Source: Escherichia phage SP27. From it: a stretch of DNA of 64,000 bases. The position numbers were made by a program, and so were the translations under genes. Shown piece by piece: positions 1-64,000 of the stretch. How positions within the stretch are numbered: position 1 is the first letter of the stretch; every line of letters starts with the position of its first letter. The notes below the pieces were generated by a model. That model was not told where the DNA came from. It saw only the letters and a list, made by a program, of their open reading frames with translations, and searched no databases. Where the stretch lies: the sequence record LC494302.1; one strand, 5' to 3'.

Positions 1-361
1 TTGCATTACATTAAAAACACCTGTTAGTATTGTAATTAAAAAAAATAAAGATGATGAATTGACATTATCTATTGGTCGTGATAAAATCATTTTAAGTAAT
101 TTGTCTGAAGAAGAATTCTTTCAAAGAAGTACTATTATCGATATGAAAGATTTCACATATGAATCATTGGTTGAACTCAATACACGTTTTAACGATATTC
201 AGGAACGATTGCGACCAATTCTTCGTATCGAAGAAGAAGCCTGGATTGAAAGTATTAGGAAGATGCAAGAAATGTTGAAAGAAAATATTAACAATCTGGG
301 TAAAGCTACAATGGAATTTGGTAAAACTTTTAAACTGAACTTTTCAAAGGATCGTAAATGA
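1..361 (+). CDS. hypothetical protein, 5'-partial; FQxST-motif family
   Basis: Frame open from window edge (TTG at 59 is internal); contains EEEFFQRSTII motif shared with ~15 paralogs. Confidence 0.45.
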   Translation, partial: CITLKTPVSIVIKKNKDDELTLSIGRDKIILSNLSEEEFFQRSTIIDMKDFTYESLVELNTRFNDIQERLRPILRIEEEAWIESIRKMQEMLKENINNLGKATMEFGKTFKLNFSKDRK

Positions 362-813
362 AAATTGATAATTTGATTCATGTTTTAGGATCTTTACATA
401 AAATATTATCACATCTACATGAGATAAAGAAACTGGGATTTAACATCTCAAATTCAATTGAAACTACATTTAAATATCAATCAATTACTGGTGATGGTTA
501 TTACATAATCGAATATACTTATGAAACCGATCCAGACTTCTATCCTCTTACGTTGAGAATTTATCCAACAAATCCGAGAGGAATTCACGACATATCATCA
601 ATTTCACTTGATCCAGATGGTGAAACGAGTATTGAATACAATAATGATTCAAAACCAGAATTTTACATTGATGATATTAAAATGATGTTCAACGATGAAT
701 ATGTTTTCCAACAAAGTACTGTGCATGATGTTGGAAGTACTAATGGACAATTTTGGAATACATGTTATTATCATATGATTGAAATTTGTAAATTATTAAA
801 AGGCGATGATTAA
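358..813 (+). CDS. hypothetical protein, FQxST-motif family
   Basis: 151 aa ORF, ATGA overlap with neighbour; C-terminal EYVFQQSTVHDV motif. Confidence 0.5.
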   Translation: MKIDNLIHVLGSLHKILSHLHEIKKLGFNISNSIETTFKYQSITGDGYYIIEYTYETDPDFYPLTLRIYPTNPRGIHDISSISLDPDGETSIEYNNDSKPEFYIDDIKMMFNDEYVFQQSTVHDVGSTNGQFWNTCYYHMIEICKLLKGDD

Positions 814-1196
814 TGAAATACAGCATTGAAGTACATTACACTACAGGGGACACTGAAACTGAAGATTCAGTTACCAATACATTGGATGTTCAATGGGAAT
901 CAAAGGATGAGGCAGTTGTAGCATTACAGTCTTTGAAAGAGCATTGGGTATTCTTTAAGAAACTCGATGATGCATATAGTAACGAACGTGCGACAATAAT
1001 CGATGAAGCCAAACATAAAGAATGGTTTGATCCAATGTCATGTGAATTCTCTTTCTTTGTAAAAATTGGAGATGAAAAAATTCCAGTACGTACACCGTGG
1101 AACGGCTACTTTGAAACTCTTCATAATGCACGAGTTGTCGCTGTTGATAATCCTGAACAAATCGATTTCGATTCATTGGACTGGAAAAAACTATGA
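813..1196 (+). CDS. hypothetical protein
   Basis: 127 aa ORF, start overlaps upstream stop (TAATG). Confidence 0.45.
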   Translation: MKYSIEVHYTTGDTETEDSVTNTLDVQWESKDEAVVALQSLKEHWVFFKKLDDAYSNERATIIDEAKHKEWFDPMSCEFSFFVKIGDEKIPVRTPWNGYFETLHNARVVAVDNPEQIDFDSLDWKKL

Positions 1197-1636
1197 CAGT
1201 ACTGCACCAATTGAAGAAGGTTAAGCATCCAGTTGTATATGAGGACTGGAAACGTCAGAAGCTGATGGGTGATTTTTATTTCCCAAAATCTAAAGTACTA
1301 GCAACGTCAAAAGCTATATACTTGAAATATAAGGATGAAGATTGTTTGTGTATTCAAATGGGATTCCATCCTAAAGTTGGTTTGTTTACAACAAATCAAA
1401 CATTTTATAAATTTAGAATTCAAAAAGATACATTTAGTATTCATATCGAAAAGCATGATGTACAAGATACAATTTATCGTGTGGAAAGTGAGCCTTTGAA
1501 TCTTGTTGAGATTCCGTACAATAATTTAGAAGAAATGTACTTTCAGCAGTTGACAATACAAGAAGACTTTGGTATGATAGGACTTCAAGAGTTAGAGATG
1601 ATTAAACAAATTCGTGATATCTACTTTAAGGAGTAA
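1193..1636 (+). CDS. hypothetical protein, FQxST-like family
   Basis: 147 aa ORF; C-terminal EEMYFQQLTIQEDFGMIGL motif. Confidence 0.5.
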   Translation: MTVLHQLKKVKHPVVYEDWKRQKLMGDFYFPKSKVLATSKAIYLKYKDEDCLCIQMGFHPKVGLFTTNQTFYKFRIQKDTFSIHIEKHDVQDTIYRVESEPLNLVEIPYNNLEEMYFQQLTIQEDFGMIGLQELEMIKQIRDIYFKE

Positions 1637-1796
1637 CTATGCCAGTACGTAACAGTACTTCACGCTTTACGCTTCAACAGAAAGCAGATCTTTTGAATAT
1701 GGCAAACAAAGATTCTAATTTTCACTATCTAGTACTCGGTGGTTCAGTTGAAAAGATTGACCTACGTGAGTGTATGAAATAACAAAAGGGGCTAAA

Positions 1797-1967
1797 ATGA
1801 GTTTACGTGAATCATGGGAACAATTTAAAGAAGAGATTGGTTATCGTGGTGTTAAGATTGAACCAATCAATCGTACTGAAAGCATCAAAGCTAGTACTAA
1901 TGGTACTACCTATGATCGTTATGATGAAAAGTATGGTTTACATTCTAAACCAAAGGATACTGAGTAA
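1797..1967 (+). CDS. hypothetical small protein
   Basis: ATG after AAAGGGG RBS; 56 aa. Confidence 0.3.
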   Translation: MSLRESWEQFKEEIGYRGVKIEPINRTESIKASTNGTTYDRYDEKYGLHSKPKDTE

Positions 1968-2106
1968 TGGTGTATACTAATATTTTTACTGGTATTATGC
2001 GTAAATTTATTAATGGTACTGGATACGTATCTAATGACAACGGTAGTACATGGGTAAAAAATAATACGTCTGAATCTTTAGTAAAAAGTCTTCCGTATTA
2101 TAAAGC

Positions 2107-2135
2107 TTGACACATGAAAATGGAGTATGTATAAT
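2107..2135 (+). promoter_or_regulatory. sigma70-like early promoter
   Basis: TTGACA, 17-bp spacer, TGtATAAT extended -10. Confidence 0.5.
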
Positions 2136-2167
2136 ACTCCTATATTAATTAAACGAGGATATACGAA

Positions 2168-2740
2168 ATGGCTGGTGTTGATAAAATTTGTGAATTCAGT
2201 TCAGATTATGAAGGTTACGAAATGTACAAGTCCAAGCGTAATCACATCCAAGTACTGTCAAAGTACCGTAAAGAATTCAGAGGCCACAAAGCAACATTGT
2301 ATGTTTTTGAGAATGGATATTCTGAAGTTTTCACAAGTGGTGGGTACAGTACAGCTAACATGGCACATATCAACCCAAACCCAACTGAAGATGATTGGAA
2401 TAGTGGTAACGCTTTTCGTATTTCAATTTTGAATAAAATGAATCGTTACGACCGTTATTGTACATTCTTTGAAAATATTTCAGAATACAAGCAAGCATTA
2501 AAGAAATATAATCAACGCTTACTAATGAATTATGATTACATTCTTCATGTGCCAACTGTTCCAGGTCAGGTTAATGGTCTGTATACGAATAGTACACATG
2601 ATTTAACTGCGGTGAAGCGTCGCCTCAAACGTATGTTGGGTTGTCGTAATTTAACAATCAAGGTTGTGCGTAATGAATCAATGTATAACTTTTTAGATGT
2701 ACTACACTACACATTGAAGGATAATAATGGAAACGATTAA
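2168..2740 (+). CDS. hypothetical protein
   Basis: 190 aa ORF with GGATATACG RBS downstream of promoter. Confidence 0.5.
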   Translation: MAGVDKICEFSSDYEGYEMYKSKRNHIQVLSKYRKEFRGHKATLYVFENGYSEVFTSGGYSTANMAHINPNPTEDDWNSGNAFRISILNKMNRYDRYCTFFENISEYKQALKKYNQRLLMNYDYILHVPTVPGQVNGLYTNSTHDLTAVKRRLKRMLGCRNLTIKVVRNESMYNFLDVLHYTLKDNNGND

Positions 2741-2924
2741 GTTTATGTTTGAGGTGTTTGTTGCATTCATCTTATGTGCTGTGTCTATTACTATTGCTTT
2801 AATCCCAGTAATCGTTTACCAAGTTAATGGTGGGACAGATCCAACAATTGATATTTTACTTCGTTGTTTCGGGTTTTTTATATGGTTGGCGATGTTTATG
2901 TACTACATGCATCTTGAGGATTGA
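2727..2924 (+). CDS. small membrane protein
   Basis: 65 aa, two hydrophobic helices, coupled start. Confidence 0.4.
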   Translation: METIKFMFEVFVAFILCAVSITIALIPVIVYQVNGGTDPTIDILLRCFGFFIWLAMFMYYMHLED

Positions 2925-3757
2925 TTATGTCATTAGAAAAAATAATCATTTCTGAATTCCGAAAGTATATCATGGATTGTGATAGAGATGTACAGCGTAA
3001 GTTCAATGAGTACCTTGACAAATATCCGTATTTGATGTTTAATCCGTTTGAAACTGATGATGATTTATATCTTGGTTTTTACATAGGATTTACTCAACGA
3101 ATTCTTCATAAAGATGAAATGAAACAATCTGAGATTTGGGTAGAAACTGACTCATCCGAGTCTAATGTTTTTTATCTTTATACATATTATGCCGAAATTG
3201 TTAGAGATACGACACCTGATGGTTGTCTATTTGTACAATCTTCTGATATTGAAAGAATATATATCGAACCTGTATCTTTAGATATGGTTGCACAGCTTCC
3301 AACTATCCAACAGTTAGGTGCAGACGAATTAACTTATTCTGTATTTGAATATCTAGGTAGAGATGATTTGACTCAAGAAATTGATAAAATGGTTTCTAAA
3401 TATACTTCATCACTTATTTCGAATGGTAAACTTAAATTAGAACTAATTTTTGAAGATACTAGTATTAATCCAGTAAGAGGGGTTACAATTGGAAAAGTTA
3501 CCATACGTGTTGTTTACGATAATGAAGTACTAGGATATATTTCAAAACGTGGACATGATTTATGTATAATTAGTACATTCGTTATTTCTCGTAAAAAATG
3601 GAATGATTTAATGCAAAAAATCGTGGACGGCAGTAAAATTCGTGATATAATATGTAATGACATGGTAATTATGAATCCTGATGTTGACTGTGATGTATAT
3701 TTTCCAGTTCCTGGATTTACACGAGAAAACTTTAGTAAATTGAAGGATACGAAATGA
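2921..3757 (+). CDS. hypothetical protein
   Basis: 278 aa ORF, overlapping start/stop with neighbours. Confidence 0.55.
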   Translation: MIMSLEKIIISEFRKYIMDCDRDVQRKFNEYLDKYPYLMFNPFETDDDLYLGFYIGFTQRILHKDEMKQSEIWVETDSSESNVFYLYTYYAEIVRDTTPDGCLFVQSSDIERIYIEPVSLDMVAQLPTIQQLGADELTYSVFEYLGRDDLTQEIDKMVSKYTSSLISNGKLKLELIFEDTSINPVRGVTIGKVTIRVVYDNEVLGYISKRGHDLCIISTFVISRKKWNDLMQKIVDGSKIRDIICNDMVIMNPDVDCDVYFPVPGFTRENFSKLKDTK

Positions 3758-4044
3758 AAATTTTAGAAGTCTTGCTAGAAAAAGATGCATCTGGTACTCT
3801 TTATGTTGGTAATGAGTTCAGTCCAGATCCAATTGATATGTTACAGAGAATCCAAACACTGACTCAAAACATCTCGGTTAAAAAACCGTTTCAGAAAGAA
3901 TTGGAAATCTTTTGTGATAAAGATATTGAACAGCATGATAATGTGATTTCAGATATTAAAAGTCTATTGACAAAAAATGGTTATGTAGAGTATAATCCTC
4001 CTATCGTAATCGTTATTCCAGACTTCATGAAAGGAACAATCTAA
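3754..4044 (+). CDS. hypothetical protein
   Basis: 96 aa ORF, ATGA overlap. Confidence 0.45.
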   Translation: MKILEVLLEKDASGTLYVGNEFSPDPIDMLQRIQTLTQNISVKKPFQKELEIFCDKDIEQHDNVISDIKSLLTKNGYVEYNPPIVIVIPDFMKGTI

Positions 4045-4313
4045 TGACTAAAGACGAAATGAAATCTCACTTAAGCGAACTGAAGAAAGAACGTAAACTA
4101 GTACGTTTAGACTGGGATATCCTTAACAGGAAAGATGAGCAATCATATGCTAACTGGAGTTCTGATAAAGTACGAAATGACCGTTCTAAAGAAGATGCAA
4201 AGCAATTCATGGCATTATCGAAGCGACTATCATCTTTGAACAGTGAAATTACTGGCCTTCAGAAAGAGATCATTTCCATTCTTAAAGCGGAGATTGAATC
4301 ACTCTATGAATAA
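4044..4313 (+). CDS. hypothetical protein
   Basis: 89 aa, charged coiled-coil-like. Confidence 0.45.
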   Translation: MTKDEMKSHLSELKKERKLVRLDWDILNRKDEQSYANWSSDKVRNDRSKEDAKQFMALSKRLSSLNSEITGLQKEIISILKAEIESLYE

Positions 4314-4602
4314 ACATGAAGTAATTCATTTTGATGATAAGATCTATATTCCAAATATTGATAGTACTGAAACATATTACCTAATCAATAAGATTATGGC
4401 TGAAACAAATACGTGTTGTCGTCAACAGCCAGGAAAATATGAGTTCAGTCAGACTATTGGTTATTACCGATATGATATGTTAGAATCATTTACAATTGAT
4501 AAGTCTAAAGTTATTGACATTCTTGTACAGAATGGATATAATGAAGAACGTGTAAATAATACAGATTTACCAGTTTCAAAAATTGTTCTTTCTAATAATT
4601 AA
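4306..4602 (+). CDS. hypothetical protein
   Basis: Internal ATG (MNKHEV) overlapping upstream stop; 98 aa. Confidence 0.4.
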   Translation: MNKHEVIHFDDKIYIPNIDSTETYYLINKIMAETNTCCRQQPGKYEFSQTIGYYRYDMLESFTIDKSKVIDILVQNGYNEERVNNTDLPVSKIVLSNN

Positions 4603-4605
4603 ACA

Positions 4606-4634
4606 TTGGACAAGAACAGATATTGTGATATAAT
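4606..4634 (+). promoter_or_regulatory. sigma70-like early promoter
   Basis: TTGGAC, 17 bp, TGaTATAAT. Confidence 0.45.
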
Positions 4635-4717
4635 GTTTGTTATCGGCAGATATTAAAATGCAAACCATTCCTCAATGATGAGGGTTTTTCATAAAAAAGA
4701 AATAAAAGGGTATTAAA

Positions 4718-4927
4718 ATGGCTAAAGAAACTAACGCACAAGTACTAGATATCACCGACTTCGACCGCACTGTGAACTACATTCAATTCCAGATTCATCA
4801 AGCAGAAGAAGCTCTAGCAGTATTCCACGGTACTGGTGCAAGGCCAATCCGTTTTGCTCACTTGATTGCATGGAAGAAAAGTCTTCAAGAAGAACTATCT
4901 GAACTGCGTAAAGCAAATCGTAAGTAA
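4718..4927 (+). CDS. hypothetical protein
   Basis: 69 aa ORF with AAAGGG RBS, flanked by hairpins. Confidence 0.45.
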   Translation: MAKETNAQVLDITDFDRTVNYIQFQIHQAEEALAVFHGTGARPIRFAHLIAWKKSLQEELSELRKANRK

Positions 4928-4992
4928 TTTATCTTACCGCCTCATCATTTTTGATGGGGCATTTTAATCATATAAAGTAAGAGGATTTATAA

Positions 4993-5499
4993 ATGAGTGT
5001 TGAATATTGGTTTTTGTTTGTGTGTATTGGTACACTTGCATTAATCACCATTGGATTGATTTTCAATACCATGATTAGTGGAAGTAAGTACTTTAAGACA
5101 TTCCAACTTTTAATGTCTGCTATGCCATATAGTGCTGATGCCGAAAAAACAATTTCTCTAATTTTAGATAAGTTCGATGCAAATCTTTTGGTGGCTAAAA
5201 TTTCAGCATGTGATACAAATATTTCATTCTACTCGGTAGACACGGATCTAGATGGAATTGATACACAATACTCAAATCCAGTAGTTGCTGAAATTTTCAT
5301 TGGTTCAAAATATTATGCCTATGGATATGTAAGAAAATATTATTCAGAAGCAAAAGCTGAGTTGACGAAGAAGCGACCATCAATAAAAACTTTAAAACGC
5401 ATCATTGCGTTGGAAAAATCACTTCGTGGTCAAACAAGCGTTAATGAGCCACCATCAGTGATTAAATCCAAAAAAAGTAATGTTGTGGAGTTGGAGTAA
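4993..5499 (+). CDS. membrane-anchored hypothetical protein
   Basis: 168 aa, N-terminal TM helix, AAGAGGA RBS. Confidence 0.5.
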   Translation: MSVEYWFLFVCIGTLALITIGLIFNTMISGSKYFKTFQLLMSAMPYSADAEKTISLILDKFDANLLVAKISACDTNISFYSVDTDLDGIDTQYSNPVVAEIFIGSKYYAYGYVRKYYSEAKAELTKKRPSIKTLKRIIALEKSLRGQTSVNEPPSVIKSKKSNVVELE

Positions 5500-5789
5500 T
5501 GGAACCAGAAAAATCAAGAAAAATTCTTATTGATGTCCAAACTAAATTACTAGATATTATGGAAATCATCAATGAGTTACCACAGGGTTATCAGTACAAA
5601 GTTCGTGAAATGTTATCTTGTGCCGAAACCGTTGTTTCTATGTACGATGATATTCAACATGGTATTATCCCTGATATTCTCAAAGATGACGTAAATATTA
5701 ACACTGAGGTAAAAGAAACTAAATTAGAATCAGAAACAGTATCTAATAAAAAAGTTCTAGACCTTAGTGGTATAAAAATTAATATCTAA
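5499..5789 (+). CDS. hypothetical protein
   Basis: 96 aa, TAATG-coupled. Confidence 0.45.
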   Translation: MEPEKSRKILIDVQTKLLDIMEIINELPQGYQYKVREMLSCAETVVSMYDDIQHGIIPDILKDDVNINTEVKETKLESETVSNKKVLDLSGIKINI

Positions 5790-5810
5790 AAAACATCCAA
5801 TAGGAGAAGT

Positions 5811-5960
5811 AATGAGTAATCAAAAAATCGACTTAGTAGTAAAACTTCAAGAGATTCAAGCACTAGCTAAAGACCTTGATAACACACGTGCATCAGTAGT
5901 TGATTCACTATGTGCAACAATCCTGACTGTTTTTACAGATTACGAAAAGAAATCTGATTA
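5811..5960 (+). CDS. hypothetical small protein
   Basis: 49 aa ORF with AGGAGAAG RBS, followed by terminator. Confidence 0.3.
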
Positions 5961-5974
5961 AACGTTACTTTGTA

Positions 5975-6004
5975 AATACCCAGTACTTGACTGGGTATTT
6001 TTTT
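5975..6004 (+). terminator. intrinsic terminator
   Basis: Hairpin ACCCAGTAC-ttg-ACTGGGT followed by T7 run. Confidence 0.6.
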
Positions 6005-6015
6005 AAGGAAATAAA

Positions 6016-6408
6016 ATGACTGAATCAGAACTACACGAAATGATAGATTTCATTTATGAAATGGTACAAGATAAAAATAACATCAATACAATTGCATCAG
6101 GCCCAAGACAAATTGGTAACCAAATAACATATTCTTTGTCCTTATGGTTACACCCGTGCATTAAGGTTGATTGTTTGTATTTCCGTCCTGATATTGATGC
6201 TTATTATTTTGTCAATCATGATGCATTAATGAAACCACATAATCGTCCAGTTGATGATACCTTTGTGACACACCCATTTTACCTGGCTGATTCCGAAGAA
6301 GATGAGTTTCAAAAGAACACAACGTTAAGCCCAGGTGAAATTTGCATCCCTTACGTACTTAAAGATAAAATGAATCACATCACAGAAGTTATGAAAACAT
6401 GCTGGTAG
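6016..6408 (+). CDS. hypothetical protein, FQ-motif family
   Basis: 130 aa; C-terminal SEEDEFQKNT motif. Confidence 0.45.
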   Translation: MTESELHEMIDFIYEMVQDKNNINTIASGPRQIGNQITYSLSLWLHPCIKVDCLYFRPDIDAYYFVNHDALMKPHNRPVDDTFVTHPFYLADSEEDEFQKNTTLSPGEICIPYVLKDKMNHITEVMKTCW

Positions 6409-6456
6409 ATGCAATGAAACTCTGATATAATACAAATAATGATAATAAGAGGATAT

Positions 6457-6675
6457 ATGAAATTTATTGATTTTGATATTTCTAAGGCCAAAGAATTATT
6501 TGTAAGAAATGAAGTTTATGATATCATGTTACATAACGGCACTGTACAAGAAGATGTTGTGTTGTTTTCGTTTGATGGTGAAAATCTCGAAACTATATAT
6601 AAATTCAGCAACTTAGATGGTGACTTTTGGGAAACCAGTGCTGTTAAAATGTATAGAATTAAAAAGGAGCATTAA
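6457..6675 (+). CDS. hypothetical protein
   Basis: Start moved to ATG after AAGAGGA RBS; 72 aa. Confidence 0.4.
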   Translation: MKFIDFDISKAKELFVRNEVYDIMLHNGTVQEDVVLFSFDGENLETIYKFSNLDGDFWETSAVKMYRIKKEH

Positions 6676-6676
6676 C

Positions 6677-7165
6677 ATGCCAATTCGTGGTGTACCAGAA
6701 CCATTAATGGAAGTTATTAAGCATGTTCGCATTGGAGATCGAGAAGTTAATCTTCGCCGTAATAACATTTATTACTTTAAAACTTCAGAAATGAGTTCTG
6801 TACAGATTGTCATTGGTACATCTATTAAGATTACTCGTGTACTTGATGGTAGTACTGATTTCGTTGAATATAATGTACTTACTAACAAAGTAATACACAC
6901 ATATAAATGGAGTGGGTATAAAACTATTAAGTATGAGTTTGATGTTGCTAGAACTGAAGAAGAACGATTTATGTTAAGTACTATCAATCCAGCAAACTAC
7001 CCTGACCTTGATACATTTTTGCTAATTTTAAAACTGTATAATGAAGCAAATGGGAAAGCGAAGGAGTATGATAGAATTATGTATGAACGCAAAAAAGAAC
7101 GTGCTCAGAAAAGTTATGATCTTTATGATAACCCATATGTAAAATATAATAAGGGGAGAAAATGA
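6677..7165 (+). CDS. hypothetical protein, FQxST-like family
   Basis: ATG after AAGGAG RBS; EEERFMLSTINP motif. Confidence 0.45.
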   Translation: MPIRGVPEPLMEVIKHVRIGDREVNLRRNNIYYFKTSEMSSVQIVIGTSIKITRVLDGSTDFVEYNVLTNKVIHTYKWSGYKTIKYEFDVARTEEERFMLSTINPANYPDLDTFLLILKLYNEANGKAKEYDRIMYERKKERAQKSYDLYDNPYVKYNKGRK

Positions 7166-7566
7166 ATAACGAAGTTCAAATTATCATAACTCCACCTATA
7201 CAAAGTCTTGATGTATCTATTAGTGATTTTTTAGAAAAATATTATGAATGGTTTAATAATGATAATACCATTTATAATCATTCATTACCAGATGGTTTCG
7301 TGGAGCTTATCGAATTAAATTCAAAATCACTATACTTCTGTGTTGAATACAATGATTATATGACAGATGAAGATTATCGCTTTCGTTGTACATTGTATCC
7401 GAATTATTTTTCAATAGGTTATAAAGATTACCAGTACTGTACCACTAACTATAGTGTTGAGGAAGAATTTCAGTACAATTTACTTTATCCTGATTTAGAT
7501 TATACGATTGCAGTACTGTTGACTAAAATCATGGATTTTTATAAAGATAAATATAATGCAGCCTAA
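7162..7566 (+). CDS. hypothetical protein, FQ-motif family
   Basis: 134 aa; C-terminal EEEFQYNLLYPDLD. Confidence 0.45.
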   Translation: MNNEVQIIITPPIQSLDVSISDFLEKYYEWFNNDNTIYNHSLPDGFVELIELNSKSLYFCVEYNDYMTDEDYRFRCTLYPNYFSIGYKDYQYCTTNYSVEEEFQYNLLYPDLDYTIAVLLTKIMDFYKDKYNAA

Positions 7567-7741
7567 GACATTTGATGAGTGGTTTAATCTACACTATAAT
7601 ATAAATGCAGCAGATATATACTATTTTAAGCTTGAATTGTATATATCATTGCGTAACCCAATTGAGTACTATAACAACATTATCAATTGTGATGATTTTG
7701 GTACATATTTTAGTATAGCCGTTATGGATATTAAGAGATGA
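7556..7741 (+). CDS. hypothetical small protein
   Basis: 61 aa ORF. Confidence 0.3.
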   Translation: MQPKTFDEWFNLHYNINAADIYYFKLELYISLRNPIEYYNNIINCDDFGTYFSIAVMDIKR

Positions 7742-7917
7742 CACATGAAGAATGGATGGCAATGATGAAAAAACGTTATGACCAGTTTGGAAATGGATTT
7801 ATTGATGGTCATTTCGATATTTTACGAGACAAATATAAGTTCGAATCATATGTACTAGATGAGAATGGAAATCGTTGGTTCATCTATGAGCTTGCGGTTA
7901 GAGACAAAAAAATATAA
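7738..7917 (+). CDS. MTHEEWM-family small protein
   Basis: 59 aa ORF starting MTHEEWM; paralogous to four others in window. Confidence 0.45.
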   Translation: MTHEEWMAMMKKRYDQFGNGFIDGHFDILRDKYKFESYVLDENGNRWFIYELAVRDKKI

Positions 7918-7995
7918 TAACCTTTTCCATTGTCCATTGCAATGCTTTCTTTACAGAAGAATAAATGAAACACTTAATTGAACTGGATACATAAA

Positions 7996-8172
7996 ATGAC
8001 ACATGAAGAATGGATAGAGTCACTAAAATATAAACATGATCATTTTGGATTTGGTATACGCCAAGGCCATTATGATGTTTTGAACGATAAAAAAACGTTC
8101 GAATCATTGGTTTTGGACGAAGATTCCAACCACTGGTTCATCTACGAGCTTGCTATTAGAGATAAAAAATAG
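7996..8172 (+). CDS. MTHEEWM-family small protein
   Basis: Starts MTHEEWI; ends WFIYELAIRDKK like paralog at 7738. Confidence 0.45.
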   Translation: MTHEEWIESLKYKHDHFGFGIRQGHYDVLNDKKTFESLVLDEDSNHWFIYELAIRDKK

Positions 8173-8177
8173 TAAGA

Positions 8178-8513
<336 letters not shown>

Positions 8514-8514
8514 A

Positions 8515-8697
8515 ATGACACACGAAGAATGGATGTCCAAACAGCATAAAGAACATGACTGCTTTGGGAATGGCATTCGTCAGGTACATTATGATATATT
8601 AAGAGATGAAAATCTTTTCAGGTCATATGTTTTGGATACCAGAAAACCCTGGTTTATATGCGAACTGGCATTTAGAAAGTCAAATAATCAAAACTAA
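8515..8697 (+). CDS. MTHEEWM-family small protein
   Basis: Starts MTHEEWM, paralog. Confidence 0.45.
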   Translation: MTHEEWMSKQHKEHDCFGNGIRQVHYDILRDENLFRSYVLDTRKPWFICELAFRKSNNQN

Positions 8698-8713
8698 ACA
8701 AGGAATACAAAAA

Positions 8714-8932
8714 ATGGAAACAACTTTATTTGAAGTTATTCAATCATTAAAACCTGAAGATGAGGTTCAAGTACTACTACATGGTTATCGTGTAAAAGGT
8801 ACTGTGGTTTTAGTCAATGATACAACATTGGTTATTACAGAAACAAACCCATATGATAGTAATCAACTTGCCAATATCCATATCGATATCACTGGAATTA
8901 TTGGTGTCGGTGTATCTAAAACACTTGCATAA
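8714..8932 (+). CDS. hypothetical protein
   Basis: Start at METTLFE after AAGGAA RBS; 72 aa. Confidence 0.4.
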   Translation: METTLFEVIQSLKPEDEVQVLLHGYRVKGTVVLVNDTTLVITETNPYDSNQLANIHIDITGIIGVGVSKTLA

Positions 8933-8985
8933 ATCATTAATTCATTATATAATGATTATCACTGGTTCTAGATGAGGATAATATT

Positions 8986-9258
8986 ATGCATTTTGAAAAA
9001 TTCAACGTAAATCGTAACACACGCATTGAAGTTCTTTATGAAACTCAAGACACCATTAGTATTCGTACAAGTAGTGGGGATGTATATCATGACTGTACGA
9101 TTGGCTGGGAACAGGGAAGAACGCGTAGTGCAGTATTTGATAATTATCGCTTTTATCAAGGAGACACTACGATTTGGCCTGAATACGTAGAAGATATTGC
9201 GTTTGAAGATGAACATAAAGATGAATTTATCAAATTTAATCCTCAAACTGAATCATAA
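8986..9258 (+). CDS. hypothetical protein
   Basis: 90 aa, GAGGATAA RBS. Confidence 0.4.
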   Translation: MHFEKFNVNRNTRIEVLYETQDTISIRTSSGDVYHDCTIGWEQGRTRSAVFDNYRFYQGDTTIWPEYVEDIAFEDEHKDEFIKFNPQTES

Positions 9259-9275
9259 ATAATGGGACATCACAT

Positions 9276-9391
<116 letters not shown>

Positions 9392-9395
9392 AAAT

Positions 9396-9497
<102 letters not shown>

Positions 9498-9502
9498 AAA
9501 CC

Positions 9503-9663
9503 ATGACGCATGAAGAATGGATGAATGACATTAATTTTAGATATGCAGGTTTCGGTAACTGGAGAAAGTATCATTGGGAAATCATGTCAGACCCAGCAGA
9601 ATACGATAAACTTATAAACCATGAAGCGTATCCGTGGTTCTTTATTGAAATAATGGTACGAAC

Positions 9664-9667
<4 letters not shown>
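9503..9667 (+). CDS. MTHEEWM-family small protein
   Basis: 54 aa starting MTHEEWM. Confidence 0.4.
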
Positions 9668-9829
<162 letters not shown>

Positions 9830-9837
9830 AAAAAAAG

Positions 9838-10247
<410 letters not shown>

Positions 10248-10251
<4 letters not shown>

Positions 10252-10281
10252 CTAAATAATTCAGTACTGAGGATATTAATA
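10248..10281 (+). promoter_or_regulatory. promoter-like element with CAGTACTG
   Basis: TTGACTaaataatTCAGTACTGagg; weaker -10. Confidence 0.35.
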
Positions 10282-10308
10282 TGTTTAAAGATGAACGTCC
10301 AGATTTGT

Positions 10309-10356
<48 letters not shown>

Positions 10357-10379
10357 ATCAGACGTATATGGTGTAAGTT

Positions 10380-10700
10380 ACGTCGATGCAATCCAGAACA
10401 AGATCTCTGGTACTCTAGGAAGTGGTGAATGTTAACCTAGACGGGTTTGATAATTGGACGATAGGCAATTATTACTTGACTAGCAGGTTGAAACTAGAGG
10501 TGACAGTCCTTCACCAAACTGGAAAACCGGATGGACTTTTATTTAAAAGGGTAAGGCGTGGAAATATGTTTACAGAAGTTGCTTTTAGTAGCCTGTACGC
10601 CCCACGTCAAGGTAGCCGAAAGGCAAGTTAAAACGGATGGTTATAAAGCTGAATTAACAGCGGCGTTTAAAAGCGTCACCATCCATTTTTTTAATTAAAG
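10380..10700 (+). ncRNA. candidate structured RNA (unclassified)
   Basis: GC-richer ~320 bp behind a promoter, no convincing ORF, GAAA-looped hairpins (GTAGCCGAAAGGCAAGT) and GGATGG...CCATCC closing stem. Confidence 0.3.
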
Positions 10701-10708
10701 TTGGTGAT

Positions 10709-11473
<765 letters not shown>

Positions 11474-11491
11474 TTCACATGATATAGGGTG

Positions 11492-12161
<670 letters not shown>

Positions 12162-12180
12162 AGAGGTACTTCGAGTATGC

Positions 12181-12304
<124 letters not shown>

Positions 12305-12307
12305 ATA

Positions 12308-12394
<87 letters not shown>

Positions 12395-12449
12395 GACTGC
12401 CAAACAGCTTGAAGTACTTTGTAGTGCTGCACCTATGCCGACACTTGGC

Positions 12450-12550
<101 letters not shown>

Positions 12551-12562
12551 TATCTTACTTCT

Positions 12563-12652
<90 letters not shown>

Positions 12653-12658
12653 TACACT

Positions 12659-13084
12659 ATGAAATACAACATTGTTAAAATGGTGAACTATGTATTAAAA
12701 AACAACGCATGGTCACTGCATGATGTACAATTAGAAGATATTGGTGAAGTTAGAGTATTTTGCTATGATCCAGATTTGAATCAAACCACAGATTTGAGTA
12801 AATGTTTTAATATTTTTCTTGGTTATGAATTCAATAATCATTTTTATTCATTTGATGTGTATTTTGAAAAAGTTATATTCAGAAGTTATGAATGTGATAA
12901 TGAAGATTATGATTATGATGATGAATCAATTGAATTGAATGTTAACGATATTGATACTGAAGAAAAATTCTTCCAGTACTGCCTCCTTAACGACATATTA
13001 GGATTAACATTTGAGGACATTAAAGCTATACTTAAAGTTCAAAAGTTGATTCCAGAAGAGGTACTAAATCCATTAAATGACTAG
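12659..13084 (+). CDS. hypothetical protein, FQxST-family
   Basis: 141 aa; C-terminal EEKFFQYCLLNDILGLTFEDIKAIL. Confidence 0.5.
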   Translation: MKYNIVKMVNYVLKNNAWSLHDVQLEDIGEVRVFCYDPDLNQTTDLSKCFNIFLGYEFNNHFYSFDVYFEKVIFRSYECDNEDYDYDDESIELNVNDIDTEEKFFQYCLLNDILGLTFEDIKAILKVQKLIPEEVLNPLND

Positions 13085-13442
13085 TCTAATAGTACGTATA
13101 ATGCAAGATGTTTGTAATAACCTTTATACAGGCAATTTTGACGATCCGAACATAAAAATATTATGTTATGATGGTTTTACAATGGTACATCCATCCTATT
13201 CAAATAATATCTACGTAGCATATACAGGTGAAAATCTATTATATCAATTTGATATATATAGTACAATGACAAAGATAATTTTGGATGCCTCTAAACCAGC
13301 AATCTTTATTGCTTCTCATGATTACCATTACACTGAAGAATCACTATTTCAGTACTCAATGATTAATGACATTGGTGGGTTGACATTGGATGAGGTTAAT
13401 GCTATACTAGCTGTCTCACGTTTGGTTAAAACCCACAATTAG
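13077..13442 (+). CDS. hypothetical protein, FQxST-family
   Basis: 121 aa; C-terminal EESLFQYSMINDIGGLTLDEVNAIL. Confidence 0.5.
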   Translation: MTSLIVRIMQDVCNNLYTGNFDDPNIKILCYDGFTMVHPSYSNNIYVAYTGENLLYQFDIYSTMTKIILDASKPAIFIASHDYHYTEESLFQYSMINDIGGLTLDEVNAILAVSRLVKTHN

Positions 13443-13451
13443 GAGATTCAT

Positions 13452-13643
13452 ATGTTCTGGAATTTATTATGCTTGTTTGGTCGTACATTGGTTCTTGCTA
13501 TTATTCATACACCTGGTATTCGTAATTATGTTTCTTATGAATTTAAGAAAAATTATCACAACAATACTGAAGTTCGTACAACTAAGATGTGCAAAGACTT
13601 CAAGGTAGATGTTCCACCATTCAAGAAGTACGAGGATGAATAA
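13452..13643 (+). CDS. hypothetical small protein
   Basis: 63 aa, GGAGAT RBS. Confidence 0.3.
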   Translation: MFWNLLCLFGRTLVLAIIHTPGIRNYVSYEFKKNYHNNTEVRTTKMCKDFKVDVPPFKKYEDE

Positions 13644-13927
13644 TGGAATTCATTGTTGCACCTGATGAACTTAAAACATTCACGTTCAGAGATAATAACA
13701 ATTATCCTTATACAAATCATTCATTGAATTCATTACATGTTATTGCAATCATTGCATCTGAATACAGGGATAATCCATGTATTGATTTTAAAACCACTGA
13801 TGGCGAATATACATGGGTGTTCCCAAAAGATAAATATAGTTATCAAGGGGCAGTAGAAATTCGTGACTCGATTCTAAAACAAATCGAAGATGGAAATACT
13901 CATCCTAAACTAAACACTCAGTACTGA
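13643..13927 (+). CDS. hypothetical protein
   Basis: 94 aa, TAATG-coupled. Confidence 0.4.
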   Translation: MEFIVAPDELKTFTFRDNNNYPYTNHSLNSLHVIAIIASEYRDNPCIDFKTTDGEYTWVFPKDKYSYQGAVEIRDSILKQIEDGNTHPKLNTQY

Positions 13928-13940
13928 AATCGTTTAACCC

Positions 13941-13995
13941 GATAGCTTCTAGTCAGTACTGATTCCTCCTTATGTATAGAAGCTATCACTTTTTT
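13941..13995 (+). terminator. intrinsic terminator with TCAGTACTGA in loop
   Basis: Stem GATAGCTTCTA/TAGAAGCTATC followed by TTTTTT. Confidence 0.5.
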
Positions 13996-14114
13996 ACGTA
14001 TAATGATATTACCCTCAAATTCATTATATTCGTTACCCTCTAACAGTATCTTTTTATTCCTCTTGGATGCTGTAATTTAGAAGTTGACTTTTTAACTTCT
14101 ACTGTGTTATACTT

Positions 14115-14145
14115 AAGGCTGATTCGATGAATCGGCCTTTTTTCT
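14115..14145 (+). terminator. intrinsic terminator
   Basis: GGCTGATTC-gat-GAATCGGCC hairpin plus T6. Confidence 0.5.
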
Positions 14146-14161
14146 TATATAGGTGAATGCA

Positions 14162-14581
14162 ATGAGTTATTTGTTTACTTTAATTGATAAGTATGTTGAC
14201 ATTGTATACCGTCAAGTTTGTAGTGATACGTTTGAAACAAAAAACCCAATTAGAGATGGCATTTTTGATGTTGTCGTTGGATCATTTTTGAATGGATACA
14301 CAGAGACATTATACAACAGTAATAATATTTTTATTTCAGTTCAATCCAGACATACATCAGACTATGCTGTTAGCATTGATATTTGGGAAAATAATATAGA
14401 AATAGATATAACGGAACATACTAACATTCATGTTGATGATACATTTAATCAATTAACTGAAGAAATGTACTTGCAGTTGAATTTTGTACATGATCTTACA
14501 AATATCAGTTATGATACATTAAGGAAAATATGTTTTCTTAGTGGGGTGATCCGTAGTAATATGAGTAAGGATAGGAAGTGA
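14162..14581 (+). CDS. hypothetical protein, FQxST-like family
   Basis: Start at MSYLF; C-terminal TEEMYLQLNFVHDLTNISYDTL. Confidence 0.45.
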   Translation: MSYLFTLIDKYVDIVYRQVCSDTFETKNPIRDGIFDVVVGSFLNGYTETLYNSNNIFISVQSRHTSDYAVSIDIWENNIEIDITEHTNIHVDDTFNQLTEEMYLQLNFVHDLTNISYDTLRKICFLSGVIRSNMSKDRK

Positions 14582-14582
14582 A

Positions 14583-14999
14583 ATGTTAAAAATTCCACCT
14601 AAGTCGTTAACACATCTTATTGAATGTGGTGTAATATTTTCCGAAGGTGATACCTCATCATACACATTGGTCGATGAACCTTATAATTTTTCATACCAAT
14701 CTTATAAAAATAATTCTAAAATTTCTTGTAGATATGCTGAAAACATATTAATAGATGTTTCGTTACATAATGTTCCGAAATTTTACATTGATATCTTTGG
14801 TGATTCTTTGACAATTCGAACATATGATTATTTTATTAATAAAGACCTCTTGAGTCTTCCAATTGAACATGATACTATAGATTCAGAGATGTTCTTTCAA
14901 CTATCAACAGTTTACGATTTACAGGGTTTAACTGTTGAGCAGTTGAATGGAATATTTGAGATTTCACGAAACATACGAAGCAGGAATAAAAATGTCTAA
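14583..14999 (+). CDS. hypothetical protein, FQxST-family
   Basis: 138 aa; C-terminal SEMFFQLSTVYDLQGLTVEQLNGI. Confidence 0.5.
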   Translation: MLKIPPKSLTHLIECGVIFSEGDTSSYTLVDEPYNFSYQSYKNNSKISCRYAENILIDVSLHNVPKFYIDIFGDSLTIRTYDYFINKDLLSLPIEHDTIDSEMFFQLSTVYDLQGLTVEQLNGIFEISRNIRSRNKNV

Positions 15000-15393
15000 T
15001 ATTTTAAATGAAAAAACAGTTGATGTTGTTATTGGTGTTCTTAACACCGCAACTTCATTTCAGAAGAAACACAGTGTTGTATACTTTGGTGAAGATTGTT
15101 GGCTGAACTATACTAATAATTCGTTTATAATTCGTGTAGAGGCTGATGATATTGGATTAACCGTTCAGGTAGGATGTGCCAAAACTGACAAACAAATCAC
15201 TGTCATTGTTGATAAACTTACGTCTTCTTTTTATGATAGTATAGATGATTGTGAACACTATAGTTCAACATTTTATGATACAGAAGAAGAACATTTTATG
15301 GAAAGTACTGTTCAAGAGTTAGCTATTCCATATAAGCTAATGAAAGCCGTGAGTGATTTAATTTTAAAATATAAAAAAAATAGGAGTTACTAA
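14992..15393 (+). CDS. hypothetical protein, FQxST-family
   Basis: Start at MSNILNEK overlapping upstream stop; C-terminal EEEHFMESTVQELA. Confidence 0.45.
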   Translation: MSNILNEKTVDVVIGVLNTATSFQKKHSVVYFGEDCWLNYTNNSFIIRVEADDIGLTVQVGCAKTDKQITVIVDKLTSSFYDSIDDCEHYSSTFYDTEEEHFMESTVQELAIPYKLMKAVSDLILKYKKNRSY

Positions 15394-15839
15394 TGCAATT
15401 TAATGGTAAAGTTTCCAAAGTAGGTTTGGTTTTTGAAAACTGTGAATTTGTTGATATTGATGTAAAGAATGTTTTATGGATGCATATTGCTGATGAGAAG
15501 ACTCTTTGTAGCCGTTTTTCAAACGGACTGACAATTAGTACTGTTATCGGTGAGTTCGGTATTGCATTACGCAGCAATACACCATCGGATTTCATGGACA
15601 ACTCTACACTGTTAGACCGTTTAAAAATGCGTGACGTTACACACGTTTATCTATATGATACTAACGGTGTTGAACAGCGTTATGTAGTTGAATGGGCTAA
15701 TTATAACCTTAGTGATCAATATTCAGTAAACCAGCGTGTTCAAATCACCCCTGGTGGTAATATTGTGTTTGTTAGTTCAACTGGTAAATTAATCAGTGTA
15801 GATGATAAAAACATTGACCTATTCACAGCATATAACTAA
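15393..15839 (+). CDS. hypothetical protein
   Basis: 148 aa, TAATG-coupled. Confidence 0.5.
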   Translation: MQFNGKVSKVGLVFENCEFVDIDVKNVLWMHIADEKTLCSRFSNGLTISTVIGEFGIALRSNTPSDFMDNSTLLDRLKMRDVTHVYLYDTNGVEQRYVVEWANYNLSDQYSVNQRVQITPGGNIVFVSSTGKLISVDDKNIDLFTAYN

Positions 15840-15850
15840 TACGAGCTTCC

Positions 15851-16270
15851 ATGAAAACAATCAAAATTCATTTCAAAGACACTTGGACAGAAGTAAGTAC
15901 TGGTAATATTCAGGATATTTTATATAGTACTGAAACTATTCATGTTTATGATGAAGAGACTGCTTCCGAGCAGTTAAAAGTTTTGCATCGTAGTGTTGGT
16001 GTGCACACTGAATATGGCATTAAACATACTCGTGAATTACTTAATACTAATCACATTGAAACCCGTAAAGCAAACTTATCAAAAGAAGAAATGTTCGATT
16101 TCATCCTGAACCATAAAGTTCATATTGAGCCTGATGGGTCTATATGGGAGAACACTGCTGGACAAAAAGTGCTGAAAAAATATCATGTTTCAATTGATAA
16201 TGTAAAAATGTCAGGGTATGATTTGGAAGATGCAATTAATGAATATGTATCTAGGCAGAGGGCAAATTGA
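15851..16270 (+). CDS. hypothetical protein
   Basis: 139 aa ORF. Confidence 0.5.
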   Translation: MKTIKIHFKDTWTEVSTGNIQDILYSTETIHVYDEETASEQLKVLHRSVGVHTEYGIKHTRELLNTNHIETRKANLSKEEMFDFILNHKVHIEPDGSIWENTAGQKVLKKYHVSIDNVKMSGYDLEDAINEYVSRQRAN

Positions 16271-16641
16271 TGAGCTTGATAACATTTACAATTATTTGTT
16301 GCATTACTATTGTACTTTGTCGCCTGATTCATGTATACTCATATCATAAAGCGTTGCGAATCGAACAAGAGATTTACAACGAAAACCGAGAACCAGAACC
16401 AGTCAAGAAGCCACCATCACCTTATGGGTTGAAACGTGAGATGCATTCTCAAAGTAAAAAGTGGGGTTATGCAATTACTAAAAATGGCTACATCTATACT
16501 GCAAGTAATGGTTATTTTCAAATTCACCACGAATTAGAAGTGGCAGTTCAAATTTTGTGGGAGATGGAGGACATTGGTGGTTATGAGCGTACTAAGTTTG
16601 AATTCATATCAAATGATCCAGGAACTTCACGAGAAACATGA
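16270..16641 (+). CDS. membrane-anchored hypothetical protein
   Basis: ATG overlapping upstream TGA; N-terminal TM helix. Confidence 0.45.
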   Translation: MSLITFTIICCITIVLCRLIHVYSYHKALRIEQEIYNENREPEPVKKPPSPYGLKREMHSQSKKWGYAITKNGYIYTASNGYFQIHHELEVAVQILWEMEDIGGYERTKFEFISNDPGTSRET

Positions 16642-16786
16642 TATAATTGTTGATGTGGAGAAGAAGGAAGTCGTTATGAAAAAGCAAGCATATAGAATTT
16701 TAGAAGACTTCCATCTAAAAGCATTTATAATGAAGTTCTGTACAGATGAACATCTTACCGGACGAGTAATACGTAAGGAGTTGTAA

Positions 16787-17128
16787 ATGAACTTAAGTTC
16801 AACAATTCAGTACTTGAGCAGTAACTTCGAGAAAATTATTTCTCGCGGTGGGATGATTGTACACCCAGAAACAGAGGAAATGTACATCATTGGATTTGAT
16901 AAAAATTCTTATGATCAAGTACTTGTAATTTCCAAGTTAGAAAGTTATAATGAAGTTGTTCAGTTTTGCTGTACCGAATTTGGTATCTATATTAAAGACG
17001 CTGAAACTAATACAATTTCGCATTATTTTTACCACACACTGATGGGTACTAAAGACTTCGGCTTGAAGTTCGATGATTTAGTACAATGTCACTATATGTT
17101 TAAAACCTTCCCAGCTAGTGGGCATTAA
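16787..17128 (+). CDS. hypothetical protein
   Basis: 113 aa, AAGGAG RBS. Confidence 0.45.
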   Translation: MNLSSTIQYLSSNFEKIISRGGMIVHPETEEMYIIGFDKNSYDQVLVISKLESYNEVVQFCCTEFGIYIKDAETNTISHYFYHTLMGTKDFGLKFDDLVQCHYMFKTFPASGH

Positions 17129-17141
17129 GGAGTATATCAAT

Positions 17142-17930
17142 ATGAGCAACATTTTCTTCAAAACTATTTCTTTCAAAAAAGCATCTTACTCCTACGCCTA
17201 CGTTGATGGTAAAGTGCTTAATATTGTACTGGATGGTGTTGACGTACCAGTTGAATTTAAAACACATGAAGAAGCAGTTGAAGGTGCTAAAGAATTGAAT
17301 TCAATTCTTAATGGTGAAGTAAGTCAAAAACAACATGTAAAATCTGATTTAGATGTACTTTTGGAAAAAATCAAAACTGGTGAAGTATTAGAAATTTTAG
17401 ACAACTGTAATGAAAAACTTCGTAATGTAGTTAATAATGTTCGTGACCAGATTCAAGAAAAAGCACTAGAGCAAGCATTCAAACATGTATCCAAGAATGC
17501 TGAATCTCGTATTGACGGTATGGTTAAAAATCTTGATGATGTACTATCTCATCTCTTTACTAAAGAATACGAACAAGAAGTTGAAGAAGAACCAGTAAAA
17601 GAAACTAAAAAAGAAAAACGTAGCTTTGGCTCAGGTGATGATGTGTTTGGTTTTACGAATGTCAGAACAAGTGCAGATGAACCAAAAGAAATTAGTGAGA
17701 TGCTCATTGGTGACATGACAACTAAGCAGCTTCGTAATGAAATTGACAAGTTTGTAACTAGTTGTATCAAATCAGAACGTGCACAAAGTATGTTTAAAAG
17801 CATTAGTGAGAACTTTGGTCCAGAAGCAACTGAGCAGGCACTAACTGCATTTAAAGAATTGATTTATAATGTAGCCATTAGCAATCCAGATAAAACACTT
17901 GAAGAAGTTCTACGTGACAATTTCAAATAA
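17142..17930 (+). CDS. acidic coiled-coil hypothetical protein
   Basis: Start at MSNIFFK after TAAGGAG RBS; 262 aa, E/K-rich. Confidence 0.5.
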   Translation: MSNIFFKTISFKKASYSYAYVDGKVLNIVLDGVDVPVEFKTHEEAVEGAKELNSILNGEVSQKQHVKSDLDVLLEKIKTGEVLEILDNCNEKLRNVVNNVRDQIQEKALEQAFKHVSKNAESRIDGMVKNLDDVLSHLFTKEYEQEVEEEPVKETKKEKRSFGSGDDVFGFTNVRTSADEPKEISEMLIGDMTTKQLRNEIDKFVTSCIKSERAQSMFKSISENFGPEATEQALTAFKELIYNVAISNPDKTLEEVLRDNFK

Positions 17931-17942
17931 TTAGATAAAATT

Positions 17943-17971
17943 AAAGCCACTACAATGTAGTGGCTTTTTTT
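17943..17971. terminator. bidirectional intrinsic terminator
   Basis: AAAGCCACTACA-atg-TAGTGGCTTTTTTT between convergent genes. Confidence 0.6.
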
Positions 17972-17972
17972 A

Positions 17973-19127
17973 TTATGCGTTGTAACCAACTATTACGACT
18001 GAGCAGTCAAGCGGTTCTACTACTTTAAGAATTACATTATCATCTTCATCCACTTGTATTTCACTATGAACTACATGATTGTCTGAAGAATATAATTGAA
18101 CTTGTGGTAGTGCTTTACCATGTTCAGTTACTGGAACTGAGATAGAGTACATAGAGTCTTCACCGAGAACCCACTCACTTAAAGTATATTCTTTATGGAA
18201 AGGAGTAGTATGCAGTGTTTTTCCGATTATACTCAAAGAAACAGGTAAATTATCAGTTTGATACACAGTAATATTACCTTCTGCGTCTACAGAAAGATCT
18301 ACACCAACTTGATATAAGTCACCACTGTATGCTTGAAGTGCTAAGTACTGTCCACGATCATGAACATCAAATGGAACAACCGCAGAAAATACACCTTCCG
18401 AAACAGGTTCAAATTGGGATAGAAGAACTGATGTAACAAAATCAATATCCTCACCACTTTCAAGAACATCAAATTCCACCACTTTAGTGTTATAATATGG
18501 AGAAGTGAGCGTAGCAGTACCTTTCCCTGATTGTGTGATAACATCAACTGGAATTGTAAATGCATCATTAACAAATTGGGTAGTAAAGTATTCTGTCCCG
18601 TCTGGTAATACGATTGTTATTACCATACCGTTAGTATCAATTTCTGAACCAGTGTTGAATAATTTACCACTAATTGAGTCATTACCAACAAATACTGGTG
18701 AAATGAGAATATTATCTATATCACGATCTATAATACCACATTCAGGTGTATACATATGATACAAGGTTTGTGAACTACCTAAAATTGTTTTATGTAGCAT
18801 AAATTTATATACAAATCCAGTATCAGTTTCTTGTGGCTCTTCAGAATATCCACGAACAAAGAAACAATTTTTATTAATTTCACTTAATAGTTGGTCATTA
18901 GTTTTATTGTAATTTAATATATAACCTTTATTATCTTTAGTTGTTATTTGTACTTTACGATATATTATATTAGTTCTTGGATCAACTAAATCATATAATC
19001 TATGGCTTCTTTGGCGATAGATTCTAATATTTTTTAGTCTAGTTCCATCGTTGAGGATTGCACCATCAACAACATAACCACATTCACCAAACTTATAGCG
19101 TCCAGCCGCAGCAATTGACCTTGACAT
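17973..19127 (-). CDS. hypothetical protein (beta-rich; only large minus-strand gene in early region)
   Basis: 384 aa ORF, GGAGGGATAAATG RBS, convergent terminator. Confidence 0.55.
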   Translation of the reverse strand: MSRSIAAAGRYKFGECGYVVDGAILNDGTRLKNIRIYRQRSHRLYDLVDPRTNIIYRKVQITTKDNKGYILNYNKTNDQLLSEINKNCFFVRGYSEEPQETDTGFVYKFMLHKTILGSSQTLYHMYTPECGIIDRDIDNILISPVFVGNDSISGKLFNTGSEIDTNGMVITIVLPDGTEYFTTQFVNDAFTIPVDVITQSGKGTATLTSPYYNTKVVEFDVLESGEDIDFVTSVLLSQFEPVSEGVFSAVVPFDVHDRGQYLALQAYSGDLYQVGVDLSVDAEGNITVYQTDNLPVSLSIIGKTLHTTPFHKEYTLSEWVLGEDSMYSISVPVTEHGKALPQVQLYSSDNHVVHSEIQVDEDDNVILKVVEPLDCSVVIVGYNA

Positions 19128-19243
19128 TTATCCCTCCATTGGTATAATTATTATAACGTATTTATTATGCATATCCAAAAAATGAGCTTGACTGGTGTAT
19201 GATTTGGTGTTATCATGTAGTGAATGAATAATGAGGTGTTTTT

Positions 19244-19828
19244 ATGAATGTTATTGATAATAGATTAGTACTGAAAAATGGAAAAATGACTGTTAAGTTA
19301 TATAAAGATGAAGCTGATTCTTTTATGGCAAAAGCGATTGAAAAATCAGAACGATATAAACTTTTGGCTCCAGCAAGTAAATCGCCATATGGTTTTAATC
19401 ATGCACATAGTCATTTTGTTGGTATGGTGTGTGAGCACGCATCTTTAGTACTTTTTAATGAAATTGAAAACAATACTGGTATTAAACTTAATATCGATCC
19501 AGCATTCCAAAATGAAGCACGTGACGGTGAATGTGATATTAAGGTAAACAACCTTCGTATTGAAGTAAAAGGTATCAAGTATAAATCATGGACTGACTTT
19601 GGACCATGTGTTAGTACTCGACAGTTAAAAAATATCCAGAAAAAAGCTGACGTAATACTATGGGTATTGTATAATGAGAAAAAACAAGAGTTCACGTTTG
19701 AGGGATTCAACTATGTAAAAGATATTAGTTCTATCCCAGTTATCCTCACTGGTGTACCAGGGCGACCAATGATTGAAAATCACCCAGTACTCGGTATTAT
19801 GAAACCACTACAGGAGTTACCATTGTGA
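19244..19828 (+). CDS. hypothetical protein; possible PD-(D/E)xK-like nuclease
   Basis: 194 aa; D..ECDIKV..IEVKG spacing weakly nuclease-like. Confidence 0.45.
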   Translation: MNVIDNRLVLKNGKMTVKLYKDEADSFMAKAIEKSERYKLLAPASKSPYGFNHAHSHFVGMVCEHASLVLFNEIENNTGIKLNIDPAFQNEARDGECDIKVNNLRIEVKGIKYKSWTDFGPCVSTRQLKNIQKKADVILWVLYNEKKQEFTFEGFNYVKDISSIPVILTGVPGRPMIENHPVLGIMKPLQELPL

Positions 19829-20052
19829 TTACTGCAACTGTATATCAAGATATCAATGAAGAATTTCATTCTAAAATTGCGTTCTTATCATTTCCTGTAC
19901 TCCCAGTAGTTGGGTCAACGTTGAATCTTACCATTTGTGGGTTTGAGAAATATTATAAAGTTCTAGATATTGAGTACTGTGCTGATGTATATTCATGTAA
20001 TAGTGAAATTGCAATTCCAGTATCAATCGATATTATTGTAAAAGAGGTTTGA
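19825..20052 (+). CDS. hypothetical protein
   Basis: 75 aa, GTGA overlap. Confidence 0.4.
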   Translation: MITATVYQDINEEFHSKIAFLSFPVLPVVGSTLNLTICGFEKYYKVLDIEYCADVYSCNSEIAIPVSIDIIVKEV

Positions 20053-20054
20053 TT

Positions 20055-20510
20055 ATGTTTAAGAATTTTATGGTTATCGTAGCAGTACTGTTTGGTACAT
20101 CATGTTTTATTTCCCCAGTACACGCAGAAGAACAACGTCAAACTATTAAAACTATTGGGACTGGTAAAACTCCCCCTAAACGTACTGCTGACGAATACAT
20201 GCCTGAAATGCGTGAACGTTATCGTCAGACATACAGGGAAAAACATGCTAATGATAAACCCATCAAGAAGCATAAATGGGAAGTTGTTAAATCTCCTTCA
20301 TTTTGTGCTGGATATGCTAAAGTAAAGATTGAGCAGCACAAAAACCAGTACTATAAAGATATGTATTACTTCTATGACTCCAGAATTTCTGACACAGATA
20401 TGATGGCAGGGAAGGTTGATAAAGAAGAATTTCTACAAGGCTATGATATGATGGACGATGACAAAATCATGGAATGCGTTGAAGTGTATGAAAAATACAG
20501 AGGCTTCTGA
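20055..20510 (+). CDS. secreted hypothetical protein
   Basis: Signal peptide MFKNFMVIVAVLFGTSCFISPVHA; AAAGAGG RBS. Confidence 0.5.
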   Translation: MFKNFMVIVAVLFGTSCFISPVHAEEQRQTIKTIGTGKTPPKRTADEYMPEMRERYRQTYREKHANDKPIKKHKWEVVKSPSFCAGYAKVKIEQHKNQYYKDMYYFYDSRISDTDMMAGKVDKEEFLQGYDMMDDDKIMECVEVYEKYRGF

Positions 20511-20986
20511 TGTTAACAATAGTGTTGTTGGTAAGTCCATTTGTGTATTTTGTGCTGTATAATATTTTTAGTAATGCTAATCATTTTAAATATGCACAAA
20601 CAATTGCAAAGCATGAAGGTTTTTGGAATTTTTTCCCAGCATTACTATGCTCATATCTATACCATGAACGCTATTTCATTTTTCCTGAATATAAAAATTA
20701 TGGTTATGATTCTAAAGTAAATGGTATAATTGAGTACTGTATAAGAAATTATCTTAATAATAATGATAACGTCCAAGTAAGAATAGGAAATGGTAATATA
20801 TCAAGAATAGTTTTCATACCTGATATACAAGATCCAATATACTTATATCCATATGATTATAGTATTAGTGTAGGTTGTTCGATACATGGTAGTAAATCTA
20901 TGTACGATTACTTTATCTTACCACCAACACAAATTAGATTAATAGAAAAATATTTGAGGGAAAAGTTTGACAACAAAGATTCTTAG
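20510..20986 (+). CDS. membrane-anchored hypothetical protein
   Basis: 158 aa, N-terminal TM helix. Confidence 0.45.
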   Translation: MLTIVLLVSPFVYFVLYNIFSNANHFKYAQTIAKHEGFWNFFPALLCSYLYHERYFIFPEYKNYGYDSKVNGIIEYCIRNYLNNNDNVQVRIGNGNISRIVFIPDIQDPIYLYPYDYSISVGCSIHGSKSMYDYFILPPTQIRLIEKYLREKFDNKDS

Positions 20987-21027
20987 TATTATAATTAACA
21001 CACCAAGTAACCCAAGGGGGATGGAAA

Positions 21028-21486
21028 ATGGATGTATTAGCTACAAATTTCAAACGTAATGTTGAAGAGCGTGAAGGTTATTTTAGTATTAGTGAAGTTG
21101 TCGATGACAATTTTAAACAATACATTTTTAATAGTGCAATTAAATTAAAATGCACAAAAGATTCACCTGATCGTAGCTTTACTAAATGGATTGCGTATTG
21201 GGAAGATTCACCAGTTGCAATTGAAATGACTGTGATTACAACAGTACTTGAAACTGGTTACATCAAAGCCATTATAGTTGATAAGAAAGTCCGTACTCTT
21301 GATGAAATTAATCCATATCCAGCCCGAAATTCTAAAGTTTTTGGTGTATTGGTTGATGGTAAATTTATGATAGAAAAAGATGCAAAGGAATATGTAATTA
21401 ATAAACTTCAAACTACAGCAGAAAAAAAAGAAGTAGTGGATCAAAACTCAGTTGATGCAATCAAAAAAGCATGGGGACTAAAGTGA
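21028..21486 (+). CDS. hypothetical protein
   Basis: 152 aa, GGGGGATGG RBS. Confidence 0.5.
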   Translation: MDVLATNFKRNVEEREGYFSISEVVDDNFKQYIFNSAIKLKCTKDSPDRSFTKWIAYWEDSPVAIEMTVITTVLETGYIKAIIVDKKVRTLDEINPYPARNSKVFGVLVDGKFMIEKDAKEYVINKLQTTAEKKEVVDQNSVDAIKKAWGLK

Positions 21487-21487
21487 T

Positions 21488-21910
21488 ATGTTCACACTAA
21501 GTAATGCAAAATATCTTTTTCTTATTGGTATTATTGGTTGGGTTATGGCTCCAGTGCTAAATGCACTGGGGTTTTCCGATGAACATAAACTTGTAAATGT
21601 TTCAGGTTTAATTCAGGGTATTTCATGGTATACATTAATTACATTTTCAGTGTGCATCAATACATTTGCCCGTGATTATCGACGTTTGTTATATCTGAAA
21701 GTATTTGGAACTACACGATATAGTTTTGTTTACACTTTCATTTTATTACCGTGCATGTTATATGCATTTGTATTTGATTACTATACATATCTATGGGTAT
21801 GTGGAACTATGTTTGTTATGTTGGAATACATCAGAACTGTTCAAAACTCATATGCCGATGAGTTTCATGATCTAGAAGTTAAACGAAAATTAACGGAGCT
21901 AAACAAATGA
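21488..21910 (+). CDS. multi-TM membrane protein
   Basis: 140 aa, about 4 hydrophobic helices. Confidence 0.45.
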   Translation: MFTLSNAKYLFLIGIIGWVMAPVLNALGFSDEHKLVNVSGLIQGISWYTLITFSVCINTFARDYRRLLYLKVFGTTRYSFVYTFILLPCMLYAFVFDYYTYLWVCGTMFVMLEYIRTVQNSYADEFHDLEVKRKLTELNK

Positions 21911-22332
21911 GAGGCTATAATAAGATTTGTATTTTTGTATTTTTAGTTTGTGCATTCAATTCGTTTGGTTACTACTGTACAGAAAATAATATTTCATATG
22001 GTTTAAATCCTTTGTGGTTTACAATTTCCAATGTAGCACAAATTGGTATTGCTCTTATGTCTGCACTTATGTTCTGTCCAATTGTCACTATGGATACGGA
22101 TCATGAAAGGCTTGGATTTCTCCGTGATACTGGAGACGAACCTTACAGTAGATTGATTGTGTTGTATCCATTTATTGTTATTTTAGGTACTAACATCCAA
22201 CTTGGGTCATTATCTAATAGTGTTACATCAGCAGCTATTGCTATATTTGCATTCACATTTTTTATGGTACACAAATCAGTACTTAATTGGTATATCACAA
22301 AAATGGCAGAAGAAGGTACTAAAAATACTTGA
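21907..22332 (+). CDS. multi-TM membrane protein
   Basis: 141 aa, hydrophobic, ATGA-coupled. Confidence 0.45.
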   Translation: MRGYNKICIFVFLVCAFNSFGYYCTENNISYGLNPLWFTISNVAQIGIALMSALMFCPIVTMDTDHERLGFLRDTGDEPYSRLIVLYPFIVILGTNIQLGSLSNSVTSAAIAIFAFTFFMVHKSVLNWYITKMAEEGTKNT

Positions 22333-22357
22333 CATAATTTAGTATGTTATATATAAT
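22329..22357 (+). promoter_or_regulatory. sigma70-like promoter
   Basis: TTGACA, 17 bp, TATAAT. Confidence 0.5.
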
Positions 22358-22391
22358 TATTTTGTTAAAAACAAATTAGAGTAAGGAACTT

Positions 22392-22643
22392 ATGAACATC
22401 GATACGGTCAAAGAACTTAGTGCTGCACTAATTAAGAATGAAGAAGTTTGTGAAGAACTTCGCAGTACTATCAAAGTTGAGTACGCACGACTCCAAGGTA
22501 TGCTTCAAGAATCAGAATGGGTAGTAACTAAATCTATCGAAGCAATCTATAAGGATATCGAATCCCTTTTCAACAAGAAAAGTAAGATTGAATCTGATTC
22601 ATATAACAAACGTAAAGAGTTATCTACTGCACTTGGTATCTAA
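22392..22643 (+). CDS. hypothetical protein
   Basis: 83 aa, GTAAGGAAC RBS. Confidence 0.45.
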   Translation: MNIDTVKELSAALIKNEEVCEELRSTIKVEYARLQGMLQESEWVVTKSIEAIYKDIESLFNKKSKIESDSYNKRKELSTALGI

Positions 22644-22649
22644 AAGTAT

Positions 22650-22679
22650 TTGACATAACAAATAATATGGAGTACAATG
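22650..22679 (+). promoter_or_regulatory. sigma70-like promoter
   Basis: TTGACA, 18 bp, TACAAT. Confidence 0.45.
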
Positions 22680-22717
22680 TGCTCCTAATTTAATTATCAG
22701 CTAGAAAGGAAAACATT

Positions 22718-22978
22718 ATGAAATCTATTCTCGTTGCAGTTAACCTAGTTGCTTCCCCATCTTTCAACTTCAAACAAGTGGTTGCTGATAATCTGAAGAA
22801 GATCTGTCCAAACGCTGAATTAACTTTCTGTGTGTTTGATTCAGAAAAAGTAACTAAAGTTGATCTAAACTATCTTTTGAACGAAGTAAAAAGCGTTTCT
22901 GGTGAAAGTAACTTAAAAGTTCTTCATGATATTGCTGATGATTATGATGATACACTTGTAATTTCGGAGAAATTCTAA
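22718..22978 (+). CDS. hypothetical protein
   Basis: 86 aa, AAAGGAAA RBS. Confidence 0.45.
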   Translation: MKSILVAVNLVASPSFNFKQVVADNLKKICPNAELTFCVFDSEKVTKVDLNYLLNEVKSVSGESNLKVLHDIADDYDDTLVISEKF

Positions 22979-22983
22979 ATAAA

Positions 22984-23403
22984 ATGTTTAGATTTCTTCA
23001 GTACTTAATCATTAAATTTTTTGGCTATTATACGATTGAAGGCAAAGCTACACTCGCACATAGAATCTTTGTAGCATTATGTACGGGTGATTATGACGTA
23101 TTGAATAAGTACTGTAAATCTAAAGCATGTATTGATATAATGGCACTTCGTATCTATGAGTGCCGTTCCAATAGATACAATTTTTACCAATACAGATTTG
23201 ATGAAAAAGAATTTGATAGCATCAAAATGCTTAAGAATTTATGTAACAATAAAAAGAATATGCATATATCAGAATTTGTTGCTTTGTATTTTTATTTAAA
23301 AAGTTCATTGTATATGAACACAATGCAAAGATTCGATACTAGAATTAATGTATTCACCGATAAAGAATTTTATATATACGATAAATTCTTAGATAAGGTT
23401 TAA
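22984..23403 (+). CDS. hypothetical protein
   Basis: 139 aa ORF. Confidence 0.45.
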   Translation: MFRFLQYLIIKFFGYYTIEGKATLAHRIFVALCTGDYDVLNKYCKSKACIDIMALRIYECRSNRYNFYQYRFDEKEFDSIKMLKNLCNNKKNMHISEFVALYFYLKSSLYMNTMQRFDTRINVFTDKEFYIYDKFLDKV

Positions 23404-23404
23404 T

Positions 23405-23902
23405 ATGACAACTGTTTATATTGATAAACGATTAAATTTATTGATTACCGATTCTAGAGTTACGTCAACTATACCACGAAACTTATTTGGTTTTTTCCCA
23501 CTAAGACCAAAATATCAATATGGAGTTGTTAATCAAAAAACTTTATATGTACATGACCGTTTATTCAGTGCTAGTGGGGTAGTAAGTGAAATTGATAAAG
23601 TACTGGATTGGTTAATTAATAAAGTACCAGTTATACCTGACAGAAAGTTAAGTTGCCATTGTGTGCTTCTTTCTAAAGATTATGTTATTCATATGATTTT
23701 AACTAAAGGAAAGTTTATTAAAAAACTTGAATATCTACATGAAGACTACACTTTCTTTATGGGAAGTGGTGGAGAATACATGCTAGATGCTGCTATTCAT
23801 GAAGAACATACAACTTTATATGATAAAGTGTTTAGTACTTTCATGGATGTGCACAACCATGATTGCTTCACAGATGATAATATTAATGTATATCGATTTT
23901 GA
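23405..23902 (+). CDS. hypothetical protein
   Basis: 165 aa, TAATATG-coupled. Confidence 0.5.
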   Translation: MTTVYIDKRLNLLITDSRVTSTIPRNLFGFFPLRPKYQYGVVNQKTLYVHDRLFSASGVVSEIDKVLDWLINKVPVIPDRKLSCHCVLLSKDYVIHMILTKGKFIKKLEYLHEDYTFFMGSGGEYMLDAAIHEEHTTLYDKVFSTFMDVHNHDCFTDDNINVYRF

Positions 23903-23923
23903 TTTCGTCATTAGGAGATGTAA

Positions 23924-24889
23924 GTGAAAAAGCTTGATTTAAATACAATTGCCGAAGAAGTTCTGGATGAATGTTTTGCTAATGAAGAAGTCAACACACT
24001 AGAAGCCTTAGATTTCGTTGAAGATAAAGATGATAATGAAGGTAAAGTACAAAGCAGTTTCAAATATAATATTACACTTAAGCGACCACCAAATGTTTCC
24101 AATGAAGATCTAATTCGTGATATTCAAGCTGGTATCAATGTAAAGAAAAACACTGAACTGTTAGTTCGTTACAATTATGGACTGATTATTGATGTAGCAA
24201 GTAAATGTACTTGTTATATCCCATTTGAAGATAAGATTTCATATGGTGTTGAGGGGTTCATGAGAGCACTAAAAACCTTTGATCTTAATAAGAATGTTAA
24301 GTTCATTACCTATGCTTCTTCTAGTATTTACATGACAGTCTATAACGAAAGTTCTGACGCTAACTATATGGTACACTTCCCACGTTATATGAGTGTTCAT
24401 AAGATCAAAGTAAAAAGATTCTGCCAGGAATATATGCGTAAACATGGTGTTCGCCCAACACCTGAAATAATCTCAGAGGGTACTGGGATTGAGATTCAGC
24501 ATGTTAATAATTGTTTATTATTTCAAAGCGAATACACTTCACTGGATGCACCATTAGACGGTGTTACAGATGGTACATTAGGTGACATTATTCATTCACC
24601 TGCTTCTGATTTTAACCTCAATGTTGATAGTATCCGTGCACCTTTACGTTATGCTATCAATGAACTGACTAACGAATTGAGTACTAAAGAACGTGAGATT
24701 ATCCAGCGTGTTCATGGTCTAGGTGAATATGAACCTGAAACGCTTCGTGAGATTGCTGATAATGGTTTTGTTGATGATAATGGAAAATATGTTAAATCCC
24801 GTTCATCAATACACCGAAAGTACAGTGAAGCTATGCAAAAGCTTAAGAAGTTAGTACTTGCAAAAGGGTACGAATACGAAGATTTCTAA
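23924..24889 (+). CDS. sigma-70-family RNA polymerase sigma factor-like protein
   Basis: GTG start after TAGGAG; region-2-like LLVRYNYGLIIDVASKC...GVEGFMRALKTFDLNKNVKFITYA; region-4-like ELSTKEREIIQRVHGLGEYEPETLREIA. Confidence 0.6.
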   Translation: MKKLDLNTIAEEVLDECFANEEVNTLEALDFVEDKDDNEGKVQSSFKYNITLKRPPNVSNEDLIRDIQAGINVKKNTELLVRYNYGLIIDVASKCTCYIPFEDKISYGVEGFMRALKTFDLNKNVKFITYASSSIYMTVYNESSDANYMVHFPRYMSVHKIKVKRFCQEYMRKHGVRPTPEIISEGTGIEIQHVNNCLLFQSEYTSLDAPLDGVTDGTLGDIIHSPASDFNLNVDSIRAPLRYAINELTNELSTKEREIIQRVHGLGEYEPETLREIADNGFVDDNGKYVKSRSSIHRKYSEAMQKLKKLVLAKGYEYEDF

Positions 24890-24894
24890 AGAAC

Positions 24895-24925
24895 AAGGGT
24901 TGGCTTATGCCAACCTTTTTTTTAT
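24895..24925 (+). terminator. intrinsic terminator
   Basis: GGGTTGGC-ttat-GCCAACC plus T8. Confidence 0.65.
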
Positions 24926-24929
24926 GGGA

Positions 24930-25540
24930 TGAAGTAAAAGTTTGTGATATAATTATCTTGTACAATTCTGTTGGCATGATATTCATGTACCTGATCCACT
25001 CGAAAACGTAGAGGGCAGTTGAGCAGTCCGACAGTGCGAACAGCAAAAGAAACCCGTTAGATGTGGGCATAGTTTGAACCCCTCACGGCAATGCGGCTGT
25101 ATAAAGAACCACGTTAGGATAGCTGGTGGTTCCTTGATAGACATATAAGGATAACACCTTACGAATTATCTAAGGGAGAGTTATCGAATTTTGTACAGGA
25201 AAGTTGCGTCCAAAATTTGAGTACTCACATTAAGTATTTGATTGCATAGATACTTAATGAAGATACACTATGTTTAAAAGTGTAGACCGTCATATGAAAC
25301 TGAAGTAGAGAGAAACAGGATGACCCGCTTTCGCACTCGTTATGAGTAATCTTCAATGCAATAGCTCTGATACCATCAGCGTCAAATTTCCCTCCTTGTG
25401 GGGGGAAGAAAAATCCCTTCCTCAAATCCCGTCAATATTAAAAGTCCTTGACAGTTATTAATCATTCGCGTAGAATACGTAGTATTAGAAGCGAACAGAC
25501 ATCTCGAAGAGATGGATGATTAACCATTAAGGAATATCAA
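24930..25540 (+). ncRNA. ~600-bp non-coding, GC-richer segment; candidate structured RNA
   Basis: No plus-strand ORF of 60 aa or more, local GC clearly above neighbours, ends in promoter TTGACA-17-TAGAAT. Confidence 0.3.
25448..25476 (+). promoter_or_regulatory. sigma70-like promoter
   Basis: TTGACA, 17 bp, TAGAAT. Confidence 0.5.
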
Positions 25541-25750
25541 ATGAATTCAGTAATCTTTTTAGTAGTCGCTTTCTCTGTTAATTCCGGTGTACAAATAACC
25601 CCAATGAATTCCATGAATCAATGCATAGCAGTACGTGATAGTACATACGAACAAGTAAACAAAGATATTTGGATTACAGTTAGTAAAGAACAAATGTGGT
25701 GTTACAATAGTAATACTAACACAAAGCTTATTGTAGGACAAACTCAATGA
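25541..25750 (+). CDS. secreted small protein
   Basis: 69 aa, hydrophobic N-terminus, AAGGAA RBS. Confidence 0.35.
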   Translation: MNSVIFLVVAFSVNSGVQITPMNSMNQCIAVRDSTYEQVNKDIWITVSKEQMWCYNSNTNTKLIVGQTQ

Positions 25751-25977
25751 GTTATGGCGTTCGTTTTGAGATTCGTTCTATTGTCATCAATGCAGAGAAA
25801 CAAGTATCGTTGGATGGTGATATACGTGAAATTTATCTATCATGTATCCGTGCGAAATCTGAAGCAGATGCCTTAGTACAAATGTATAGTTTTAACTTTT
25901 CAAATGGATTCTATTTGGTACGAGTTATTGAAGTGAAAAAAGTACTTATTGGTTGTAGCATAGAAGGATTAATGTAA
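25747..25977 (+). CDS. hypothetical protein
   Basis: 76 aa, ATGA-coupled. Confidence 0.4.
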   Translation: MSYGVRFEIRSIVINAEKQVSLDGDIREIYLSCIRAKSEADALVQMYSFNFSNGFYLVRVIEVKKVLIGCSIEGLM

Positions 25978-25978
25978 A

Positions 25979-26767
25979 ATGAGCACTATAGATGAACTGA
26001 TTCGACGGAATTCAAAATATTACCAACCATCAGAAATTGTAGGTAACATTACCAAATCAGAGTTTGGTCCAAATACTCGAAAACTCATTCATGTAATGTC
26101 ACGTGATGGCTTTAAATGTGATTGTTGCGGTGAATCTAATGTAGTATTCACTTTACACAAGCACAGTACTAAAGATCGTTATAAATTCAGACCTTATGTA
26201 CTTAAAGGGAAACGCCTTGTACGCATGACGTTAGACCATAATGTACTGGACTGTCTTCAGGGCGGTAATGATAAAGAGAACATGACTGCACTGTGTGAAG
26301 ATTGTAACGCATTACGCCAGCATAAGTTTGCTGAATACAGTGAGTTTAAACACTGGTATCATAACGCGGATCGTTCAATCGAGCCTGACGTTAACTACTG
26401 CTTCATTGAGTACATTAAGAATGCCAAAGATACATACATTCTTAAATCAATGTCACCTATTACCGTGTTTCCTGAGAACCTATTCACTACATTAAAGAAT
26501 AGTTTTATTGTAGGTGATATTGATGCATTCAAGTATTTTGACAAAGGTGCAAAACATTTTGAAATTCAATGTCTTAGTACTGCACTATGTGAACTCATTA
26601 AAATTTACATAAAAGAGTATTTGGGTATTGACAATGTACGTGTACCAGAGTATACTTTTTCTATTGAATTCGATTGTGAATCAATCAAAGAGTTTGGAAT
26701 TCTTTTCAATAAACAAATAGAACTTGCAATTCAAAACGAAATCAAGTACTATACTACTAACATTTAA
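25979..26767 (+). CDS. HNH-family endonuclease
   Basis: CDCCGE ... MTLDHNVLDCLQGGNDKENMTALCEDCNALRQHKF: Cys pairs and H-N spacing typical of HNH. Confidence 0.6.
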   Translation: MSTIDELIRRNSKYYQPSEIVGNITKSEFGPNTRKLIHVMSRDGFKCDCCGESNVVFTLHKHSTKDRYKFRPYVLKGKRLVRMTLDHNVLDCLQGGNDKENMTALCEDCNALRQHKFAEYSEFKHWYHNADRSIEPDVNYCFIEYIKNAKDTYILKSMSPITVFPENLFTTLKNSFIVGDIDAFKYFDKGAKHFEIQCLSTALCELIKIYIKEYLGIDNVRVPEYTFSIEFDCESIKEFGILFNKQIELAIQNEIKYYTTNI

Positions 26768-26782
26768 TCAGAGGAAATTATC

Positions 26783-26965
26783 ATGCAAATTATCATTCTT
26801 ATCGTTGGCATCATGCTGGGTGTTTACGGTCACTCCTGGATGAACGAGAAGTTTCCTAATACGCGTCCTGAGTATTGCAGTTCTAATGTATTCCAGAATG
26901 GTGAGAAACCAAAGGAAAGCATTGGTAAAAAGCTGGATAAAGTACTTGATGTGATCAATGAATAA
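26783..26965 (+). CDS. small membrane protein
   Basis: 60 aa, N-terminal TM helix, GAGGAAA RBS. Confidence 0.35.
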   Translation: MQIIILIVGIMLGVYGHSWMNEKFPNTRPEYCSSNVFQNGEKPKESIGKKLDKVLDVINE

Positions 26966-27176
26966 GGGCCATAAAATGTTTAAACCGAATTCCAATGTTG
27001 GTAAGAAAGTTCAATTACTTGAAGATGTATCCACCATGAGTGGAATTTTCCCAAGAGGTCACATCATGACTATTATTGCCGAAACATCCCGTGGGTGGGA
27101 TTTGGAAGATGCTGATGGTAATCGCATCCTTGAGGCTGGATTCTATGGTCATCGTGAATATAAAATCGTTGATTAA
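26958..27176 (+). CDS. hypothetical protein
   Basis: 72 aa ORF. Confidence 0.4.
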   Translation: MNKGHKMFKPNSNVGKKVQLLEDVSTMSGIFPRGHIMTIIAETSRGWDLEDADGNRILEAGFYGHREYKIVD

Positions 27177-27272
27177 GGATACAACATGACTTTAGAGATT
27201 GTCTTTGGTATTGTTAGCTTAGTCGTCTGTGTGGGTTGGTTTGGGTATCTGATGATTTTTAGTGATTAATAC

Positions 27273-27300
27273 TTGACATAAGATATCAGTACTGTATAAT
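27273..27300 (+). promoter_or_regulatory. sigma70-like early promoter with CAGTACTG spacer
   Basis: TTGACA ... tCAGTACTG-TATAAT. Confidence 0.55.
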
Positions 27301-27345
27301 GTTTATATCAAACGAAATCCACTTTAACAAATGATAGGAAATATT

Positions 27346-27624
27346 ATGTCTTTTTCTAAAGAAGAACGTGACCTTATTAAAAAAGCAATTTGGTTTTATG
27401 CTAATGAAGGGAAGTGCGATGAAGAAAAAGCACGTGAACTGTGTAATATTCTTGAGAAGAAACAAGAACTGAAAGTGTATCGTATCCGTGATTTGGATGA
27501 AGGGGATCGTATTGTCCTAGCTGAAACAAAAGAAGAAGCAGAACAAATCTTCACTGATAAAAACGAAAATCCACATTGGATGGAAGAAGTCTGTGATGTT
27601 AAAAAAGGTACTTATATCGATTGA
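27346..27624 (+). CDS. hypothetical protein
   Basis: Start at MSFSKEE after AGGAAA; acidic 92 aa. Confidence 0.4.
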   Translation: MSFSKEERDLIKKAIWFYANEGKCDEEKARELCNILEKKQELKVYRIRDLDEGDRIVLAETKEEAEQIFTDKNENPHWMEEVCDVKKGTYID

Positions 27625-27649
27625 CAGTACTGAATAATAGCAGTATTAT
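27621..27649 (+). promoter_or_regulatory. promoter-like element
   Basis: TTGACAGTACTG ... TATTAT. Confidence 0.35.
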
Positions 27650-27662
27650 GTTTTATATAAAA

Positions 27663-27713
27663 GGGAATGCAGTGAAAGGAAAGACAGCATAATCGTACTC
27701 GTCACTGCGTTCC
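27663..27713 (+). other. long leader hairpin
   Basis: GGGAATGCAGTGA ... TCACTGCGTTCCC, ~13-bp stem, in 5' leader of gene 27744. Confidence 0.35.
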
Positions 27714-27743
27714 CGCCCTTTTAAATTAAATGAGGAATTAACT

Positions 27744-28052
27744 ATGTTTCAAACTAACACTCAAGGTTTTGTAATCATCGATTTGAATCAAAACAGCGGT
27801 TATTGGATGAAACCTACTGACGCATGTATGCAGTTTGATTTTTTAGGTTACAGGATTAGTGTAAGTACTGGTGCTTCTGTACTGAGAGGTGGTTGTATCG
27901 TTGAACATCTGGTAACTGATCCAGAAGGTCGTGAGTATGAAATCGCAGGTTCAGTACAAGATGCCATTATGTTTGTATGTCAGCGTGAAATGAATGGTTC
28001 GAATTCAAATGCACTGACTCATGCTCTTTCTCAAGAAGTGGAGGTTCGTTAA
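27744..28052 (+). CDS. hypothetical protein
   Basis: 102 aa, TGAGGAA RBS. Confidence 0.45.
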   Translation: MFQTNTQGFVIIDLNQNSGYWMKPTDACMQFDFLGYRISVSTGASVLRGGCIVEHLVTDPEGREYEIAGSVQDAIMFVCQREMNGSNSNALTHALSQEVEVR

Positions 28053-28297
28053 TGAAATACATTGTAGCAGTACTCGTCGCATTTCTACTCACTGCATGTG
28101 ATGCTTCTACCAAAGAACGTACAAGTGATTTTGTTCTACCTGCTGAATTAAAAGAAGCAGGGTGTAAGATTTATCGTATGCAACAAGATGGTGCTGGTGC
28201 AACTTTATACACTGTGTACTGTCCTAATGCAAATACAAGTACTGGATACACTAGCGGTAAAACACGAATCAACACTTCCGTAATTCATGGAGAATAA
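28052..28297 (+). CDS. putative lipoprotein
   Basis: Signal peptide with lipobox LLTAC (MKYIVAVLVAFLLTACDAS). Confidence 0.5.
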   Translation: MKYIVAVLVAFLLTACDASTKERTSDFVLPAELKEAGCKIYRMQQDGAGATLYTVYCPNANTSTGYTSGKTRINTSVIHGE

Positions 28298-28299
28298 CA

Positions 28300-28668
28300 A
28301 TGAGCCTTGATACAACACGTGCAGCAGATTTATTAACTCGTCTGAATGATGAAGAATATCTTGCTGAGATAAAGTACAAGCTTGACAAACTTGTTCGAAG
28401 TGCTGAAGTAATTGAAGTTGAAGGTCACTTACCGATGGATCAATACCATAGGTTCAAGGAAGATATGGTTTATTATCCTAATGAAATTTGGATTGAGTGG
28501 CAACATTGGACTAACAAAACTCTTCGCATTGAAGGGTATTGTGTGAAGTATGAAAGTTCACCTGGTGATGTTACAAAAACTCTATCAATTTGGTGTACAA
28601 AAACAAATGAACTCGTTGAGGTGAATTTGAATTATATGAATGGATTCCGTTGGGGTGATGTTAAATGA
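28300..28668 (+). CDS. hypothetical protein
   Basis: 122 aa ORF. Confidence 0.45.
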   Translation: MSLDTTRAADLLTRLNDEEYLAEIKYKLDKLVRSAEVIEVEGHLPMDQYHRFKEDMVYYPNEIWIEWQHWTNKTLRIEGYCVKYESSPGDVTKTLSIWCTKTNELVEVNLNYMNGFRWGDVK

Positions 28669-28940
28669 TTAAAAAACTCTTGACTGGAATCATTGTGTGC
28701 AGTACAATGTTTCTTACAGCATGTAATGATGACGGCAGGTTTAGTGCAAAAGACTTAGTTCGTCAGGATTGTACATTCACAGGTAAGTCTTTTATTAACG
28801 AGTATGAAATATGTACACAATCAGGTCGTATCTGTGGTGGTTGGGAAAAACGTCAGGAGCGATTGTATGTATATGAATGCCCTGGACATCACAACAAAGT
28901 ACTAAGCACACACAAACTTGTTTATGATAAGGTTGAATAA
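28665..28940 (+). CDS. putative lipoprotein
   Basis: MIKKLLTGIIVCSTMFLTACNDD signal plus lipobox. Confidence 0.5.
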   Translation: MIKKLLTGIIVCSTMFLTACNDDGRFSAKDLVRQDCTFTGKSFINEYEICTQSGRICGGWEKRQERLYVYECPGHHNKVLSTHKLVYDKVE

Positions 28941-29155
28941 TGACTACCAATGAAATGATGCAGGTTATTTGGGATAAAGGTTGTGATATTAAAATCACTA
29001 GTACTGATGTTCGTGTATTCAAAACTGAATATATGGAGTACTTGGACCTTGATACTTATAATAATATTGTATCAATTGAACACAAAGGTGCAGTACTGGA
29101 AACCATTGACGTAGTACTCAAGAAAGCTACCGACCTATTAGGAGTGGCAGTGTGA
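28940..29155 (+). CDS. hypothetical protein
   Basis: 71 aa, TAATG-coupled. Confidence 0.4.
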   Translation: MTTNEMMQVIWDKGCDIKITSTDVRVFKTEYMEYLDLDTYNNIVSIEHKGAVLETIDVVLKKATDLLGVAV

Positions 29156-29308
29156 ATAACAAAGAGTGGGAAGATTACCGCAAGAAGTGCAGGGAGTTTG
29201 ATAAAGAACTTACTGGTACAGTGAATGCAGTAATGTGGGTATCTGTAATTATTGCAGTTCTTGCGTTGGGTGCTATTATTATTAATAAATTATTCTAAGG
29301 CGAATATC

Positions 29309-29509
29309 ATGTTTACTTTATATCTCGCAGTAGTTCTCACCAATGGTGAAATCACTCGTACTATTGGTGAAGGTGTATATAAAACACCAGACCAGTGCTA
29401 CTCTGCCACTCATTGGCCTCGCGATAGTGGGGATGAAACTCGCACTGAATTCAAATGCATGAAAGTAAAAGGTGATTTTGTTAACCTTAAGGTTATCGAG
29501 GCGAAATAA
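29309..29509 (+). CDS. secreted small protein
   Basis: Start at MFTLYLAVVL; 66 aa. Confidence 0.4.
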   Translation: MFTLYLAVVLTNGEITRTIGEGVYKTPDQCYSATHWPRDSGDETRTEFKCMKVKGDFVNLKVIEAK

Positions 29510-30027
29510 TGGATATTAATGAGTTGTTGAAATTAGTGTTTAATCGTGAACGCCGCGATACAAGACCAATTGAATATCAAGATGTGATACGCATTGAAAC
29601 TGATTTCTGTTATGGTAAAACAACTCATGACCTTTTGAATCTCTCTGGAAAACGCTATGCTGATGTTTGTTTTTCAGAGAGAAGTGATGGTTCAGAAATA
29701 ACGAGTACTGATATTGTTTGTTACGCACGCAGTGCTGATAAATCTTATGAAATAGAACTTATATATTCCCCTAGTTCTAAAACAAATCATCACCGCCATA
29801 TTTTATATGATGTTTATACACCACCTGGTATTGCTGAATATTTTGTTATTGATTATAGTACTGAAGAAAATGTGTTTCAACAAAGTTTGATTCATAACTT
29901 TGAGGTGAATGATCCATTAGTACCAAAGTTGTTCAAACTACTTGACACCATAGATGTTGATTTTGAATTTGTTATGTGCATTAGAACTTCTTTATTCAAT
30001 GAATTCATGGAACTTTTTAATATATGA
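29509..30027 (+). CDS. hypothetical protein, FQxST-like family
   Basis: 172 aa; TEENVFQQSLIHNFEV near C-terminus. Confidence 0.5.
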   Translation: MDINELLKLVFNRERRDTRPIEYQDVIRIETDFCYGKTTHDLLNLSGKRYADVCFSERSDGSEITSTDIVCYARSADKSYEIELIYSPSSKTNHHRHILYDVYTPPGIAEYFVIDYSTEENVFQQSLIHNFEVNDPLVPKLFKLLDTIDVDFEFVMCIRTSLFNEFMELFNI

Positions 30028-30245
30028 ATAGATACTATGTTGTGTATGAACACGTCTCTGAATTTAATAACATACGCGGGTTTTCCAGAGTAGTCACCAA
30101 GATGGATGTATTCATTCGTGCTCTTAGTGAAGTAGATGCACTGTTTAAATTGTTTGATGAAATTACAAAGTATAACACACCTAAAACACACCGCTATGTG
30201 GAAACTGTACATAGCATTATGCTAACTGAAAGTGATGAGGAATGA
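30024..30245 (+). CDS. hypothetical protein
   Basis: 73 aa, ATGA-coupled. Confidence 0.4.
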   Translation: MNRYYVVYEHVSEFNNIRGFSRVVTKMDVFIRALSEVDALFKLFDEITKYNTPKTHRYVETVHSIMLTESDEE

Positions 30246-30248
30246 TAA

Positions 30249-30467
30249 ATGAATTTATATCTAGTTGAAGGTTTAGTACAAGTCTATAAACCAGAAGGTG
30301 AAGGTCAACGTTTTTCACACGTAGAAGAATTTAAGTACGTTGTACAGGCTGATGGTCAGTACGATGCGGAAATTCAAGTAGATGAATCATTCCGTAAGAA
30401 AAATGAAATTGGTAAATTTCAATACCAGAACTTACAATATAAAGTATGGCCTAGTATAAATGACTAA
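30249..30467 (+). CDS. hypothetical protein
   Basis: 72 aa. Confidence 0.4.
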   Translation: MNLYLVEGLVQVYKPEGEGQRFSHVEEFKYVVQADGQYDAEIQVDESFRKKNEIGKFQYQNLQYKVWPSIND

Positions 30468-30675
30468 GATGTGGTGGTGTCATGGTGTATATAACGTGTA
30501 TGTAAATGGTAGATATAAAATGTCTAGTACCTATGCAAGACGTGTTAATGCGAACAACCAAGTTGATGCTGCTTGTGAGATCATTGAGTGGTATGCTGAG
30601 TTCAATGCACCTGACTATATGTACGAAATAGTTACAATAAATGTTGTACAAATCGATACATCTTTGATACAATAA
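30460..30675 (+). CDS. hypothetical protein
   Basis: 71 aa, overlaps upstream end. Confidence 0.35.
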   Translation: MTKMWWCHGVYNVYVNGRYKMSSTYARRVNANNQVDAACEIIEWYAEFNAPDYMYEIVTINVVQIDTSLIQ

Positions 30676-30708
30676 CCACATCAAAAAAAATTGCATCTGA
30701 GGATACTT

Positions 30709-31371
30709 ATGTTAGTTAATCTTAATTTCATCACTTCACCTGACTGGGCATTACGTGGAGTTTCTTTAAACTTCAAGGAAACTATGTTTGACTACATTGG
30801 TGAGTGTACATTGGTAAATGCAACTTTTGATCCAAATCATCCGTTTTGGGCTGAAATTCATGATCCAAATGTAAACAACAATACATCTGTTATGACTATT
30901 GTCCAGACTAAACATGCAGGTATCCTTGCAGGTTATCGACCTGCACATGCAATTGAACACTTCACTGATTACGATGTCGTGGATGAATACCCAATGATCC
31001 ATGAAGATGGAAGTCTATACACATCTGAAGACTTCCGTGCTATCTTTAATAGTACTGATGATATTCTACCAAGTGGACGTCCACGTCCTGAGTCTTATCT
31101 TATGCATCCATCTTATGGTGTAGCAGATACGCTTGAACAGATTATGAATAAGTACAAGAACCTAATTGAAGGTCCAGAAGAAATTGTCCTGTGCTATCAC
31201 CCAGTACTGAAGTCTGAACAACCAAAGGATGGTGGATGGCGTTGGCATAAGAATGGTGAGTATATCGGTACTAAACGAAGTAAAGAACGTTTTGAGTACT
31301 TGTGTGATGAGCCAGATGTTGATGTGGTTTTGTGTTATAATTTTATTAAGGTGAAAAAGAAATGTATCTAG
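30709..31371 (+). CDS. hypothetical protein
   Basis: Start at MLVNLNF after GAGGATA RBS; 220 aa. Confidence 0.5.
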   Translation: MLVNLNFITSPDWALRGVSLNFKETMFDYIGECTLVNATFDPNHPFWAEIHDPNVNNNTSVMTIVQTKHAGILAGYRPAHAIEHFTDYDVVDEYPMIHEDGSLYTSEDFRAIFNSTDDILPSGRPRPESYLMHPSYGVADTLEQIMNKYKNLIEGPEEIVLCYHPVLKSEQPKDGGWRWHKNGEYIGTKRSKERFEYLCDEPDVDVVLCYNFIKVKKKCI

Positions 31372-31604
31372 TACTAAGTTTTGTTGTTGCACTATTGTTT
31401 ATGTTCTATCCTACACTAGTGGCATTAGCCACTAGACGAACGATGGTAGATCTCACTACTGTATTCTTGCTAAACGTGGCATTAGTACTGGTGTCTATTA
31501 TCATTCCAGTGAGCTTTACAGTTATTGATATTATTTCGGTATTACTCTTCGTGTTAAGTTATCTTATGCTTATTGAAGAAACAAATGTTGACAAACGTTC
31601 GTAG
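31362..31604 (+). CDS. small membrane protein
   Basis: 80 aa, two TM helices. Confidence 0.4.
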   Translation: MYLVLSFVVALLFMFYPTLVALATRRTMVDLTTVFLLNVALVLVSIIIPVSFTVIDIISVLLFVLSYLMLIEETNVDKRS

Positions 31605-31615
31605 TACTGTATAAT
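31588..31615 (+). promoter_or_regulatory. sigma70-like early promoter
   Basis: TTGACA ... GTAGTACTG-TATAAT. Confidence 0.5.
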
Positions 31616-31661
31616 GGTTCCTGTAGTCTGAAACTTAACACTTAAACTTGAGGTAAAAAAT

Positions 31662-31988
31662 ATGCTATCAGTACTAATTTCAATTCCGTCTTTAATTCTG
31701 ATTTGGCTTCTGGTTTACGAATGCTTTATTACTGATGATAATGATAAAAAAGAGTTCTCTGAGTTGTTTATGCTTGATTCGCCGATTGTGCGTATTTTCT
31801 ATACAGTCGTTGTGGTTTCAGTAATTGTATGGGTTTTGAGTTTTATCTTCCCACTCGGTGCAGTAGTTAAAACTTTGGATTTAGTTGAGAACTTTGTTGC
31901 AATTATGTGGCTAATCAAAGCACTATTTGCAGGAAATGTTAAAATTTGGATTGATATTATCAAATTCAAGTTCACGAATAAGATGTAA
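31662..31988 (+). CDS. multi-TM membrane protein
   Basis: 108 aa hydrophobic, TGAGGTAAA RBS. Confidence 0.45.
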   Translation: MLSVLISIPSLILIWLLVYECFITDDNDKKEFSELFMLDSPIVRIFYTVVVVSVIVWVLSFIFPLGAVVKTLDLVENFVAIMWLIKALFAGNVKIWIDIIKFKFTNKM

Positions 31989-32066
31989 CAGTGAAAATAT
32001 CTCTATAGTATTAAATACTTCTGTACATATATATAGTACAGAAGTATTTCTCGTTAGAGGTTTGTT

Positions 32067-32426
32067 ATGAAGAGTTATATAAAATTAATAGCACTTGTGT
32101 GTGCATTATTTTCATGTTTTAGTTATGGTGCAGCAGCAGAAACATATTGTCGTAGTACTAAGGGAACGTGGCATGTATTGACTAACGACCCTAGAAATGG
32201 TAAAAATATAGTTGTTGATGGTGTGATTTATCGTTTTAAAGTAGAAAGTATTATCGGTAATAAAAAAATCTCGACTTATAGAGATGATTCTGGTACATTA
32301 GCAAACGTAATATTAATTGTAGACCCAAGAACTGGTAATGGTGATATCTATATAGTAATTTACTTGGACTCATCGGTACGCCGTGACCTAGATATAGATA
32401 AATTGAACTTACACTGTGAAATATAG
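32067..32426 (+). CDS. secreted protein (paralog of 32818)
   Basis: Signal peptide MKSYIKLIALVCALFSCFSYGAAAE; AGAGG RBS. Confidence 0.5.
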   Translation: MKSYIKLIALVCALFSCFSYGAAAETYCRSTKGTWHVLTNDPRNGKNIVVDGVIYRFKVESIIGNKKISTYRDDSGTLANVILIVDPRTGNGDIYIVIYLDSSVRRDLDIDKLNLHCEI

Positions 32427-32437
32427 GACTTAAAAAA

Positions 32438-32815
32438 ATGGTAAACACTATTTTACTTTTGTTGTTGAATATTCCAATTATTCTGTCTTTTTTAATTTCT
32501 ATTTTTATGGCAGGATATTGTTTAGTTGCAGTAATTCATTTCATTTTAACAAACAAATATGTCCTAATTTCTAAGCTTGATTCTATTTTTGCTTGCGATT
32601 CGATTGCTTATAACTTGTGGTTAATTTGTTCTTGCATTATGGGAGTAACTTTCCTTCTGTATGTATTTGATGTCCTTGACCAAAAGTTCGTATACATCAG
32701 TACTGGATTGGCTCTTTATCCTGCTACGTGGTACTTGATTTACGTTGGTGATATATGGTATAGTACTTATAAAGAATATCAGTACAAGAAATCACTTAAC
32801 GTTGGAGGAAAATAA
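32438..32815 (+). CDS. multi-TM membrane protein
   Basis: 125 aa hydrophobic. Confidence 0.45.
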   Translation: MVNTILLLLLNIPIILSFLISIFMAGYCLVAVIHFILTNKYVLISKLDSIFACDSIAYNLWLICSCIMGVTFLLYVFDVLDQKFVYISTGLALYPATWYLIYVGDIWYSTYKEYQYKKSLNVGGK

Positions 32816-32817
32816 TC

Positions 32818-33192
32818 ATGAAAATTATTTTATTTTTTGTATGTATGTTAATGTGTGGATTGTCATATGCTGAACCATTGGAAGGTTTAGTTTGTACAGA
32901 TGGTAATATTAAACATATCTATCAAGGTGATAGTGACGATCGAGATATTGTATATATTGATGGACAATCATATACGTTTGTTAAAGAGCATACAGTAGGC
33001 GACATTAGCTTCACTGAGTTTTCTAACGACACAGACCCTAACTTCTTAGCGTTTATTGAAGTAGATGTATATGAAGATAGTAATGGCACACAATATGCTA
33101 AATTAGTTATGATGCGTCGTGGTGCTAAAGAAACTAGTTTTGGTGGCTTGTGTAAATATAAGGATTGGTATTATGTTGATTTATCAAAGTGA
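32818..33192 (+). CDS. secreted protein (paralog of 32067)
   Basis: Signal peptide MKIILFFVCMLMCGLSYAEP; GGAGGAAAA RBS. Confidence 0.5.
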   Translation: MKIILFFVCMLMCGLSYAEPLEGLVCTDGNIKHIYQGDSDDRDIVYIDGQSYTFVKEHTVGDISFTEFSNDTDPNFLAFIEVDVYEDSNGTQYAKLVMMRRGAKETSFGGLCKYKDWYYVDLSK

Positions 33193-33355
33193 TAATATTC
33201 GTGTTATGCAGCATCCCTACTTACAAATCTTTGATGTGCAGCAGTATATGGAAGGTGATGACCCAAGAACCTATGGTCGTAAGTATGATTACTTCACTGT
33301 AAAGCAGTGTAAAAATATTAACGAAGTACGACAATTAGTTCAAGAACTTCAAAAC

Positions 33356-33390
33356 AAAGGTTGACTTCGGTCAGCCTTTTTTGTTATAAT
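33356..33390 (+). promoter_or_regulatory. PeSL-like terminator/promoter hybrid
   Basis: AAAGGTTGAC-ttcg-GTCAGCCTTTTTT; TTGACT lies in the stem, TATAAT 18 bp downstream. Confidence 0.6.
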
Positions 33391-33418
33391 TCTCTTAATA
33401 AATTAGAGGATTTTAATT

Positions 33419-33859
33419 ATGTATGTATATCGTTTTGAACTTAAATTTAGTTACATTGAACCTAACTTAGATCCTGCACGAACTGTAGGTCCGTTTGCAC
33501 GGTATTCAACCAGATACAGTACTAAAAATGGATTTGACCGTTTGCTTATGACTACACCTTCTCAATTCCAACCTGAACCAACTGAGGATGGGATCTATTC
33601 AATCAAAAGTGGATGGGTATTTGGCTGTCAAAGTTTGAAAGATTTGTTCAGATTCTTCACTATGGACTTGGGTAAATTGCATCGTGCTGGGTTTGCTATA
33701 TCTGTATATGAAGTTCCAGACCACCATGTAGACATTGGTCGTAATCAGGTTCAGTACTATTGCGGTAGTGCTAAATTAGTTCGTATCATGTCAGTTAAGG
33801 AAGCAAAGGATGAGTTCCGACAAAGTAAAAGAGAAACACATGAGGTAATATATGGATAA
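33419..33859 (+). CDS. hypothetical protein
   Basis: 146 aa, AGAGGA RBS. Confidence 0.5.
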   Translation: MYVYRFELKFSYIEPNLDPARTVGPFARYSTRYSTKNGFDRLLMTTPSQFQPEPTEDGIYSIKSGWVFGCQSLKDLFRFFTMDLGKLHRAGFAISVYEVPDHHVDIGRNQVQYYCGSAKLVRIMSVKEAKDEFRQSKRETHEVIYG

Positions 33860-34196
33860 AACTCAAATAGAATTAAAGAAATTTGTTTCATTCTATCTTC
33901 CTGATGACCCACGTAATTCACAAAAAGATATTGAATATTATAATATCCTATCTAAACAGTTAATGAGAAAGTTTCAACAGTGTTTAACTATATTCAATAC
34001 AGATGGAAGACGTAGATACCGAATCGTTTCAATGAATGATGAAAACGCAAATTTCTTTGATTACGATGTAGTTTTTAGAGCATATAATGATGATCGTATA
34101 AAATTAAATTATGATCAAATTATACTTGACCTGAATGTTATATGTGTTATAATCACTCACGTAGCCGAACTTAATGGTTTTAAAGAATGGTATTGA
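33852..34196 (+). CDS. hypothetical protein
   Basis: 114 aa. Confidence 0.45.
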   Translation: MDKTQIELKKFVSFYLPDDPRNSQKDIEYYNILSKQLMRKFQQCLTIFNTDGRRRYRIVSMNDENANFFDYDVVFRAYNDDRIKLNYDQIILDLNVICVIITHVAELNGFKEWY

Positions 34197-34210
34197 ATAG
34201 AGGATAACAT

Positions 34211-34477
34211 ATGAAGCTTAAATTACAATATAATGGATTTACTTTACGTAATGATACTGAATTTATTAATCGTTCTCCTGGTGCTGAACTGTTTTTACGA
34301 GAGATGAACATTCCTTTCATCATTACTACAGTGGGCGACCGTGAAGTTCTACAATATGCAGAGCATCCGATTATTGATGTTCCTTGGTACTCTGAGCATA
34401 TGTACATGGATATGGCACGTCGCTACAACTGTAAGTTCGTAGTTGAAGGTGATAAAATTACAGTCGAATTTAAATAA
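34211..34477 (+). CDS. hypothetical protein
   Basis: 88 aa, AGAGGATAA RBS. Confidence 0.45.
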   Translation: MKLKLQYNGFTLRNDTEFINRSPGAELFLREMNIPFIITTVGDREVLQYAEHPIIDVPWYSEHMYMDMARRYNCKFVVEGDKITVEFK

Positions 34478-34489
34478 GGTAAATTAAAA

Positions 34490-34783
34490 ATGATCAGTAC
34501 TTCAGTTAATGAAAGCATCGTCGCTGACGTAGAAATGGTTAAAGAATGTGCAGATGAAACTCTTCGTGATATGTACATTAATGATTTAATTACTGAATAC
34601 GGTAGTCGTGGTGTACACGAATTTATTCGTTTAAGTGGAGAGTTGATGAAAAATCGAATTCGTATGAAGCTTAACGTACATCCAAAAGCATGGGCATTTA
34701 CATTAAAATACGCAGAAGATATTGTTAATTTGCGTCGAACTGAAGTATATGAACGTTTGCACAATGGTATGTTAGATAAATGA
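34490..34783 (+). CDS. hypothetical protein
   Basis: 97 aa. Confidence 0.45.
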   Translation: MISTSVNESIVADVEMVKECADETLRDMYINDLITEYGSRGVHEFIRLSGELMKNRIRMKLNVHPKAWAFTLKYAEDIVNLRRTEVYERLHNGMLDK

Positions 34784-34792
34784 TTGTAAAAT

Positions 34793-34819
34793 AGGAATTC
34801 TTAAATGAATTCCTTTTTG
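34793..34819 (+). terminator. intrinsic terminator
   Basis: AGGAATTC-ttaaat-GAATTCCT plus T5. Confidence 0.55.
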
Positions 34820-34835
34820 TTTATAAGGTATAGTA

Positions 34836-35057
34836 ATGAAATATATAGTACTTGTACTGATATTATTCAGTACTGTTGTAAGTGCTAAACAAAAAGAATA
34901 TGTTAAATGTATAAATTATGAAGAGAAATATGTTGAAACATATAAAAAAAGTATAATTAAAAACGTTTCGATTACTAACAGAGCAACAATCATTGTACTT
35001 AAAAATGGGTTAATTATGCTATATAAACCACACGTTAAATGTGAAATTATTAATTGA
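34836..35057 (+). CDS. secreted small protein
   Basis: Signal peptide MKYIVLVLILFSTVVSA. Confidence 0.4.
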   Translation: MKYIVLVLILFSTVVSAKQKEYVKCINYEEKYVETYKKSIIKNVSITNRATIIVLKNGLIMLYKPHVKCEIIN

Positions 35058-35064
35058 GGAAATT

Positions 35065-35637
35065 ATGAATCGTAAAGGTCGTTTTAAAGTATCAAAAAAG
35101 AACAAAAGTTCTAGGTTTAAACCTATTGTTTTAACAGTTAAATCTAACAAAGATTTAACTGCACTTAGTAAAAAGATAATTTCATCTAAGATTGAAGTAT
35201 CATACGTAAATTCATTAAAATATATGAATGTCAAACCACTGGACCAACTCATTTCACTTATATTTGAACGTAATGATTTTGAGATATCAGTAGATGATTA
35301 TAGAGCCTATAATGCTGGTTTCATTAATGTTACTTGTAATAAAAAACTAACTGAGTTGGAAAATTTGTCATGTATAATAAATCTAGATAAAGGTGTTGTG
35401 AAGTACCATTTTGTACATTTCACTAATATCAATAATGGAATGGGTGTACAATCCAGACCTATAGTGCCTACGTGTGATGTTACTAAATTAGCAAAGCTCA
35501 ATGATGAAGAATATTTTCAAGAAAGCATTGTAACTGAGCATTTAGATGATATAATAGCTACTTACAAAGAATGCATATGGGTGTTGAATGCTATAAAACC
35601 TAAATTGTGTTTAATGAATATTGTTCGTGATTTATGA
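35065..35637 (+). CDS. hypothetical protein, FQ-motif family
   Basis: Start at MNRKG after GAGGAAA; NDEEYFQESIVTEHLDD near C-terminus. Confidence 0.5.
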   Translation: MNRKGRFKVSKKNKSSRFKPIVLTVKSNKDLTALSKKIISSKIEVSYVNSLKYMNVKPLDQLISLIFERNDFEISVDDYRAYNAGFINVTCNKKLTELENLSCIINLDKGVVKYHFVHFTNINNGMGVQSRPIVPTCDVTKLAKLNDEEYFQESIVTEHLDDIIATYKECIWVLNAIKPKLCLMNIVRDL

Positions 35638-35650
35638 ATGGGGAATCGTA

Positions 35651-36094
35651 ATGAGTTGGGTAAATGTTAATAGTATTGAACTTAACGAACAAGATATTTT
35701 TGCATTTGTAAATTTAACTAATAACACAGTACTAAAAGGGCGTTTGTTCAGTGCTAGTGATGGGTACAAATGGATCTCTTTGATGGATGATAGTGGTGTG
35801 ATTTATAATGTAATGCAATTACCCCAATGGGTATATAGTAACACTGCTGACGATGTTCTTACCGCAGTTATGCGTGAGTTTGAAAAACTCCCAGGTGGTG
35901 ATATCAAAAACAAAGTTTTTAATGCAGAACGTAAAAATTATACAGCACAGCAGTTGGAATCCGTTGCCATTGCTGCTTATCAAGCTGCTATTAAGAAGCC
36001 AGAGTGCGTTATTCTTAAGTATGTACCAGACTTAAAACTTACGTTGGAAGACATGGATGCATTCATTTTTACATCTGAACTTGATCAGTACTAA
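35651..36094 (+). CDS. hypothetical protein
   Basis: Start at MSWVNVN; 147 aa. Confidence 0.5.
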   Translation: MSWVNVNSIELNEQDIFAFVNLTNNTVLKGRLFSASDGYKWISLMDDSGVIYNVMQLPQWVYSNTADDVLTAVMREFEKLPGGDIKNKVFNAERKNYTAQQLESVAIAAYQAAIKKPECVILKYVPDLKLTLEDMDAFIFTSELDQY

Positions 36095-36210
36095 TTTAAC
36101 TTTGGGACAACCATTCTTATTATGATATAATGTTTTATGTCATTCGATATAAATGACAAACGGAACTATAAATATTATAGTAAAATTTATCTCTTATAGG
36201 AGTTATAAAA

Positions 36211-36594
36211 ATGGTTGATAAATGGAATAAGAAAGATCCATCACATGATGTTGATATTTCTGGTCTAGACAATGCACATAAGCACAAGTATCTAGATTCA
36301 CTAGGTCTTCTAAAACCAGACCAAAGTCTTGCACATGATCGTCCATCCCGTGAAAAAGCATTTAGCCTAGAATCACTAGGTCATGAGCTTAATCGTGTGT
36401 TTGAGGATCACCCAATCTATGTACGTGATATTATCGAGAAACTTAAAGTAACTCCTAAAGAGCACTTTAAAGCAACTGTACACTCTGCATTCCGTGCATT
36501 ACATGAATCTCTAAAGAAAACTCACAATCTTCGTAAAATTCATGATGAAATCGTGAATGCAATCGAAAGTGAAAAACATAAGTTCAAGAAGTAA
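36211..36594 (+). CDS. hypothetical protein (SLGLL-motif, paralogous domain with 36840)
   Basis: 127 aa, TAGGAG RBS; motif YLDSLGLLKPDQ. Confidence 0.5.
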   Translation: MVDKWNKKDPSHDVDISGLDNAHKHKYLDSLGLLKPDQSLAHDRPSREKAFSLESLGHELNRVFEDHPIYVRDIIEKLKVTPKEHFKATVHSAFRALHESLKKTHNLRKIHDEIVNAIESEKHKFKK

Positions 36595-36597
36595 TAA

Positions 36598-36632
36598 AAA
36601 GGGTTGACTAAGGTCAGCCCTTTGTTGTATCA
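36598..36632 (+). promoter_or_regulatory. PeSL-like terminator/promoter hybrid (variant loop)
   Basis: AAAGGGTTGAC-taag-GTCAGCCCTTTG; weaker -10. Confidence 0.5.
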
Positions 36633-36662
36633 TAACTTCTCAATATAACTGAGGTATCATAT

Positions 36663-36776
36663 ATGCAAGGTTTAAAATTTGTAGTTGCTGCACTCATCGC
36701 CGCAGTACTGGTTGGTGGTGTATTCTATGTAGTGGATCAAAAAGTAAATCCACCTGCACAAGAACAATCTAAGTAA
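36663..36776 (+). CDS. small single-TM protein
   Basis: 37 aa ORF MQGLKFVVAALIAAVLVGGVFYVV, bracketed by two PeSL elements. Confidence 0.3.
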   Translation: MQGLKFVVAALIAAVLVGGVFYVVDQKVNPPAQEQSK

Positions 36777-36782
36777 CAAAAT

Positions 36783-36815
36783 AAGGTTGACTTCGGTCAG
36801 CCTTTTCTTTATACT
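36783..36815 (+). promoter_or_regulatory. PeSL-like terminator/promoter hybrid
   Basis: AAGGTTGAC-ttcg-GTCAGCCTTTT; TTGACT-17-TATACT. Confidence 0.6.
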
Positions 36816-36839
36816 ATAAATATAGACATAGAGAAAAAA

Positions 36840-38117
36840 ATGAAATCTATGGAGAGAAATCAAATGCCAAGTAATTTTACTGATAAAAATGGTGGTAACA
36901 TGGCTGGTCACTCTGATAAATGGAGTGAACGCAACCGCCGTCCAAATAGTTATCAAGCAGGTCAAGGTTCACGTGGATCACGTAACCAAGGAACTGGTCT
37001 AGCTGGTAAAGCAAACGCAGAAGCAGGTGAAGTTAAGAGTACTGAGAACATGACTGAGCTAGAAAAGCTACGTTATGTTAATTCATTGGGACTTCTTAAT
37101 GCTACACAAAAACAACGCCTAGCTGATATGGAACGTGAAGAAAAAGAAAAGTCTGCTCCTGCGAAAGAAGAACCAAAACAAGAAGCACCAAAGGCGGTTA
37201 ACCCTGTCAAAGAACTGTCTGATAAGTTAGGTAAGATTTTTGCTAATAAACCACAACTTATCCAAGGTATTGTGAAAGAATTGCAATCTGTACCTAAAGA
37301 AGAATTAAAAGTCAAAGCACAAGCTGTGCTTGATGCAATGAGTGGAAATACCAGTACTGAACCAACTGAAGTATTCAGTACTATAATGCGTGCACTTGAA
37401 GGTACGCAACAAGGTGATGTGCCTGCACAAGAGGAAGTAAGTCTTGAAAGCGTACTTAAAACATTTGATAGTATTGGTAAAGAAGACCGTGCTAATGCTC
37501 AACAAGTTAAGAATGTACTAGCTAAGTTAGAAAACCGTCTGGAAGGTAAAGACGATAAGATTAAATTAGTATCTGATGCAGTTAACGATGCACTTAAATC
37601 TTATGTACAAGGTGAAAAGAGTCGTTTTGTAACTGCAATGGATGCTGCATTCAATACTATGAAAAAGTATGAAGCTGATCATGGTGAGAAGGTTACACGA
37701 GATGGTTATCTGATGCGTGATGATGAAGAAGGTGCAGTAGAACAGAACGATGTTCATTCAGACGAAGAAATTGATGACATGGAAGCTGAACTGTCACAAG
37801 ACCGCCAAATGACTGAAAAATCCCATAACGAACTACAGAAATTAATGCAATGGGTTGCAGATGTTGGTGAAAAAGCTGGTGCTGATAAGAAGAGTATAAA
37901 TCGAAATCTTAGTTGGATTAAAGATAAAGTTGGTAACAACGCTCGTAAACTACAAAAAGCGTGGACTGATGTAGTGAATGGTGCTGTTGATATTGATGTT
38001 GAATCCGGTGAGGCATATGATTATGCATTGACTACACTTGATGACTCTTTCCGTGATTACGAAAATGGAAATGTAACTCCTTGGGAAAAGGACATCATGA
38101 GCAAATACGGTAAATGA
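36840..38117 (+). CDS. hypothetical protein, K/E/Q-rich (SLGLL motif)
   Basis: 425 aa; low-complexity basic N-terminus, LRYVNSLGLLNATQ motif, charged helical body. Confidence 0.55.
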   Translation: MKSMERNQMPSNFTDKNGGNMAGHSDKWSERNRRPNSYQAGQGSRGSRNQGTGLAGKANAEAGEVKSTENMTELEKLRYVNSLGLLNATQKQRLADMEREEKEKSAPAKEEPKQEAPKAVNPVKELSDKLGKIFANKPQLIQGIVKELQSVPKEELKVKAQAVLDAMSGNTSTEPTEVFSTIMRALEGTQQGDVPAQEEVSLESVLKTFDSIGKEDRANAQQVKNVLAKLENRLEGKDDKIKLVSDAVNDALKSYVQGEKSRFVTAMDAAFNTMKKYEADHGEKVTRDGYLMRDDEEGAVEQNDVHSDEEIDDMEAELSQDRQMTEKSHNELQKLMQWVADVGEKAGADKKSINRNLSWIKDKVGNNARKLQKAWTDVVNGAVDIDVESGEAYDYALTTLDDSFRDYENGNVTPWEKDIMSKYGK

Positions 38118-38123
38118 TAAAAC

Positions 38124-38160
38124 AAAAGGTTGACTTCGGTCAGCCTTTTTTTGTAAATAC
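38124..38160 (+). promoter_or_regulatory. PeSL-like terminator/promoter hybrid
   Basis: AAAAGGTTGAC-ttcg-GTCAGCCTTTTTTT. Confidence 0.55.
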
Positions 38161-38188
38161 AAAAGAGGAATTAAGAAGAGGGATTACA

Positions 38189-38440
38189 ATGAAAAAATAT
38201 ATTATATTTGGAATTGTATTATTTTCCAGTACTGCTTATGGTGCAGATTATCATTGCTCCGTAGCAAGGCAGGATTTCAGAAATGGGGAGTTCTATACTA
38301 CCTCATACACAAAAGGAATAATACACGACACCGACAGAACTATTGGATTTAATGCGTTTGACAACAAAGATTCATATACTTCAGGTATACTATCTGAGCG
38401 TAAGACTGATGTAATGGGAATAGAAAAAGAGTTTCGGTGA
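38189..38440 (+). CDS. secreted small protein
   Basis: Start at MKKYIIFGIVLFSSTAYGADY; upstream in-frame codons are the PeSL itself. Confidence 0.45.
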   Translation: MKKYIIFGIVLFSSTAYGADYHCSVARQDFRNGEFYTTSYTKGIIHDTDRTIGFNAFDNKDSYTSGILSERKTDVMGIEKEFR

Positions 38441-38444
38441 TTCC

Positions 38445-38774
38445 GTGGCAATGTGTAATGACATTGAAAGTACTAAAACAATTTATTATAATAATGAACG
38501 TAACTATCGTTTTCATAATTTAACCACAAATAAAAGTTTACTATTTTACAATTGTAAAGAAGTAATACTCCCATCAGACAATAGCTGTACTCCAACTAAT
38601 CAACCCCCAGCACAATGTAATACTCCCTCTGAACCTGATAAAAATAAAAAAGACAAAGATAAAGATAAAAAAGAAGACAAAAAACCTTTAAAAGATAAAA
38701 AGAAAGATAAAAAACCTAATCCGTTTAAAAATAATAAACCAGCACAACCCGATATGACGTGTAAAATAAAATAA
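38445..38774 (+). CDS. lysine-rich hypothetical protein
   Basis: 109 aa with KDKDKDKKEDKKPLKDKKKDKK tract. Confidence 0.35.
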   Translation: MAMCNDIESTKTIYYNNERNYRFHNLTTNKSLLFYNCKEVILPSDNSCTPTNQPPAQCNTPSEPDKNKKDKDKDKKEDKKPLKDKKKDKKPNPFKNNKPAQPDMTCKIK

Positions 38775-38783
38775 GGATATATA

Positions 38784-39203
38784 ATGAAAAAGATTTTTTT
38801 AAGTATTATTTTAGTACTTTTTAGTTTTAATGTATATGCAGCAGATGCTAAACAGGTTGCTAATACAGTAAAAGATGTTATAGTAGACAATGCTCCTACC
38901 TTAGAGGAAATTGGGGTAAAAACTTGTGATATAGTAATATATAATTTAGTTAATGATGAACGAGTTATGTTGAATACGTATGAACAAGTAGTCCCATTGG
39001 TTGAATCTGGTGATGCTTTTAGCTTTACATATAAAGTTAAATTAACAGGAGGGGTTGAAGTTAATCTTGACATTGATACCGCTTCAGTACTAAAAGATAA
39101 ACTAGGATATGTGTTCAATCGTATTCGTGAAGAAGGTCATCTTAAGTATGTTTATGAAAGTAAAATACTAAAACGTGCAATAGTTATAGAAAACTGTAAA
39201 TGA
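38784..39203 (+). CDS. secreted protein
   Basis: Signal peptide MKKIFLSIILVLFSFNVYAADA; AAGGATATA RBS. Confidence 0.5.
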   Translation: MKKIFLSIILVLFSFNVYAADAKQVANTVKDVIVDNAPTLEEIGVKTCDIVIYNLVNDERVMLNTYEQVVPLVESGDAFSFTYKVKLTGGVEVNLDIDTASVLKDKLGYVFNRIREEGHLKYVYESKILKRAIVIENCK

Positions 39204-39207
39204 TAAT

Positions 39208-39244
39208 AAAAGGGTTGACTTCGGTCAGCCTTTTTTGTTATGAT
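39208..39244 (+). promoter_or_regulatory. PeSL-like terminator/promoter hybrid
   Basis: AAAAGGGTTGAC-ttcg-GTCAGCCTTTTTT; TTGACT-18-TATGAT. Confidence 0.6.
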
Positions 39245-39272
39245 GTTGATATTAACTACAGAGGATAAAGTA

Positions 39273-39914
39273 ATGACTAAGCAAGAAATATTCAAAACTT
39301 TAATTGACATTTTGCGTCCATCAAAAACTCGTTGTGCGATGGAGTTTGATATTCCTTATGCTGAACGCGTAATCTTTCCACAAGTTAAAGCTGCTGGACT
39401 TACTTTGCTTGGAATGGGGATGTACTCTGTAGTAGTTGAACATAAAAACTATCCTGGACGAGCATTTAAAGTAACCACTTCACGCTGGGATGGTTTTCGT
39501 GCTTATGCAAAGTACTGCATTGAAAACGCAGGAACCAAGTTTCTTCCAGTGATCTACAGTGCCAACGAACAAGGAAACTTTGGATGGTATGAGATGGACA
39601 AGTACTATCCTATAATTAAACAAAAAAATAATTATGATGACTTTGTTAGTACTAAAATTGGAGATTTATATTCTTATGCACATGCTGGTCAGTACGCTAC
39701 TTCAGTGAATGATATGCGTGGAAATTCTGAAGAGATTGCTATTGCGACGGTCGCTGCTAACATCATGAAAGAGTTTCACGGGCGTTTTGTACCAGACATT
39801 CATTCAAGTAATGTAATGATGGATAAAGATGGGAATGTATTCATTACTGATCCTCTTTCGTGTGATGTGCGTAGAGAAATACCAATTACTGAAGAAGATC
39901 CAGTTTTTTATTGA
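39273..39914 (+). CDS. atypical kinase-like protein (tentative)
   Basis: Start at MTKQEIF after GAGGATAAAG; DIHSSNVMMDKDGNVFITDP resembles HxDxxxxN catalytic loop and metal-binding D of APH/choline-kinase-like kinases. Confidence 0.4.
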   Translation: MTKQEIFKTLIDILRPSKTRCAMEFDIPYAERVIFPQVKAAGLTLLGMGMYSVVVEHKNYPGRAFKVTTSRWDGFRAYAKYCIENAGTKFLPVIYSANEQGNFGWYEMDKYYPIIKQKNNYDDFVSTKIGDLYSYAHAGQYATSVNDMRGNSEEIAIATVAANIMKEFHGRFVPDIHSSNVMMDKDGNVFITDPLSCDVRREIPITEEDPVFY

Positions 39915-39975
39915 CAGAACTGATGTTCTGATGTATTCTTAATAAACCATAAAAATTGCGGTAAAGGATAAAATC

Positions 39976-40257
39976 ATGCGTTCATTTGAAAACTTAATAG
40001 GTAAGCATCTTTTATCTGAAATTGATGCAGACGTTAAAGAATTATCCAAATCAAAAAGTTACATTCATTTGGATGAACTATTTGTTAAGTACGGTGAGAT
40101 TGGTTTTAAGTCATTATTTGTTTTTACTATGAAAGTACATAGTTTAAAGTACTTCGATTTGAGTGCTAAAGATGGTGAACCGAATCTATATTACATGTAT
40201 TACCTTAAGAACAAAGATGAAGCTAATACATTACTCTCTGAATATATATTGGGGTAA
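39976..40257 (+). CDS. hypothetical protein
   Basis: 93 aa, AAAGGATAAA RBS. Confidence 0.4.
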   Translation: MRSFENLIGKHLLSEIDADVKELSKSKSYIHLDELFVKYGEIGFKSLFVFTMKVHSLKYFDLSAKDGEPNLYYMYYLKNKDEANTLLSEYILG

Positions 40258-40259
40258 AA

Positions 40260-40598
40260 ATGGAACAATATTTTGAATTAATAAACAAAGTATCATTTTA
40301 TGTAGTATCTTTGGTTTGGGTGTATTATATGTTTTGCTACATTATTGCATTCTTCCGATACACTACTTTATATGAACGTATCTACTATGATGCCCCAATT
40401 TCATTCTTGATGTTTTGTGCATGTACGTGGGGAATATTAGAAGTACTGATATGTGGGTATAGTACTGATGAATTAAATCTGGTATCGGTCTTGACTGGGT
40501 TTTCATTTGTTGTTATGATAGCTGCCGTTCCAGTATGGTTGTTCTTTGGACTAGTTCATCGCATTGATATATGGCGTTCTAATATCCCTGAAAAGTAA
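40260..40598 (+). CDS. small multi-TM protein, array A member 1
   Basis: 112 aa, 3-4 TM helices, basic tail RSNIPEK. Confidence 0.5.
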   Translation: MEQYFELINKVSFYVVSLVWVYYMFCYIIAFFRYTTLYERIYYDAPISFLMFCACTWGILEVLICGYSTDELNLVSVLTGFSFVVMIAAVPVWLFFGLVHRIDIWRSNIPEK

Positions 40599-40607
40599 GG
40601 ATTGGTA

Positions 40608-40949
40608 ATGATTTATTACACTAACATGTTTGCCTATGCTGTTGCTTGCATTTACATTGTTTACTTCTTATTTGGTGGAGTACTGTGCTTCTTTAAGTAC
40701 AAAACGTTGTTCAACCGAATGTACCCAAATCATCCAATTGTAGTTGTACTTTTGATTCTTTCAGTTTCTCAAATAATCGTTGAAACTACAATGGGTATCA
40801 GTAGTGTACATTATAGTTTTGGTACTATAGTAATTATTACTATGCTTATTGCATACATTTTAGTACTTGGATATGGTATCTTTGGTAATATTGGTATGAA
40901 AATGTATCATCGAATTAAAACATTACGTGATAATCTACCGGAGCGTTGA
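40608..40949 (+). CDS. small multi-TM protein, array A member 2
   Basis: Paralog; tail LRDNLPER. Confidence 0.5.
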   Translation: MIYYTNMFAYAVACIYIVYFLFGGVLCFFKYKTLFNRMYPNHPIVVVLLILSVSQIIVETTMGISSVHYSFGTIVIITMLIAYILVLGYGIFGNIGMKMYHRIKTLRDNLPER

Positions 40950-40950
40950 T

Positions 40951-41295
40951 ATGTATAATTTGAACCTAATCTCATATATTATAACAACACTGTTTACATT
41001 CTATGCCTTTGTTGGTATAATCCTACTGTACTTTAAATTTTATAAAGTGTTTAACCGTTTCTATCCTTCAATGGAGAATGAGTTTTTCTTTGTGTTGTAC
41101 GTATGTTACACATTCATGGCTACATGTTTCACTGTAGTCGATGGTGTCATCGGCATTAAAACTGCTGCACCAAATGGTAGTACGCTGGTTGCATTTATTC
41201 TTACCGGATTCCTTGCAACTTATATTGCCTTCATTGCAACATGGTCAGTGGTTGAATTTCTCTTGCGACTACGAAAGAATATGCCGAATCGATAG
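40951..41295 (+). CDS. small multi-TM protein, array A member 3
   Basis: Paralog; tail LRKNMPNR; TGATATG coupling. Confidence 0.5.
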   Translation: MYNLNLISYIITTLFTFYAFVGIILLYFKFYKVFNRFYPSMENEFFFVLYVCYTFMATCFTVVDGVIGIKTAAPNGSTLVAFILTGFLATYIAFIATWSVVEFLLRLRKNMPNR

Positions 41296-41304
41296 GAGAC
41301 ATAT

Positions 41305-41559
41305 ATGTTTGCATTGCGTAACAAAAACACTAAAGAAATATTATGTTTAGATACCGTATGGGATTGTGCGGGATCAACTACAGTTCTTGAAGAAGGAACT
41401 GGATATTGCGTGTTTGTTGTACATGATAGGAATGAACTCGAATTATTACTTGCTGAGTTCAATGCTGGTGGTAATCCTAACAGTACTGAATACCCTGAGA
41501 TTATCAATCCAGCACCACCAGGCTCTTATGAAATTCTACAACTGTGGGAGTTGAAGTAA
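41305..41559 (+). CDS. hypothetical protein
   Basis: 84 aa, AGGAGACA RBS. Confidence 0.45.
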   Translation: MFALRNKNTKEILCLDTVWDCAGSTTVLEEGTGYCVFVVHDRNELELLLAEFNAGGNPNSTEYPEIINPAPPGSYEILQLWELK

Positions 41560-41939
41560 TGCGTCAAATGCACAAAGTAACCGAGCTAAACAAGCGTCTG
41601 GTTAAACAATCAATGTTCGAGGATAAAGAGTCTTATTATAACTTTAAACGTGCAGTAGAGGCTGCTATCCACATTCAGAAGCTTAAAGAACGTGGTTGTA
41701 TTATTCTGGAAAATGGTTCGGAAGTTGTAACGGATGACTTTAGTGTAGCGTTTGATGTTTCACCTGACGGGACGCTATCAATGCCCCGCTTAGGAACTGG
41801 AAACATGACTGTTTGGGTTGGCTTCACTATGGGGAATGTACCTGGTACTGTGTACGTAGATGATGCGGAATTGAAAGACAGTTTCAAAAACTTATCGTAC
41901 CTTGAACCACAATACGCACATGAAATGAATTTATTTTGA
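41559..41939 (+). CDS. hypothetical protein
   Basis: Start at MRQMH, TAATG-coupled. Confidence 0.45.
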   Translation: MRQMHKVTELNKRLVKQSMFEDKESYYNFKRAVEAAIHIQKLKERGCIILENGSEVVTDDFSVAFDVSPDGTLSMPRLGTGNMTVWVGFTMGNVPGTVYVDDAELKDSFKNLSYLEPQYAHEMNLF

Positions 41940-41940
41940 G

Positions 41941-41969
41941 TTGACAAACACATTCAGTACTGTATAATG
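41941..41969 (+). promoter_or_regulatory. sigma70-like early promoter with CAGTACTG spacer
   Basis: TTGACA-aacacatTCAGTACTG-TATAAT. Confidence 0.55.
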
Positions 41970-42015
41970 TTTATCAAGGGGATGAACTTCTCATCCCCAC
42001 AATCGAGGAATTGTC

Positions 42016-42570
42016 ATGATTACTTTTAAGAAAACTGCTAACCACATCCATGAAATCTACATTAACGGTCACAAAGCTGGCCTTCTTCGTTTACTCGCCC
42101 ATCACCCTGATGCTACCGTATCTGATAATGAACCTAAAGATTGGCGTGTCTTTTTCTTTGGAAAGTACAGTGATTTTCAAGTATCAAACCTGAAGAACAT
42201 TCGTTCAGTATGCACGTTAACTGAAATTAAAGAAAAGTTAGCACAAGCATTGAAAACTAATCCAGATGGTGTTCTTCCACCTGATAACTTTGTAGAGAAA
42301 GGTTATGCCTTAGCTCATTTCAAAGATGGTACTATTCAATCTATCAGTACTGAATATGAATATCATTGGACTGAGTACTTCACTTATGGTTCGAGTAATA
42401 CATTGATGGATTCACGTAGTAAATTGGAAGAAGTACTGACTCGTATGAATGAACGCGAGCGTCAGTTATATGACAAACCAGAAATGTGGAGTTCAACTTA
42501 CATTGACCGTATTGACTATGTTATTATGACTCCAATCTTTGACACTGCTTACTATGATTCTTTGAAATAA
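42016..42570 (+). CDS. hypothetical protein
   Basis: 184 aa, GAGGAA RBS. Confidence 0.5.
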   Translation: MITFKKTANHIHEIYINGHKAGLLRLLAHHPDATVSDNEPKDWRVFFFGKYSDFQVSNLKNIRSVCTLTEIKEKLAQALKTNPDGVLPPDNFVEKGYALAHFKDGTIQSISTEYEYHWTEYFTYGSSNTLMDSRSKLEEVLTRMNERERQLYDKPEMWSSTYIDRIDYVIMTPIFDTAYYDSLK

Positions 42571-42581
42571 GGATAACTTAT

Positions 42582-42758
42582 ATGAAACTACGTACTCGTA
42601 ATCGACTGATGGATGCACTGTACCATGAACAGCTTTCACTGAATGAAGTGAAGCGTCAGTTAATGTACACATATCAGTTTCCCGCTCGCATTGCAAAACA
42701 ACGTGCTAAAGAATTGCTGAAAGAAGCAATAGAGTACTGGGAATCTGATTCGTACTAA
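42582..42758 (+). CDS. hypothetical small protein
   Basis: 58 aa basic ORF, AAGGATAA RBS. Confidence 0.3.
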   Translation: MKLRTRNRLMDALYHEQLSLNEVKRQLMYTYQFPARIAKQRAKELLKEAIEYWESDSY

Positions 42759-42797
42759 TATTACGTGATATGTCACGTTAATTAAGTGAGGCGATAA

Positions 42798-43049
42798 ATG
42801 AAAATATTATTAGTTCTAATACTACTAATAGTTTTACCATTTACTTTAGTATCCCCTGGACTTGCATGGAATGTATTTGTGTACTTAGTATGTACTATTG
42901 TAGTAAATGGTATCTTGTTCTTAGTTCTATTCATAAATGGAATAGGACACGGTGGAGGATGGACCAGTACTGCTGATATCGTACATAAAACCACTATGTC
43001 TTTATTTGTAATGTGGAATTTGTTCTGGACTTGGTTTGTGTTCTTCTAA
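42798..43049 (+). CDS. small membrane protein
   Basis: 83 aa, three hydrophobic helices, GTGAGGCG RBS. Confidence 0.4.
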   Translation: MKILLVLILLIVLPFTLVSPGLAWNVFVYLVCTIVVNGILFLVLFINGIGHGGGWTSTADIVHKTTMSLFVMWNLFWTWFVFF

Positions 43050-43057
43050 TTAAAAAT

Positions 43058-43429
43058 ATGAATATAGATTTGAAAGGTGCAACCCGAACTGTTATCCTCA
43101 TTGGGGAATACGCTATCAAGATTCCAACCTTCAAAAGCTGGAAGTTATTCCTAACTGGAATGATAGCTAACCTCAATGAACGTTCATGGATGCAGTACTC
43201 CAATCGTAGTGATAGTGGTATCTGCCCTACTTTGTGGTCATCATGTACAGGACTAGTAACTGTACAGAAACGTTGTAAGCCAGTTCAACATAGGGGTTTA
43301 TTTTGGGTGGAGTTGTGTGCTTTAGCATTGAATTCAGAGTTAAGTACTGACTTCTTTTATTCAGATGCGAAGCCAGAAAACTTTGGTTATCTGAATGGTA
43401 AGTTAGTTAAACTTGATTATGGAGATTAA
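43058..43429 (+). CDS. truncated eukaryotic-like protein-kinase-fold protein
   Basis: GEYAIKIP (VAIK-like), SDAKPENFG (HRDxKPEN-like), KLVKLDYG (DFG-like); ORF stops two residues after DYG. Confidence 0.5.
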   Translation: MNIDLKGATRTVILIGEYAIKIPTFKSWKLFLTGMIANLNERSWMQYSNRSDSGICPTLWSSCTGLVTVQKRCKPVQHRGLFWVELCALALNSELSTDFFYSDAKPENFGYLNGKLVKLDYGD

Positions 43430-43430
43430 G

Positions 43431-43700
43431 ATGTACGCACTGTATAATAAAGAAAAGAAACGATTTGCTAAGGTTGAAATTTCGATTGATACCTTTGATA
43501 TGTTGGAGTACTGTATTGTGACGGACCTATATGCTAACTTGTATTACGTTCTTGATGACGTATCAGTACTGCAACGATTGCTTGAGAATTCCAAAAGTCA
43601 ATGCCAGGGCATCCATGATGGTTCATCTTATGAAACACCTGAGTGTTCCTACGGCTATCTGGACGGGTATGAGATTGTGAAGTTGGGGATTGTTGAATAA
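43431..43700 (+). CDS. hypothetical protein
   Basis: 89 aa, follows kinase-like ORF. Confidence 0.4.
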   Translation: MYALYNKEKKRFAKVEISIDTFDMLEYCIVTDLYANLYYVLDDVSVLQRLLENSKSQCQGIHDGSSYETPECSYGYLDGYEIVKLGIVE

Positions 43701-43703
43701 AGA

Positions 43704-43739
43704 AAAGGGTTGACTACGGTCAGCCCTTTTTGCTATAAT
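43704..43739 (+). promoter_or_regulatory. PeSL-like terminator/promoter hybrid
   Basis: AAAAGGGTTGAC-tacg-GTCAGCCCTTTTT; TTGACT-18-TATAAT. Confidence 0.65.
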
Positions 43740-43767
43740 CATTTCATCGAAACGAGAGGATGAATAC

Positions 43768-44283
43768 ATGACACGCATTAACTTAGTACACGTTAAAGAA
43801 CTTGCTGACCAACATCTGATGGCTGAATATCGTGAACTCCCACGTGTATTTGGTGCTGTACAAAAACACGTTCAAGCACGTAAGCGTGTACGTGATTTCA
43901 AAATTAACAGTACTTATCTGTTAGGTTCAGGTCATGTGACATTCTTTTACGACAAGTTGCTGTACTTACAGAAGCGTCATATCGATATTGTTAACGAATG
44001 TTTGCGTCGTGGTATGAAGATTCAAAACACTGAAGTAAACGACATTAGCGGCTTCCCTGCTGAGTTTTGTAATGACTACGTACCAACGGAGTCAGAGATT
44101 AAAATGTCTCGTGATCGTTTGATTGAGAAGCTCCAGATGAAGCCTACGTGGTATAAGTTTACTGATGTTGAATGTCCACAGTACGTTAAAGATATGCAGA
44201 ACGTAAGTAGTAAGAACGAATCTAGTACTGATATGTTCGACGAAATTGAAGAACAAATCAAAGATGAAATGAATAATTATTAA
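43768..44283 (+). CDS. denV: endonuclease V (pyrimidine-dimer DNA glycosylase/AP lyase)
   Basis: [50 protein letters not shown] matches T4 endonuclease V as I recall it over most of its length. Confidence 0.8.
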
Positions 44284-44287
44284 AGGA

Positions 44288-44304
44288 AAGGGTTGACTTC
44301 GGTT
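44288..44304 (+). repeat. truncated PeSL remnant (5' arm only)
   Basis: AAGGGTTGACTTCGGTT then unrelated sequence. Confidence 0.45.
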
Positions 44305-44321
44305 ACACAAAGGAACATAAC

Positions 44322-44516
44322 ATGTTATTAGTATATTCAACGCGTTTCTGGATTTCTTTTATTGTACTATCGCTAATCGGCTTCGGTTTGAGTATACTCT
44401 TTTCGTGGGATGAATTGGGTACATGGTATTATGAAGTCCCGTGGTACATGAAGATAGCTCCTTGTTATGCGGCATTGTTCGTGTCATTCCTTATTGTTGT
44501 CTTCAGCGAGGATTAG
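44322..44516 (+). CDS. small membrane protein
   Basis: 64 aa; PWYMK motif shared with array B member at 46911. Confidence 0.4.
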   Translation: MLLVYSTRFWISFIVLSLIGFGLSILFSWDELGTWYYEVPWYMKIAPCYAALFVSFLIVVFSED

Positions 44517-44622
44517 TTGATGTAGTATGTGCTACACCAAAGTATTTGGATATTTTAGATATAAACATTGACACCTGTTATATCTTTCTGTATTATGTAC
44601 ATCACCAAATGAGGAATACAAC

Positions 44623-44982
44623 ATGGCATCTTTAAGTGAAATCGCAGAATACAACCCACTAACAATCTCAACAATTCAACGTACAAAAACTTTTTATTTC
44701 CGTCCTGCTGATGGATGGAAACGTGGAATGAATGGTGACTATCGAGTACTGGAAGATTCACTAATCGAGCGTATCAACTCTGAACTACAGAAGTATGAAG
44801 GTGTTAAAGTTGTGCGTTCAACTTCTCGTTATTTTGAGTACTACATTGAGTCTTCAACTGTAAATGAAAACTCATCATTATCGGTGGACAACACTGATAT
44901 TCTTCGTAATGCAGTTGGTATGTTATGCAACATTGCAGAAGAAATGGGATTAACTATTAGTACTATGAGTGAGTTGGAATAA
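44623..44982 (+). CDS. hypothetical protein
   Basis: 119 aa, GAGGAATA RBS. Confidence 0.5.
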   Translation: MASLSEIAEYNPLTISTIQRTKTFYFRPADGWKRGMNGDYRVLEDSLIERINSELQKYEGVKVVRSTSRYFEYYIESSTVNENSSLSVDNTDILRNAVGMLCNIAEEMGLTISTMSELE

Positions 44983-44984
44983 CA

Positions 44985-45020
44985 TAAAGGGTTGACTTCG
45001 GTCAGCCCTTTTTGCTATAA
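44985..45020 (+). promoter_or_regulatory. PeSL-like terminator/promoter hybrid
   Basis: AAAGGGTTGAC-ttcg-GTCAGCCCTTTTT; TTGACT-18-TATAAT. Confidence 0.65.
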
Positions 45021-45049
45021 TTATTTCATCAACTGAAGAGGGTAAAGAA

Positions 45050-45820
45050 ATGACCAGAGAAGCACGCAGCATTCAAATTCAGAAAAACTTCAACTCCATG
45101 ATGGTTGCTCTTGAGTGTTTGCTCGATGATAGCAGTACTGTAAAAAGTATGGTTGTCAGTGGTGCTCCTGGTGTTGGTAAGACTTACACCTTGTCCCAAC
45201 GTCTCCAGAAGGCTCATGACGCAGCAGAATGGAACGTAGCTACTATCAGTGGTAAGATGACTACACTGGCTCTGTACGAAGTTCTGTACAAGAATCGTCA
45301 CAGCACCAACGTGTTAGTACTGGATGATATGGACAGCATCTTTGATTCTGAAGACGGTATGAACCTGCTCAAAGCTGTTTTGGATAGTGGTAAGCGTACT
45401 GTATCTTATATGACTAGCTCTAAGTACTTGAGCACTAACGGCATTCCTAATAGCTTTGATTTTAATGGTCGCATCGTATTCATTACTAACAAAGATTTAG
45501 CGTTAGATGCTAAAGCTAAAACTAAAATGTCTGCTCATTATGCTGCTCTTATGTCTCGTTCTGTGTACGTGGATTTACAGATTCAGACTAAAAGTGATAT
45601 CATGATTCATATTGAAAATGTAATGACTAAGACTAATATCCTTGCATCTAAAGGTGTTAACAGTAACGGTAGTAAAGCAATTCTGAACTGGATGTTAAAA
45701 CATGAAGATAATCTTCGTGCACCATCCCTGCGTATGCCTTTGTTGATTTCAGCAGTATATAACAACAATCCGTATGATTGGGAAGAACAATGTGAAAACT
45801 TGTTCCTTGAGAAAATCTAA
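45050..45820 (+). CDS. P-loop NTPase (AAA+-like)
   Basis: Walker A GAPGVGKT, Walker B-like VLVLDDMD. Confidence 0.55.
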   Translation: MTREARSIQIQKNFNSMMVALECLLDDSSTVKSMVVSGAPGVGKTYTLSQRLQKAHDAAEWNVATISGKMTTLALYEVLYKNRHSTNVLVLDDMDSIFDSEDGMNLLKAVLDSGKRTVSYMTSSKYLSTNGIPNSFDFNGRIVFITNKDLALDAKAKTKMSAHYAALMSRSVYVDLQIQTKSDIMIHIENVMTKTNILASKGVNSNGSKAILNWMLKHEDNLRAPSLRMPLLISAVYNNNPYDWEEQCENLFLEKI

Positions 45821-45829
45821 TTACATATG

Positions 45830-45861
45830 TTGACAGTACTACCATAGTGTAGTACTATAAC
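45830..45861 (+). promoter_or_regulatory. promoter-like element
   Basis: TTGACAGTACT ... GTAGTACTATAAC; -10 ambiguous. Confidence 0.35.
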
Positions 45862-45887
45862 TTAATATTCACCACCGGAGATACGAT

Positions 45888-46229
45888 ATGCTTGAGTTTT
45901 TTAATTCAGATACAATGCTTGGTATCACGCTAATTTACATGTTTGTATTCTTGTTTTATCATTCAATTGTAATTAGTCTTTGGTATTTTAAAAGGAAAGT
46001 TGTTTTTAAATTGTATTCGTATGATAATGTACTCTTAGTAGTATATAGCATTATACAAGGTGGGTTTATTTTATTTGGTGTGATGACATATGTGATTTAC
46101 ATGTTACAAATTGATAATACACCACACATTACACAATATGTTGTGTTTTCAGGACTAATCGTCTGGTTATTGGTGTGTACTCTGTATTTTATTATTAAAG
46201 CTCGTGATAACTTTAAATGGGGATTCTAA
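45888..46229 (+). CDS. small multi-TM protein, array B member 1
   Basis: MLEFFNSDTMLGITLIYMF; 113 aa. Confidence 0.5.
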   Translation: MLEFFNSDTMLGITLIYMFVFLFYHSIVISLWYFKRKVVFKLYSYDNVLLVVYSIIQGGFILFGVMTYVIYMLQIDNTPHITQYVVFSGLIVWLLVCTLYFIIKARDNFKWGF

Positions 46230-46567
46230 TGTTAGAATTTTTTAAATCAGATACAATGATTAGTATTACTTTGATTTATCTGTTTGGTTTTTTCTTTTAT
46301 CATGCACTAGTTGTAGTACTATGGTATTTTAAAAAGAAAATTGTTTTTAAACTGTATCCAGTGAGGAATTCATCACTAGTTCTTTACACACTTGTTCAAG
46401 GTTTGTTTGCAATTGTTGGTCTTATGGCACACTTAATTTATTGTGCCAATCCTCACTTGAACTCAATCTCACAATATATTGTATTCTTTGGGTTGTTCAT
46501 TTGGTTAGTTGTATACTTAATCCATCTCATTATTCATGGTAGAGATAAAATTCGCGGAGACTTCTAA
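46229..46567 (+). CDS. small multi-TM protein, array B member 2
   Basis: MLEFFKSDTMISITLIYLF, clear paralog; TAATG coupling. Confidence 0.5.
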   Translation: MLEFFKSDTMISITLIYLFGFFFYHALVVVLWYFKKKIVFKLYPVRNSSLVLYTLVQGLFAIVGLMAHLIYCANPHLNSISQYIVFFGLFIWLVVYLIHLIIHGRDKIRGDF

Positions 46568-46914
46568 TGTTTGAAGCTTATCTTGAGTTTTTAAGGAGTA
46601 GTCCAGTTGCACATTCACTTGCAGGGATTATTCTAACAACTTATGTATCATTTTGGGTAGTTATGTTTCTAGGATGGTATTTTAAACGACAATTCTATAA
46701 ACGTAATGGTGAAGATTTTATGAATTCTGTCATTAATCAATCGTTGTTTGCATCAACATTGATTGCATGTATTGTAGCAACACTCACAGGAAAGGTACTA
46801 CCAGCTTTTTCCGCAGTTTACGGCACACTTGGGATGATATGTTTAACTTTTATATTGACCATTAAAATTTGTTGTGTTATGATTGAACTTCGAAATAAGA
46901 TACCGGAGGAATGA
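46567..46914 (+). CDS. small multi-TM protein, array B member 3
   Basis: Hydrophobic, tail ELRNKIPEE. Confidence 0.5.
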   Translation: MFEAYLEFLRSSPVAHSLAGIILTTYVSFWVVMFLGWYFKRQFYKRNGEDFMNSVINQSLFASTLIACIVATLTGKVLPAFSAVYGTLGMICLTFILTIKICCVMIELRNKIPEE

Positions 46915-47249
46915 TGGAGTACTTTATTGATTTACTGCCGTGGTATATGAAAGTTAGTACCATGTACTATATTATTAGTGCTGGATTCTACTTTCTGATG
47001 TGGTTCTTTAAACGACCAATTTCAGTATTCATCGCTGATAACATGTTGCAATTAAAATTACACGCATGGTTTGGTATGGCGATGATTATGCCTATTATTC
47101 ACTACTCAATGATTAGTAGAGGTTTCCGTTCTAATGGTGAACCAATTGTATTAGTATTCTATTGGGGTTCAACTATTGCATATGTAAGTTTGTTGTTGTT
47201 CCCAGTCGTTCATAAGTTACGTGCTAAAGTTCCTGATGCGAGGTACTAA
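46911..47249 (+). CDS. small multi-TM protein, array B member 4
   Basis: Tail KLRAKVPDARY. Confidence 0.5.
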   Translation: MMEYFIDLLPWYMKVSTMYYIISAGFYFLMWFFKRPISVFIADNMLQLKLHAWFGMAMIMPIIHYSMISRGFRSNGEPIVLVFYWGSTIAYVSLLLFPVVHKLRAKVPDARY

Positions 47250-47563
47250 TGGATATAGTAACATTGATTTACACGTTGTATTCATTCTATTTCATTATGT
47301 GTTGGGTTGGATTTTTATTTGTACTCAAGATGTTTGATTATGTTGAAAAACAGATAAAAGAATTTTGTATTCCTTTTATCGGTTCAACCATTATTAGTGT
47401 TTCTTGTGTGTATTTTTTGGTTTTTGATCCACCAGATAACACTGCAATGATTGACTTGATGTTACTACCAACAACTGTTACTTTTTTATGTAGTCTGATG
47501 CCGCCGATTAGCCGTGGACTAACAGAATTTAGACGCAATCAAAAGCGTAAACGAGGGATGTAA
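47249..47563 (+). CDS. small multi-TM protein, array B member 5
   Basis: Basic tail RRNQKRKRGM. Confidence 0.5.
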   Translation: MDIVTLIYTLYSFYFIMCWVGFLFVLKMFDYVEKQIKEFCIPFIGSTIISVSCVYFLVFDPPDNTAMIDLMLLPTTVTFLCSLMPPISRGLTEFRRNQKRKRGM

Positions 47564-47931
47564 TGGAAATTGCTCTTATTATCTTAACTGCTATGCTGTT
47601 TATTAGTACTGTGGTTATAATTGGTAAATTCTTTTGTGTATCATTTTTAGAAACGGTATACGATGAAATTGCTGATGATTATGAATTACAAGCCGGATTT
47701 TTCATTACGTATTGGCTTAGTTTATTTTGTCTAGTCATTGCTTGGATTTTACATATCTTTAAATGGGGTATGGTAGACGGTGATCCTATTATGGCAATTA
47801 TTGTTCTAGTGTTTGGTATCCTTGGTGGTGCAGTGCATAATCTAATGGTTATCTGGCAAACTGTTCAATATGTTTTGGTTCCCTATTTCGAAAAGATGCA
47901 CAGTACAATTAAAAAACGTAAACGAGGTTAG
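47563..47931 (+). CDS. small multi-TM protein, array B member 6
   Basis: Basic tail KKRKRG. Confidence 0.5.
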   Translation: MEIALIILTAMLFISTVVIIGKFFCVSFLETVYDEIADDYELQAGFFITYWLSLFCLVIAWILHIFKWGMVDGDPIMAIIVLVFGILGGAVHNLMVIWQTVQYVLVPYFEKMHSTIKKRKRG

Positions 47932-47932
47932 T

Positions 47933-48295
47933 ATGAACGGGATAGAATTATCTTTCGTTGGTCAATTACTAGTAATGGCGTATACATTTATCTTCTCACT
48001 GAATGCATTCGTGTGCATTGGGAAGTACTTCCATAAGCGACCATTATCAAATATATATGATGTAATCCAAAAGAGATATAGTCCAGCATATACTGTGTTG
48101 GGTACAGTATTCAATTTTGGTTTTATTGTATTAATAATTGGACTGTTCACATCCTCTTTGAATACAATAACCTTCGGTCTTATGATATGTTCATTGGTAT
48201 TAGCCGTAATTATATGTTGTTTAGTACTGCACCTTGTGGTACTATTGTATATAAAGATCTCTGAAATCCACCAACGTTTGGGTATGAGGAAATAA
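47933..48295 (+). CDS. small multi-TM protein, array B member 7
   Basis: Start at MNGIELSF after GAGGT. Confidence 0.45.
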   Translation: MNGIELSFVGQLLVMAYTFIFSLNAFVCIGKYFHKRPLSNIYDVIQKRYSPAYTVLGTVFNFGFIVLIIGLFTSSLNTITFGLMICSLVLAVIICCLVLHLVVLLYIKISEIHQRLGMRK

Positions 48296-48296
48296 T

Positions 48297-48668
48297 ATGA
48301 GTTACCGTGAGATATTTTCCATTATTTCAATTATTATGTTCAGTACTGGAACACTGGTATGGTTATTATACTTCTTCTGTATTAATCCAGTGTATAATAT
48401 GTTATGTAATATTAAATCAAGTGCCGGATATATCACTTTTATGGTCTTTATGGGATATTATTGTCTAAGCATTTTAGGTGTTGTTTTGGTTGTTATATTT
48501 GATGTGGGACCAAATAGTGATGGTATGGAAATACATGAATTAATAACCATGTTTGGATGTATGATACCAACAGCACTACTGTTTGTAGCTACTGGTAGTG
48601 GATTGATAAAATTATATAATTATTTAAAATCCATTCATAATTCCATTCATAATAAGCGTATGTCATAA
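48297..48668 (+). CDS. small multi-TM protein, array B member 8
   Basis: 123 aa, tail NKRMS. Confidence 0.5.
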   Translation: MSYREIFSIISIIMFSTGTLVWLLYFFCINPVYNMLCNIKSSAGYITFMVFMGYYCLSILGVVLVVIFDVGPNSDGMEIHELITMFGCMIPTALLFVATGSGLIKLYNYLKSIHNSIHNKRMS

Positions 48669-48698
48669 TAAAAAATCCAGTACTATTAAGTACTGGAT
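48667..48698 (-). terminator. hairpin with T-run on minus strand
   Basis: TCCAGTACT-attaa-GTACTGGA; T6 follows only on the minus-strand reading. Confidence 0.4.
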
Positions 48699-48710
48699 GT
48701 ATAAGGAGTT

Positions 48711-49373
48711 ATGATGAAATCAAAATTAGGTTTGTTTTATAAAAACTATTTTGTTAAACAACGTAAATTTATAAAAAAATATTTCTCTGGCGAGAAGTCT
48801 AGTCCTATAATCTTTAAAAGACCAAGTTATAATACTTACTTAGCTGGTGCTAAACAGTCTAAGAAATTTATTACTCTTTTACATAAAAACAAAATTAAAG
48901 CTTCTTATGTTGAAACGAGAAGAAACTCATCAATAACTCCTGGTGATTTTATTGAGTACGGATGTTTCAATATTAAGTACAATGATAATACATACTTTAT
49001 GGATATTGATTGTAATACATCCAATCTTTTTAACATTGTAGTAAATCCATTAAAACAATATAATGTTTATGGTGATTCTATTATCAAATTAATCAAAAAC
49101 AAAGATAGCTTTGATTTTGAAATAAATGTTTTAGATGATAATTTTGACGAAGTACCAGTAAACCCTGAAATCTGTGATATTTTAAACAGTTTAAAAGGTA
49201 GTACCTACACTATATCATCTGATTTAATGTTTCAGTACTCATTAATCCATAAAGATATTGAAAAGTATATTGAATGCTCCAGAATTTTGAATTTTCTCTA
49301 TGATGAATTTAAAAAGAGTTCTAAAATAACTGCATACACTTTGTACAATATTCCTAAAATGGTGAATCTTTAA
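48711..49373 (+). CDS. hypothetical protein (last plus-strand gene, convergent with array)
   Basis: 220 aa, AAGGAG RBS; 3' end overlaps degenerate array member. Confidence 0.5.
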   Translation: MMKSKLGLFYKNYFVKQRKFIKKYFSGEKSSPIIFKRPSYNTYLAGAKQSKKFITLLHKNKIKASYVETRRNSSITPGDFIEYGCFNIKYNDNTYFMDIDCNTSNLFNIVVNPLKQYNVYGDSIIKLIKNKDSFDFEINVLDDNFDEVPVNPEICDILNSLKGSTYTISSDLMFQYSLIHKDIEKYIECSRILNFLYDEFKKSSKITAYTLYNIPKMVNL

Positions 49374-49776
49374 CAAATACAGTACTGGCAACTCCACCGT
49401 CTGTAATATATTGTCCAGTACTGTAAATTTGTATACCATCGGTTAAGTAAGTTCTGTATAAAGTTGCTGTAACATATACGTTATTCATATTCATCTCTAT
49501 TGGTAGTACACATTTGGTATAGGCCGACACATCTGTTTGTGTACCTATACCCAATTGACCTGCGTTATCGCCTGTGTTATTACCAGTTGCGTAAACACCC
49601 AATGAAGTTATAATATGATTAGAAAAATATGAATAACCCAAACTCTTGAGATTCTCTACTGTACAACGTACCATCTGACATAAGGGCAAAAACTGTTGTA
49701 TCAGATGAAGCTATTTTTGTTACAGAAGGTTGTATGTTCTGTTTTGATGATGTGATAATTCTTCGAAAGGGTAGCA
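49354..49776 (-). pseudogene. degenerate/frameshifted member of MLPF-propeller array
   Basis: Starts MLPFRRI after diverged cassette, stops after ~50 codons; another frame continues with GDNAGQLGIGTQ. Confidence 0.5.
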
Positions 49777-49849
49777 TTGTATCCTCCAAATGTAAATCGT
49801 TATTATATTTAGGACAAAAAAATGCCAGTACAAGGCACTGGCATAAAAT
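49777..49849 (-). promoter_or_regulatory. array cassette (diverged)
   Basis: Hairpin GCCAGTGCCTTGTACTGGC, TATAAT, GGAGGA RBS. Confidence 0.45.

Positions 49850-64000: not shown

Follow-up and report, generated by a model that had tools for sequence, protein, structure and literature searches.

Two separable small RNA modules, one pseudoknotted and shared by unrelated phages, in the tRNA cluster of Escherichia phage SP27

For 50 years, phage tRNA clusters have been recognized as a source of stable RNAs other than tRNAs, RNAC and RNAD of T4 among them. Two other kinds of element bear on the locus described here. The HDV-like theta ribozymes of Kienbeck et al. (2024) reportedly lie beside phage tRNAs, are about 50-60 nt long and have the HDV double-pseudoknot topology. 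The PeSL elements of Arbiol, Comeau and Krisch (2010), mobile cassettes made of a promoter plus a stem-loop, are said to flank small protein ORFs in the hyperplastic regions of T4-like phages. RNAC (species 1) and RNAD (species 2) are 119-139 nt long, are co-transcribed within the T4 tRNA cluster, and still have no known function (PMC3014915; PMC9697503). ROOL and GOLLD are phage and prophage RNAs often found near tRNA islands; they have multiple pseudoknots, no known protein partner and no known function (PMC12286853). Abundant ncRNAs are also made by PA5oct, a related jumbo phage (PMC7318152).

We analyzed a 64,000-nt stretch of Escherichia phage SP27 (LC494302.1), here called the window. 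The source region is 98-99% identical by blastn to Asteriusvirus jumbo phages of Escherichia, e.g., 121Q and PBECO4, and it contains a cluster of six to seven plus-strand tRNA genes at 8200-12642 (ARAGORN, Rfam). An original prediction, made from the sequence alone, had placed one structured RNA in this cluster, at 10380-10700, in a GC-richer segment preceded by a promoter. The composition and the promoter were as described: GC content across 10300-10700 is 0.37-0.405, compared to 0.27-0.31 in the flanking ORFs, and a sigma-70-type promoter with 11 of 12 matches lies at 10318-10346. Plus-strand folding of the whole stretch was better than that of shuffled sequences (z = -2.46). We found no Pfam domain in the ORFs next to the stretch.

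The stretch contains two RNAs rather than one. A blastn comparison with 50,697 phage records split it into two parts, module A and module B. Homology to unrelated phages spans 10348-10534 of the window, approximately module A alone, and a covariance model placed the ends of the module A homologues at 10349 and 10536. The region of module B (~10548-10700) was matched only in Asteriusvirus and in RaK2-like Alcyoneusvirus, with the exception of its main hairpin, which is 83% identical in six Kuravirus podophages. The predicted structure was borne out by covariation among 20 homologues, but it belongs to two independent RNA modules, the first of which begins at 10349 and not at 10380. We conclude that the stretch is two separable, non-coding small-RNA genes, a reading that is supported by the comparisons described below.

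Module A is a structured RNA of 188 nt (10349-10536, plus strand) that has seven helices and three pseudoknots, based on covariance models and covariation. We proposed the fold by comparing divergent versions side by side. The 5' strand of the first pseudoknot, PK1 (CCAC, 10352-10355), pairs with GUGG (10422-10425) in the loop of P3. The P1 hairpin (AUC-A-GACGUA/UACGUC-GAU, 10357-10387) has compensatory changes in 7 of 9 pairs and a conserved GRYG in its loop. P2 (CCAGA/UCUGG, 10393-10410) differs in length among homologues and has compensatory changes in 4 of 5 pairs. P3 (CUAGG/CCUAG, 10415-10440) has them in all 5 pairs, with 99% of cells paired, and P4 (10449-10473) has them in 7 of 8 pairs. 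The P4 loop contains the motif GACGAUA (10457-10463), which is identical in 20 of 20 homologues. PK2 (10474-10497) is a compact H-type pseudoknot in which stem S1 is ACUUG/CAGGU, stem S2 pairs CUAG (10480-10483) with CUAG (10494-10497), and loop 3 is A-rich. It is followed by P6 (GGUGA/UCACC, 10499-10515), with 100% of cells paired, and by the short hairpin P7 (CUGG-AAAA-CCGG, 10519-10530), the weakest helix, with 94.6% of cells paired and barely kept in the Aeromonas-phage and L010 versions. The 3' strand of PK3 (GGAC, 10533-10536) forms the 3' end of module A and pairs with GUCC (10506-10509) in the P6 loop. The three pseudoknots add to what the original prediction had described.

The fold was supported by compensatory changes. 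A covariance model (R1) was built from 14 readily aligned sequences and guided the alignment of 20 distinct homologues; the SP27 module A scores 235 bits with R1 and 217 bits with a second model, R2. We counted 53 pairs in 10 helices. Standard pairs made up 96.1% of 1,034 cells, compared to 79.1% after column shuffles and 39.5% or less when partners were slid by 1-3 columns. Compensatory changes were present in 35 of the 53 pairs, and the covariation score was 0.459 (0.151 for shuffles, 0.082 or less for slid partners). None of 500 shuffles attained any of these pairing or covariation measures, with the caveats that shuffle statistics overstate independence, because the 20 sequences represent only about six independent lineages, and that the 20-sequence alignment was fitted to nested helices. 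By its compensatory changes, module A is a structured non-coding RNA, and this reading rests on comparative evidence, beyond folding alone.

The pseudoknot strands covary in each divergent lineage. PK1 occurs as CCAC/GUGG, CCUC/GAGG, (A)GCAC/GUGC(U) and CUACA/UGUAG. In PK2, S1 occurs as ACUUG/CAGGU, AGUUG/CAGCU, CACUG/CAGUG and CCUUG/CAGGG, and S2 as CUAG/CUAG, CUGG/CCAG, CAGG/CUUG, CAAG/CUUG and CAAG/UUUG. PK3 has the greatest variety (GUCC/GGAC, ACCC/GGGU, GCCC/GGGC, AUCC/GGAU, UUCC/GGAA and UCCC/GGGA), and P6 also occurs as GGUAA/UUACC, GGUUA/UAACC and GGUCU/AGACC. Outside the helices, about 45 nucleotides are invariant, mostly in loops and junctions, in the segments CGGG, GACGAUA, UGAC..GCAG, AAA, GAGGU, CCU, ACCA and GAUGG.

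Several other candidate features were dropped. A pairing of 5' CAAUC with GAUUG in J3/4 is present in some sequences only. A pairing proposed by RNAalifold, between CUAG (the 3' strand of S2) and CUGG (10519-10522), competes with S2 and fails in L025. We saw no covariation between GGYG of the P1 loop and the 3' strand of P6, and a T-box-like UGGN in the P1 loop is unconserved. The invariant GAGGU is not followed by a start codon, and its reading as a Shine-Dalgarno sequence was set aside.

Module A occurs in unrelated phages. Phages with nothing else in common with the window have it at 85-92% identity, and the homology ends at the ends of the RNA. Carriers include T4-like Bragavirus phages (Proteus PM2 and Pm5461, Morganella Mm5, and Shigella SdyM_006), the T5-like Novosibvirus Proteus phage 1, and RaK2-like jumbo phages. 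Diverged versions in Aeromonas Ishigurovirus phages and in Klebsiella phage KP13-16 gave weaker blastn matches and were confirmed with the covariance model. As in the original placement of an RNA within a tRNA cluster, homologues fill gaps from tRNA to tRNA in other phages: in the Bragavirus phages PM2 and SdyM_006, in Proteus phage 1, in KP13-16, and in avDM6. The flanking tRNAs are Gly and Asp in Bragavirus, Leu and Ser in Novosibvirus and KP13-16, and Pro and Thr in avDM6. In Mm5 and EJP2, a tRNA is present only downstream, and the upstream neighbor in EJP2 is a promoter; in Aeromonas phage 65.2, a CDS is upstream. In six lineages, module A starts 0-5 nt past the encoded CCA of the upstream tRNA. 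The distance to the next tRNA is 6-16 nt in most tRNA-flanked copies and 65 nt in KP13-16. A metagenomic contig (L021) has a tRNA between modules A and B, and L025 has two copies of module A flanking a tRNA.

The cassette varies among close relatives. The Asteriusvirus EJP2 has A without B, and JNE01 has B without A. In Sharanji, A is reduced to its first 38 nt, which are joined to the downstream gene; a match truncated in the same way, 39 nt long, occurs in G17 and phAPEC6. Because Asteriusviruses carry both modules, A only, B only, or neither, the cassette is accessory, and these natural deletion variants show it to be dispensable in at least some hosts. We searched for a partner protein gene by comparing the window's flanking ORFs with 13 homologue loci using tblastn, and found none that travels with module A. 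With no flanking protein gene common to the lineages, the conserved and exchanged unit is the RNA itself.

We found no homologue of module A in 5,426 complete Escherichia coli genomes or 72,556 plasmids (blastn). A degenerate-pattern scan of one genome for each of 185,579 prokaryotic species gave false positives only. Apart from false positives, which the models rejected, pattern scans of IMG/VR and JGI metagenomes recovered only contigs that were phage or phage-like; L015, L016, L019, L023, L026, L027 and L032-L034 were coding-sequence false positives of this kind. Within the window, a weak R1 match (17 bits) at 46985-47151 lies inside an ORF (46911-47249), disappeared with R2, and was also rejected. 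Overall, module A appears to be rare and limited to virulent phages of Enterobacterales and Aeromonas that are large and rich in tRNAs.

Module B is a separate, simpler, putative hairpin sRNA. It is an RNA of about 90 nt (~10548-10633, plus strand) consisting of a long irregular hairpin (Ba, Bb and Bc; in Ba, 10555-10561 pairs with 10602-10608) and a tetraloop hairpin, GCC-GAAA-GGC, at 10615-10624. Of the GAAA-looped hairpins in the original prediction, only the latter is a true tetraloop hairpin: GAAA at 10490-10493 is loop 3 of PK2, and the loop within 10519-10530 is AAAA. In seven sequences, the helices of module B and the terminator had 95.6% of cells paired, compared to 89.2% for shuffles, and 9 compensatory pairs. 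Module B is served by a promoter of its own in JNE01, RaK2, L021 and L022.

The modules are bounded by a promoter and a terminator. The promoter (10318-10346, plus strand) is of the early sigma-70 phage type, with TTGACT, a 17-nt spacer that contains CAGTACTG, and a TG-extended TATAAT. It represents a repeated family: TTGAC-N7-TTCAGTACTG occurs 9 times in the window, compared to 0.18 expected, and 4 of these 9 copies fall in 9200-11500. The terminator (10635-10692, plus strand) is Y-shaped, with GGAUGGU/ACCAUCC closing two small hairpins, followed by A-U7. Its fold energy is -19.7 kcal/mol (z = -3.85), and it has compensatory changes in RaK2 and L021. A G+C-containing stem directly followed by a U-tract makes it an intrinsic terminator, with an atypical, branched two-hairpin stem; because the loop is branched, a simple terminator scan overlooks it. 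The pairing of GGATGG (10635-10640) with CCATCC (10679-10684), which had been taken to close the whole element, does exist and closes the terminator only. The Y-shaped module was found again at other positions in RaK2, which indicates that this part is reusable.

Transcription would run from the promoter at 10318-10346 to 10692. The start predicted from this proximal promoter is at ~10352-10354, so the 5' strand of PK1 would be clipped. Either initiation of the SP27 module A is atypical, or its full 5' end would come from upstream promoters, or PK1 may be unformed. In L021 and RaK2, the spacing of the promoter would take in the entire module A RNA.

We compared module A with the known RNAs and cassettes. 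It resembles rnaC and rnaD of T4 in lying on the tRNA strand inside a phage tRNA cluster, and both the niche and the likely route of maturation match. The RNAs differ in that there is no homology of sequence or structure: module A is larger, has three pseudoknots, and has spread horizontally across phage families, whereas rnaC and rnaD are confined to Tequatrovirus. The analogy to T4 that the original prediction had drawn is therefore valid as an analogy, without homology to rnaC or rnaD (R1 and R2). ROOL and GOLLD share with module A the phage tRNA-region niche and multiple pseudoknots, but at ~580 nt and >800 nt they are 3-4 times larger than its 188 nt, and their Rfam models do not match. 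Most of them come from Gram-positive hosts, prophages and metagenomes, and they assemble into homo-oligomeric cages. The theta ribozymes are likewise structured and pseudoknotted and directly follow the 3' end of a phage tRNA; module A differs from them in topology and in its length of 188 nt, and it is also found with its own promoter. Like PeSL elements, the cassette lies between an early promoter of a repeated type and a stem-loop terminator that is reused, and it is present, absent or shuffled in close relatives, but it carries RNA and resides in a RaK2-like jumbo phage. ToxI-like type III antitoxin RNAs and pseudo-ToxI decoys have tandem repeats, and we found none of the ToxI type (~34-36 nt) within 10200-10800.

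Could the stretch be a diverged member of a known family, or a gene for a small protein? Membership in the T4 rnaC/rnaD, ROOL/GOLLD, tmRNA, RNase P RNA or Y RNA families would fit the niche, as phage tRNA regions are common to RNAC, RNAD, ROOL and GOLLD (PMC3014915; PMC12286853). The searches argue strongly against it. Rfam 15, a scan that the original prediction had proposed, gave nothing on the module A and B stretch at gathering scores, only tRNAs and noise in the whole window, and again only tRNAs and noise in the region and six homologue loci at permissive E values (up to 5-10). With ARAGORN, neither a tRNA nor a tmRNA was found on the element; together with the Rfam tRNA and tmRNA models, it placed tRNAs around module A at every locus and never on it. 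R1 and R2 had no match in T4 69000-74000 (the rnaC/rnaD region), in the PA5oct ncRNA001/002 region, whose ncRNAs are thus not homologous to module A, or in the Kuravirus XT32 region. By blastn, there was no Tequatrovirus match to the stretch, and module A lacks the T-arm-like GGUUCGAAUCC of rnaC. We consider membership in a known family very improbable. Even less credit is due to the idea that the 69-codon ORF with a GTG start that overlies both RNAs (10422-10631, plus strand) is translated as a small protein, with the RNA structure incidental. It is an open frame, the sole sizeable one in the stretch, and several GenBank records annotate a 'hypothetical protein' there. Yet stops or indels that shift the frame interrupt it in 14 of 20 homologues, those of the close relatives RaK2, PM2 and L021 among them. 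Variable sites were not concentrated at third codon positions (13/9/19 for the three positions in module A and 6/12/6 in the module B part). The ORF also spans two modules that occur separately, its AGGA is just 1 nt from the GTG, and it had no Pfam match and only a non-significant PHROG match. As in structured non-coding RNAs, no reading frame is conserved, the ORF is not a gene, and its dismissal as a by-product in the original prediction was correct; the small-protein reading is close to refuted.

Two further readings concern how the RNA might work, and we regard both as unlikely. In one, the cassette is a cis-acting leader, processing or terminator block for the neighboring tRNAs or for the gene at 10709-11098, with no function as a free RNA. 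Module A does adjoin tRNAs in most other phages, module B ends in a generic terminator that recurs elsewhere, and in Sharanji the promoter is fused straight to the downstream gene. These points are outweighed by module A having its own promoter and no tRNA directly downstream in the window and L021, by the varying identity of the flanking tRNAs, by a terminator that separates the cassette from the downstream gene, and by the invariant non-helical nucleotides and three pseudoknots, which far exceed the needs of a processing spacer. Marginally less improbable is that module A might be a ribozyme, e.g., one of a new class that, by self-cleavage or processing, releases itself or the neighboring tRNA from polycistronic transcripts, in the manner reported for theta ribozymes. 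In favor of this, the fold is complex and pseudoknotted and leaves many invariant nucleotides unpaired, the 5' end is next to the tRNA CCA in six lineages, and a pseudoknot holds the 5'-terminal strand, as it does in ribozymes with cleavage at their own 5' end. Against this, no Rfam ribozyme model (HDV-like, hammerhead, twister, hatchet, pistol or glmS) matched, promoter-driven copies have no upstream tRNA to release, and the linker between CCA and PK1 varies and is A/U-rich, like ordinary RNase E sites.

Based on these comparisons, we think it probable that the cassette is transcribed from its promoter through A and B to its terminator, that module A acts in trans, and that no protein gene is involved. 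Host RNA polymerase would start at the promoter, read A and then B, and halt at the Y-shaped terminator. By covariation, module A folds compactly, its 5' end joined to the P3 loop and its 3' end to the P6 loop by pseudoknots. With both ends locked in PK1 and PK3, the RNA would be shielded from exonucleases and from 5'-end-dependent RNase E, and it would thus be stable, like the tRNAs that accompany it. Where it lies in tRNA arrays, the enzymes that normally process tRNAs (RNase E, RNase P and 3' trimming) would cut module A out. Its action in trans would be via the invariant loops and junctions, and the ~45 invariant nucleotides are what a specific binding surface or an active site would be expected to show.

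What module A might act on is suggested by its distribution. An optional, horizontally exchanged element is typical of host-takeover or counter-defense cargo, and signs that it moved recently among T4-like, T5-like and jumbo phages favor a function that is portable and directed at the host. From an optional cassette swapped among unrelated virulent phages, we infer that the RNA may bind a host or phage macromolecule to aid infection. Our single likeliest guess, a tentative one, is that module A may be a decoy or inhibitor of a tRNA- or translation-directed host function. RNA-only assembly, a ligand sponge, and a base-pairing sRNA are other possibilities. More speculatively still, module A might be the first of a new class of phage RNA weapons that alone neutralizes a component of host immunity or translation control, possibly by serving as a decoy for a tRNA-directed defense nuclease, as a sponge for an immune signaling nucleotide, or as a new ribozyme. 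The optional, exchanged distribution, the many nucleotides that do not vary in loops and junctions, and the lack of matches in bacterial genomes all fit this more daring proposal.

Judged by covariation and homology, module A is probably a new, well-supported structured RNA class in a niche, that of phage tRNA-cluster RNAs, that was already known. We found no prior description of it in the literature, with the qualification that an unnamed entry among ~8,500 phage motifs of up to 151 nt (PMC10690425) is possible. Module A would be a second, unrelated example of a non-tRNA RNA in phage tRNA clusters. The question of its function is tractable, given a fold supported by covariation, clear boundaries, and variants with A and B, A, B, or neither in one genus of culturable coliphages. 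The alignment of module A is ready for covariance models and can be used for annotating tRNA arrays.

Among the matches listed, about half of the phage records annotate a 'hypothetical protein' over the stretch. The finding of two non-coding RNAs corrects these annotations.

Copies of a phage-specific promoter flanked small cassettes on both sides and probably served as recombination joints for the gain and loss of these cassettes. The promoter family, TTGAC-N7-TTCAGTACTG-(N)-TATAAT, had nine copies in the window, compared with 0.18 expected, including those at 9839, 10248, 10318, 11089, 11985, 27273, and 41941. A natural deletion joint was present in phage Sharanji (L035, 2505-2542). Module A (the pseudoknotted RNA) was reduced to its first 38 nt, comprising the PK1 strand and the P1 hairpin, and this remnant ran straight into the ribosome-binding region of the gene homologous to window ORF 10709-11098. 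The remainder of module A and all of module B (the hairpin RNA) were gone.

The Y-shaped terminator of module B (window 10635-10692) was a reusable module. It recurred in RaK2-like phages, 3' of a tRNA-Ser and, as a partial copy, upstream of module A; the recurrences in RaK2 (L004) are at 4093-4157 and 2443-2470.

Module A was found next to tRNA genes in other phages and contigs. On the minus strand of a metagenome contig (ERZ808232 NODE-1756; L025, 2105-2607), a tRNA lies between two diverged module A copies, which have many compensatory differences, for example ACUAAAAUAA/UUAUUUUAGU versus GACGUA/UACGUC in P1. In Morganella phage vB_Mm5 (L031, 597-915), the GenBank strand of four tRNAs is opposite to that determined with Rfam. 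Module A and these tRNAs share a strand, and therefore the GenBank strand is probably an annotation error. In three Aeromonas phages (L005, L018, and L029), the interval from module A to tRNA-Thr contained an additional conserved noncoding stretch, approximately 80 nt downstream of the module, with promoter-like TTGA...TATAAT elements. Several more unannotated gaps of 150-490 nt were found within the tRNA arrays of phage KP13-16 and Aeromonas phage 65, and these may hold further RNAs.

A noncoding gap of approximately 650 nt in the Kuravirus vB-EcoP-XT32 (L007, 1226-1876) may hold a larger, unrecognised RNA. The gap contains a module-B-like hairpin (1574-1627), the motifs GGACGAUAU and ACAGAUGG, which recall module A, and an end that resembles a T-arm. 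Neither of the module A covariance models, R1 and R2, matched the gap, which is spanned on the minus strand by an annotated 'hypothetical protein'.

Two elements in the tRNA cluster of the window were tRNA-like. One, a spacer of 90 nt that separates tRNA-Met from tRNA-Asn (11302-11391), had a predicted three-arm, cloverleaf-like fold with a 6-bp closing stem (-19.1 kcal/mol; z = -2.89). No tRNA was called in this spacer by ARAGORN or Rfam, and relatives have unusually long (87-90 nt) annotated 'tRNA-Met' genes at this position. The spacer may be a further small RNA or a degenerate tRNA. The other element (9396-9474), directly after tRNA-Ser(UGA), was a borderline tRNA by Rfam (29.3 bits versus a threshold of 29) that was not called by ARAGORN. 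A tRNA-Arg(tct) is annotated at the equivalent position in Sharanji, and the element may represent a tRNA in decay or an atypical one. Additionally, the tRNA-Ser called at 11128-11219 has an unusual anticodon, ACT (A at position 34), and is annotated in the same way in Sharanji.

Tandem overlapping ORFs of 54 codons, each starting with MTHEEWM, are present at 9503-9667 and 9664-9828 in the window and appear to be paralogues. Phages JNE01 and Sharanji have a row of three 165-bp ORFs of this type.

Follow-up and report, generated by a model that had tools for sequence, protein, structure and literature searches.

The open reading frame at positions 23924-24889 of the window, by which we mean the whole 64,000-nucleotide stretch of Escherichia phage SP27 analysed here, almost certainly encodes a sigma-70-family factor. 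We judge the chances evenly balanced that this protein, as the sigma-70-family factor of the RaK2-like phages, redirects host RNA polymerase to a phage 'middle' class of promoters within a three-tier cascade. The best candidate target that we can propose from sequence is a promoter class with the pattern TGrGACAA-N12-TGnTATAAT.

Domain organization of the phage sigma factor

The gene, its ribosome-binding site and the parts of its product are as follows.

23924-24889, plus strand: sigma-70-family factor, 321 residues, GTG start
23913-23917, plus strand: Shine-Dalgarno sequence AGGAG, 6 nt 5' of the sigma GTG
Residues 1-55: conserved N-terminal motif MKKLDLN..EVLDECF and acidic disordered linker
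Residues 59-70: C-terminal part of region 1.2
Residues 79-148: region 2
Residues 154-199: region 3, followed by a linker
Residues 241-314: region 4, interrupted by a beta-hairpin insertion (280-291), the recognition helix starting at 292

The initial annotation had assigned the protein to this family from region-2-like and region-4-like strings, which are indeed found in that order within the 321 residues and map to residues 79-95 and 108-131 (region 2) and 248-278 (region 4.1/4.2). Searches against profiles of the sigma70 regions bear out the assignment with matches far above chance, and they add region 3. Pfam Sigma70_r3 (PF04539) matches residues 162-226 (E=2e-9; 37.8 bits, above the gathering score of 25.3), Sigma70_r2 (PF04542) residues 80-140 (E=7e-5; 23.0 bits, 1 bit below the gathering score of 24), and Sigma70_r4 (PF04545) only residues 251-279 (E=3e-5; 23.8 bits, slightly below the 24.1 cut-off), because the insertion splits the region-4 helix-turn-helix (HTH). 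The Pfam r1_1 and r1_2 profiles have no match in the 321-residue protein. Among longer models, NCBIfam RpoD_Cterm aligns with residues 79-283 (E=6e-25), the sigma-70 superfamily model TIGR02937 scores 44.7 bits and so reaches its curated whole-protein threshold (42.9), and PHROG_351 ('RNA polymerase sigma factor') covers residues 1-317 at E=2e-60; phmmer comparison with solved RpoD, SigA and RpoS chains gives E-values as low as 7e-17.

The AlphaFold model contains sigma2, sigma3 and sigma4 domains, all confident, with a pLDDT of about 88 across residues 60-148 and with residues 1-50 predicted to be disordered. Region 4 forms an HTH with helices at 254-264, 274-280 and 293-314 (pLDDT 79-89). 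When this model was used as a Foldseek query, the top structural matches were sigmaS and sigmaA in initiation complexes (E of about 1e-11 to 1e-8 over 250-290 columns), and alignments to sigma chains reached up to 284-303 columns.

RpoD and RpoS (groups 1 and 2), which give the top matches in both sequence and structure, have the same domain order, 1.2-2-3-4, and derivation from cellular sigmas of this type is the best explanation for the open reading frame. Compared with RpoD, the phage protein lacks region 1.1 and the non-conserved region, and its region 1.2 is partial. Some GenBank records label it as the primary sigma factor RpoD, a name that we reject: the RpoD equivalog models return 88 against 354 bits (TIGR02393) and 64 against 555 bits (NF004208), and region 1.1, a full region 1.2 and the promoter-contact residues are all missing. 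An ECF (group 4) identity is likewise set aside, since region 3 gives the strongest Pfam match and ECF factors have only regions 2 and 4, as is a T4 gp55-type identity, given regions 3 and 4 and no detectable homology to gp55.

A distinct clade of jumbo-phage sigma factors

The initial annotation had taken T4 as its reference. The window instead matches the Asteriusvirus jumbo coliphages 121Q, PBECO4, phAPEC6 and JP4 at 98-99% nucleotide identity, and records of 121Q/RaK2-like giant coliphages already name the gene product as RNA polymerase sigma factor, so that its identity is known. Annotated orthologues include 121Q gp167, phAPEC6 gp066c, the PBECO4 protein, Sharanji WNN14470.1 ('RpoD'), RaK2 ORF244, GAP32_490 and CBB_513; amino acid identity is 99-99.7% across some 20 records of Asteriusvirus and drops to 44% for RaK2 and 35% for GAP32 and CBB. 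The RpoD-like gene of this phage group has been discussed before (PMC5259590, PMC7824862, PMC11895373); the CBB paper reported regions 2, 3 and 4 and the location in the early region, and RpoD-like sigmas are listed among the features of 'group 2' jumbo phages (Iyer et al., 2021). Our literature search on Asteriusvirus found no promoter assignment for the sigma factor and no analysis of its recognition residues or of the region-4.2 insertion, and for the RaK2-like group it found no transcriptome or in vitro work.

A word-indexed homologue search reached down to 47% identity only, and an exhaustive search was needed beyond that point. Exhaustive phmmer recovered about 18 representatives, full-length and at E<=4e-29, followed by generic sigmas at 6e-20 whose alignments end near residue 279. 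These comparisons place the protein in a small distinct phage clade, the RaK2-like RpoD-like sigmas within PHROG_351. It shares with the other members similarity over the full length, the N-terminal MKKLDLN..LDECF motif and the region-4.2 insertion; M1, K2, L6, F18, G281, D284, G287, K288 and R298 are conserved in the clade, and regions 2, 3 and 4 are retained across genera at 30-45% identity. SPO1-type Bacillus phage sigmas are remote (E of about 1e-5 to 1e-2 over 23-50% of the query).

The genes of the clade lie in a small-gene early region and co-occur with a gene for a gp55-like sigma: all RaK2-like enterobacterial genera carry both, whereas 11 PA5oct-like records have the gp55-like sigma only. 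T4 gp55 is a minimal, region-2-only sigma, and its counterpart in the genus is a separate gene, phAPEC6 gp237c (278 residues, matching cyanophage gp55). The contrast drawn in the initial annotation, a fuller sigma in place of gp55, consequently does not hold; the RpoD-like sigma is an extra tier.

Replacement of promoter-reading residues

Sigma-70 reads the extended -10 TG via H455 and E458, position -12 via Q437 and T440, and obtains -35 specificity via E585, R588 and Q589. In the phage protein, W433, W434, Q437, T440, H455, E458, E585 and R588 correspond to S133, S134, M137, Y140, Y155, V158, S294 and H297; R436, R441 and Q589 are likewise replaced, the core-binding residues Q406, E407 and N409 are not conserved, and R584 is kept as R293. 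Alignment of 26 family members shows that the W433/W434 dyad is absent from the clade (SS, TT, AA and others, the position being variable in all 26), that Q437/T440 is M/Y throughout, and that E458 is not conserved. Group-3 sigmas also lack the Trp dyad, yet are functional.

Because the equivalents of D403, F427, T429, Y430, A431, N383 and P453 are invariant or nearly so in the same 26 members, the alignment is compatible with retention of a TAnnnT-type -10 pocket. Also conserved across the 26 is the G281/D284/G287/K288 insertion before the recognition helix, which adds 5-8 residues to region 4.2 and is predicted by AlphaFold to form a beta-hairpin inside the HTH (pLDDT 79-89). New details are the membership of a small distinct clade, the absence from that clade of the W433/W434 dyad and of the sigma-70 residues for -12, extended -10 and -35 readout, and the conserved hairpin insertion.

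The sigma gene is laid out for early expression

The sigma gene closes a four-gene unit flanked by the following elements.

22329-22357, plus strand: early-type promoter with perfect consensus, TTGACA-N17-TATAAT, upstream of the gene block with the sigma gene
22650-22678, plus strand: early-type promoter TTGACA-N17-TACAAT, the nearest upstream of the four-gene unit 22718-24889
22718-23902, plus strand: three co-oriented, tightly packed open reading frames 5' of the sigma gene (22718-22978, 22984-23403 and 23405-23902)
24895-24918, plus strand: intrinsic terminator, a 10-bp stem with 5 GC pairs and then T8, 6 nt past the sigma stop codon

With consensus sigma-70 promoters upstream and a strong terminator downstream, the gene is laid out for early synthesis by unmodified host holoenzyme. 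Near-consensus sigma-70 promoters in the window lie almost all on the plus strand (30 of 31), and the window also encodes a gp0.7-type kinase (PHROG 15752, 1e-98). A search of the operon for cofactors returned nothing from Pfam and only families of unknown function from PHROGs, apart from a weak HslV-peptidase-like PHROG match (9e-6) for the open reading frame at 23405-23902.

Three promoter classes and a candidate middle class

The genome has three promoter-like classes. The initial annotation had suggested that the sigma may recognise a promoter type repeated in the window, and that general idea survives in modified form; the two types it named fit other classes, and the pattern TGrGACAA-N12-TGnTATAAT appears to be the better candidate. 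One of the two was the word CAGTACTG, which is 46-fold enriched. We reject it as a sigma-specific element: 33 of its 38 copies lie outside promoters, few being found within them because AGTACT is over-represented genome-wide, and the other five accompany canonical TTGACA/TATAAT hexamers, so that promoters with this word fit the early class and the sigma-70 consensus. The TGAAACG box known from CBB was also set aside, as it is not enriched in the window (8 sites against 7.4 expected) and the genus has TGrGACAA.

The full middle pattern is (A-rich)TGrGACAA-N12-TGnTATAAT. A scan of 200 kb of phAPEC6 finds the strict form at 10 sites, each on the strand that carries the genes, as against one hit in 20 simulated genomes. 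Eight of the 10 are in the replication, recombination and head region, whereas 35 early-type promoters occupy the small-gene region, and the genes that middle sites precede include gyrB/topoII, DnaB-like/primase-helicase, ssb, DNA polymerase and the late-sigma gene. At no more than one mismatch, the window itself contains three hits where 0.09 are expected.

9263-9291, plus strand: TGGGACAT-N12-TGaTATAAT, a promoter of the strict middle type; tRNA-Ser(TGA) follows 11 nt downstream, at 9302; candidate sigma target
36103-36131, plus strand: TGGGACAA-N12-TGaTATAAT, a promoter of the strict middle type; the open reading frame 36211-36594 follows 80 nt downstream; candidate sigma target
24925-24953, plus strand: weaker middle-type promoter, TGGGATGA-N12-TGaTATAAT, reading into an ORF-free stretch; PWM score 18.5 against 29-39 for the training sites

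A like architecture, TGAAACG..TGnTATAAT, has been predicted for CBB and GAP32, including 5' of the gp55-like gene (PMC5259590 supplement). The promoter 5' of the late-sigma gene has TGrrA-type boxes in RaK2-like genera, as compared with TTGACT-N17-TAAAAT in the PA5oct-like phage Ettore. The recognition helix differs along with the box: RSS[IL]HRKY accompanies TGrGACAA, RGTLHYKF accompanies TGAAyAA, and KATLSRRY accompanies TGrAACG. This co-variation could be simple divergence, and the phyletic contrast between RaK2-like and PA5oct-like phages is a single evolutionary event.

A conserved structured RNA downstream of the sigma gene

The ORF-free gap immediately 3' of the sigma gene encodes a multi-copy, conserved structured RNA of about 450 nt.

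24962-25408, plus strand: conserved structured non-coding RNA, with a homologous core at 24988-25387 and a 3' GC hairpin at 25387-25408

The RNA adjoins the sigma gene in both Asteriusvirus and RaK2 as a syntenic downstream unit, separate from the sigma protein, and it is likely a product of the candidate middle promoter class. Only comparative analysis revealed it, the z-scores from single-sequence folding being unimpressive (-1.3 and -1.6). Rfam has no family for the window copy or for six other copies, and no homologue was found in the PA5oct-like locus. Some blocks may resemble conserved regions of RNase P RNA, a likeness that Rfam does not support.

A proposed middle tier and its alternatives

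In the model that we propose, the sigma factor would be made early and then bind host core RNA polymerase, steering it to (A-rich)TGrGACAA-N12-TGnTATAAT promoters. Recognition of the TATAAT-like -10 element would fall to the conserved pockets of region 2, and that of the non-canonical -35 box to the remodelled region 4.2 with its beta-hairpin insertion and altered recognition helix. Putative targets are genes for replication, for recombination and for the gp55-like late sigma, some tRNAs and the multi-copy structured RNA, so that the cascade would run from host sigma-70 (early) through the RpoD-like phage sigma (middle) to the gp55-like sigma (late, acting at TATAAATA promoters). In its most specific form, the model holds that the three-sigma cascade includes a TATAAT-type pocket without the Trp dyad and a new -35 specificity conferred by the region-4.2 hairpin (TGrGACAA in Asteriusvirus, TGrAACG in Mimas- and Eneladusvirus, TGAAyAA in RaK2), and that it switches on replication genes, the structured RNA and the late sigma by sigma replacement, as opposed to the MotA/AsiA strategy of T4; we put this version slightly below an even chance.

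The phage sigma would thereby take the role of T4 MotA/AsiA and of SPO1 gp28. Middle promoters of T4 follow the same logic as the candidate class, having a sigma-70-like, often extended, -10 element, a non-canonical upstream box instead of a -35 hexamer, and a position 5' of replication genes; T4, however, remodels host sigma-70 and brings in no new sigma, unlike what we propose for RaK2-like phages. In SPO1, an early-expressed phage sigma (gp28) replaces the host factor and opens the next class, which includes the late-factor genes (gp33/gp34), and we infer a likeness to that arrangement, although hosts and promoter motifs differ. At the late stage the genus resembles the gp55/gp33/gp45 system of T4, a phage of broadly the same lineage, in having a gp55-like factor and TATAAATA-type late promoters. 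A coliphage precedent is phiEco32 gp36, a sigma-70-family factor that steers E. coli core to phage middle/late promoters; it is group-4-like and without region 3, which is clear in the Asteriusvirus protein.

The most serious alternative, which we regard as unlikely, is that regions 2.4/3.0 of host sigma-70 read TGnTATAAT, aided or gated by a phage activator or appropriator on the upstream box in the manner of MotA/AsiA, and that the RpoD-like sigma has other targets. The -10 element of the class is a textbook sigma-70 extended -10, and with GACA at the right distance in the Asteriusvirus box, host E-sigma70 could plausibly use these promoters even unaided; conversely, a sigma whose TG contacts (H455/E458 to Y/V) and -12 contacts (Q437/T440 to M/Y) are gone fits poorly with a strictly conserved TGnTATAAT. 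T4-related phages do use sigma appropriation, and GAP32, CBB and XbC2 encode an HTH regulator two genes 5' of their sigma. Against this, Pfam and PHROGs reveal no recognisable transcription factor in the Asteriusvirus sigma operon, and a tblastn search with T4 AsiA (a query validated by 100% matches to T4-like phages) listed no AsiA-like sequence from RaK2-like genomes among the 30 of 1173 records shown, all from genomes of 155-175 kb. Reliance on host sigma-70 would moreover mean that a conserved sigma had no promoter class to read and a conserved promoter class no factor to read it. At the orthologous promoter, the boxes of the clade that lacks the RpoD-like sigma are of the ordinary TTGACT/TTGACA kind.

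It is improbable that the protein instead acts as a surrogate housekeeping sigma, keeping TTGACA-N17-TATAAT promoters, including those with CAGTACTG spacers, running after host sigma-70 has been disabled or the polymerase modified, for example by a gp0.7-like kinase. Its top database matches are RpoD and RpoS, R584 is retained, and the window holds both about 30 near-consensus promoters and such a kinase, but the replaced -35, -12 and TG residues and the insertion in the HTH argue otherwise. Early promoters are also closer to the host consensus than almost any host promoter, as expected if the host factor reads them, and only five of 38 CAGTACTG words fall in promoters. We give still less weight to a protein with no initiation role, a competitor or decoy that shuts down host transcription by binding host core polymerase or by engaging another partner through its N-terminal motif. 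Such a function would suit a protein that has lost the W433/W434 melting dyad, along with several residues for core binding and DNA reading, and that has a conserved N-terminal motif and an acidic disordered linker; selection on regions 2, 3 and 4 across genera, the invariant A-11-pocket residues and the functional group-3 sigmas without the dyad all speak against it. Least probable is the other target named in the initial annotation, the cassette repeated along the minus-strand gene array at 49.8-64 kb, even though a terminator hairpin with GTATTAAATATAGTATAATGAATAAAGGAGG, and with no -35 hexamer, recurs 5' of eight of its 12 RCC1-repeat genes. We reject it in favour of the late, gp55-type class, since the cassette carries the T4-late-like TAAATA core that, as (T)ATAAATA, also lies upstream of capsid, portal, scaffold, protease, baseplate and terminase genes, and a gp55-like sigma devoted to that motif is encoded in the genus; the same class has been assigned to late genes in CBB and GAP32 (PMC5259590).

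Within this phage group the sigma gene is nothing unusual; the question that it raises is how 350-kb phages without an RNA polymerase of their own schedule some 550 genes. If the sigma factor reads the TGrGACAA/extended -10 class, as our preferred model holds, it would be the middle tier that has so far been missing. Such a factor would also illustrate how, in nature, an insertion into the region-4.2 HTH can re-engineer -35 specificity, and with its promoters it would form an orthogonal sigma/promoter pair working in E. coli. An earlier annotation, 'likely mediates transcription of phage genes', thus becomes a concrete hypothesis with named promoters.

A divergent sigma-70-family protein in the window

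The initial annotation had proposed a phage-encoded sigma-70-family protein, and profile evidence leaves the family beyond doubt; coordinates, strand, length and quoted strings (residues 79-95, 108-131 and 248-278) all match the ORF recovered by ORF calling:

23924-24889, + strand: sigma-factor ORF, 321 aa, GTG start

The GTG codon, which follows a Shine-Dalgarno AGGAG by 6 nt, is supported as the start because alignments show that the N-terminus, MKKLDLN, is kept in orthologues of other genera. In HMM searches, Pfam Sigma70_r3 exceeded its gathering score and Sigma70_r2 and Sigma70_r4 fell ≤1 bit short of theirs; NCBIfam RpoD_Cterm matched residues 79-283 (E=6e-25), the match to the NCBIfam sigma-70 superfamily model TIGR02937 exceeded the curated cut-off, and PHROG_351 'RNA polymerase sigma factor' matched the full-length protein (E=2e-60). 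A phmmer search of solved structures returned sigma chains only (RpoD, SigA, SigB, RpoS). AlphaFold, given 26 family members, modelled confident sigma2 (60-148), sigma3 (154-199) and sigma4 (241-314) domains behind an acidic, disordered N-terminus, and Foldseek with this predicted model placed sigmaS and sigmaA initiation complexes as top structural matches. Profile scores give the GenBank label 'RpoD' no equivalog-level support (88 vs 354 bits).

The gene is real yet already known, being annotated in relatives and repeatedly mentioned in papers. The surrounding 5-kb stretch is 98-99.4% identical to phages JP4, SHEFM2K, phAPEC6, 121Q and PBECO4, Escherichia phages of the genus Asteriusvirus (~350-kb RaK2-like jumbo myoviruses), whose records label the product 'RNA polymerase sigma factor' or 'RpoD subfamily RNA polymerase sigma-70 subunit'. 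Orthologues share 44% aa identity in RaK2, 35% in GAP32 and CBB and 31% in Xanthomonas XbC2, and further ones occur in PHA46 and in Erwinia, Yersinia and Serratia phages. The sigma is mentioned in the phAPEC6 (PMC7247149) and Sharanji (PMC11895373) papers and in the UE-S1 and fEgEco12 literature; the CBB paper lists regions 2, 3 and 4 and places the gene in the early region (PMC5259590), and Iyer et al. (2021) describe 'group 2' jumbo phages with a minimal sigma, some also with a fuller RpoD-like one (PMC7824862). Our literature search found no experiment on the sigma and no transcriptome for the RaK2-like group, the sole related RNA-seq study found being that of PA5oct (PMC7318152).

Retained and altered sigma-70 residues

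Exhaustive HMMER searching returned ~18 cluster representatives at E≤4e-29, aligned over the whole length of the sigma; the next matches were generic bacterial sigmas (E≥6e-20), with alignments that stop near residue 279, in mid region 4. By these alignments, the RaK2-like phage sigmas form a small, separate clade. We aligned the clade to E. coli sigma-70 residues 373-613, using a reference sequence whose numbering agrees with that of the aligned PDB chain (query 74-279 = chain 373-578) and places W433/W434 correctly; the roles of the residues compared are those generally known from the sigma-70 literature.

Invariant or near-invariant in the clade are N84 (N383), D103 (D403), F127 (F427), T129, Y130 (Y430), A131 and P153 (P453). 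The core-binding residues Q406/E407/N409 are S/Y/V in the phage sigma. The W433/W434 dyad is S133/S134 in the window sigma and variable across the clade (WW in 0/26 members), a loss with precedent, since group-3 sigmas such as FliA and SigF also do without it. In regions 2.4 and 3.0, R436/Q437 become Y/M in Asteriusvirus and are kept as R/Q in GAP32, CBB and XbC2, T440/R441 become Y/N, H455 is Y or H, and the E458 position is unconserved. Region 4.2 carries a conserved insertion, N280-K291, between the HTH helices (G281, D284, G287 and K288 conserved), which AlphaFold predicts to be a beta-hairpin, and the recognition helix, SRSSIHRKY vs TRERIRQIE in sigma-70, retains R584 with E585, R588 and Q589 altered. 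On this residue comparison, the phage sigma is group-1/2-derived, probably still reads a TAnnnT-type -10, and should differ from sigma-70 in -35 specificity.

Probable early expression of the sigma operon

Two promoters lie upstream of the sigma gene:

22329: perfect sigma-70 promoter, TTGACA-N17-TATAAT
22650: near-perfect sigma-70 promoter, TTGACA-N17-TACAAT

Downstream of these are four tightly packed ORFs, the last being the sigma gene, and a terminator (10-bp stem, T8 tail) begins 6 nt past its stop codon; its co-transcribed ORFs have no recognisable domains in Pfam or PHROGs. Of the 31 near-consensus sigma-70 promoters in the window, 30 lie among small genes on the + strand. We infer that the sigma gene belongs to an early transcription unit read by unmodified host holoenzyme.

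In GAP32, CBB and XbC2 (loci L003, L004 and L005 of these related phages, ~2020-2250), the second gene upstream of the sigma encodes an HTH 'transcriptional regulator', and no counterpart is recognisable in the Asteriusvirus sigma operon. At 39240-39914 (+) lies a gene for a T7 gp0.7-type protein kinase, which matches PHROG 15752 'inhibitor of host transcription' (E=1e-98) and nothing in Pfam; its presence points to modification of host RNAP as well in the course of infection. A fused terminator-promoter cassette of ~50 nt, AAGGGTTGACTTCGGTCAGCCCTTTTTGnTATAAT, recurs at 33351, 36594, 36777, 38120, 39205, 43700 and 44982 (+), with its -35 hexamer TTGACT within the terminator stem and the T-run as spacer; its hairpin also appears among the terminators listed for CBB, close to the sigma gene (Torf515/518/520).

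Three promoter classes and the proposed sigma targets

Tabulating hexamers 16-18 nt upstream of TATAAT over 200 kb of phAPEC6 revealed a second box besides TTGACA, (A-rich)TG[AG]GACAA-N12-TGnTA[TC]AAT, which defines a middle type. Its strict pattern has 10 sites in these 200 kb, all on the gene strand, against 1 match in 20 simulated genomes; 8 of the 10 lie in the replication/recombination/head region, and strict sites precede gyrB/topo II, DnaB-like/primase-helicase, ssb and DNA polymerase. Another lies directly upstream of a gp55-like gene that Asteriusvirus also encodes, a 'sigma factor for late transcription' (phAPEC6 gp237c). Early-type promoters number 35 in the 67-kb small-gene region, and (T)ATAAATA, a T4-late-type motif upstream of structural genes, precedes those for major head protein, scaffold, protease, baseplate wedge and terminase. 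Classes predicted for CBB and GAP32 parallel these three, the second (TGAAACG..TGnTATAAT) also preceding the gp55-like gene (supplement, PMC5259590). At ≤1 mismatch the window holds 3 middle-type matches vs 0.09 expected, listed here with a weaker copy:

4606: hybrid middle-type promoter
9263-9291: strict middle-type promoter, 11 nt before tRNA-Ser
36103-36131: strict middle-type promoter
24925-24953: weaker middle-type copy

The tRNA cluster at 8200-12642 (+; Gly, Ser-TGA, Ser with anticodon ACT per ARAGORN, Met, Asn, Thr) is served by early-type promoters with CAGTACTG spacers and by the middle-type promoter at 9263; for two members (8200-8272, 9396-9474) the ARAGORN and Rfam calls differ. 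Five copies of AAAATGACACATGAAGAATGGAT (87-100% identical; 7735-9683, +; repeat families D10/D11/D14) mark the starts of small paralogous ORFs among the tRNAs.

The initial annotation had nominated CAGTACTG promoters and the array cassette as sigma targets, and both are probably wrong. CAGTACTG is enriched (38 vs 0.8 expected, 46x) because AGTACT is in excess genome-wide (192 copies in the window, 9-fold; AGTACTG: 94, 19x); only five of the 38 copies fall in promoter spacers, and the hexamers of those promoters are canonical. AGTACT-type words sit mostly inside genes throughout the window (e.g. 1197, 7432 ... 61267) and also build the stems of array terminators (GCCAGTACTtgATACTGGC), and GGTACC and AGCGCT have 0 copies vs 7.4 and 2.7 expected; the AGTACT excess could reflect a methylation, restriction-avoidance or protein-binding site. 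The array comprises 12 paralogous genes of 250-430 aa at 49850-63974 (-), labelled RCC1-repeat proteins in phAPEC6, and an identical cassette precedes 8 of the 12: a terminator hairpin, a T-run, then GTATTAAATATAGTATAATGAATAAAGGAGG, whose TAAATA core fits the late (T4-type) class instead. The initial annotation is right about the protein family; its contrast with T4, a fuller sigma vs gp55, does not hold, since the genus carries the gp55-like gene too.

A candidate sigma for the middle class

RpoD-like and gp55-like sigmas occur together in all enterobacterial RaK2-like genera, and the numbers of records with each are nearly equal; the 11 records of PA5oct-like Pseudomonas phages have the gp55-like gene only, with no RpoD-like sigma even at E≤10, all of which amounts to one single phyletic contrast. 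The late-sigma-gene promoter adjoins, back to back, a conserved divergent TATAAATAC late promoter. Its box is TGGGACAA or TGAGACAA in Asteriusviruses, TGGGACAA in fENko-Kae01, TGGGATGG in Hallingskeid, TGGAACG in Serratia BF and CBB, and TGAATAA in RaK2, with the same spacing to (TG)nTATAAT in all of them; at the orthologous promoter of Ettore, a PA5oct-like phage, stands an ordinary TTGACT-N17-TAAAAT. Box type covaries with the type of region-4.2 helix (RSS[IL]HRKY / RGTLHYKF / KATLSRRY).

Co-occurrence, orthologous promoter boxes and box-helix tracking would fit the capture of a cellular sigma that retained its -10 pocket as its -35 specificity drifted jointly with its promoters. This evidence is circumstantial: the phyletic contrast is a single one, the middle-class -10 matches the sigma-70 extended -10 perfectly and could be read by the host factor, and the phage sigma lacks the residues by which sigma-70 reads TG and -12. 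We consider the chances evenly balanced that the RpoD-like sigma is the middle-class sigma. That host sigma-70 and a putative activator read the class instead seems rather unlikely. The remaining probability is divided among surrogate housekeeping, action as a decoy and the array/late idea.

The record of the Klebsiella phage fENko-Kae01 carries the remark 'identified with LC-MS/MS analysis' on the gp55-like late sigma (locus L016, 501-1346). This protein may therefore be virion-associated and, if so, would bear on the timing model.

A structured RNA beside the sigma gene

Past the sigma terminator lies a 650-bp stretch, bare or with tiny ORFs only in most GenBank records, that is more conserved than the sigma gene: in Ecwhy_1-type phages it is 96.5% nt identical vs 59% for the sigma protein. 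It is ~70% identical between genera and occurs in 3-5 places per genome. The RNA and its relatives lie at these positions:

24962-25408, + strand: structured RNA, ~450 nt
L010:854-1262 (-), L011:16863-17269, L012:16647-17106, L002:3506-3892, L019-L033: RNA paralogues/orthologues in loci of related phages

An IMG/VR scan gave 15 more loci. Across an alignment of 15 non-redundant copies (60-94% identity), RNAalifold predicted 88 pairs, of which 50 show compensatory changes; the share of cells that pair is 97.4% vs 81% in shuffles and ~42% with slid partners, and the covariation score is 0.47 vs ~0.06 in controls. Every copy examined sits behind a middle-type promoter, the second phAPEC6 copy directly downstream of a strict one and those of EJP2 and Serratia BF similarly preceded; the order in RaK2 is likewise sigma gene, promoter, homologous RNA (nhmmer E=2e-28). 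Rfam has no family for the window copy or six others, and some invariant blocks may bear a vague resemblance to conserved regions of RNase P RNA. The covariation indicates that what follows the sigma gene is no empty gap: it codes for a structured RNA, conserved and multi-copy in RaK2-like jumbo phages and apparently undescribed in the literature searched. There is little new in the sigma gene itself; the value of the locus lies in a concrete, testable sigma-cascade hypothesis and in the neighbouring structured RNA.

Follow-up and report, generated by a model that had tools for sequence, protein, structure and literature searches.

Few large RNAs are known that are highly conserved and yet have no assigned function, chiefly OLE, GOLLD, ROOL, and raiA, and they come mostly from organisms that are hard to manipulate. 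Structures of GOLLD and ROOL have been determined by cryo-EM (PMC12286853). In phage PA5oct, ncRNA002 has been described as a "putative lncRNA" of ~450 nt that is highly transcribed and accounts for up to ~5% of phage reads (PMC7318152). Another kind of transcript, represented by ColE1 RNA II and T4 oriF/oriG, forms the R-loop primers of replication origins, and the T4 origins are several and dispersed around the genome. This article is focused on an intergenic island of Escherichia phage SP27 (LC494302.1), at positions 24930-25540 of the 64,000-nt stretch of DNA that was analysed (the window). The island is very likely a genuine structured-RNA gene of ~430 nt belonging to an undescribed family, for no member of which transcript data are available. 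Furthermore, a mechanism is proposed in which the RNA would act on its own locus; the explanation as a whole, i.e., the RNA gene together with the self-locus mechanism, is considered only slightly more likely right than wrong.

The RNA gene and the features around it are the following.

24895..24926, + strand: intrinsic terminator of the upstream phage sigma-factor gene, with a 10-bp stem (24895-24918) and then a T-run
24925..24953, + strand: promoter P1 of the RNA gene, with a -35-like TGGGAT (24925-24930), a 17-nt spacer, and an extended -10, TG-a-TATAAT (24945-24953)
24962..25386, + strand: core of the structured ncRNA, ~425 nt, with helices P1-P15 and three pseudoknots, supported by covariation
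25448..25476, + strand: promoter P2, TTGACA-17-TAGAAT, for the downstream genes, with 11/12 consensus matches
25541..25750, + strand: first downstream ORF, 69 aa, without a family match

The terminator at 24895..24926 forms the left boundary of the element and lies outside the RNA, and in close relatives the gene preceding it (23924-24889) bears the annotation RNA polymerase sigma factor. A preliminary description of 24930-25540, made from sequence alone, had claimed a terminator on the upstream side, the absence of a convincing ORF, a visibly higher GC content, many short inverted repeats, and TTGACA-17-TAGAAT at the end, and all five claims held. Only short ORFs (≤75 aa) overlap the region, 9-12 stop codons occur in each of the three + frames across 24962-25449, and the longest stop-free stretch differs in frame and strand from homologue to homologue. 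The GC enrichment is modest (0.391 for the region and 0.41 for the RNA core, against 0.342 for the 64-kb window); 200-nt windows across 24900-25199 reach 0.43-0.45, and 6.6% of the 611-nt windows in the 64 kb equal or exceed the GC of the region. The inverted repeats are real hairpins, mostly conserved with compensatory changes among homologues, and the single-sequence folding energy of the region is mildly unusual on either strand (z = -2.2). The hexamers of the terminal promoter are located at 25448-25453 and 25471-25476. That description had missed a further promoter, which lies at the 5′ end of the region. Because of this promoter, the island is regarded as its own transcription unit. The -35 hexamer of P1 is weak and a consensus promoter scanner therefore omits it; P1 was read directly from the sequence, and the transcription start is predicted, without transcript data, at ~24960-24962. 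The pattern TGnTAnAnT is found ≤105 nt upstream of the RNA in 45 of 48 homologues, compared with 0.087 expected per 105 nt of genome. A missed protein-coding gene was rejected owing to the stops in all + frames, non-triplet indels, and compensatory substitutions in helices.

The same description had inferred a structured RNA, and this inference is strongly upheld by covariation, the dedicated conserved promoter, and intrinsic terminators in most homologues. Full-length homologues of the core were retrieved by nhmmer with E-values of 1e-35 to 1e-127, and the comparative covariation analysis that had been suggested as a check was run on 49 non-redundant homologues, with slid partners and 500 shuffles as controls, and gave strong support. 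The fold has 20 helices and three pseudoknots; 89.6% of cells pair, vs 40-44% in the slid controls, two-sided compensatory changes are observed in 76 of 107 pairs, and compensatory cells number 788 vs 94-154 in the controls. The covariation score is 0.415, compared with 0.07-0.10 for slid partners and 0.162 for shuffles, and none of the 500 shuffles reaches the observed values. Alignment and structure were obtained from the same sequences, which inflates the percentage paired but leaves the tallies of compensatory pair types unaffected. The helices of the pseudoknots covary, with 97-100% pairing, and ~70 invariant nucleotides, mostly unpaired, are distributed within the fold. The + strand is identified as the functional strand because the frequent G-U pairs (e.g., columns 417/428, UG in 33 sequences; 419/426, GU in 39; 499/520, GU in 27) would become A-C mismatches on the opposite strand. 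The elements of the fold are as follows.

24968..25037, + strand: 5′ domain, comprising helix P1 (24968-74/25028-34), a variable hairpin (24975-87), helix P2, and PK1
24991-25001 with 25011-18, + strand: helix P2, with the conserved loop GAAAACGUA; 90% paired, 7/8 pairs covary
25023-25 with 25035-37, + strand: pseudoknot PK1; 100% paired, the middle pair being UA in 24, AU in 14, and CG in 11 sequences
25040..25100, + strand: central domain, comprising P4 (25040-44/25096-100), P5 (25054-57/25085-88), and P6 (25060-67/25079-84)
25106..25161, + strand: hairpins P7 (25106-12/25126-32) and P8 (25146-50/25157-61), on either side of the invariant GAUAGACAUAU
25178..25226, + strand: P9a (25178-81/25223-26) enclosing the modular hairpin P9 (25187-93/25211-17), with loop UACAGGAAAGUUGCGUC
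25229..25362, + strand: 3′ domain, comprising P10, PK2, P11, PK3, P13, P14, and P15
25229-40 with 25247-58, + strand: P10, the loop of which forms PK2
25241-46 with 25357-62, + strand: pseudoknot PK2; 96.7% paired, 6/6 pairs covary
25264-84, + strand: P11, in the 3′ domain
25289-93 with 25320-24, + strand: pseudoknot PK3; 100% paired, 3-4 covarying pairs
25301-05 with 25351-55, + strand: P13; 100% paired, 3-4 covarying pairs
25308-12 with 25328-32, + strand: P14; 100% paired, 3-4 covarying pairs
25335-38 with 25344-47, + strand: P15, in the 3′ domain

P4 is 99% paired with three covarying pairs, and all seven pairs of P7 covary, with 3-4 pair types apiece. The central domain holds the near-invariant GGCAUAGUUUG...CACGGCAAUGCGGC, a motif that pulled 21 loci from IMG/VR when used as a query, and the invariants of the 3′ domain are GACCGU and GAAAC.G....ACCCGC. 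The P9 module varies among paralogues: some lack it, some have one, and some have a duplicate at a second site.

The Rfam scan, the other check suggested beforehand, was run with Rfam 15 (4227 covariance models) on the 64-kb window at gathering thresholds and returned only six tRNAs, with no family matching the region; the models covered include GOLLD, ROOL, OLE, raiA, HEARO, RNase P, tmRNA, 6S, group I/II introns, T-box, and riboswitches. At E up to 10 across 24800-25650, the best scores were 12-19 bits vs thresholds of 37-88, mostly on the upstream terminator, and neither ARAGORN nor Rfam found a tRNA or tmRNA in 24900-25550. No description of this RNA was found in the literature that could be searched, sequence strings included. 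No transcriptome of a Rak2-like coliphage turned up there either, and support for transcription comes solely from the conservation of the promoter and terminators. In the absence of both an Rfam 15 match and such a description, the family is very likely new. The labels intron-like, ribozyme-like, and regulatory, offered in the preliminary description, are unsupported as memberships, as the intron, ribozyme, and riboswitch families of Rfam do not match. A group I/II intron was rejected because the element has its own promoter and interrupts no gene: the sigma-factor gene before it is complete and separately terminated, and the small ORF after it is unrelated. In addition, the paralogues occupy unrelated intergenic contexts. 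Membership of the riboswitch/attenuator leaders was rejected on account of unrelated downstream genes and of convergent genes after paralogue B and most bacterial copies, and homology to ColE1 RNA II/RNA I or a plasmid location was rejected given the lack of Rfam and plasmid matches.

The RNA is present in 61-70 phage records, all of Rak2-like jumbo phages, at 2-5 places each. The window belongs to an Asteriusvirus (slurp01/121Q-like) jumbo phage; genomes of this kind carry four ancient paralogues and related genera up to five, a whole close genome having four full-length copies; no second copy was found inside the 64-kb window, the paralogues lying outside it, and none at 68-118 kb of slurp01. 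The 3-5 ancient paralogues of each Rak2-like genome are co-oriented and rather evenly spaced. Phage copies are co-oriented with 464 of 517 ORFs, and a minimum gap as observed has a probability of 0.0045 for GAP32, 0.0051 for BF, and 0.05-0.06 for four-copy genomes; this spacing evidence rests on a few syntenic genomes that are not independent. IMG/VR holds ~65 copies, and a metagenome search gave at least 120 loci, of which at least ~45 are true homologues. Homologue searches were performed without a covariance model, and remote members (e.g., in PA5oct or further Klebsiella Rak2 phages) may be missed. Nine loci were found in bacterial genomes; in Serratia, Citrobacter, Enterobacter, Buttiauxella, and E. 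coli the RNA is located, as a single copy, in islands that bear integrases, one of them at ffs in E. coli LR-29-1; 2 of 5426 complete E. coli genomes carry the RNA, the E. coli copy was left unannotated by PGAP, and no match was obtained among 72,556 plasmids.

Islands and phages have essentially no protein genes in common, and the flanking proteins differ among paralogues and among islands. Pfam analysis of 10 flanking proteins detected only unrelated families; clustering of bacterial neighbours gave integrase, cI-like, and Ner-like genes, none of them universal; and tblastn of island proteins against jumbo-phage DNA gave no hits other than DUF4326 and an ADP-ribosylglycohydrolase-like protein, neither of which accompanies the RNA consistently. 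A conserved protein partner was rejected, since none of the three approaches yielded a consistent one. Both serine and tyrosine integrases, two unrelated families, neighbour the bacterial copies, and none adjoins a jumbo phage copy. Homing-endonuclease-like genes were observed near two phage copies. The genes that follow the RNA convergently encode a baseplate protein after paralogue B and a cI-like repressor after most bacterial copies. Because the cassette is shared by phages and islands with essentially no common protein genes, the RNA resembles in its behaviour an RNA "moron", working alone or with host factors, and the marks of a moron are met: its own promoter and terminator (the latter absent from the window copy), unrelated flanking genes, and presence in otherwise unrelated elements.

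The 3′ end of the cassette contains a direct repeat and two further hairpins.

25375..25385, + strand: box 1 (AUCAGCGUCAA), a 10-11-nt box in the 3′ tail of the RNA
25387..25408, + strand: conserved C-run/G6 hairpin (UUUCCCUCC-UUGU-GGGGGGAAG), helix 20, 86% paired
25426..25435, + strand: box 2 (ATCCCGTCAA), repeating box 1 in direct orientation; the -35 of the next promoter lies 12 nt downstream
25497..25520, + strand: 5′ UTR hairpin of the downstream mRNA (GACAUCUC-GAAG-AGAUGGAUGA), resembling one that many copies, of phages and bacteria alike, have after box 2

The order promoter, RNA, box 1, usually a terminator, C4/G6 hairpin, and box 2 is conserved as a unit. A terminator with a T-run directly follows box 1 in 34 of 49 homologues and is lacking in the window copy and ~30% of the others; in one paralogue type, box 1 is itself the 5′ arm of the terminator stem (GUCAG...CUGAC-U8). 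The boxes lie 47-87 bp apart with the hairpin between them, and all copies conserve this 40-80-bp segment. Within one copy, box 1 and box 2 change together, and paralogues within one genome differ: alignment columns 604/695 are T/T in 32 and C/C in 17 sequences without exception (mutual information, 0.93 bits), columns 613/703 match in 45 of 49, and the two boxes of a copy share the rare variants TGTCA, CTTCA, and CGACA. Searches for a complement of the boxes found none in the RNA alignment or ≤900 nt on either side, and no genome-wide enrichment of one. In the C4/G6 hairpin, seven of nine pairs vary solely as C to U opposite G, a pattern expected of a + sense single strand, either RNA or displaced DNA, but not of a protein-binding site in duplex DNA; given its tolerance of G-U, transcribed RNA fits at least as well as displaced single-stranded DNA. 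A -35-like TTRAMN is located 7-14 nt 3′ of box 2 in 31 of 54 homologues, and a motif related to the hairpin at 25497-25520 was matched by eye and with a regular expression in 29 of 54 copies, without formal covariation.

Several readings of this segment were rejected. An antisense promoter across the boxes has a minus-strand -35-like TTGACG/CTGACG without a convincing -10 (judged by eye); a small ORF over the boxes (25342-25461, 39 aa) is not conserved; and a target-site duplication or att core is contradicted by the conservation of the inter-box segment in all copies and by the differing integrase families. ACAGGAUGACCCGCUUUCG resembles the RNase P P4 strand and the module after the hairpin resembles rrn boxA; neither resemblance is supported by Rfam, and the required complementary strand is missing.

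Because box 1 in the RNA is identical to box 2 in the DNA 50-90 bp downstream, and because the RNA has no complementary partner, the RNA is proposed to act on its own locus. In the proposed self-locus mechanism, the box 1 tail would base-pair at box 2 with the opposite DNA strand (the template), and a short R-loop would open beside the G6/C4 hairpin, just upstream of the next promoter, while the folded body of the RNA would recruit or position host machinery. The favoured outcome would be the priming of leading-strand DNA synthesis, i.e., an RNA-specified origin module similar to the T4 R-loop origins or ColE1 RNA II; alternatively, the adjacent promoter may be activated. This mechanism, the best guess at present, is inferred, in the absence of transcript, R-loop, or replication data, and is considered less likely than not. 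Support for an origin transcript is only indirect and consists of the identity of the boxes, the G6 run, and the even spacing with co-orientation. Against the self-locus mechanism, an RNA:DNA match of 10-11 nt is short; copies without a terminator may be transcribed through box 2, which would place both boxes in one RNA; an origin or activator would not require an elaborate, ribozyme-like conserved fold; and no replication genes were found in the island stretches visible, nor is a -35-like element found after box 2 in more than 31 of 54 copies. A bolder version of the self-locus reading, which remains merely possible, is a portable, self-addressing origin or activator in which the tail of each paralogue would find its own downstream box, every 55-110 kb in jumbo phages, and which would have been captured by enterobacterial islands, possibly satellites.

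Among the rival explanations, a purely trans-acting ornate RNA, like GOLLD, ROOL, OLE, or raiA, survives best and is possible. Such an RNA would be abundant, perhaps multimeric or protein-bound, and would alter a host process or block defence; the boxes would be a binding or processing motif near the 3′ ends of terminated and read-through isoforms, with no RNA:DNA pairing. This explanation is supported by the independent promoter-gene-terminator unit, by the invariant, mostly unpaired nucleotides and three pseudoknots, as in ribozymes and RNP scaffolds, by the high gene dosage in jumbo phages, by movement among unrelated mobile elements without a conserved protein neighbour, and by the G-U pattern of the C4/G6 hairpin, which suggests a transcribed hairpin. 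However, it leaves unexplained the joint change of box 1 and box 2 within a copy, the differences between paralogues, and the even spacing and co-orientation, and as a mechanism "binds something" cannot yet be put to the test.

A cis-acting leader or attenuator is unlikely. Here the fold would sense a ligand, tRNA, protein, or RNA polymerase and set read-through into downstream early genes, in the manner of a riboswitch or T-box or of processive antitermination as in HK022 put and lambda nut, and the boxes would be alternative pairing partners. The order of promoter, structured domain, intrinsic terminator, and genes in most copies, the inclusion of box 1 in a terminator stem in one paralogue type, and the co-directional genes next to the terminator-less window copy are in its favour. 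By contrast, the downstream genes are unrelated between paralogues, paralogue B and most bacterial copies face a convergent gene, in many copies a separate promoter follows box 2, no box-complementary sequence exists for alternative helices, and no riboswitch, T-box, or other Rfam family matches.

A DNA-level element (a protein-site cluster, recombination site, or mobile-element scar, with the repeats as target-site duplication or att core and the RNA-like conservation incidental) could draw on direct repeats 47-87 bp apart around a hairpin, on integrases adjoining bacterial copies, and on the homing-endonuclease-like genes but is all but excluded by the 76 pairs with two-sided compensatory substitutions and strand-specific G-U pairs, the conserved dedicated promoter, integrases of two unrelated families with none adjoining jumbo phage copies, and an inter-box segment that is conserved in every copy without scar-like decay. 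The protein-binding site cluster that the preliminary description had offered as its alternative likewise failed to account for these compensatory double substitutions. A DNA-level role of the short 3′ module alone (hairpin and box 2) is not excluded and remains possible.

An important, host-factor-dependent function is argued for this RNA because of its three covarying pseudoknots, its 3-5 ancient paralogues, and its movement between lytic jumbo phages and integrative islands. It occurs in phages growing on E. coli K-12 (slurp01 and Sharanji) and in an E. coli chromosome, so that genetics, transcriptomics, and cryo-EM are directly applicable, and the rule that box 1 equals box 2 provides a handle on mechanism via compensatory mutagenesis. 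If the origin/activator idea is true, it would explain the organization of early replication or transcription in 350-kb phage genomes and would represent a new type of RNA-addressed DNA element. Furthermore, a "hypothetical protein" mis-annotation of ~2 kb per genome can be corrected in roughly 70 deposited phage genomes.

Compared with known systems, riboswitch and T-box leaders and the put/EAR antiterminators share the layout of promoter, structured RNA, and intrinsic terminator, whereas the SP27 RNA is much larger, its downstream genes are neither conserved nor always co-directional, and it has no Rfam match. PA5oct ncRNA002 (PMC7318152) is likewise an RNA of ~450 nt between small early genes, in a distantly related jumbo phage; it was rejected as a homologue at the sequence level, as nhmmer found no similarity. 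In the CI RNA of satellite phage P4, two short direct repeats (seqA/seqC) in one unit are also kept alike and are read by base pairing, but their reader, seqB, lies nearby and is complementary to both, and the SP27 locus has no such sequence ≤900 nt away. With ColE1 RNA II and the T4 primers, the SP27 RNA would share a host-polymerase transcript of 400-550 nt, a 3′ part that engages DNA just downstream, and an adjacent G-run, and a module needing host enzymes only would fit transfer between unrelated elements. Unlike these systems, it has no sequence or Rfam similarity to them and no evident antisense partner like RNA I, and its tail matches a separate copy 50-90 bp downstream rather than the transcribed template itself; its fold is far more conserved and knotted than that of known primer RNAs, and experimental evidence is lacking. 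The likeness to GOLLD and ROOL (PMC12286853) lies in a length of several hundred nucleotides, carriage by phages and mobile elements, a stand-alone unit, pseudoknots with invariant loops, and an unknown function. In contrast to them, the SP27 RNA has no covariance-model match even at E up to 10 and is located away from tRNA genes (the tRNA cluster of the window is 12 kb off). GOLLD and ROOL are hosted by Lactobacillales and rumen bacteria, whereas the SP27 RNA is found in Enterobacterales and their jumbo phages, with 3-5 ancient paralogues per genome and a repeat that keeps box 1 and box 2 identical.

The region at 24930-25540 contains a large pseudoknotted RNA gene with a core at 24962-25386 on the + strand, as shown by comparative evidence and without transcript data. 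The surrounding 10 kb is 99-100% identical to Escherichia phages vB_Eco_slurp01, CRJP21, 121Q, and PBECO4, i.e., Rak2-like jumbo myoviruses (genus Asteriusvirus) of ~350 kb, and in slurp01 coordinates the window spans 4507-68506. The features of the locus are as follows.

23924-24889: phage sigma-factor gene, upstream neighbor of the RNA element, ending in an intrinsic terminator
24895-24918: stem of this terminator, clean and followed by a T-run
24945-24953, + strand: extended -10 promoter TG-a-TATAAT, 7-9 nt ahead of the first conserved base
25375-25385, + strand: box 1, RNA 3′ tail, A-Y-C-A-x-CGUCA-R
25387-25408: C-run/G6 hairpin, invariant, between the boxes
25426-25435, + strand: box 2, the box 1 motif again, 47-87 nt downstream
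25541: start of a 69-aa ORF, downstream neighbor of the RNA element

The observations of the preliminary description were all confirmed. It had found no convincing ORF, and each + strand frame has 9-12 stops; overlapping ORFs are short (75 aa or less), and the longest stop-free stretch varies in frame and strand from homologue to homologue. The higher GC content held modestly (0.39 in the region and 0.41 in the RNA core vs. 0.342 in the window; local maximum, 0.43-0.45), values as high as that of the region occurring in 6.6% of equal-sized windows, and the promoter TTGACA-17-TAGAAT at the end of the region sits at 25448-25476. Two of the checks suggested for the inferred structured RNA were run: the Rfam scan matched no family at the RNA region, and covariation in relatives gave strong compensatory support. 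Single-sequence folding is mildly better than that of shuffles (z = -2.2, both strands); therefore, the case for structure rests on comparative data rather than on energy.

Twenty helices, including three pseudoknots, were derived from the alignment of homologues and tested on a MAFFT alignment of 49 sequences, with partners slid by 1-3 columns and 500 shuffles as controls.

Table. Pairing and covariation of the derived helices.
Cells in standard pairs: observed, 89.6%; slid partners, 40-44%
Pairs changed on both sides: observed, 76/107; slid partners, 36-42
Cells with compensatory changes: observed, 788; slid partners, 94-154
Covariation score: observed, 0.415; slid partners, 0.07-0.10; shuffled mean, 0.162
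PK1, 25023-25/25035-37: 100% of cells paired; 2/3 pairs covary
PK2, 25241-46/25357-62: 96.7% of cells paired; 6/6 pairs covary
PK3, 25289-93/25320-24: 100% of cells paired; 3/5 pairs covary
P13, 25301-05/25351-55: 100% of cells paired; 4/5 pairs covary
P14, 25308-12/25328-32: 100% of cells paired; 4/5 pairs covary

None of the 500 shuffles reached any observed measure, and the cleanest helices are the long-range and pseudoknot ones. Derivation of the structure from the sequences tested inflates the percentage paired, whereas the number of compensatory pair types is unaffected. Many paired positions are G-U in most sequences; read from the other strand, they would become A-C mismatches, so that the + strand is the functional one. 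Furthermore, ~70 alignment positions are invariant, mostly in loops and junctions, and the invariant motifs include GAAAAYGUA, GGCAUAGUUUG...CACGGCAAUGCGGC, GAUAGACAUAU, GACCGU, and GAAAC.G....ACCCGC; such a pattern is typical of ribozymes and RNP cores.

The element is inferred, from promoter and terminator conservation and in the absence of transcript data, to be a transcription unit with its own promoter. Of 48 homologues, 45 have TGnTATAAT in the 105 nt preceding them (chance expectation, 0.087), and a hairpin with a T-run follows the conserved 3′ tail in 34/49 copies; the window copy lacks this terminator.

The RNA family is previously undescribed: Rfam 15 at gathering thresholds returned six tRNAs alone over the whole window and, at E up to 10, sub-threshold noise alone over the RNA region, where ARAGORN also reported nothing; NCBI PGAP leaves an E. 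coli chromosomal copy unannotated; and full-text literature searches, including conserved sequence strings, yielded no description. A cluster of six tRNA genes lies at 8200-12642, in which ARAGORN assigns tRNA-Ser (11128-11219) the odd anticodon ACT; a marginal Rfam tRNA match at 9396-9474 has no ARAGORN call. Separately, a 451-nt “putative lncRNA” was annotated from RNA-seq in the related jumbo phage PA5oct (21951-22401; 552-1002 of our locus L028), accounting for up to ~5% of phage reads. It resembles the window RNA in size class and kind of context and was rejected as a homologue for lack of detectable sequence homology.

The 3′ tail follows an unusual rule. Box 1 is succeeded by an optional terminator, the C-run/G6 hairpin, and box 2, and the two boxes co-vary by identity rather than complementarity. 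At the Y position, 32 copies have T/T and the other 17 have C/C, without exception, each column being the top partner of the other (mutual information, 0.93 bits), and the R position agrees in 45/49. The rare variants UGUCA, CUUCA (with ACG), and CGACA, the last found in a Serratia chromosome, always occupy both boxes of one copy; on the tree, these shared box differences amount to several independent coordinated changes, and boxes can differ between paralogues of one genome. No complement to the boxes was detected in the alignment or within 900 nt on either side, nor was any genome-wide enrichment. The inter-box hairpin (helix 20) varies almost exclusively as C to U opposite G and therefore acts as a single strand of + sense, whether in RNA or in displaced DNA. 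A -35-like hexamer lies 10-12 nt downstream of box 2 in 31/54 copies, and a canonical promoter follows it in the window copy. Approximately half of the copies, phage as well as bacterial, have two more conserved hairpins past box 2 (window, 25497-25520), one with apical ACGNAGUGA and the other formed as GAAAAUUCUUGAC-stem-GNRA-like loop-stem-GGCAAAU with an A-G mismatch; possibly, the conserved unit reaches ~200 nt past the core.

BLASTN matches to the 450-nt core came from 61 phage records, every one of a Rak2-like jumbo phage (hosts: Escherichia, Salmonella, Erwinia, Yersinia, Serratia, Pectobacterium, Cronobacter, Klebsiella, and Xanthomonas), at 2-5 places per genome, with ~70% identity between genera and almost always without annotation; no phage outside the jumbo group was found to carry it. 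No second copy was found in the 64-kb window, and a profile scan (nhmmer) of the complete close relative ECO103 4-12-1 identified exactly four full-length copies, at 18, 128, 208, and 262 kb on one strand. Two motif scans of IMG/VR yielded ~65 copies (49 at <97% mutual identity). On the tree, paralogue types predate the genus split, and their flanking proteins vary. Copies within a genome are rather evenly spaced, the chance of so large a minimum gap being P = 0.0045 in GAP32 and 0.0051 in Serratia phage BF (five copies each) and 0.05-0.06 in four-copy Asteriusvirus genomes, although these tests are not independent owing to synteny. All copies are co-oriented with 464/517 ORFs.

Other genes and sequence features were also recorded. 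Two genes downstream of the RNA, a 262-aa ORF (25979-26767) with CxxC...HN...CxxC motifs carries the annotation HNH endonuclease in 121Q and PBECO4 and has no Pfam match, and upstream of one paralogue type (B) there is a DUF723/treble-clef endonuclease-like gene; that homing endonucleases are linked to the RNA copies is possible on proximity alone. In several jumbo phages, one paralogue type has an ADP-ribosylglycohydrolase-like gene directly 3′ of it (L109 6897-7730; L022 2416-3258; L066 6582-7457), with a homologue ~5 kb from the RNA in a bacterial island (L133). In L002 (slurp01 68-118 kb), approximately ten paralogous ~60-aa ORFs, all starting MHKEYY or MNKEH, lie in tandem at 6190-8120 (slurp01 ~74.2-76.1 kb). 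At 8124-10316 (slurp01 76.1-78.3 kb), ~7.6 kb past the window's right end, 2.2 kb of ORF-free, repeat-dense DNA carries three tandem 60-bp units, >20 CAGTACTGA-like motifs, GGATGGCTAGACGGCTAAACGG repeats, and several G/C hairpins, possibly resembling, from sequence alone, an origin, terminus, or regulatory hub.

In bacteria, a motif scan in which each species was represented by a single genome, followed by a profile filter, identified true chromosomal homologues (E 1e-50 to 1e-81) in Serratia fonticola, Serratia sp., Silvania, Citrobacter amalonaticus, Enterobacter chinensis, Buttiauxella, and other Enterobacteriaceae; 2/5426 complete E. coli genomes and no plasmids carry the RNA. Metagenomes contributed at least ~45 true-homologue loci. 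Chromosomal copies lie in small integrated islands, e.g., an 11-kb island at ffs in E. coli LR-29-1, with a serine or tyrosine integrase directly upstream and often a convergent cI-like S24 repressor and a Ner-like gene downstream. A distinct island type in S. fonticola NZ_CP183218.1 (L160) encodes a serine recombinase and two ParB-like proteins, with the RNA at its edge adjoining a duplicated rof gene, which is likely an att duplication. Islands and jumbo phages have essentially no proteins in common. The RNA cassette is their sole common part and thus behaves like an autonomous module that moves horizontally, which must work alone or with host factors; the enterobacterial islands have either captured the cassette or been its donors.

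The simplest account of two identical boxes without a complement is an R-loop at the RNA's own locus, in which the tail (box 1) would base-pair at box 2 with the opposite strand of the DNA. The locus may thereby serve as an RNA-specified origin/primer module or activate the promoter. The origin/primer version is favored because of this R-loop reading together with the even spacing, co-orientation, G-run/hairpin, and independence from phage proteins; without an experimental test, we hold the two versions jointly as a tentative proposal, more apt to fail than to stand. The main rival, a purely trans-acting ornate RNA such as GOLLD or ROOL, is rated only a little less likely. A cis attenuator or antiterminator would fit the cassette layout but is unlikely; it accounts for neither the convergent genes downstream nor the lack of alternative pairings. 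A purely DNA-level element is all but excluded by covariation.

The RNA matches no known family, has an unusual, testable sequence rule, and sits in an E. coli phage system amenable to genetics. The proposed R-loop module would have its analogues in the dispersed R-loop origins of T4 and in ColE1 RNA II.

Follow-up and report, generated by a model that had tools for sequence, protein, structure and literature searches.

Background

Is the HNH endonuclease gene next to a non-coding island of Escherichia phage SP27 a homing endonuclease, or is it a resident phage gene that some relatives happen to lack? The DNA analysed is a stretch of 64,000 nucleotides (sequence record LC494302.1), here called the window; positions refer to it unless another record is named. 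The initial annotation, made from the letters alone, read an HNH motif with paired cysteine ligands, and regarded the gene as a free-standing homing endonuclease that marks an insertion hot spot in a T4-type genome.

Homing is well known from T4. There, mobE and segB are free-standing endonuclease genes with documented homing behaviour (PMC2790892, PMC2330249). Closer to the present gene, homologues in phage CBB have been described as free-standing HNH homing endonucleases (PMC5259590), where the homing label is an annotation only.

The phage and the locus

The phage is a RaK2/121Q-like jumbo myovirus of the genus Asteriusvirus, and only distantly T4-like. Positions 24800-27200 are 100% identical to Escherichia phage vB_EcoM_CRJP21 (OQ708376.1, 303965-306365), and 96-99.8% identical to 121Q, PBECO4, phAPEC6, slurp01 and others, with genomes of ~350-385 kb. 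Close relatives are classified in Asteriusvirus. A T4-type genome in the strict sense (Straboviridae) this is not, although the RaK2-like group has some T4-like core genes in common with T4 phages (PMC5259590).

The features of the locus are listed in Table 1. The five ORFs from orf69 to orf72 are tightly packed or separated by gaps of at most 15 nt, and the stop codon of orf76 lies 1 nt ahead of the HNH ATG. The host-type promoter in front of orf69 probably drives orf69, orf76 and the HNH gene, while the promoter-like site inside the 3' end of the HNH gene probably serves orf60 and orf72. The region around the gene is one of short ORFs with host-type promoters, and the CBB paper takes such a region as an early region (PMC5259590).

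Table 1 Features in and around the HNH gene of the window.
Feature	Position	Strand	Remarks
Sigma-70-family factor gene	23924..24889	+	Pfam Sigma70 regions 2, 3 and 4; PHROG 351; directly upstream of the RNA
Intrinsic terminator after the sigma factor gene	24895..24928	+	Terminator scan
RNA gene including promoter region	24945..25440	+	Contains the core
Extended -10 element TGATATAAT	24945..24953	+	Upstream of the RNA core; putative function
Structured RNA, conserved core	24988..25390	+	nhmmer E 7e-109; neighbour of the HNH gene and separate from it
Sigma-70-like promoter TTGACA-17-TAGAAT	25448..25476	+	Consensus scan, 11/12 matches; putative function
orf69 (PHROG 37707)	25541..25750	+	Left flank; 3' half hypervariable among relatives
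Present/absent segment, orf76 + HNH gene	25720..26758	+	Comparison of Asteriusvirus genomes
orf76 (PHROG 28392)	25747..25977	+	76 aa; upstream cassette partner; function unassigned
HNH endonuclease gene	25979..26767	+	262 aa; stop codon included in coordinates
HNH nuclease core, aa 45-116	26111..26326	+	Zinc ligands C47/C50 and C106/C109; catalytic D86-H87, N101, N110
C-terminal helical domain, aa ~130-262	26366..26764	+	Fold unassigned; possibly a DNA-binding or specificity module
Promoter-like site TTGACA-17-TATACT	26628..26656	+	Inside 3' end of the HNH ORF; near-consensus; promoter scan
orf60	26783..26965	+	Right flank; first ~100 bp exchanged with the cassette in ECO103 4-12-1
orf72	26958..27176	+	ORF after orf60

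The window also holds a tRNA gene cluster at 8200..12642. ARAGORN and Rfam disagree on its edges: a tRNA-Gly at 8200-8272 is called by ARAGORN only, and a borderline tRNA at 9396-9474 (29.3 bits) by Rfam only. One tRNA-Ser, at 11128-11219, is called with the unusual anticodon ACT.

The protein

The 262-aa reading frame reads C47-D-C-C50 ... L-D86-H87-N ... E-N101-M-T-A-L-C106-E-D-C109-N110. Judged by its residues, this is a complete zinc-stabilised HNH (His-Me finger) motif of the D-H/N/N type. Across 23 aligned family members, C47, C50, T84, D86, H87, N101, C106, C109, N110 and R113 are invariant. This includes the whole catalytic set (D86-H87, N101 and N110, where H87 is the catalytic His closing the first strand and N110 the metal ligand) as well as both cysteine pairs of the zinc site (C47/C50 and C106/C109), which is the hallmark of the zinc-containing HNH subgroup.

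On the single protein, Pfam stays below its curated cut-offs: HNH (PF01844) scores 15.7 bits against 21.4, with an alignment that covers residues 83-111, and HNH_5 (PF14279) scores 15.1 bits against 27.5. At E<0.01, HNH_5 is matched by 20 of the 23 family members and HNH by 17. PHROG 35175, named 'HNH endonuclease', matches end to end with 623 bits, and 13 further HNH PHROGs match too.

The AlphaFold model made with the 23-sequence alignment has a pLDDT of 90.1 and a pTM of 0.70; an earlier alignment of 4 sequences gave a pLDDT of 48, and that model was thrown out. The confident model has the beta-beta-alpha metal-finger fold and resembles Cas9, McrA and phage HNH domains. Structure matches in BFVD are phage HNH proteins. 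A PDB sequence search, both with the single protein and with the family profile, gave nothing meaningful, and the PADLOC defence models did not match the HNH protein.

HNH domain hits are therefore there to be found, in PHROG 35175, in the 13 other HNH PHROGs and, for HNH_5, in 20 of the 23 relatives. Together with the complete motif, the invariant residues and the confident model, they bear out the initial reading of an HNH motif with paired cysteine ligands. The protein is presumed to be an active nuclease, and a target and any drive are presumptive as well. DNA recognition would be supplied by the fast-diverging C-terminal helical module.

The family and its constraint

A word-indexed protein search gave only 5 close relatives, so an exhaustive, profile-free search over 1.84 billion cluster representatives was needed. 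At E<=1e-3 this search gave 95 relatives, of which 26 pass E<=1e-10. All relatives that could be placed in a phage record or viral contig belong to jumbo phages of 310-390 kb. The protein thus appears to come from a small lineage that is almost exclusive to RaK2-like jumbo phages.

With tblastn, 30 records (28 distinct genomes) match the protein at 60% identity or more. Relatives with 28-38% identity are present in Munch, 7t3, CBB, fHe-Yen9-03, Kaldavass and XbC2, all from other RaK2-like genera. Gene 170 of 121Q is a 98.5%-identical orthologue and already annotated 'HNH endonuclease'. The gene is real and ordinary, and its HNH annotation is already in GenBank records and PHROGs.

CBB_528 and CBB_535 (gp451 and gp444), their counterparts in GAP32 and RaK2, and 121Q gene 170 are all free-standing members of this same protein family. 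The RaK2-like members are 31-38% identical in the nuclease half and have the invariant C/DH/N/CxxCN residues in common. They differ in their genomic positions, which vary between genera, and in their C-terminal domains, which are poorly conserved.

Selection was gauged with Nei-Gojobori estimates. For aa 1-169, dN/dS is 0.017 in the comparison with fEgEco12, where 25 changes are synonymous and 2 non-synonymous; UE-S1 gives 0.066 and 121Q 0.053. Values of 0.02-0.07 indicate strong purifying selection on the nuclease half. For aa 170-262, the comparison with fEgEco12 gives a dS of 1.28 and a dN of 0.46. Since dS in the N-terminal part is only 0.30, the C-terminal module has a different and much deeper history. 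Its divergence fits either module exchange or a fast-evolving recognition domain; this is consistent with a specificity role, but not evidence for one.

Asteriusvirus genomes also carry a second HNH gene, a distant relative of 203 aa (PHROG 23285, Pfam HNH 25.9 bits; OQ708376.1 111478-112086 in CRJP21, locus L023 2807-3472). All 35 Asteriusvirus records (33 distinct genomes) have it, as do RaK2, K64-1 and Munch. Being universal, it sets the denominator of 33 genomes used below. By its distribution it behaves like a core gene, unlike the HNH gene at 25979..26767.

Presence, absence and exchange

The HNH gene is carried by 28 of the 33 distinct Asteriusvirus genomes. It is missing from four, and in one it is reduced to a C-terminal stub. 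In ECO103 4-12-1, JNE01 and Turkey5, the cassette of orf76 and the HNH gene is absent as a whole. The present/absent segment of Table 1 is replaced by 86 bp in ECO103 4-12-1 (L006 4330-4415), and by ~94 bp in JNE01 and Turkey5. The ~94-bp spacer contains a TTGACA-N17-TATACT/TATAAT promoter. For EC22.5-2, whose record has the same length as that of ECO103 4-12-1, absence means that a protein search, as opposed to a locus comparison, gave no match to the HNH protein at 60% identity or above.

Phage A4 has the stub. It keeps orf76 and lacks only 25990..26522; what is left is a 264-bp ORF that corresponds to the last ~80 codons of the HNH gene (67.8% nucleotide identity, E 6e-24), and that is by its sequence a decay remnant. 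In SD-1_S14 and CMSTMSU the HNH copies are split into pieces, which could be frameshifts or sequencing errors.

The spacer of ECO103 4-12-1 aligns with 26628..26671, inside the 3' end of the HNH gene, with a score of 41. Shuffled sequences reach 19.7 +/- 2.4 (maximum 28), and the top score at any other place in the window is 29. The JNE01 spacer gives no significant alignment to the same segment. Tentatively, the HNH-less spacer of ECO103 4-12-1 may be a remnant of the HNH 3' end, which would make this empty site a deletion derivative.

It may be noted that a segment similar to the promoter-like site is all that is left between orf69 and orf60 in ECO103 4-12-1.

Sliding identities tell where this allele came from. 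Between 23900 and ~25480, and again between ~26874 and 29000, ECO103 4-12-1 matches the window at 99-100% identity, but inside ~25500..26870 at only 76-83%. Compared with HNH-less JNE01, the left flank of this patch is 98-100% identical and the right flank 86-87%, while JNE01 is mostly 50-90% identical elsewhere in the compared interval, apart from two conserved stretches that include the RNA (91-98%). On these identities, the HNH-less allele of ECO103 4-12-1 is a recombinant patch of ~1.4 kb from a JNE01-like phage. The patch extends ~200 bp into the left flank and ~110 bp into the right one, and its likely direction is gene loss.

The same identities suggest that orf76 and the HNH gene are exchanged together with short stretches of flanking DNA, a pattern that a homing site would show. 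The sole exchange with a readable direction, however, seems to run against homing, in that a genome with the HNH gene received an allele without it. The divergence of the flanks in itself is not specific to HNH status, since orf69 is hypervariable in all lineages.

The neighbouring RNA

The non-coding island is 650 bp long and lies between the terminator of the sigma factor gene and the host-type promoter. Covariation marks it as a structured RNA gene of ~400 nt, outside Rfam 15. Based on 12 non-redundant copies that are 62-93% identical, the consensus structure has 57 pairs in 11 helices, and 23 of these pairs have compensatory double changes. Paired cells amount to 98.1%, versus 34-44% in a control with the partners slid. 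None of 500 shuffles reached the observed covariation. From the alignment, by eye, the hairpin loop UUGAUUGUAUAG also seems to pair with a downstream segment.

A scan against Rfam 15, even at E<=10, gave no family match. Group I introns, tmRNA, HEARO and other families did not turn up in permissive Rfam scans of the RNA either. Several further candidates were dropped. There is a by-eye resemblance to the conserved regions of RNase P, but permissive Rfam scans list no RNase P. A CsrA sponge was considered from GGA motifs, which are not conserved between RNA copies. Homology to the highly expressed ncRNAs of the related phage PA5oct (ncRNA001 and ncRNA002 were compared) is not found by nhmmer. 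A pattern match in an Oscillospiraceae MAG and one metagenome match are chance, and do not fit the RNA profile.

Asteriusvirus genomes have 4 copies of the RNA, and 4-5 paralogues are found across RaK2-like jumbo phages from at least 6 host genera. At the DNA level the RNA is ~70% identical to elements in jumbo phages of Erwinia, Serratia, Pectobacterium, Yersinia, Cronobacter and Salmonella, whereas the proteins of those phages are only ~30% identical. The element TGNTAYAAT is found exactly, 43-97 nt upstream of the core, in 16 of the 18 RNA copies examined; each copy is thus predicted to have its own extended -10 promoter. In some copies, an intrinsic terminator directly follows the conserved 3' end.

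The copies vary in other ways too. Some have a hairpin and T-run between promoter and core (loci L020, L022, L026, L043 and L051). An inserted module of ~32 nt, AUUUUGUACAAUAUAGUUGCGUCCAAAAUUUG, occurs 0-2 times per copy (alignment A3). A CCCC-UGC-GGGGGG hairpin and a CAAAUCYCGUCA motif follow all copies that extend far enough.

A full-length copy is also present in the chromosome of E. coli LR-29-1 (NZ_AP027515.1, ~3479059-3479513; L052 7001-7455; nhmmer E 1.3e-82), and again in NZ_CM130020.1, which makes 2 of 5426 complete E. coli genomes. Complete with promoter, terminator and 3' hairpin, the copy sits in a 1.4-kb non-coding gap of a ~10-kb integrase/recombinase (resolvase) island adjoining ffs. 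This island encodes DUF4326, DUF488 and dual-OB proteins, of which only DUF4326 has a jumbo-phage homologue. One island protein, h912, was taken by eye for a Vsr-type nuclease; it has no Pfam match and this claim was dropped.

Endonuclease genes near RNA copies

The four RNA copies are numbered here by the order of the BLAST output, with copy 1 being the one in the window. Endonuclease genes are found within ~1 kb of three of the four. The HNH gene lies 589 nt downstream of copy 1, and copy 4 has the universal second HNH gene ~880 nt upstream. Near copy 3, ECO103 4-12-1 has a gene for a 318-aa DUF723/DUF2726 'homing endonuclease' (PHROGs 559 and 9084; OR844650.1 128964-129917). It is a clean 1077-bp insertion that ends 113 nt upstream of the RNA, as judged against 121Q (L017 1588-1645). 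Among Asteriusvirus records it is limited to ECO103 4-12-1 and EC22.5-2, and its nearest relatives are less than 47% identical and reside in unrelated phages. The idea of an insertion hot spot gains support from this clean insertion.

This clustering, noticed post hoc, is reminiscent of SegB within the tRNA cluster of T4. No consistent linkage of HNH gene and RNA was found in other genera.

Salmonella phage Munch has, in this order, the sigma factor gene, ~3 kb of small ORFs, an RNA copy (L027 3760-4103), a further 1.8 kb and a 319-aa HNH homologue with 28% identity. Because this homologue, too, follows the sigma factor gene and the RNA element, a long vertical residence is suggested; the synteny fits such residence as well as it fits mobility. 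In CBB, one homologue is 3.6-3.8 kb downstream of an RNA copy and another 7 kb, and there is no sigma factor gene nearby; gp444 has no RNA copy within 6 kb. Around the homologues of Kaldavass, fHe-Yen9-04 and two metagenomic jumbo phages, neither an RNA copy nor a sigma factor gene was found up to 6 kb away. The HNH family would therefore seem to be old in RaK2-like phages, with a position that only part of the lineages have retained.

Interpretation

The favoured reading, to which we assign a probability of roughly 0.55, is an accessory free-standing HNH endonuclease of the homing or marker-exclusion kind, selfish or semi-selfish. What it builds on directly is the gene, its fold in the predicted model, the catalytic residues, the constraint, the patchy distribution, the decay remnants and the recombinant patch.

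The mechanism would run as follows. The gene is probably transcribed with the two tiny ORFs upstream of it, from the host-type promoter at 25448. The N-terminal module, with its Cys4 zinc site and D-H...N...N catalytic set, would be the nuclease, and the C-terminal helical module would recognise DNA. During mixed infection the enzyme would cut or nick the matching region of related phages without the gene. Repair from the HNH-carrying genome would then copy the cassette and its flanks into the gene-less genome. Lineages may later lose the cassette again, by deletion or by allele replacement.

A close known parallel is MobE of T4, along with other free-standing HNH homing endonucleases of T4-like phages. 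Like the gene studied here, it is a free-standing HNH gene between conserved genes and is patchy in its distribution; it moves with flanking DNA, as the cassette may do here (PMC2790892). Cleavage and drive are shown for MobE, whereas for 25979..26767 both are presumptive. The hosts also differ, T4-type there and an Asteriusvirus jumbo phage here. In the searches run, no similarity to MobE or T4-like free-standing HNH endonucleases was found beyond the HNH core.

The original proposal of a homing endonuclease therefore holds in part. The gene is free-standing, outside any intron or intein, and sits at a variable spot. Homing itself is where the proposal falters: the traceable exchange removed the gene, and the Munch homologue fits vertical residence equally well. 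The retention of the gene in most genomes and the strong constraint on it also count against homing.

These same facts speak for the main alternative, a domesticated accessory nuclease, passed on vertically and of use to the phage. It might for example attack host or competitor DNA, or act in recombination or repair, and the absences would then mean dispensability and not mobility. A dN/dS of 0.017-0.066 in the nuclease half, a presence in 28 of 33 genomes, a place in what would be an early region by the CBB paper (PMC5259590), the Munch synteny and the one loss by exchange would all be natural for such a gene. Yet five genomes manage without an intact copy, one of them otherwise 99-100% identical, and A4 has a decay remnant. 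CBB, Yen9-04 and Kaldavass have their homologues at other positions. The universal second HNH gene shows, by contrast, what a fixed HNH gene looks like. We consider a useful resident nuclease a serious contender, at about half to two thirds of the weight given to the homing-type endonuclease.

A further idea concerns the three RNA copies with endonuclease genes beside them. Such endonucleases may cut near the RNA genes, thereby driving their copying, spread or amplification. The analogy is SegB of T4 and T6, also an endonuclease gene among structured-RNA genes, in that case a tRNA cluster. SegB causes preferred inheritance of neighbouring RNA genes (PMC2330249), and is able to amplify them (PMC13096335). 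It differs in having a GIY-YIG fold and tRNA neighbours, where the present gene has an HNH fold, as read from its sequence, and an RNA that is not a tRNA. SegB is a useful analogy for the endonuclease genes beside three of the four RNA copies, and as an account of them we regard it as rather unlikely.

Much less probable still is a functional coupling of the HNH protein to the adjacent ~400-nt RNA, in which the protein would be a minimal nuclease guided by the RNA or dependent on it, or would need the RNA as an essential cofactor. The idea comes from the Cas9/IscB-like HNH fold and from an RNA encoded 589 nt upstream. In Cas9 and IscB, however, RuvC is split by the HNH insertion and there are RNA-binding parts; domain searches find no RuvC, bridge-helix, REC or PAM-interacting parts in the 262-aa protein. 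The NCBIfam IscB model matches weakly, at 19.8 bits versus a cut-off of 175, and only over the HNH segment (residues 78-126). RNA-guided nucleases moreover have a constant linkage to their guide RNA, which the HNH gene lacks. JNE01 and ECO103 4-12-1 keep the RNA without the HNH gene, as do Turkey5 and A4, judged from 4 places per record, and the RNA beside the gene is equally conserved in genomes with and without it. Conversely, the distant homologues in Kaldavass, Yen9-04, two metagenomic phages and CBB (gp444) have no RNA within 6 kb. An obligatory pairing of the two is thereby ruled out.

HNH proteins that assist the terminase, as in HK97-like cos phages, are common in phages, but for the present gene a packaging role is the least probable reading of all. 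It sits in a block of small ORFs beside a sigma factor gene, none of the 10 genes examined between 23924 and 28668 matches a terminase, portal or other structural family, five genomes dispense with it, and these phages have long direct terminal repeats and not cos ends (PMC13070987).

Significance

By itself the HNH gene is of little weight, being one more phage HNH endonuclease. The RNA next to it is the more unusual and more valuable by-product, backed by covariation and absent from Rfam. What the locus does offer is naturally occurring alleles with and without the HNH gene, in phages that elsewhere are 99-100% identical, which would make a direct test of homing or marker exclusion straightforward in a jumbo phage.

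Follow-up and report, generated by a model that had tools for sequence, protein, structure and literature searches.

Paired, putatively secreted proteins with a predicted PliC/MliC/ACP-like fold in a conserved gene block of Asteriusvirus jumbo phages

PliC and MliC (PF09864; PDB 3oe3, 2f09, 3f6z, and 4mir) are inhibitors of C-type lysozymes which are either periplasmic or membrane-bound. Two motifs have been described in these proteins, SxSGAxY on loop 4 (the β4-β5 connection) and YxxxTKG on β6 (PMC5507604). SxSGAxY is carried by YdhA, P. aeruginosa MliC, and Brucella PliC; in the YdhA sequence, the corresponding motifs read ISASGARY and YVFWSKG, and one cysteine (Cys) is present in β1 (EYQCDEK) and another in β8 (LNNCQLQ). 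Neisseria ACP (PDB 6gq4 and related entries) has the same fold with <20% sequence similarity to PliC/MliC, and both ACP and MliC/PliC retain the disulfide between β1 and β8 (PMC5507604). ACP inhibits lysozyme without the PliC/MliC motifs (PMC5507604) and is thus a precedent for a motif-less, lysozyme-inhibiting member of this fold class. Another motif-less protein with a PliC fold, Brucella PhiA (PDB 7dpy), was proposed to inhibit the T4-lysozyme-like autolysin SagA, an inhibition which was not reproduced in vitro (PMC8334348).

In phage T4, the early protein Spackle is signal-cleaved, disulfide-bonded, and periplasmic; it inhibits the gp5 tail lysozyme and works with the membrane protein Imm (PMC7677548). 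In the same paper, the helical fold of Spackle is set against that of MliC and PliC, which are β-sheet inhibitors (PMC7677548). In the literature searched, we found no description of phage-encoded proteins with the PliC/MliC fold.

Here, we analyzed a gene block in a stretch of 64,000 nucleotides (hereafter the window, meaning the whole stretch), which comes from an Asteriusvirus jumbo phage of the 121Q/PBECO4/G17 type. Jumbo phages of the RaK2/121Q group are therapy candidates, and no function is known for >80% of their genes. Two genes of this block, designated A and B, very probably encode secreted, paralogous, disulfide-clamped PliC-like barrels within a conserved operon. The novelty lies in the sequence family, which is very narrow, and in the setting in which a known inhibitor fold is met here (phage-encoded, duplicated, and linked to membrane proteins). 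Four genes annotated as "hypothetical" could thereby be assigned to a compartment and a fold and given a testable role.

Organization and conservation of the gene block

The region 31300-33500 shows 99.5-99.9% identity to Asteriusvirus phages including 121Q, PBECO4, G17, phAPEC6, CRJP21, and others. A first-pass annotation of this DNA had singled out positions 32067-33192, where it described a hydrophobic protein between two similar secreted proteins. The open reading frames (ORFs) of A, M, and B are present there and annotated in relatives, and the protein encoded between A and B, M, is indeed hydrophobic. However, this interval is narrower than the relevant unit, which is a conserved TM108-A-M-B block with a promoter, an internal hairpin, and a terminator (table 1). 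In the reference annotation of 121Q, A and B are given as 109 and 107 amino acids (aa), respectively, both with starts placed downstream, so that their signal peptides are truncated or hidden; in phAPEC6, gene A was left unannotated. A TGA-to-TGG change at 33168 lengthens the B protein of the window by 8 aa compared with that of every relative: The ancestral stop codon lies at 33166-33168, and its replacement adds the residues WYYVDLSK.

Table 1. Features of the TM108-A-M-B block and its surroundings (positions in the window)
Feature	Position	Strand	Description
TM80	31362..31604	+	80-aa protein with 2-3 hydrophobic segments (hydropathy; synteny)
σ70 promoter	31588..31615	+	exact consensus, TTGACA-16 nt-TATAAT; overlaps 3' end of TM80
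TM108	31662..31988	+	108-aa inner-membrane protein, ~3 TM, basic C-terminal tail; first gene of the unit
RNA hairpin	32013..32049	+	between TM108 and A; 14-bp perfect stem, 9-nt loop
Gene A (121Q gp188)	32067..32426	+	119-aa precursor; predicted signal peptide, residues 1-24 (32067-32138)
Mature domain of A	within 32067..32426	+	95 aa, β-rich, Cys4 and Cys93
Gene M (121Q gp189)	32438..32815	+	125-aa inner-membrane protein, 3-4 TM
Gene B (121Q gp190)	32818..33192	+	124 aa; predicted signal peptide, residues 1-18
Mature domain of B			98 aa, acidic (pI about 4.4); Cys8 in β1, Cys94 in β8 (model)
p64	33173..33364	+	63-aa non-membrane protein
Intrinsic terminator	33356..33390	+	terminator 33356-33379; stem holds the -35 of the next σ70 promoter (33361-33390)

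The Asteriusvirus phages ph0011, Ecwhy_1, Turkey5, and A4 have retained the gene order p226, TM80, TM108, A, M, B, which was also found in two metagenomic contigs and in Klebsiella phage RaK2 (Alcyoneusvirus, ORF262-267). TM80 is syntenic with the block in Ecwhy_1, Turkey5, A4, RaK2, and L008, and a gene for a DksA/TraR-type zinc finger lies between TM80 and TM108 in A4, RaK2, and L008. TM108 is always directly 5' of A in the relatives compared. In A4, Ecwhy_1, L008, and L009, the stop codon of M overlaps the start codon of B (ATGA), suggesting translational coupling.

Compared with Ecwhy_1, the identities are 59% for TM108, 63% for A, 43% for M, and 77% for B, whereas those of the flanking genes are 92-94%; a similar divergence pattern was observed in the comparison with ph0011, and M is the fastest-diverging gene of the block. 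The dN/dS ratios of all genes are 0.05-0.34 (for A, M, and B, dS has reached saturation in the more distant of the pairs), and the block is under purifying selection; ratios of 0.05-0.27, together with the gene order shared by two genera, speak for functional constraint. Together, the low ratios and the faster divergence relative to the flanks indicate a functional module which diverges faster than its surroundings. This is compatible with either an arms race or a laxer constraint on envelope proteins.

The window contains 10 exact-consensus σ70 promoters, each of them on the + strand, compared with an expectation of 0.19. That at 31588 is also conserved among Asteriusvirus relatives and is presumed to be the early promoter of a TM108-A-M-B-p64 unit. 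In the related phage CBB, RpoD-like promoters cluster in stretches of short hypothetical ORFs which the authors regarded as early (PMC5259590); expression data for this phage group were not found in the literature searched. At the other end of the unit, the terminator at 33356 is conserved in relatives and annotated as a terminator in G17, and the combined terminator and promoter cassette occurs four times in the window. The p64 gene, which is highly conserved within Asteriusvirus and replaced in RaK2, is probably co-transcribed yet outside the envelope module.

The hairpin between TM108 and A has a ΔG of -19.5 kcal/mol and a z-score of -5.05. Across eight loci, 93% of its cells are paired, two pairs show compensatory changes, and a T-rich run follows the hairpin in most relatives. 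It is likely to be a leaky terminator/attenuator or an mRNA-stability element. As such a structure could stop transcription before A, early expression of A-M-B is uncertain. A TWAAATAC sequence at the 5' edge of the hairpin was also considered as a T4-late-like box and rejected, since this sequence is not enriched in the window (11 occurrences vs. 16.5 expected).

The M protein contains an N-terminal hydrophobic stretch of 39 residues, a clear second transmembrane (TM) region, an aromatic third segment, and a Lys-rich tail which is presumed to be cytoplasmic. The third segment holds the conserved C-terminal motif WY.IY..D.WY..Y.EY. With 3-4 TM regions and the C-terminus inside, M would expose very little to the periplasm, and a direct contact between A or B and M is thus unsupported. 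TM108 and M resemble each other only in architecture and in a short F..DSP loop motif. Duplication of a two-gene module (TM108 plus A and M plus B) was considered and rejected, as TM108 and M matched only at E 6.7 by BLASTP and at E 0.15 with 0.4% probability by hhalign.

Export, paralogy, and fold of A and B

Signal peptides were called by rules (n/h/c regions and a -3/-1 site) together with conservation of the pattern across the family. The N-terminus of A consists of MKSYIK, then LIALVCALFSCFSYG, then AAA↓E, with the hydrophobic core LIALVCALFS; that of B consists of MK, then IILFFVCMLMCGL, then SYA↓E, with the core IILFFVCMLM. Although the signal sequences differ among the 24 family members, the pattern is kept in all of them: By the same rules, every member has a 10-residue core with a mean Kyte-Doolittle hydropathy of 2.5-3.8 and a site with small residues at -3/-1 (A-x-A type) before the first conserved Cys. 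No lipobox was detected by rule in the A- or B-type signal regions of the 24 members. Thus A and B, for which signal peptides had already been proposed in the first-pass annotation, are by rule Sec-exported proteins with canonical signal peptides.

The similarity of motifs in A and B, also remarked on before, is reproduced by full-length BLASTP, which pairs VVDGVIYRFKVE with YIDGQSYTFVKE (E 5e-6, 22% identity). Since signal peptides inflate full-length scores, we compared the mature parts alone. Their Smith-Waterman score of 48 was matched by only 6 of 5000 shuffles. Using hhalign, the mature parts matched at E 4.4e-5 with 69% probability when the alignments were shallow, and at E 1.3e-6 with 90.7% probability after the alignments had been broadened with diverged homologs from A4, Turkey5, Ecwhy_1, and RaK2; the broadened alignment begins at the N-proximal Cys, and both Cys residues align in global mode. 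In addition, A matches the PHROG of B over mature residues 25-77 (E 0.0025). Exactly two conserved Cys are present in 23 of the 24 family members, 3-9 residues from the mature N-terminus and 2-5 residues from the C-terminus; the C-terminal one is invariant, and the N-proximal one is absent only from one truncated sequence. A structure search of BFVD with the model of B matched a 111-aa RaK2-type protein at TM 0.62, which is probably a homolog of A. BFVD also holds a 93-aa protein of 121Q with a similar fold, whose counterpart was not found in the window. It might be argued that A and B are not homologous at all, that their resemblance reflects signal-peptide composition and chance, and that their arrangement is coincidental; an identity of only about 20-24% and the modest probability from the shallow alignments would fit this view. 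However, the rarity of equally good shuffles, the result with broadened alignments, the PHROG cross-match, the equal length, the co-linear invariant Cys pairs, the match of the B model to the RaK2-type homolog of A, and an A-M-B order that is fixed in two genera all speak against it, and we regard it as very improbable. A and B are therefore accepted as real but distant paralogs.

The A/B family is very narrow, comprising about 15-25 sequences among billions. Searched exhaustively with an HMMER profile, 1.84 billion cluster representatives gave 10 matches at E<=0.001, a word-indexed search of 5.8 billion entries gave 15 clusters, and a search of IMG/VR returned only the 121Q genome itself. Neither A nor B had a Pfam match at E<=1, no matches were found in NCBIfam or PADLOC, and the PHROGs of A and B, as well as that of TM108, are of unknown function.

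Other ORFs of the window also appear to be directed to the envelope, as the first-pass annotation had suggested for this phage in general. By hydropathy rules, about 35 of 130 crudely called ORFs are membrane or secreted proteins; the two putative lipoproteins which it named at 28052 and 28665 both have the lipobox LTAC, and the ORFs at 38189 and 38784 both have signal-like N-termini. The ORFs at 28052, 28665, 34836, 38189, and 38784 were tried as further members of the A/B family and rejected: Their shuffle z-scores were <=2.3, and the family HMM retrieves only A and B, with ORF 34836 being marginal (E 0.014).

AlphaFold modeling of mature B with a 21-sequence alignment gave an eight-stranded β-barrel (pLDDT 89.3, pTM 0.80), in which β1 spans residues 6-10 and β8 residues 90-96, each containing one of the two Cys. 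For full-length A, a 10-sequence alignment gave an all-β model of low confidence (pLDDT 65). The best and most numerous close structural neighbors of the B model belong to the PliC/MliC/ACP class. Barrels of unrelated function, including Tp0751, Cap15, the BtaiB T6SS immunity protein, avidins, and staphostatins, score only slightly lower; since they are nearly as close, the safe label for B is a PliC/MliC/ACP-like fold class rather than family membership. From the position of the two Cys in the model, a β1-β8 disulfide may be inferred for A and B.

At the sequence level, the hallmarks of the known inhibitors were not detected. SxSGAxY is absent from the A and B sequences, and YxxxTKG from every A- or B-type sequence. 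The connection between β4 and β5 that corresponds to loop 4 is a two-residue turn in the model, and the turn at this place reads TIG(D/N) in A and B. The A/B profile found no PliC/MliC chain at E<=10 among PDB sequences, and hhalign against a 3-sequence MliC alignment gave a probability of 0.1%. What A and B have conserved in common are turn glycines and the two Cys, positions which look structural rather than like an obvious active loop. B-type proteins are uniformly acidic (pI 4.1-4.9, net charge -5 to -15); the net charge of A-type proteins ranges from 0 to -8.

Possible function of the module

We take A and B to be the products of an old duplication of one gene. In our proposal, both proteins would be exported through a Sec signal peptide cut by signal peptidase I and would fold in the periplasm as minimal, eight-stranded up-and-down β-barrels of about 95-100 residues, in each of which a disulfide would join the first strand to the last. 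Their genes would be co-transcribed with those of the inner-membrane proteins M and TM108, starting at an early promoter of the host type, and given such a promoter, the proteins would act soon after infection. We suggest that the barrels may serve as periplasmic protein-binding inhibitors, whose most likely target would be an enzyme that degrades peptidoglycan. This could be the tail lysozyme brought in by a second phage, or some other muralytic enzyme or toxin. The site of action of the small membrane proteins would be the inner membrane. The whole would then form an envelope-protection or superinfection-exclusion module similar to T4 Spackle plus Imm, built on another fold. With no PliC/MliC motifs and a mere tight turn at loop 4, the barrels would have to bind in a way other than the canonical loop insertion. 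We infer disulfide formation, early timing, and the function as a whole. An early periplasmic binder/inhibitor module is the best full explanation that we can offer, and it is proposed tentatively; its more specific part, a muralytic-inhibitor or superinfection-exclusion function, is possible though doubtful.

Candidate targets in this phage group are its T4-type GH24 lysozyme (121Q YP_009102173.1 / LysUE1), which is basic (pI 9.19, PMC12805682), and a 96-kDa lysozyme-family protein (gp241) which is part of the phAPEC6 virion. The acidic nature of the B-type proteins beside a basic GH24 lysozyme was counted as a charge point for the inhibitor reading. GH24 is conserved at about 95-96% between clades whose A proteins share only about 69% identity, so the divergence of A does not track that of GH24. 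The failure of PhiA to inhibit SagA in vitro also counts against the inhibitor reading.

Several other explanations should be weighed against this proposal. A and B might be periplasmic binders whose target is not muralytic, acting in host takeover or protection. Options of this kind include binding of a host envelope protein (such as a transporter, a protease of the periplasm, or a component of Tol/Ton or a porin), binding of a small ligand or lipid as in lipocalin- or avidin-like proteins, and neutralization of a toxin in the manner of T6SS or colicin immunity proteins. That many non-lysozyme barrels score close to PliC, that the lysozyme-binding motifs are absent, and that the positions shared by A and B look structural are all in keeping with such a role. 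On the other hand, the closest neighbors are PliC, MliC, and ACP, with which A and B would share size, compartment, and the β1-β8 disulfide, and a barrel of about 95 residues probably leaves little room for a ligand cavity; we consider a non-muralytic target somewhat unlikely.

The three membrane proteins are the starting point of another explanation, in which the block controls the timing of lysis, with TM80, TM108, and M being holin- or antiholin-like and A and B being periplasmic regulators of hole formation. All three are of holin size with 2-4 TM regions and charged or basic C-terminal tails, and A and B are comparable to T4 RI, a small secreted periplasmic regulator which acts on the T holin. 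However, the exact σ70 promoter and the early-region context suggest early rather than late expression, no endolysin, spanin, or lysis-enzyme domain was found among the immediate neighbors scanned, and M and TM108 have almost no periplasmic domain to which A or B could bind. Moreover, the fold of T4 RI is unlike a β-barrel, the fold predicted for A and B. A lysis-timing module thus appears quite unlikely. Finally, in the record of CRJP21 (OQ708376.1) the B homolog gp_527 and one further gene are labeled "structural protein", which would make B a component of the virion. All other relatives' records label the genes of the block "hypothetical protein", B has a cleavable signal peptide by rule, and gp045c-gp049c are absent from the 62 proteins identified by mass spectrometry in virions of phAPEC6, which is >99% identical here. 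A structural role of B is therefore hardly credible.

Returning to the proposal of periplasmic inhibitors, a broader version of it may be envisaged, in which A and B would represent a second class of phage periplasmic muralytic inhibitors, structurally independent of the helical Spackle. This class would have the PliC fold, two specificities (strongly acidic B and near-neutral A), and dedicated inner-membrane partners; it would evolve fast under phage competition and act as an early superinfection-exclusion or envelope-shielding system of RaK2/121Q-type jumbo phages. We consider this broader version unlikely, and offer it as speculation. Should the barrels turn out to be inhibitors of muralytic enzymes, the bacterial PliC/MliC solution would have been reached in phages independently of the helical Spackle solution, and superinfection exclusion by jumbo phages would become directly testable by periplasmic expression and plating assays.

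Comparison with known envelope-protection and inhibitor systems

The proposed likeness to T4 Spackle (gp61.3) and Imm consists in a small, disulfide-bonded protein of the periplasm whose signal is cleaved off, accompanied by a small inner-membrane partner, and in protection of the envelope of the infected cell. No homology to gp61.3 was detected, the PHROG matches of A and B being only to their own families of unknown function. Spackle is an α-helical bundle, whereas the models of A and B are all-β barrels, and the T4 genes for Spackle and Imm are neither adjacent nor duplicated. The relationship is hence one of analogy, not membership.

Among the motif-less proteins of the PliC fold, PhiA differs from A and B in being tetrameric, bacterial, and set in a T4SS context. 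Unlike PliC and MliC themselves, A and B come from duplicated phage genes which alternate with genes for small inner-membrane proteins, and any target of theirs would not be an animal C-type lysozyme. The routes of export can also be set side by side, namely a signal peptide in PliC, a lipobox in MliC, and a predicted signal peptide in A and B. What A and B would share with PliC/MliC is an eight-stranded antiparallel β-barrel of about 85-100 residues, a location in the periplasm, and the placement of the two Cys.

Possible relatives of the A and B barrels and other candidate envelope-directed genes

A small signal-peptide protein of 73 amino acids, encoded downstream of A and B (distant paralogs predicted to be secreted β-barrels), was a marginal match to the A/B family HMM (E 0.014, among 375 ORFs). 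A Cys lies close to each end of the mature protein, the C-terminal one within HVKCEIIN (compare NLHCEI in A). Its length does not suffice for a full barrel; it may be a degenerate relative. Foldseek analysis against BFVD matched UniProt A0A097EXD3, a 93-aa protein of phage 121Q whose small-barrel fold is similar (TM about 0.6, 18% identity), as well as a 113-aa protein of Serratia phage Scapp labeled "lipoprotein". When a counterpart of A0A097EXD3 was sought in the window, neither 93-aa ORF fitted. Thus, other parts of the genome, outside the window, may encode more small barrels of this kind.

Two tandem arrays of small multi-TM proteins with similar N-termini were also detected. They probably represent membrane-protein paralog families and an envelope-directed gene set larger than that of A, B and the inner-membrane protein M between them. 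In addition, a candidate lipoprotein with the lipobox LTAC matched phrog_902 (E 1.5e-13) and, weakly, the PHROG of the Cor superinfection-exclusion lipoprotein (E 0.008), raising the possibility that the same early region encodes another exclusion factor.

Features of the window and of related loci
Feature	Location	Remarks
73-aa signal-peptide protein	34836-35057	site VSA-KQK
Multi-TM array, three genes	40260-41295	about 104-141 aa
Multi-TM array, about seven genes	45888-48668	about 104-141 aa
Candidate lipoprotein	28052-28297	lipobox LTAC
Perfect 14-bp inverted repeat, AAATACTTCTGTAC / GTACAGAAGTATTT	32013-32049	9-nt loop; TM108-A gap
DksA/TraR-type C4 zinc-finger gene	L004 1778-2038; L003 about 2760-3030; L008 428-688	TM80-TM108 gap of relatives
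Exact-consensus σ70 promoters	2107, 3967, 4514, 12249, 19121, 20967, 22329, 27273, 31588, 41941	+ strand
Cassette GGTTGACTTCGGTCAGCCTTTTTTGTTATAAT, 4 copies	33359-33390, 39213-44, 43708-39, 44990-45021	

Reading frames of A and B

The TGA stop codon of B, present in every relative, is replaced by TGG in the window (33166-33168), which extends B by 8 amino acids (WYYVDLSK) over the start of the next gene. Either a mutation specific to this strain or an error in sequencing accounts for the change. The reference annotations conceal the export signals of A and B: in 121Q (NC_025447.1), gp188 and gp190 (97434-97763 and 98182-98505; 109 and 107 aa) begin at internal codons, and in phAPEC6 (MK817115.1, about 33160-33609) gene A is left without annotation.

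Regulatory elements

Eight relatives, RaK2 among them, retain the hairpin between A and TM108, an upstream membrane protein; both compensatory and wobble changes are seen across them, and in most a T-rich run follows 3'. This element likely serves as an attenuator/terminator or stabilizes the mRNA. Another hairpin, of the form AAATAC...GTATTT, is located at 5974-6000.

A4, RaK2 and one metagenomic relative carry a DksA/TraR-type zinc-finger gene between TM108 and TM80, another upstream membrane protein. This gene is absent from the window, where the gap contains only a σ70 promoter.

Ten exact-consensus σ70 promoters (TTGACA, 16–18 nt, TATAAT) were found in the window, compared with 0.19 by chance, all on the same strand. 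The window is predicted to be a dense early-gene region transcribed by host polymerase. The repeated cassette (four copies versus 0 expected) consists of a terminator hairpin with a σ70 -35 box inside the stem and a -10 box just 3', similar to promoter-stem-loop cassettes known from T4-type phages.

Follow-up and report, generated by a model that had tools for sequence, protein, structure and literature searches.

Gene content of the variable region and its repeated element

The window analysed here, a 64-kb stretch of DNA, is 97–98% identical to Asteriusvirus genomes (taxonomy line Caudoviricetes; Asteriusvirus, not Straboviridae) and, judged from its sequence, comes from an Asteriusvirus jumbo coliphage of the 121Q/PBECO4/phAPEC6 group. 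Between 33.3 and 45.0 kb it encodes two virion proteins, a protein kinase and DenV among many small genes, and a gene for a P-loop ATPase-like protein follows the last element (Table 1); of ten proteins from the region that were tested, most match solely families of unknown function. All eight copies of a repeated element of ~50 bp, here designated E1 to E8, are confined to this part of the window.

Table 1. Copies of the repeated element and the genes between and beside them
Feature	Coordinates	Strand	Core start	Hairpin	-35/-10 region	Genes
E1	33351..33390	+	33359	33356-33379; UUCG loop; -14.0 kcal/mol, z -5.4	TTGACT (33361-33366)-18-TGn-TATAAT, ending 33390	63-aa ORF before, 146-aa ORF after
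E2	36593..36633	+	36602	36598-36623; UAAG loop; -17.6 kcal/mol	TTGACT-18-TATCAT	preceded by 127-aa virion-protein gene with SLGLL motif
E2-E3 variable slot	36634..36782	+				37-codon hydrophobic ORF (36663-36776)
E3	36778..36815	+	36785	36783-36804; -12.4 kcal/mol	TTGACT-17-TATACT	
Gene downstream of E3	36864-38117	+				417-aa virion-protein gene
E4	38119..38159	+	38128	38124-38149; 7-T run; -14.3 kcal/mol	TAAATA (3/6)	
E4-E5 cassette	38189..39203	+				three genes (83, 107, 139 aa)
E5	39204..39244	+	39213	39208-39235; -15.7 kcal/mol	TTGACT-18-TGn-TATGAT	
Gene downstream of E5	39273-39914	+				T7 gp0.7-like protein kinase gene
E6	43699..43739	+	43708	43702-43731; UACG loop; -19.7 kcal/mol	TTGACT-18-TGn-TATAAT	
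Gene downstream of E6	43768-44283	+				denV
E7 (truncated)	44288..44311	+	44291	5' arm and loop, no 3' arm or T-run; -1.7 kcal/mol	no -10	
E7-E8 block	44322..44982	+				two genes (64, 119 aa)
E8	44981..45040	+	44990	44986-45011; -18.3 kcal/mol	TTGACT-18-TGn-TATAAT, ending 45021	conserved ATTTCATCAAC leader on 3' side, then 256-aa P-loop ATPase-like gene

Seven exact matches to the core GGTTGACnnnnGTCAGCC lie on the + strand of the window, and the 18-nt core GGTTGACTnnGGTCAGCC is likewise exact in all seven full copies; the eighth copy, at 44291, is truncated, with three mismatches to the 18-nt core and no 3' arm. Copies were counted with a mismatch search. The eight matches in the window compare with 0.12 expected from dinucleotide shuffles. 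The recurrence described in an initial annotation of this DNA, including the half-copy placed near 44288, is borne out, and the coordinates given there, which refer to where each A-run starts, are correct to within 1–3 nt. The alignment of the eight copies that it proposed shows that only the core and the -10 region are shared and that the flanks are unrelated, so the copies did not arise by segmental duplication. In the 348-kb genome of 121Q, six of the seven exact cores lie inside the homologous ~14-kb stretch. Exact runs shared between copies in the window measure just 8–29 nt, which is short for classical homologous recombination.

The elements divide the region into intervals that contain, in order, eight genes, the 37-codon ORF, one gene (417 aa), three genes, twelve genes, one gene (denV) and two genes. 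The proposal that they bracket single genes therefore holds for the 417-aa gene, denV and the 37-codon ORF but fails for the other intervals, with two, three, eight or twelve genes.

Hairpin and putative promoter in one element

Every full copy is located after a stop codon and before the following ribosome-binding site and has the same order of parts: an A-run, a hairpin with TTGACT in its 5' arm (the initial annotation placed it in the stem) and usually a UUCG loop, a T-run, and a -10 hexamer. Alignments give the intergenic layout as TAA/TGA, A-run, element, ~20–30 nt, GAGG and ATG, in the same orientation as the genes, and this layout is identical in Aeromonas phage 65, CR9, XbC2 and D525. 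A hexamer matching the -10 consensus at 4/6 positions or better lies 17–18 nt from the -35 in six of the seven full copies, four of which also carry TGn. The claim of a -10 at this distance stands for these six, but not for the copy at 38128, which has merely TAAATA at the -10 position, or for the half-copy. Because its hexamer is just a 3/6 match, the element at 38128 (E4) is probably a terminator only or a weak promoter. The copy at 44291 (E7) lacks a -10 and a T-run and does not fold, and we regard it as a dead remnant. Conservation of the -10 at a fixed spacing is also observed outside the window: 89 of 121 non-redundant copies from many phages (~50 loci) have a -10 with at least a 5/6 match to TATAAT at a spacer of 16–19 nt, as against 0, 9, 1 and 12 of the 121 at four control offsets. 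Homology among copies continues beyond the -10 into the leader (ATTTCATCRA).

Folding energies of the seven full copies range from -12.4 to -19.7 kcal/mol, with z-scores between -4.1 and -6.3; none of 200 shuffles folded equally well, and T-runs of 4–7 follow the stem. Taken over all stem positions, 97% of cells are paired. Covariation is seen in the outer stem pair, which is GC in 47 copies, AU in 13, UA in 2 and GU in 6, and unpaired in none; since the pattern used to gather the copies excluded any base that would break the pair at three inner positions of the 3' arm, the outer pairs are the sole unbiased test of pairing.

Several other candidates were considered. An Rfam scan of 30–49 kb gave no match besides the MicX sRNA (RF01808; 27.3 bits over 36587-36811), which was rejected because this score is below the gathering threshold of 75 bits and the alignment is limited to the two terminal hairpins, E2 and E3. 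The + strand hairpins at 5974, 14115, 17943, 24895, 34793 and 48222 were set aside because their stems differ and they lack a -35/-10 in register; the one at 24895 (GGTTGGC...GCCAACC) resembles the core and has no -10. A conserved non-coding stretch that follows the element in other phages, possibly a small RNA, is not present in the window. The 63-aa gene upstream of E1 has homologues in RB49, rV5-like and T7-like phages; a tie through this gene to the published promoter-early stem-loops (PeSLs), which were described in T4-like phages, was rejected because the RB49 homologue sits among tightly packed genes that leave no room for a PeSL.

Turnover of gene blocks in relatives

Synteny with 11 relatives was compared, as the initial annotation had suggested, and blocks bounded by the elements are seen to have been gained, lost or replaced, with chimeric elements at the junctions. 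The E2-E3 slot is absent in UE-S1 and ph0011; UB has a 774-bp gene there, and both fEgEco12 and CMSTMSU have three small genes. UE-S1 and ph0011 have an element with the left flank of E2 and the right flank of E3, the DNA between them being gone; they also lack the three-gene E4-E5 cassette and carry in its place a single chimeric element with the E4 left flank and the E5 right flank. The two-gene E7-E8 block is missing from ph0011, fEgEco12 and CMSTMSU; at the E7 position, fEgEco12 and ph0011 have a full element joined straight to the 256-aa gene, and in fEgEco12 this element is an E7-left/E8-right chimera.

The E8 slot holds a variable cassette of 1.4–2.3 kb flanked by two elements in G17, E9.1, phAPEC6, 121Q, SHEFM2K and UB, and a 294-bp insert in SD-15. 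The window has E8-left/E8-right at this site, whereas the six relatives read E8-left/novel-right, cassette, novel-left/E8-right; on this comparison we take the copy at 44990 to be the empty state of a variable-insert slot. A 240-bp gene in the E8 slot occurs with two versions of its 5' leader, each matching the leader of another element. At E6, relatives carry an HNH endonuclease gene or its remnant immediately 5' of the hairpin, and ph0011 has a 4-gene block, including a methyltransferase gene, with two elements as its bounds.

Among the 11 relatives, synteny breaks were found at seven of eight element junctions and at 10 of the remaining 31 (Fisher p = 0.0125); the enrichment is weaker when limited to spacers of at least 35 nt (7/8 versus 4/9, p = 0.13). 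Several indels of the region fall at junctions that have no element.

Interpretation and relation to known systems

It is likely that the repeated elements are composite regulatory cassettes of the PeSL type, located where the early genes of this Asteriusvirus jumbo phage vary. The ~50 bp would then contain two signals superimposed on the same bases. As RNA, the A-run, a hairpin of 8–13 bp and the T-run would form an intrinsic terminator for upstream transcription. As DNA, the same bases could serve host RNA polymerase as a sigma-70 promoter, in which the A-run would be placed where an UP element would sit, the -35 TTGACT would span the last bases of the 5' arm and the first base of the loop, and the loop, 3' arm and T-run would supply the 17–18 nt spacer, with TGn-TATAAT next. 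Being both terminator and promoter, such an element would insulate each unit, with between one and twelve small genes, from its neighbours and provide for its own expression. As the copies have the same sequence and the same orientation and stand at unit boundaries, recombination between two of them might delete, insert or swap the enclosed block and leave neighbouring expression undisturbed, possibly through recombination at short homologies, through template switching or by way of a circular intermediate, which has been proposed for PeSLs. The initial annotation's picture of a PeSL-type terminator/promoter that marks shuffling units agrees with every point that can be tested on sequence, except for single-gene bracketing and the copies at 38128 and 44291.

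An alternative, to which we give a small but appreciable chance, is that the elements are regulatory only and that the changes cluster at operon boundaries because these tolerate indels, or arise through homing-endonuclease genes, so that the elements would not be recombination substrates. HNH and GIY-YIG-like endonuclease genes do adjoin E6 or sit inside the E8 cassettes in relatives, and the HNH gene 5' of E6 was inserted without duplication of the element, so homing endonucleases explain some events better; also in line with this alternative, the enrichment of breaks is not significant once spacer length is controlled, and breaks occur at the 10 element-free junctions as well. However, four clean events (E2/E3, E4/E5, E7/E8 and the empty E8 slot) each leave one element whose flanks come from adjacent copies, there is no endonuclease gene in the E4-E5 or E7-E8 blocks, and the paired leader versions of the 240-bp gene also speak for exchange at the elements.

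The near-invariance of the stem, which does not covary freely, and the overlap of the inverted repeat with the -35 would fit a 7-4-7 DNA operator for a dimeric phage regulator, with an incidental RNA hairpin, but we consider this very improbable. The repeat is imperfect and pairs only as sense-strand RNA (a U.G pair in 63 of 68 copies), it is invariably followed by the T-run, UUCG and UACG tetraloops closed by C-G are favoured, and the outer pairs covary; the -35 constraint suffices to account for the invariant inner stem. A further reading is that these are ordinary unrelated terminators, alike by chance, which the initial annotation named as a case that would refute it, or by convergence within this one genome. 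Some convergence is plausible, as a -35 inside a compact strong hairpin allows few sequence solutions, but the chance of this explanation is close to nil: it is contradicted by seven identical 18-mers where 0.12 matches are expected, by the homology in the leader and by the quite different stems of the other + strand terminators in the window. Moreover, the 24-mer is recurrent in phages, yet has only eight occurrences in 185,579 bacterial and archaeal species genomes.

Small early genes of unknown function number in the hundreds in jumbo phages of the RaK2/121Q group. If the elements work as PeSLs, they would define what is exchanged and where breaks are to be expected when such accessory genes turn over. 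Large virulent phages that infect gamma-proteobacteria share, across several deeply separated lineages, an element of ~28–50 nt with an identical 18–24-mer core; they include RaK2-like jumbo phages (Asteriusvirus, RaK2/K64-1, Mimasvirus, CBB and Erwinia jumbo phages), Straboviridae (Aeromonas phage 65, by its record taxonomy) and Vequintavirinae (CR9). Vibrio phages of the 250-kb class, which we take to be KVP40-like and so also count with the Straboviridae, have 4–5 copies that are 81–91% identical to the 48-nt element of the window. Tentatively, and with more doubt than confidence, the element might be a common portable linker for the exchange of ready-to-express cassettes among unrelated phages, an integrase-free analogue of the integron, and not a set of independent inventions. 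The recurrence of its core in several phage families and its near absence from bacteria raise the question of whether regulatory linkers mediate gene flow between unrelated phages. If it does act as terminator and promoter in one compact natural part, it could also serve for gene insertion in phage engineering with the expression of neighbouring genes undisturbed.

The definition and traits of PeSLs used here are those of PMC2839356 and PMC4122927, and PMC2839356 describes some PeSLs with a stem that overlaps the -35. The elements of the window have a putative -35/-10 promoter with ~17-nt spacing, overlapped by a stable stem-loop predicted to terminate or attenuate transcription; many copies cluster where gene content varies and the genes are small and for the most part of unknown function, and indels or replacements bounded by them separate the close relatives compared here. 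The carrier phage is an Asteriusvirus and not T4-like, a trait that reflects where PeSLs were first found rather than their mechanism, and the defining behaviour of PeSLs appears to be present outside T4-like phages. As in RB49 and phi1 (Arbiol et al. 2010, PMC2839356), a sigma-70-type early promoter and a stem-loop terminator are predicted between stop codon and Shine-Dalgarno sequence with an AT-rich stretch upstream, many copies cluster in variable regions of small ORFans, and blocks inserted, deleted or replaced between close relatives have them at their edges. The PeSLs of RB49 and phi1, for which promoter activity, terminator activity and mini-circles were demonstrated experimentally, are carried by Straboviridae and have a polyG-loop-polyC core and 17-nt spacing; the jumbo phage elements have a single architecture with the -35 within the 5' arm, the core GGGTTGAC-UUCG-GTCAGCCC, and 18-nt spacing with TGn.

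The stem consensus given for nt-1/KVP40 PeSLs (Comeau et al. 2014, PMC4122927), A3-4 G3 - loop - C3 T3-4, has the same flank composition, and the degraded "half" PeSLs near indels described in that paper resemble the copy at 44291. In that paper, however, the stem-loop lies just upstream of a promoter with -35 TTGYVH, in contrast to the invariant TTGAC inside the stem in the window. In jumbo phage CBB, where predicted terminators and RpoD-like promoters have been annotated, terminators Torf515, Torf518 and Torf520 have the same sequence, GGGTTGACTTCGGTCAGCCCTTT... (Buttimer et al. 2017, PMC5259590), and orthologous sites are annotated as terminators (ARNold) in the G17 and UE-S1 records; these annotations cover terminators only, and the promoter half, the repeat family and the link to gene shuffling are not described there. 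By analogy only, the elements also resemble the attC sites of integron cassettes, in that structured, repeated boundary sequences delimit exchangeable gene units; unlike integrons, the region has no evident integrase or site-specific recombinase, and each of its units would have a promoter and a terminator of its own.

Eight copies of a probable terminator/promoter hybrid

The core GGTTGACTnnGGTCAGCC occurs exactly at seven plus-strand positions in the window (E1–E6 and E8; Table), and an eighth copy, E7, has three mismatches and retains the 5' arm and loop but has lost the 3' arm. Dinucleotide-preserving shuffles gave 0.12 expected core matches against the eight observed, which confirms the eight recurring copies, one of them a half-copy, described in the initial annotation. 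Alignment of the eight sites with 40–70 nt of flank, proposed there as a check, showed the element itself to be the sole conserved part, so the copies are not remnants of duplicated genes.

In full copies, a stop codon is followed by an A-run, the 5' arm (A/G)GGTTGAC, a four-base loop, the 3' arm GTCAGCC(C/T) and a T-run, and then by (TG)n, a -10 hexamer, a leader of about 20–30 nt, GAGG and ATG. Five of the seven full copies have a UUCG loop, one has UACG and one UAAG. Their folding energies range from -12.4 to -19.7 kcal/mol, with 0 of 200 shuffles as stable; the half-copy (-1.7 kcal/mol) folds no better than its own shuffles. TTGACT, placed within the stem in the initial annotation, spans the end of the 5' arm and the first loop base. 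The -10 hexamer predicted 17–18 bp downstream was found in six full copies but not in E4; with only TAAATA at this position, E4 probably terminates transcription and has weak promoter activity at most. Because the first T of TTGAC is paired with G, the hairpin is complete in the sense-strand RNA only. Directly 5' of the -35 lies AAAAAAGGG, which we take to fit the proximal UP-element consensus AAAAAARNR; if this match is true, nearly every base of the element would serve both signals.

From 33000 to 46000, the window shares 97–98% identity with the jumbo coliphages E9.1, SHEFM2K, phAPEC6, slurp01, UB, 121Q and PBECO4, members of the genus Asteriusvirus with genomes of about 350 kb. Its genes from ~1 to 49 kb are small and oriented along the plus strand, and most have no known function; the neighbours of the elements include denV (Pyr_excise), genes for a T7 gp0.7-like protein kinase and a P-loop ATPase-like protein, and two paralogous 'virion structural protein' genes. 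Both paralogues match PHROG 16530 and carry the SLGLL motif noticed in the initial annotation. The longer one has ~300-bp indels among relatives, around 37404–37426 and 37752–37807, and a large internal deletion in SD-15.

Other hairpins also occur in the window. A terminator-like one, AAGGGTTGGC-TTAT-GCCAACCTTT with an 8-T run, differs from the element core by three mismatches, with TTGGCT replacing TTGACT, and lacks an in-register -10; it could be a diverged form of the element or a terminator unrelated to it. About twelve tandem paralogous genes of 250–430 aa, with products starting MLPFGRM, match PHROG 4219 ('regulator of chromosome condensation'/RCC1-like). Another conserved cassette, made up of the hairpin GCCAGTAC-n-GTACTGGC and then TTTCTTATTTGTATTAAATATAGTATAATGAATAAAGGAGG, lies ahead of ten of them; its TAAATA/TATAAT portion is a candidate promoter, either of late type or with a -10 only. 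This repeat runs on into coding sequence and so reflects tandem gene duplication.

Coordinates of the features discussed (E1–E8, copies of the ~50-bp element; spacing is that of the -10 hexamer; window positions unless a relative's locus is named)
Position	Strand	Feature	Detail
33359	+	E1	TATAAT at 18 nt, with TGn
36602	+	E2	TATCAT at 18 nt
36785	+	E3	TATACT at 17 nt
38128	+	E4	TAAATA only
39213	+	E5	TATGAT at 18 nt, with TGn
43708	+	E6, before denV	TATAAT at 18 nt, with TGn
44291		E7, half-copy
44990	+	E8, before 256-aa P-loop ATPase-like gene	TATAAT at 18 nt, with TGn
24895–24918		Terminator-like hairpin
31588–31615		Promoter lacking hairpin	TTGACA-16-TATAAT
41941–41968		Promoter lacking hairpin	TTGACA-16-TATAAT
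36211–36594		Shorter virion-protein paralogue
36864–38117		Longer virion-protein paralogue
36587–36811		E2–E3 interval	~150-nt transcript expected
36663–36776		Predicted hydrophobic peptide	37 residues
38189–39203		Three-gene block, E4–E5
44322–44982		Two-gene block, E7–E8
45888–46567		Paralogous gene pair (MLEFF)	113 and 112 aa
49800–63974	-	MLPFGRM genes
43693–43708		Site of HNH insertion in relatives	HNH gene absent from window
L010 (fEgEco12) 13165–13578		HNH gene 5' of E6 hairpin
L006 (UB) 13554–13748		HNH gene 5' of E6 hairpin
L009 (ph0011) 10983–11396		HNH gene 5' of E6 hairpin
L002 (E9.1) 12406–12531		HNH gene remnant
L004 (SHEFM2K)		HNH gene remnant
L005 (phAPEC6)		HNH gene remnant

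Conservation and distribution among phages

Eleven related genomes and 39 IMG/VR loci with an exact 18-mer served as sources of copies; 121 were left once those with similar flanks had been removed. A TATAAT-like hexamer (at least five of six matches) lies 16–19 nt past the -35 in 89 of these, versus 0, 9, 1 and 12 copies at control offsets of 6–9, 26–29, 36–39 and 46–49 nt; the leader CATCGAAAC or CATCAAC after the -10 is common to many. Pairing extends to 97% of stem cells when 68 sequences are aligned. Since the search pattern constrained three inner positions of the 3' arm, pairing is tested without bias by the outer pairs alone; the outermost G-C pair is replaced by A-U or U-A in 15 of the 68 sequences and is never unpaired. 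The two consensus promoters in the same region that lack a hairpin fit transcription by the host sigma-70 polymerase. They resemble each other (TTGACAAAC-N7-AGTACTGTATAATG) and appear to form a second early-promoter class in the same gene block.

The 48-nt element has matches in 329 phage records. Genomes carry 7–10 copies in Asteriusvirus, 14–15 in RaK2, K64-1 and fENko-Kae01, 10 in Muenster, 7 in GAP32, 11 in CBB, 7 in XbC2 (Mimasvirus), and 4–5 both in Erwinia jumbo phages and in 250-kb Vibrio phages, presumed on the basis of size and name to be KVP40-like; Aeromonas phage 65 (Straboviridae) and Cronobacter phage CR9 (Vequintavirinae) have one each. In Aeromonas phage 65, CR9, XbC2 and D525, the element likewise follows a stop codon and precedes another gene, and six of the seven exact cores of 121Q fall within the region homologous to the element region of the window. 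Among 185,579 species genomes of bacteria and archaea, the 24-mer AGGGTTGACTTCGGTCAGCCCTTT was encountered only eight times, largely on MAG contigs. Such a near-identical core in several phage families may reflect either exchange or convergence. The gene downstream varies among genera: for instance, an element precedes the 126-aa gene at 41559 in RaK2 and two metagenomic jumbo phages, not in the window, and precedes denV in the window and CBB, not in RaK2. At a 121Q locus outside the window (L021, 1965) and in the jumbo-phage contigs L012, L028, L035 and L048, the element is followed by a conserved non-coding stretch with no ORF (...CATTGGCAGATA...CCCAYWGGGTGC...), which may be a small RNA made from the element's promoter; this stretch was not found in the window.

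Gain, loss and exchange of gene blocks

The synteny comparison called for in the initial annotation covered the homologous regions of G17, E9.1, UE-S1, SHEFM2K, phAPEC6, UB, 121Q, SD-15_S21, ph0011, fEgEco12 and CMSTMSU; 70 elements from these relatives were aligned with their flanks, and each flank was scored against those of the window. It revealed element-bounded blocks and chimeric single elements. UE-S1 and ph0011 have a single element in place of E2 and E3, with the left flank of E2 (0.91/0.85 identity) and the right flank of E3 (0.95/0.97), and lack the 183-bp interval between them; UB has a 774-bp gene in this slot, and fEgEco12 and CMSTMSU three small genes. The same two phages have a single element with the left flank of E4 and the right flank of E5, and lack the three genes in between. 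In fEgEco12, a full element joins the end of denV (1.00) to the start of the 256-aa gene (0.92), and the two genes between E7 and E8 are missing; a blastn chain showed the same deletion, of 683 bp, in ph0011.

At E8, one element separates the 119-aa and 256-aa genes in the window and UE-S1. The slot holds inserts of 1.4–2.3 kb in G17, E9.1, phAPEC6, 121Q, SHEFM2K and UB, and of 294 bp in SD-15. Each of the six larger inserts lies between two elements and opens with a 240-bp gene ahead of varying cargo, including genes for an HNH endonuclease and a GIY-YIG-like 'exonuclease ABC C subunit', a RaK2_00499-like gene and others. Between the -10 and the 240-bp gene, the leader is either E8-like (CATCAACACAAGAGG) or E6-like (TATCGAAACGAGAGG), a difference that divides L001 (8219) and L007 (15223) from L002 (13758), L004 (14412), L005 (13713) and L006 (15025); this suggests sequence exchange between element copies. 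Upstream of denV, ph0011 has a four-gene block with a DNA methyltransferase gene and two elements around it.

The E2–E3 interval is predicted to yield a promoter-to-terminator transcript and to encode a hydrophobic peptide. Its Rfam match to MicX is sub-threshold and is accounted for by the two hairpins.

Synteny is broken in at least one relative at seven of eight element junctions versus 10 of 31 other gene junctions (Fisher p = 0.0125). With only spacers of at least 35 nt considered, the figures are 7/8 and 4/9 (p = 0.13), so these statistics are suggestive of shuffling at elements, a reading better supported by the chimeric junctions. In most relatives, size variation at E6 consists of an HNH endonuclease gene or its 78–86 bp remnants directly 5' of the hairpin. 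The insertion is not accompanied by another element and seems to stem from the movement of homing endonucleases and not from recombination between elements. The cargo of the E8 slot, too, often includes endonuclease genes, and several indels lie at element-free junctions or within the 417-aa gene. Exact runs shared between window copies are only 8–29 nt long, so recombination, if any, would be limited to short homology or template switching. In place of the MLEFF pair, E9.1, phAPEC6, SD-15, fEgEco12 and CMSTMSU have a single gene, a copy-number change of tandem paralogues away from any element.

Comparison with promoter-early stem-loops

The promoter-early stem-loops (PeSLs) of RB49 and phi1 are strong sigma-70-like promoters joined to transcription-terminating stem-loops; found in clusters within hyperplastic regions and on either side of indels, they are able to form mini-circles and comprise five subclasses, with the stem overlapping the -35 in one type (PMC2839356). 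Later work added PeSLs of PST/T4 and nt-1/KVP40; those of nt-1 have A3-4G3-loop-C3T3-4 stems, with degraded 'half' PeSLs near indels (PMC4122927). As far as sequence can test them, all defining PeSL features are present in the window elements, and their PeSL-like identity had been recognised correctly. In the literature searched, the term was not found applied to the RaK2/121Q group; the CBB paper gives the very same sequences as terminators only.
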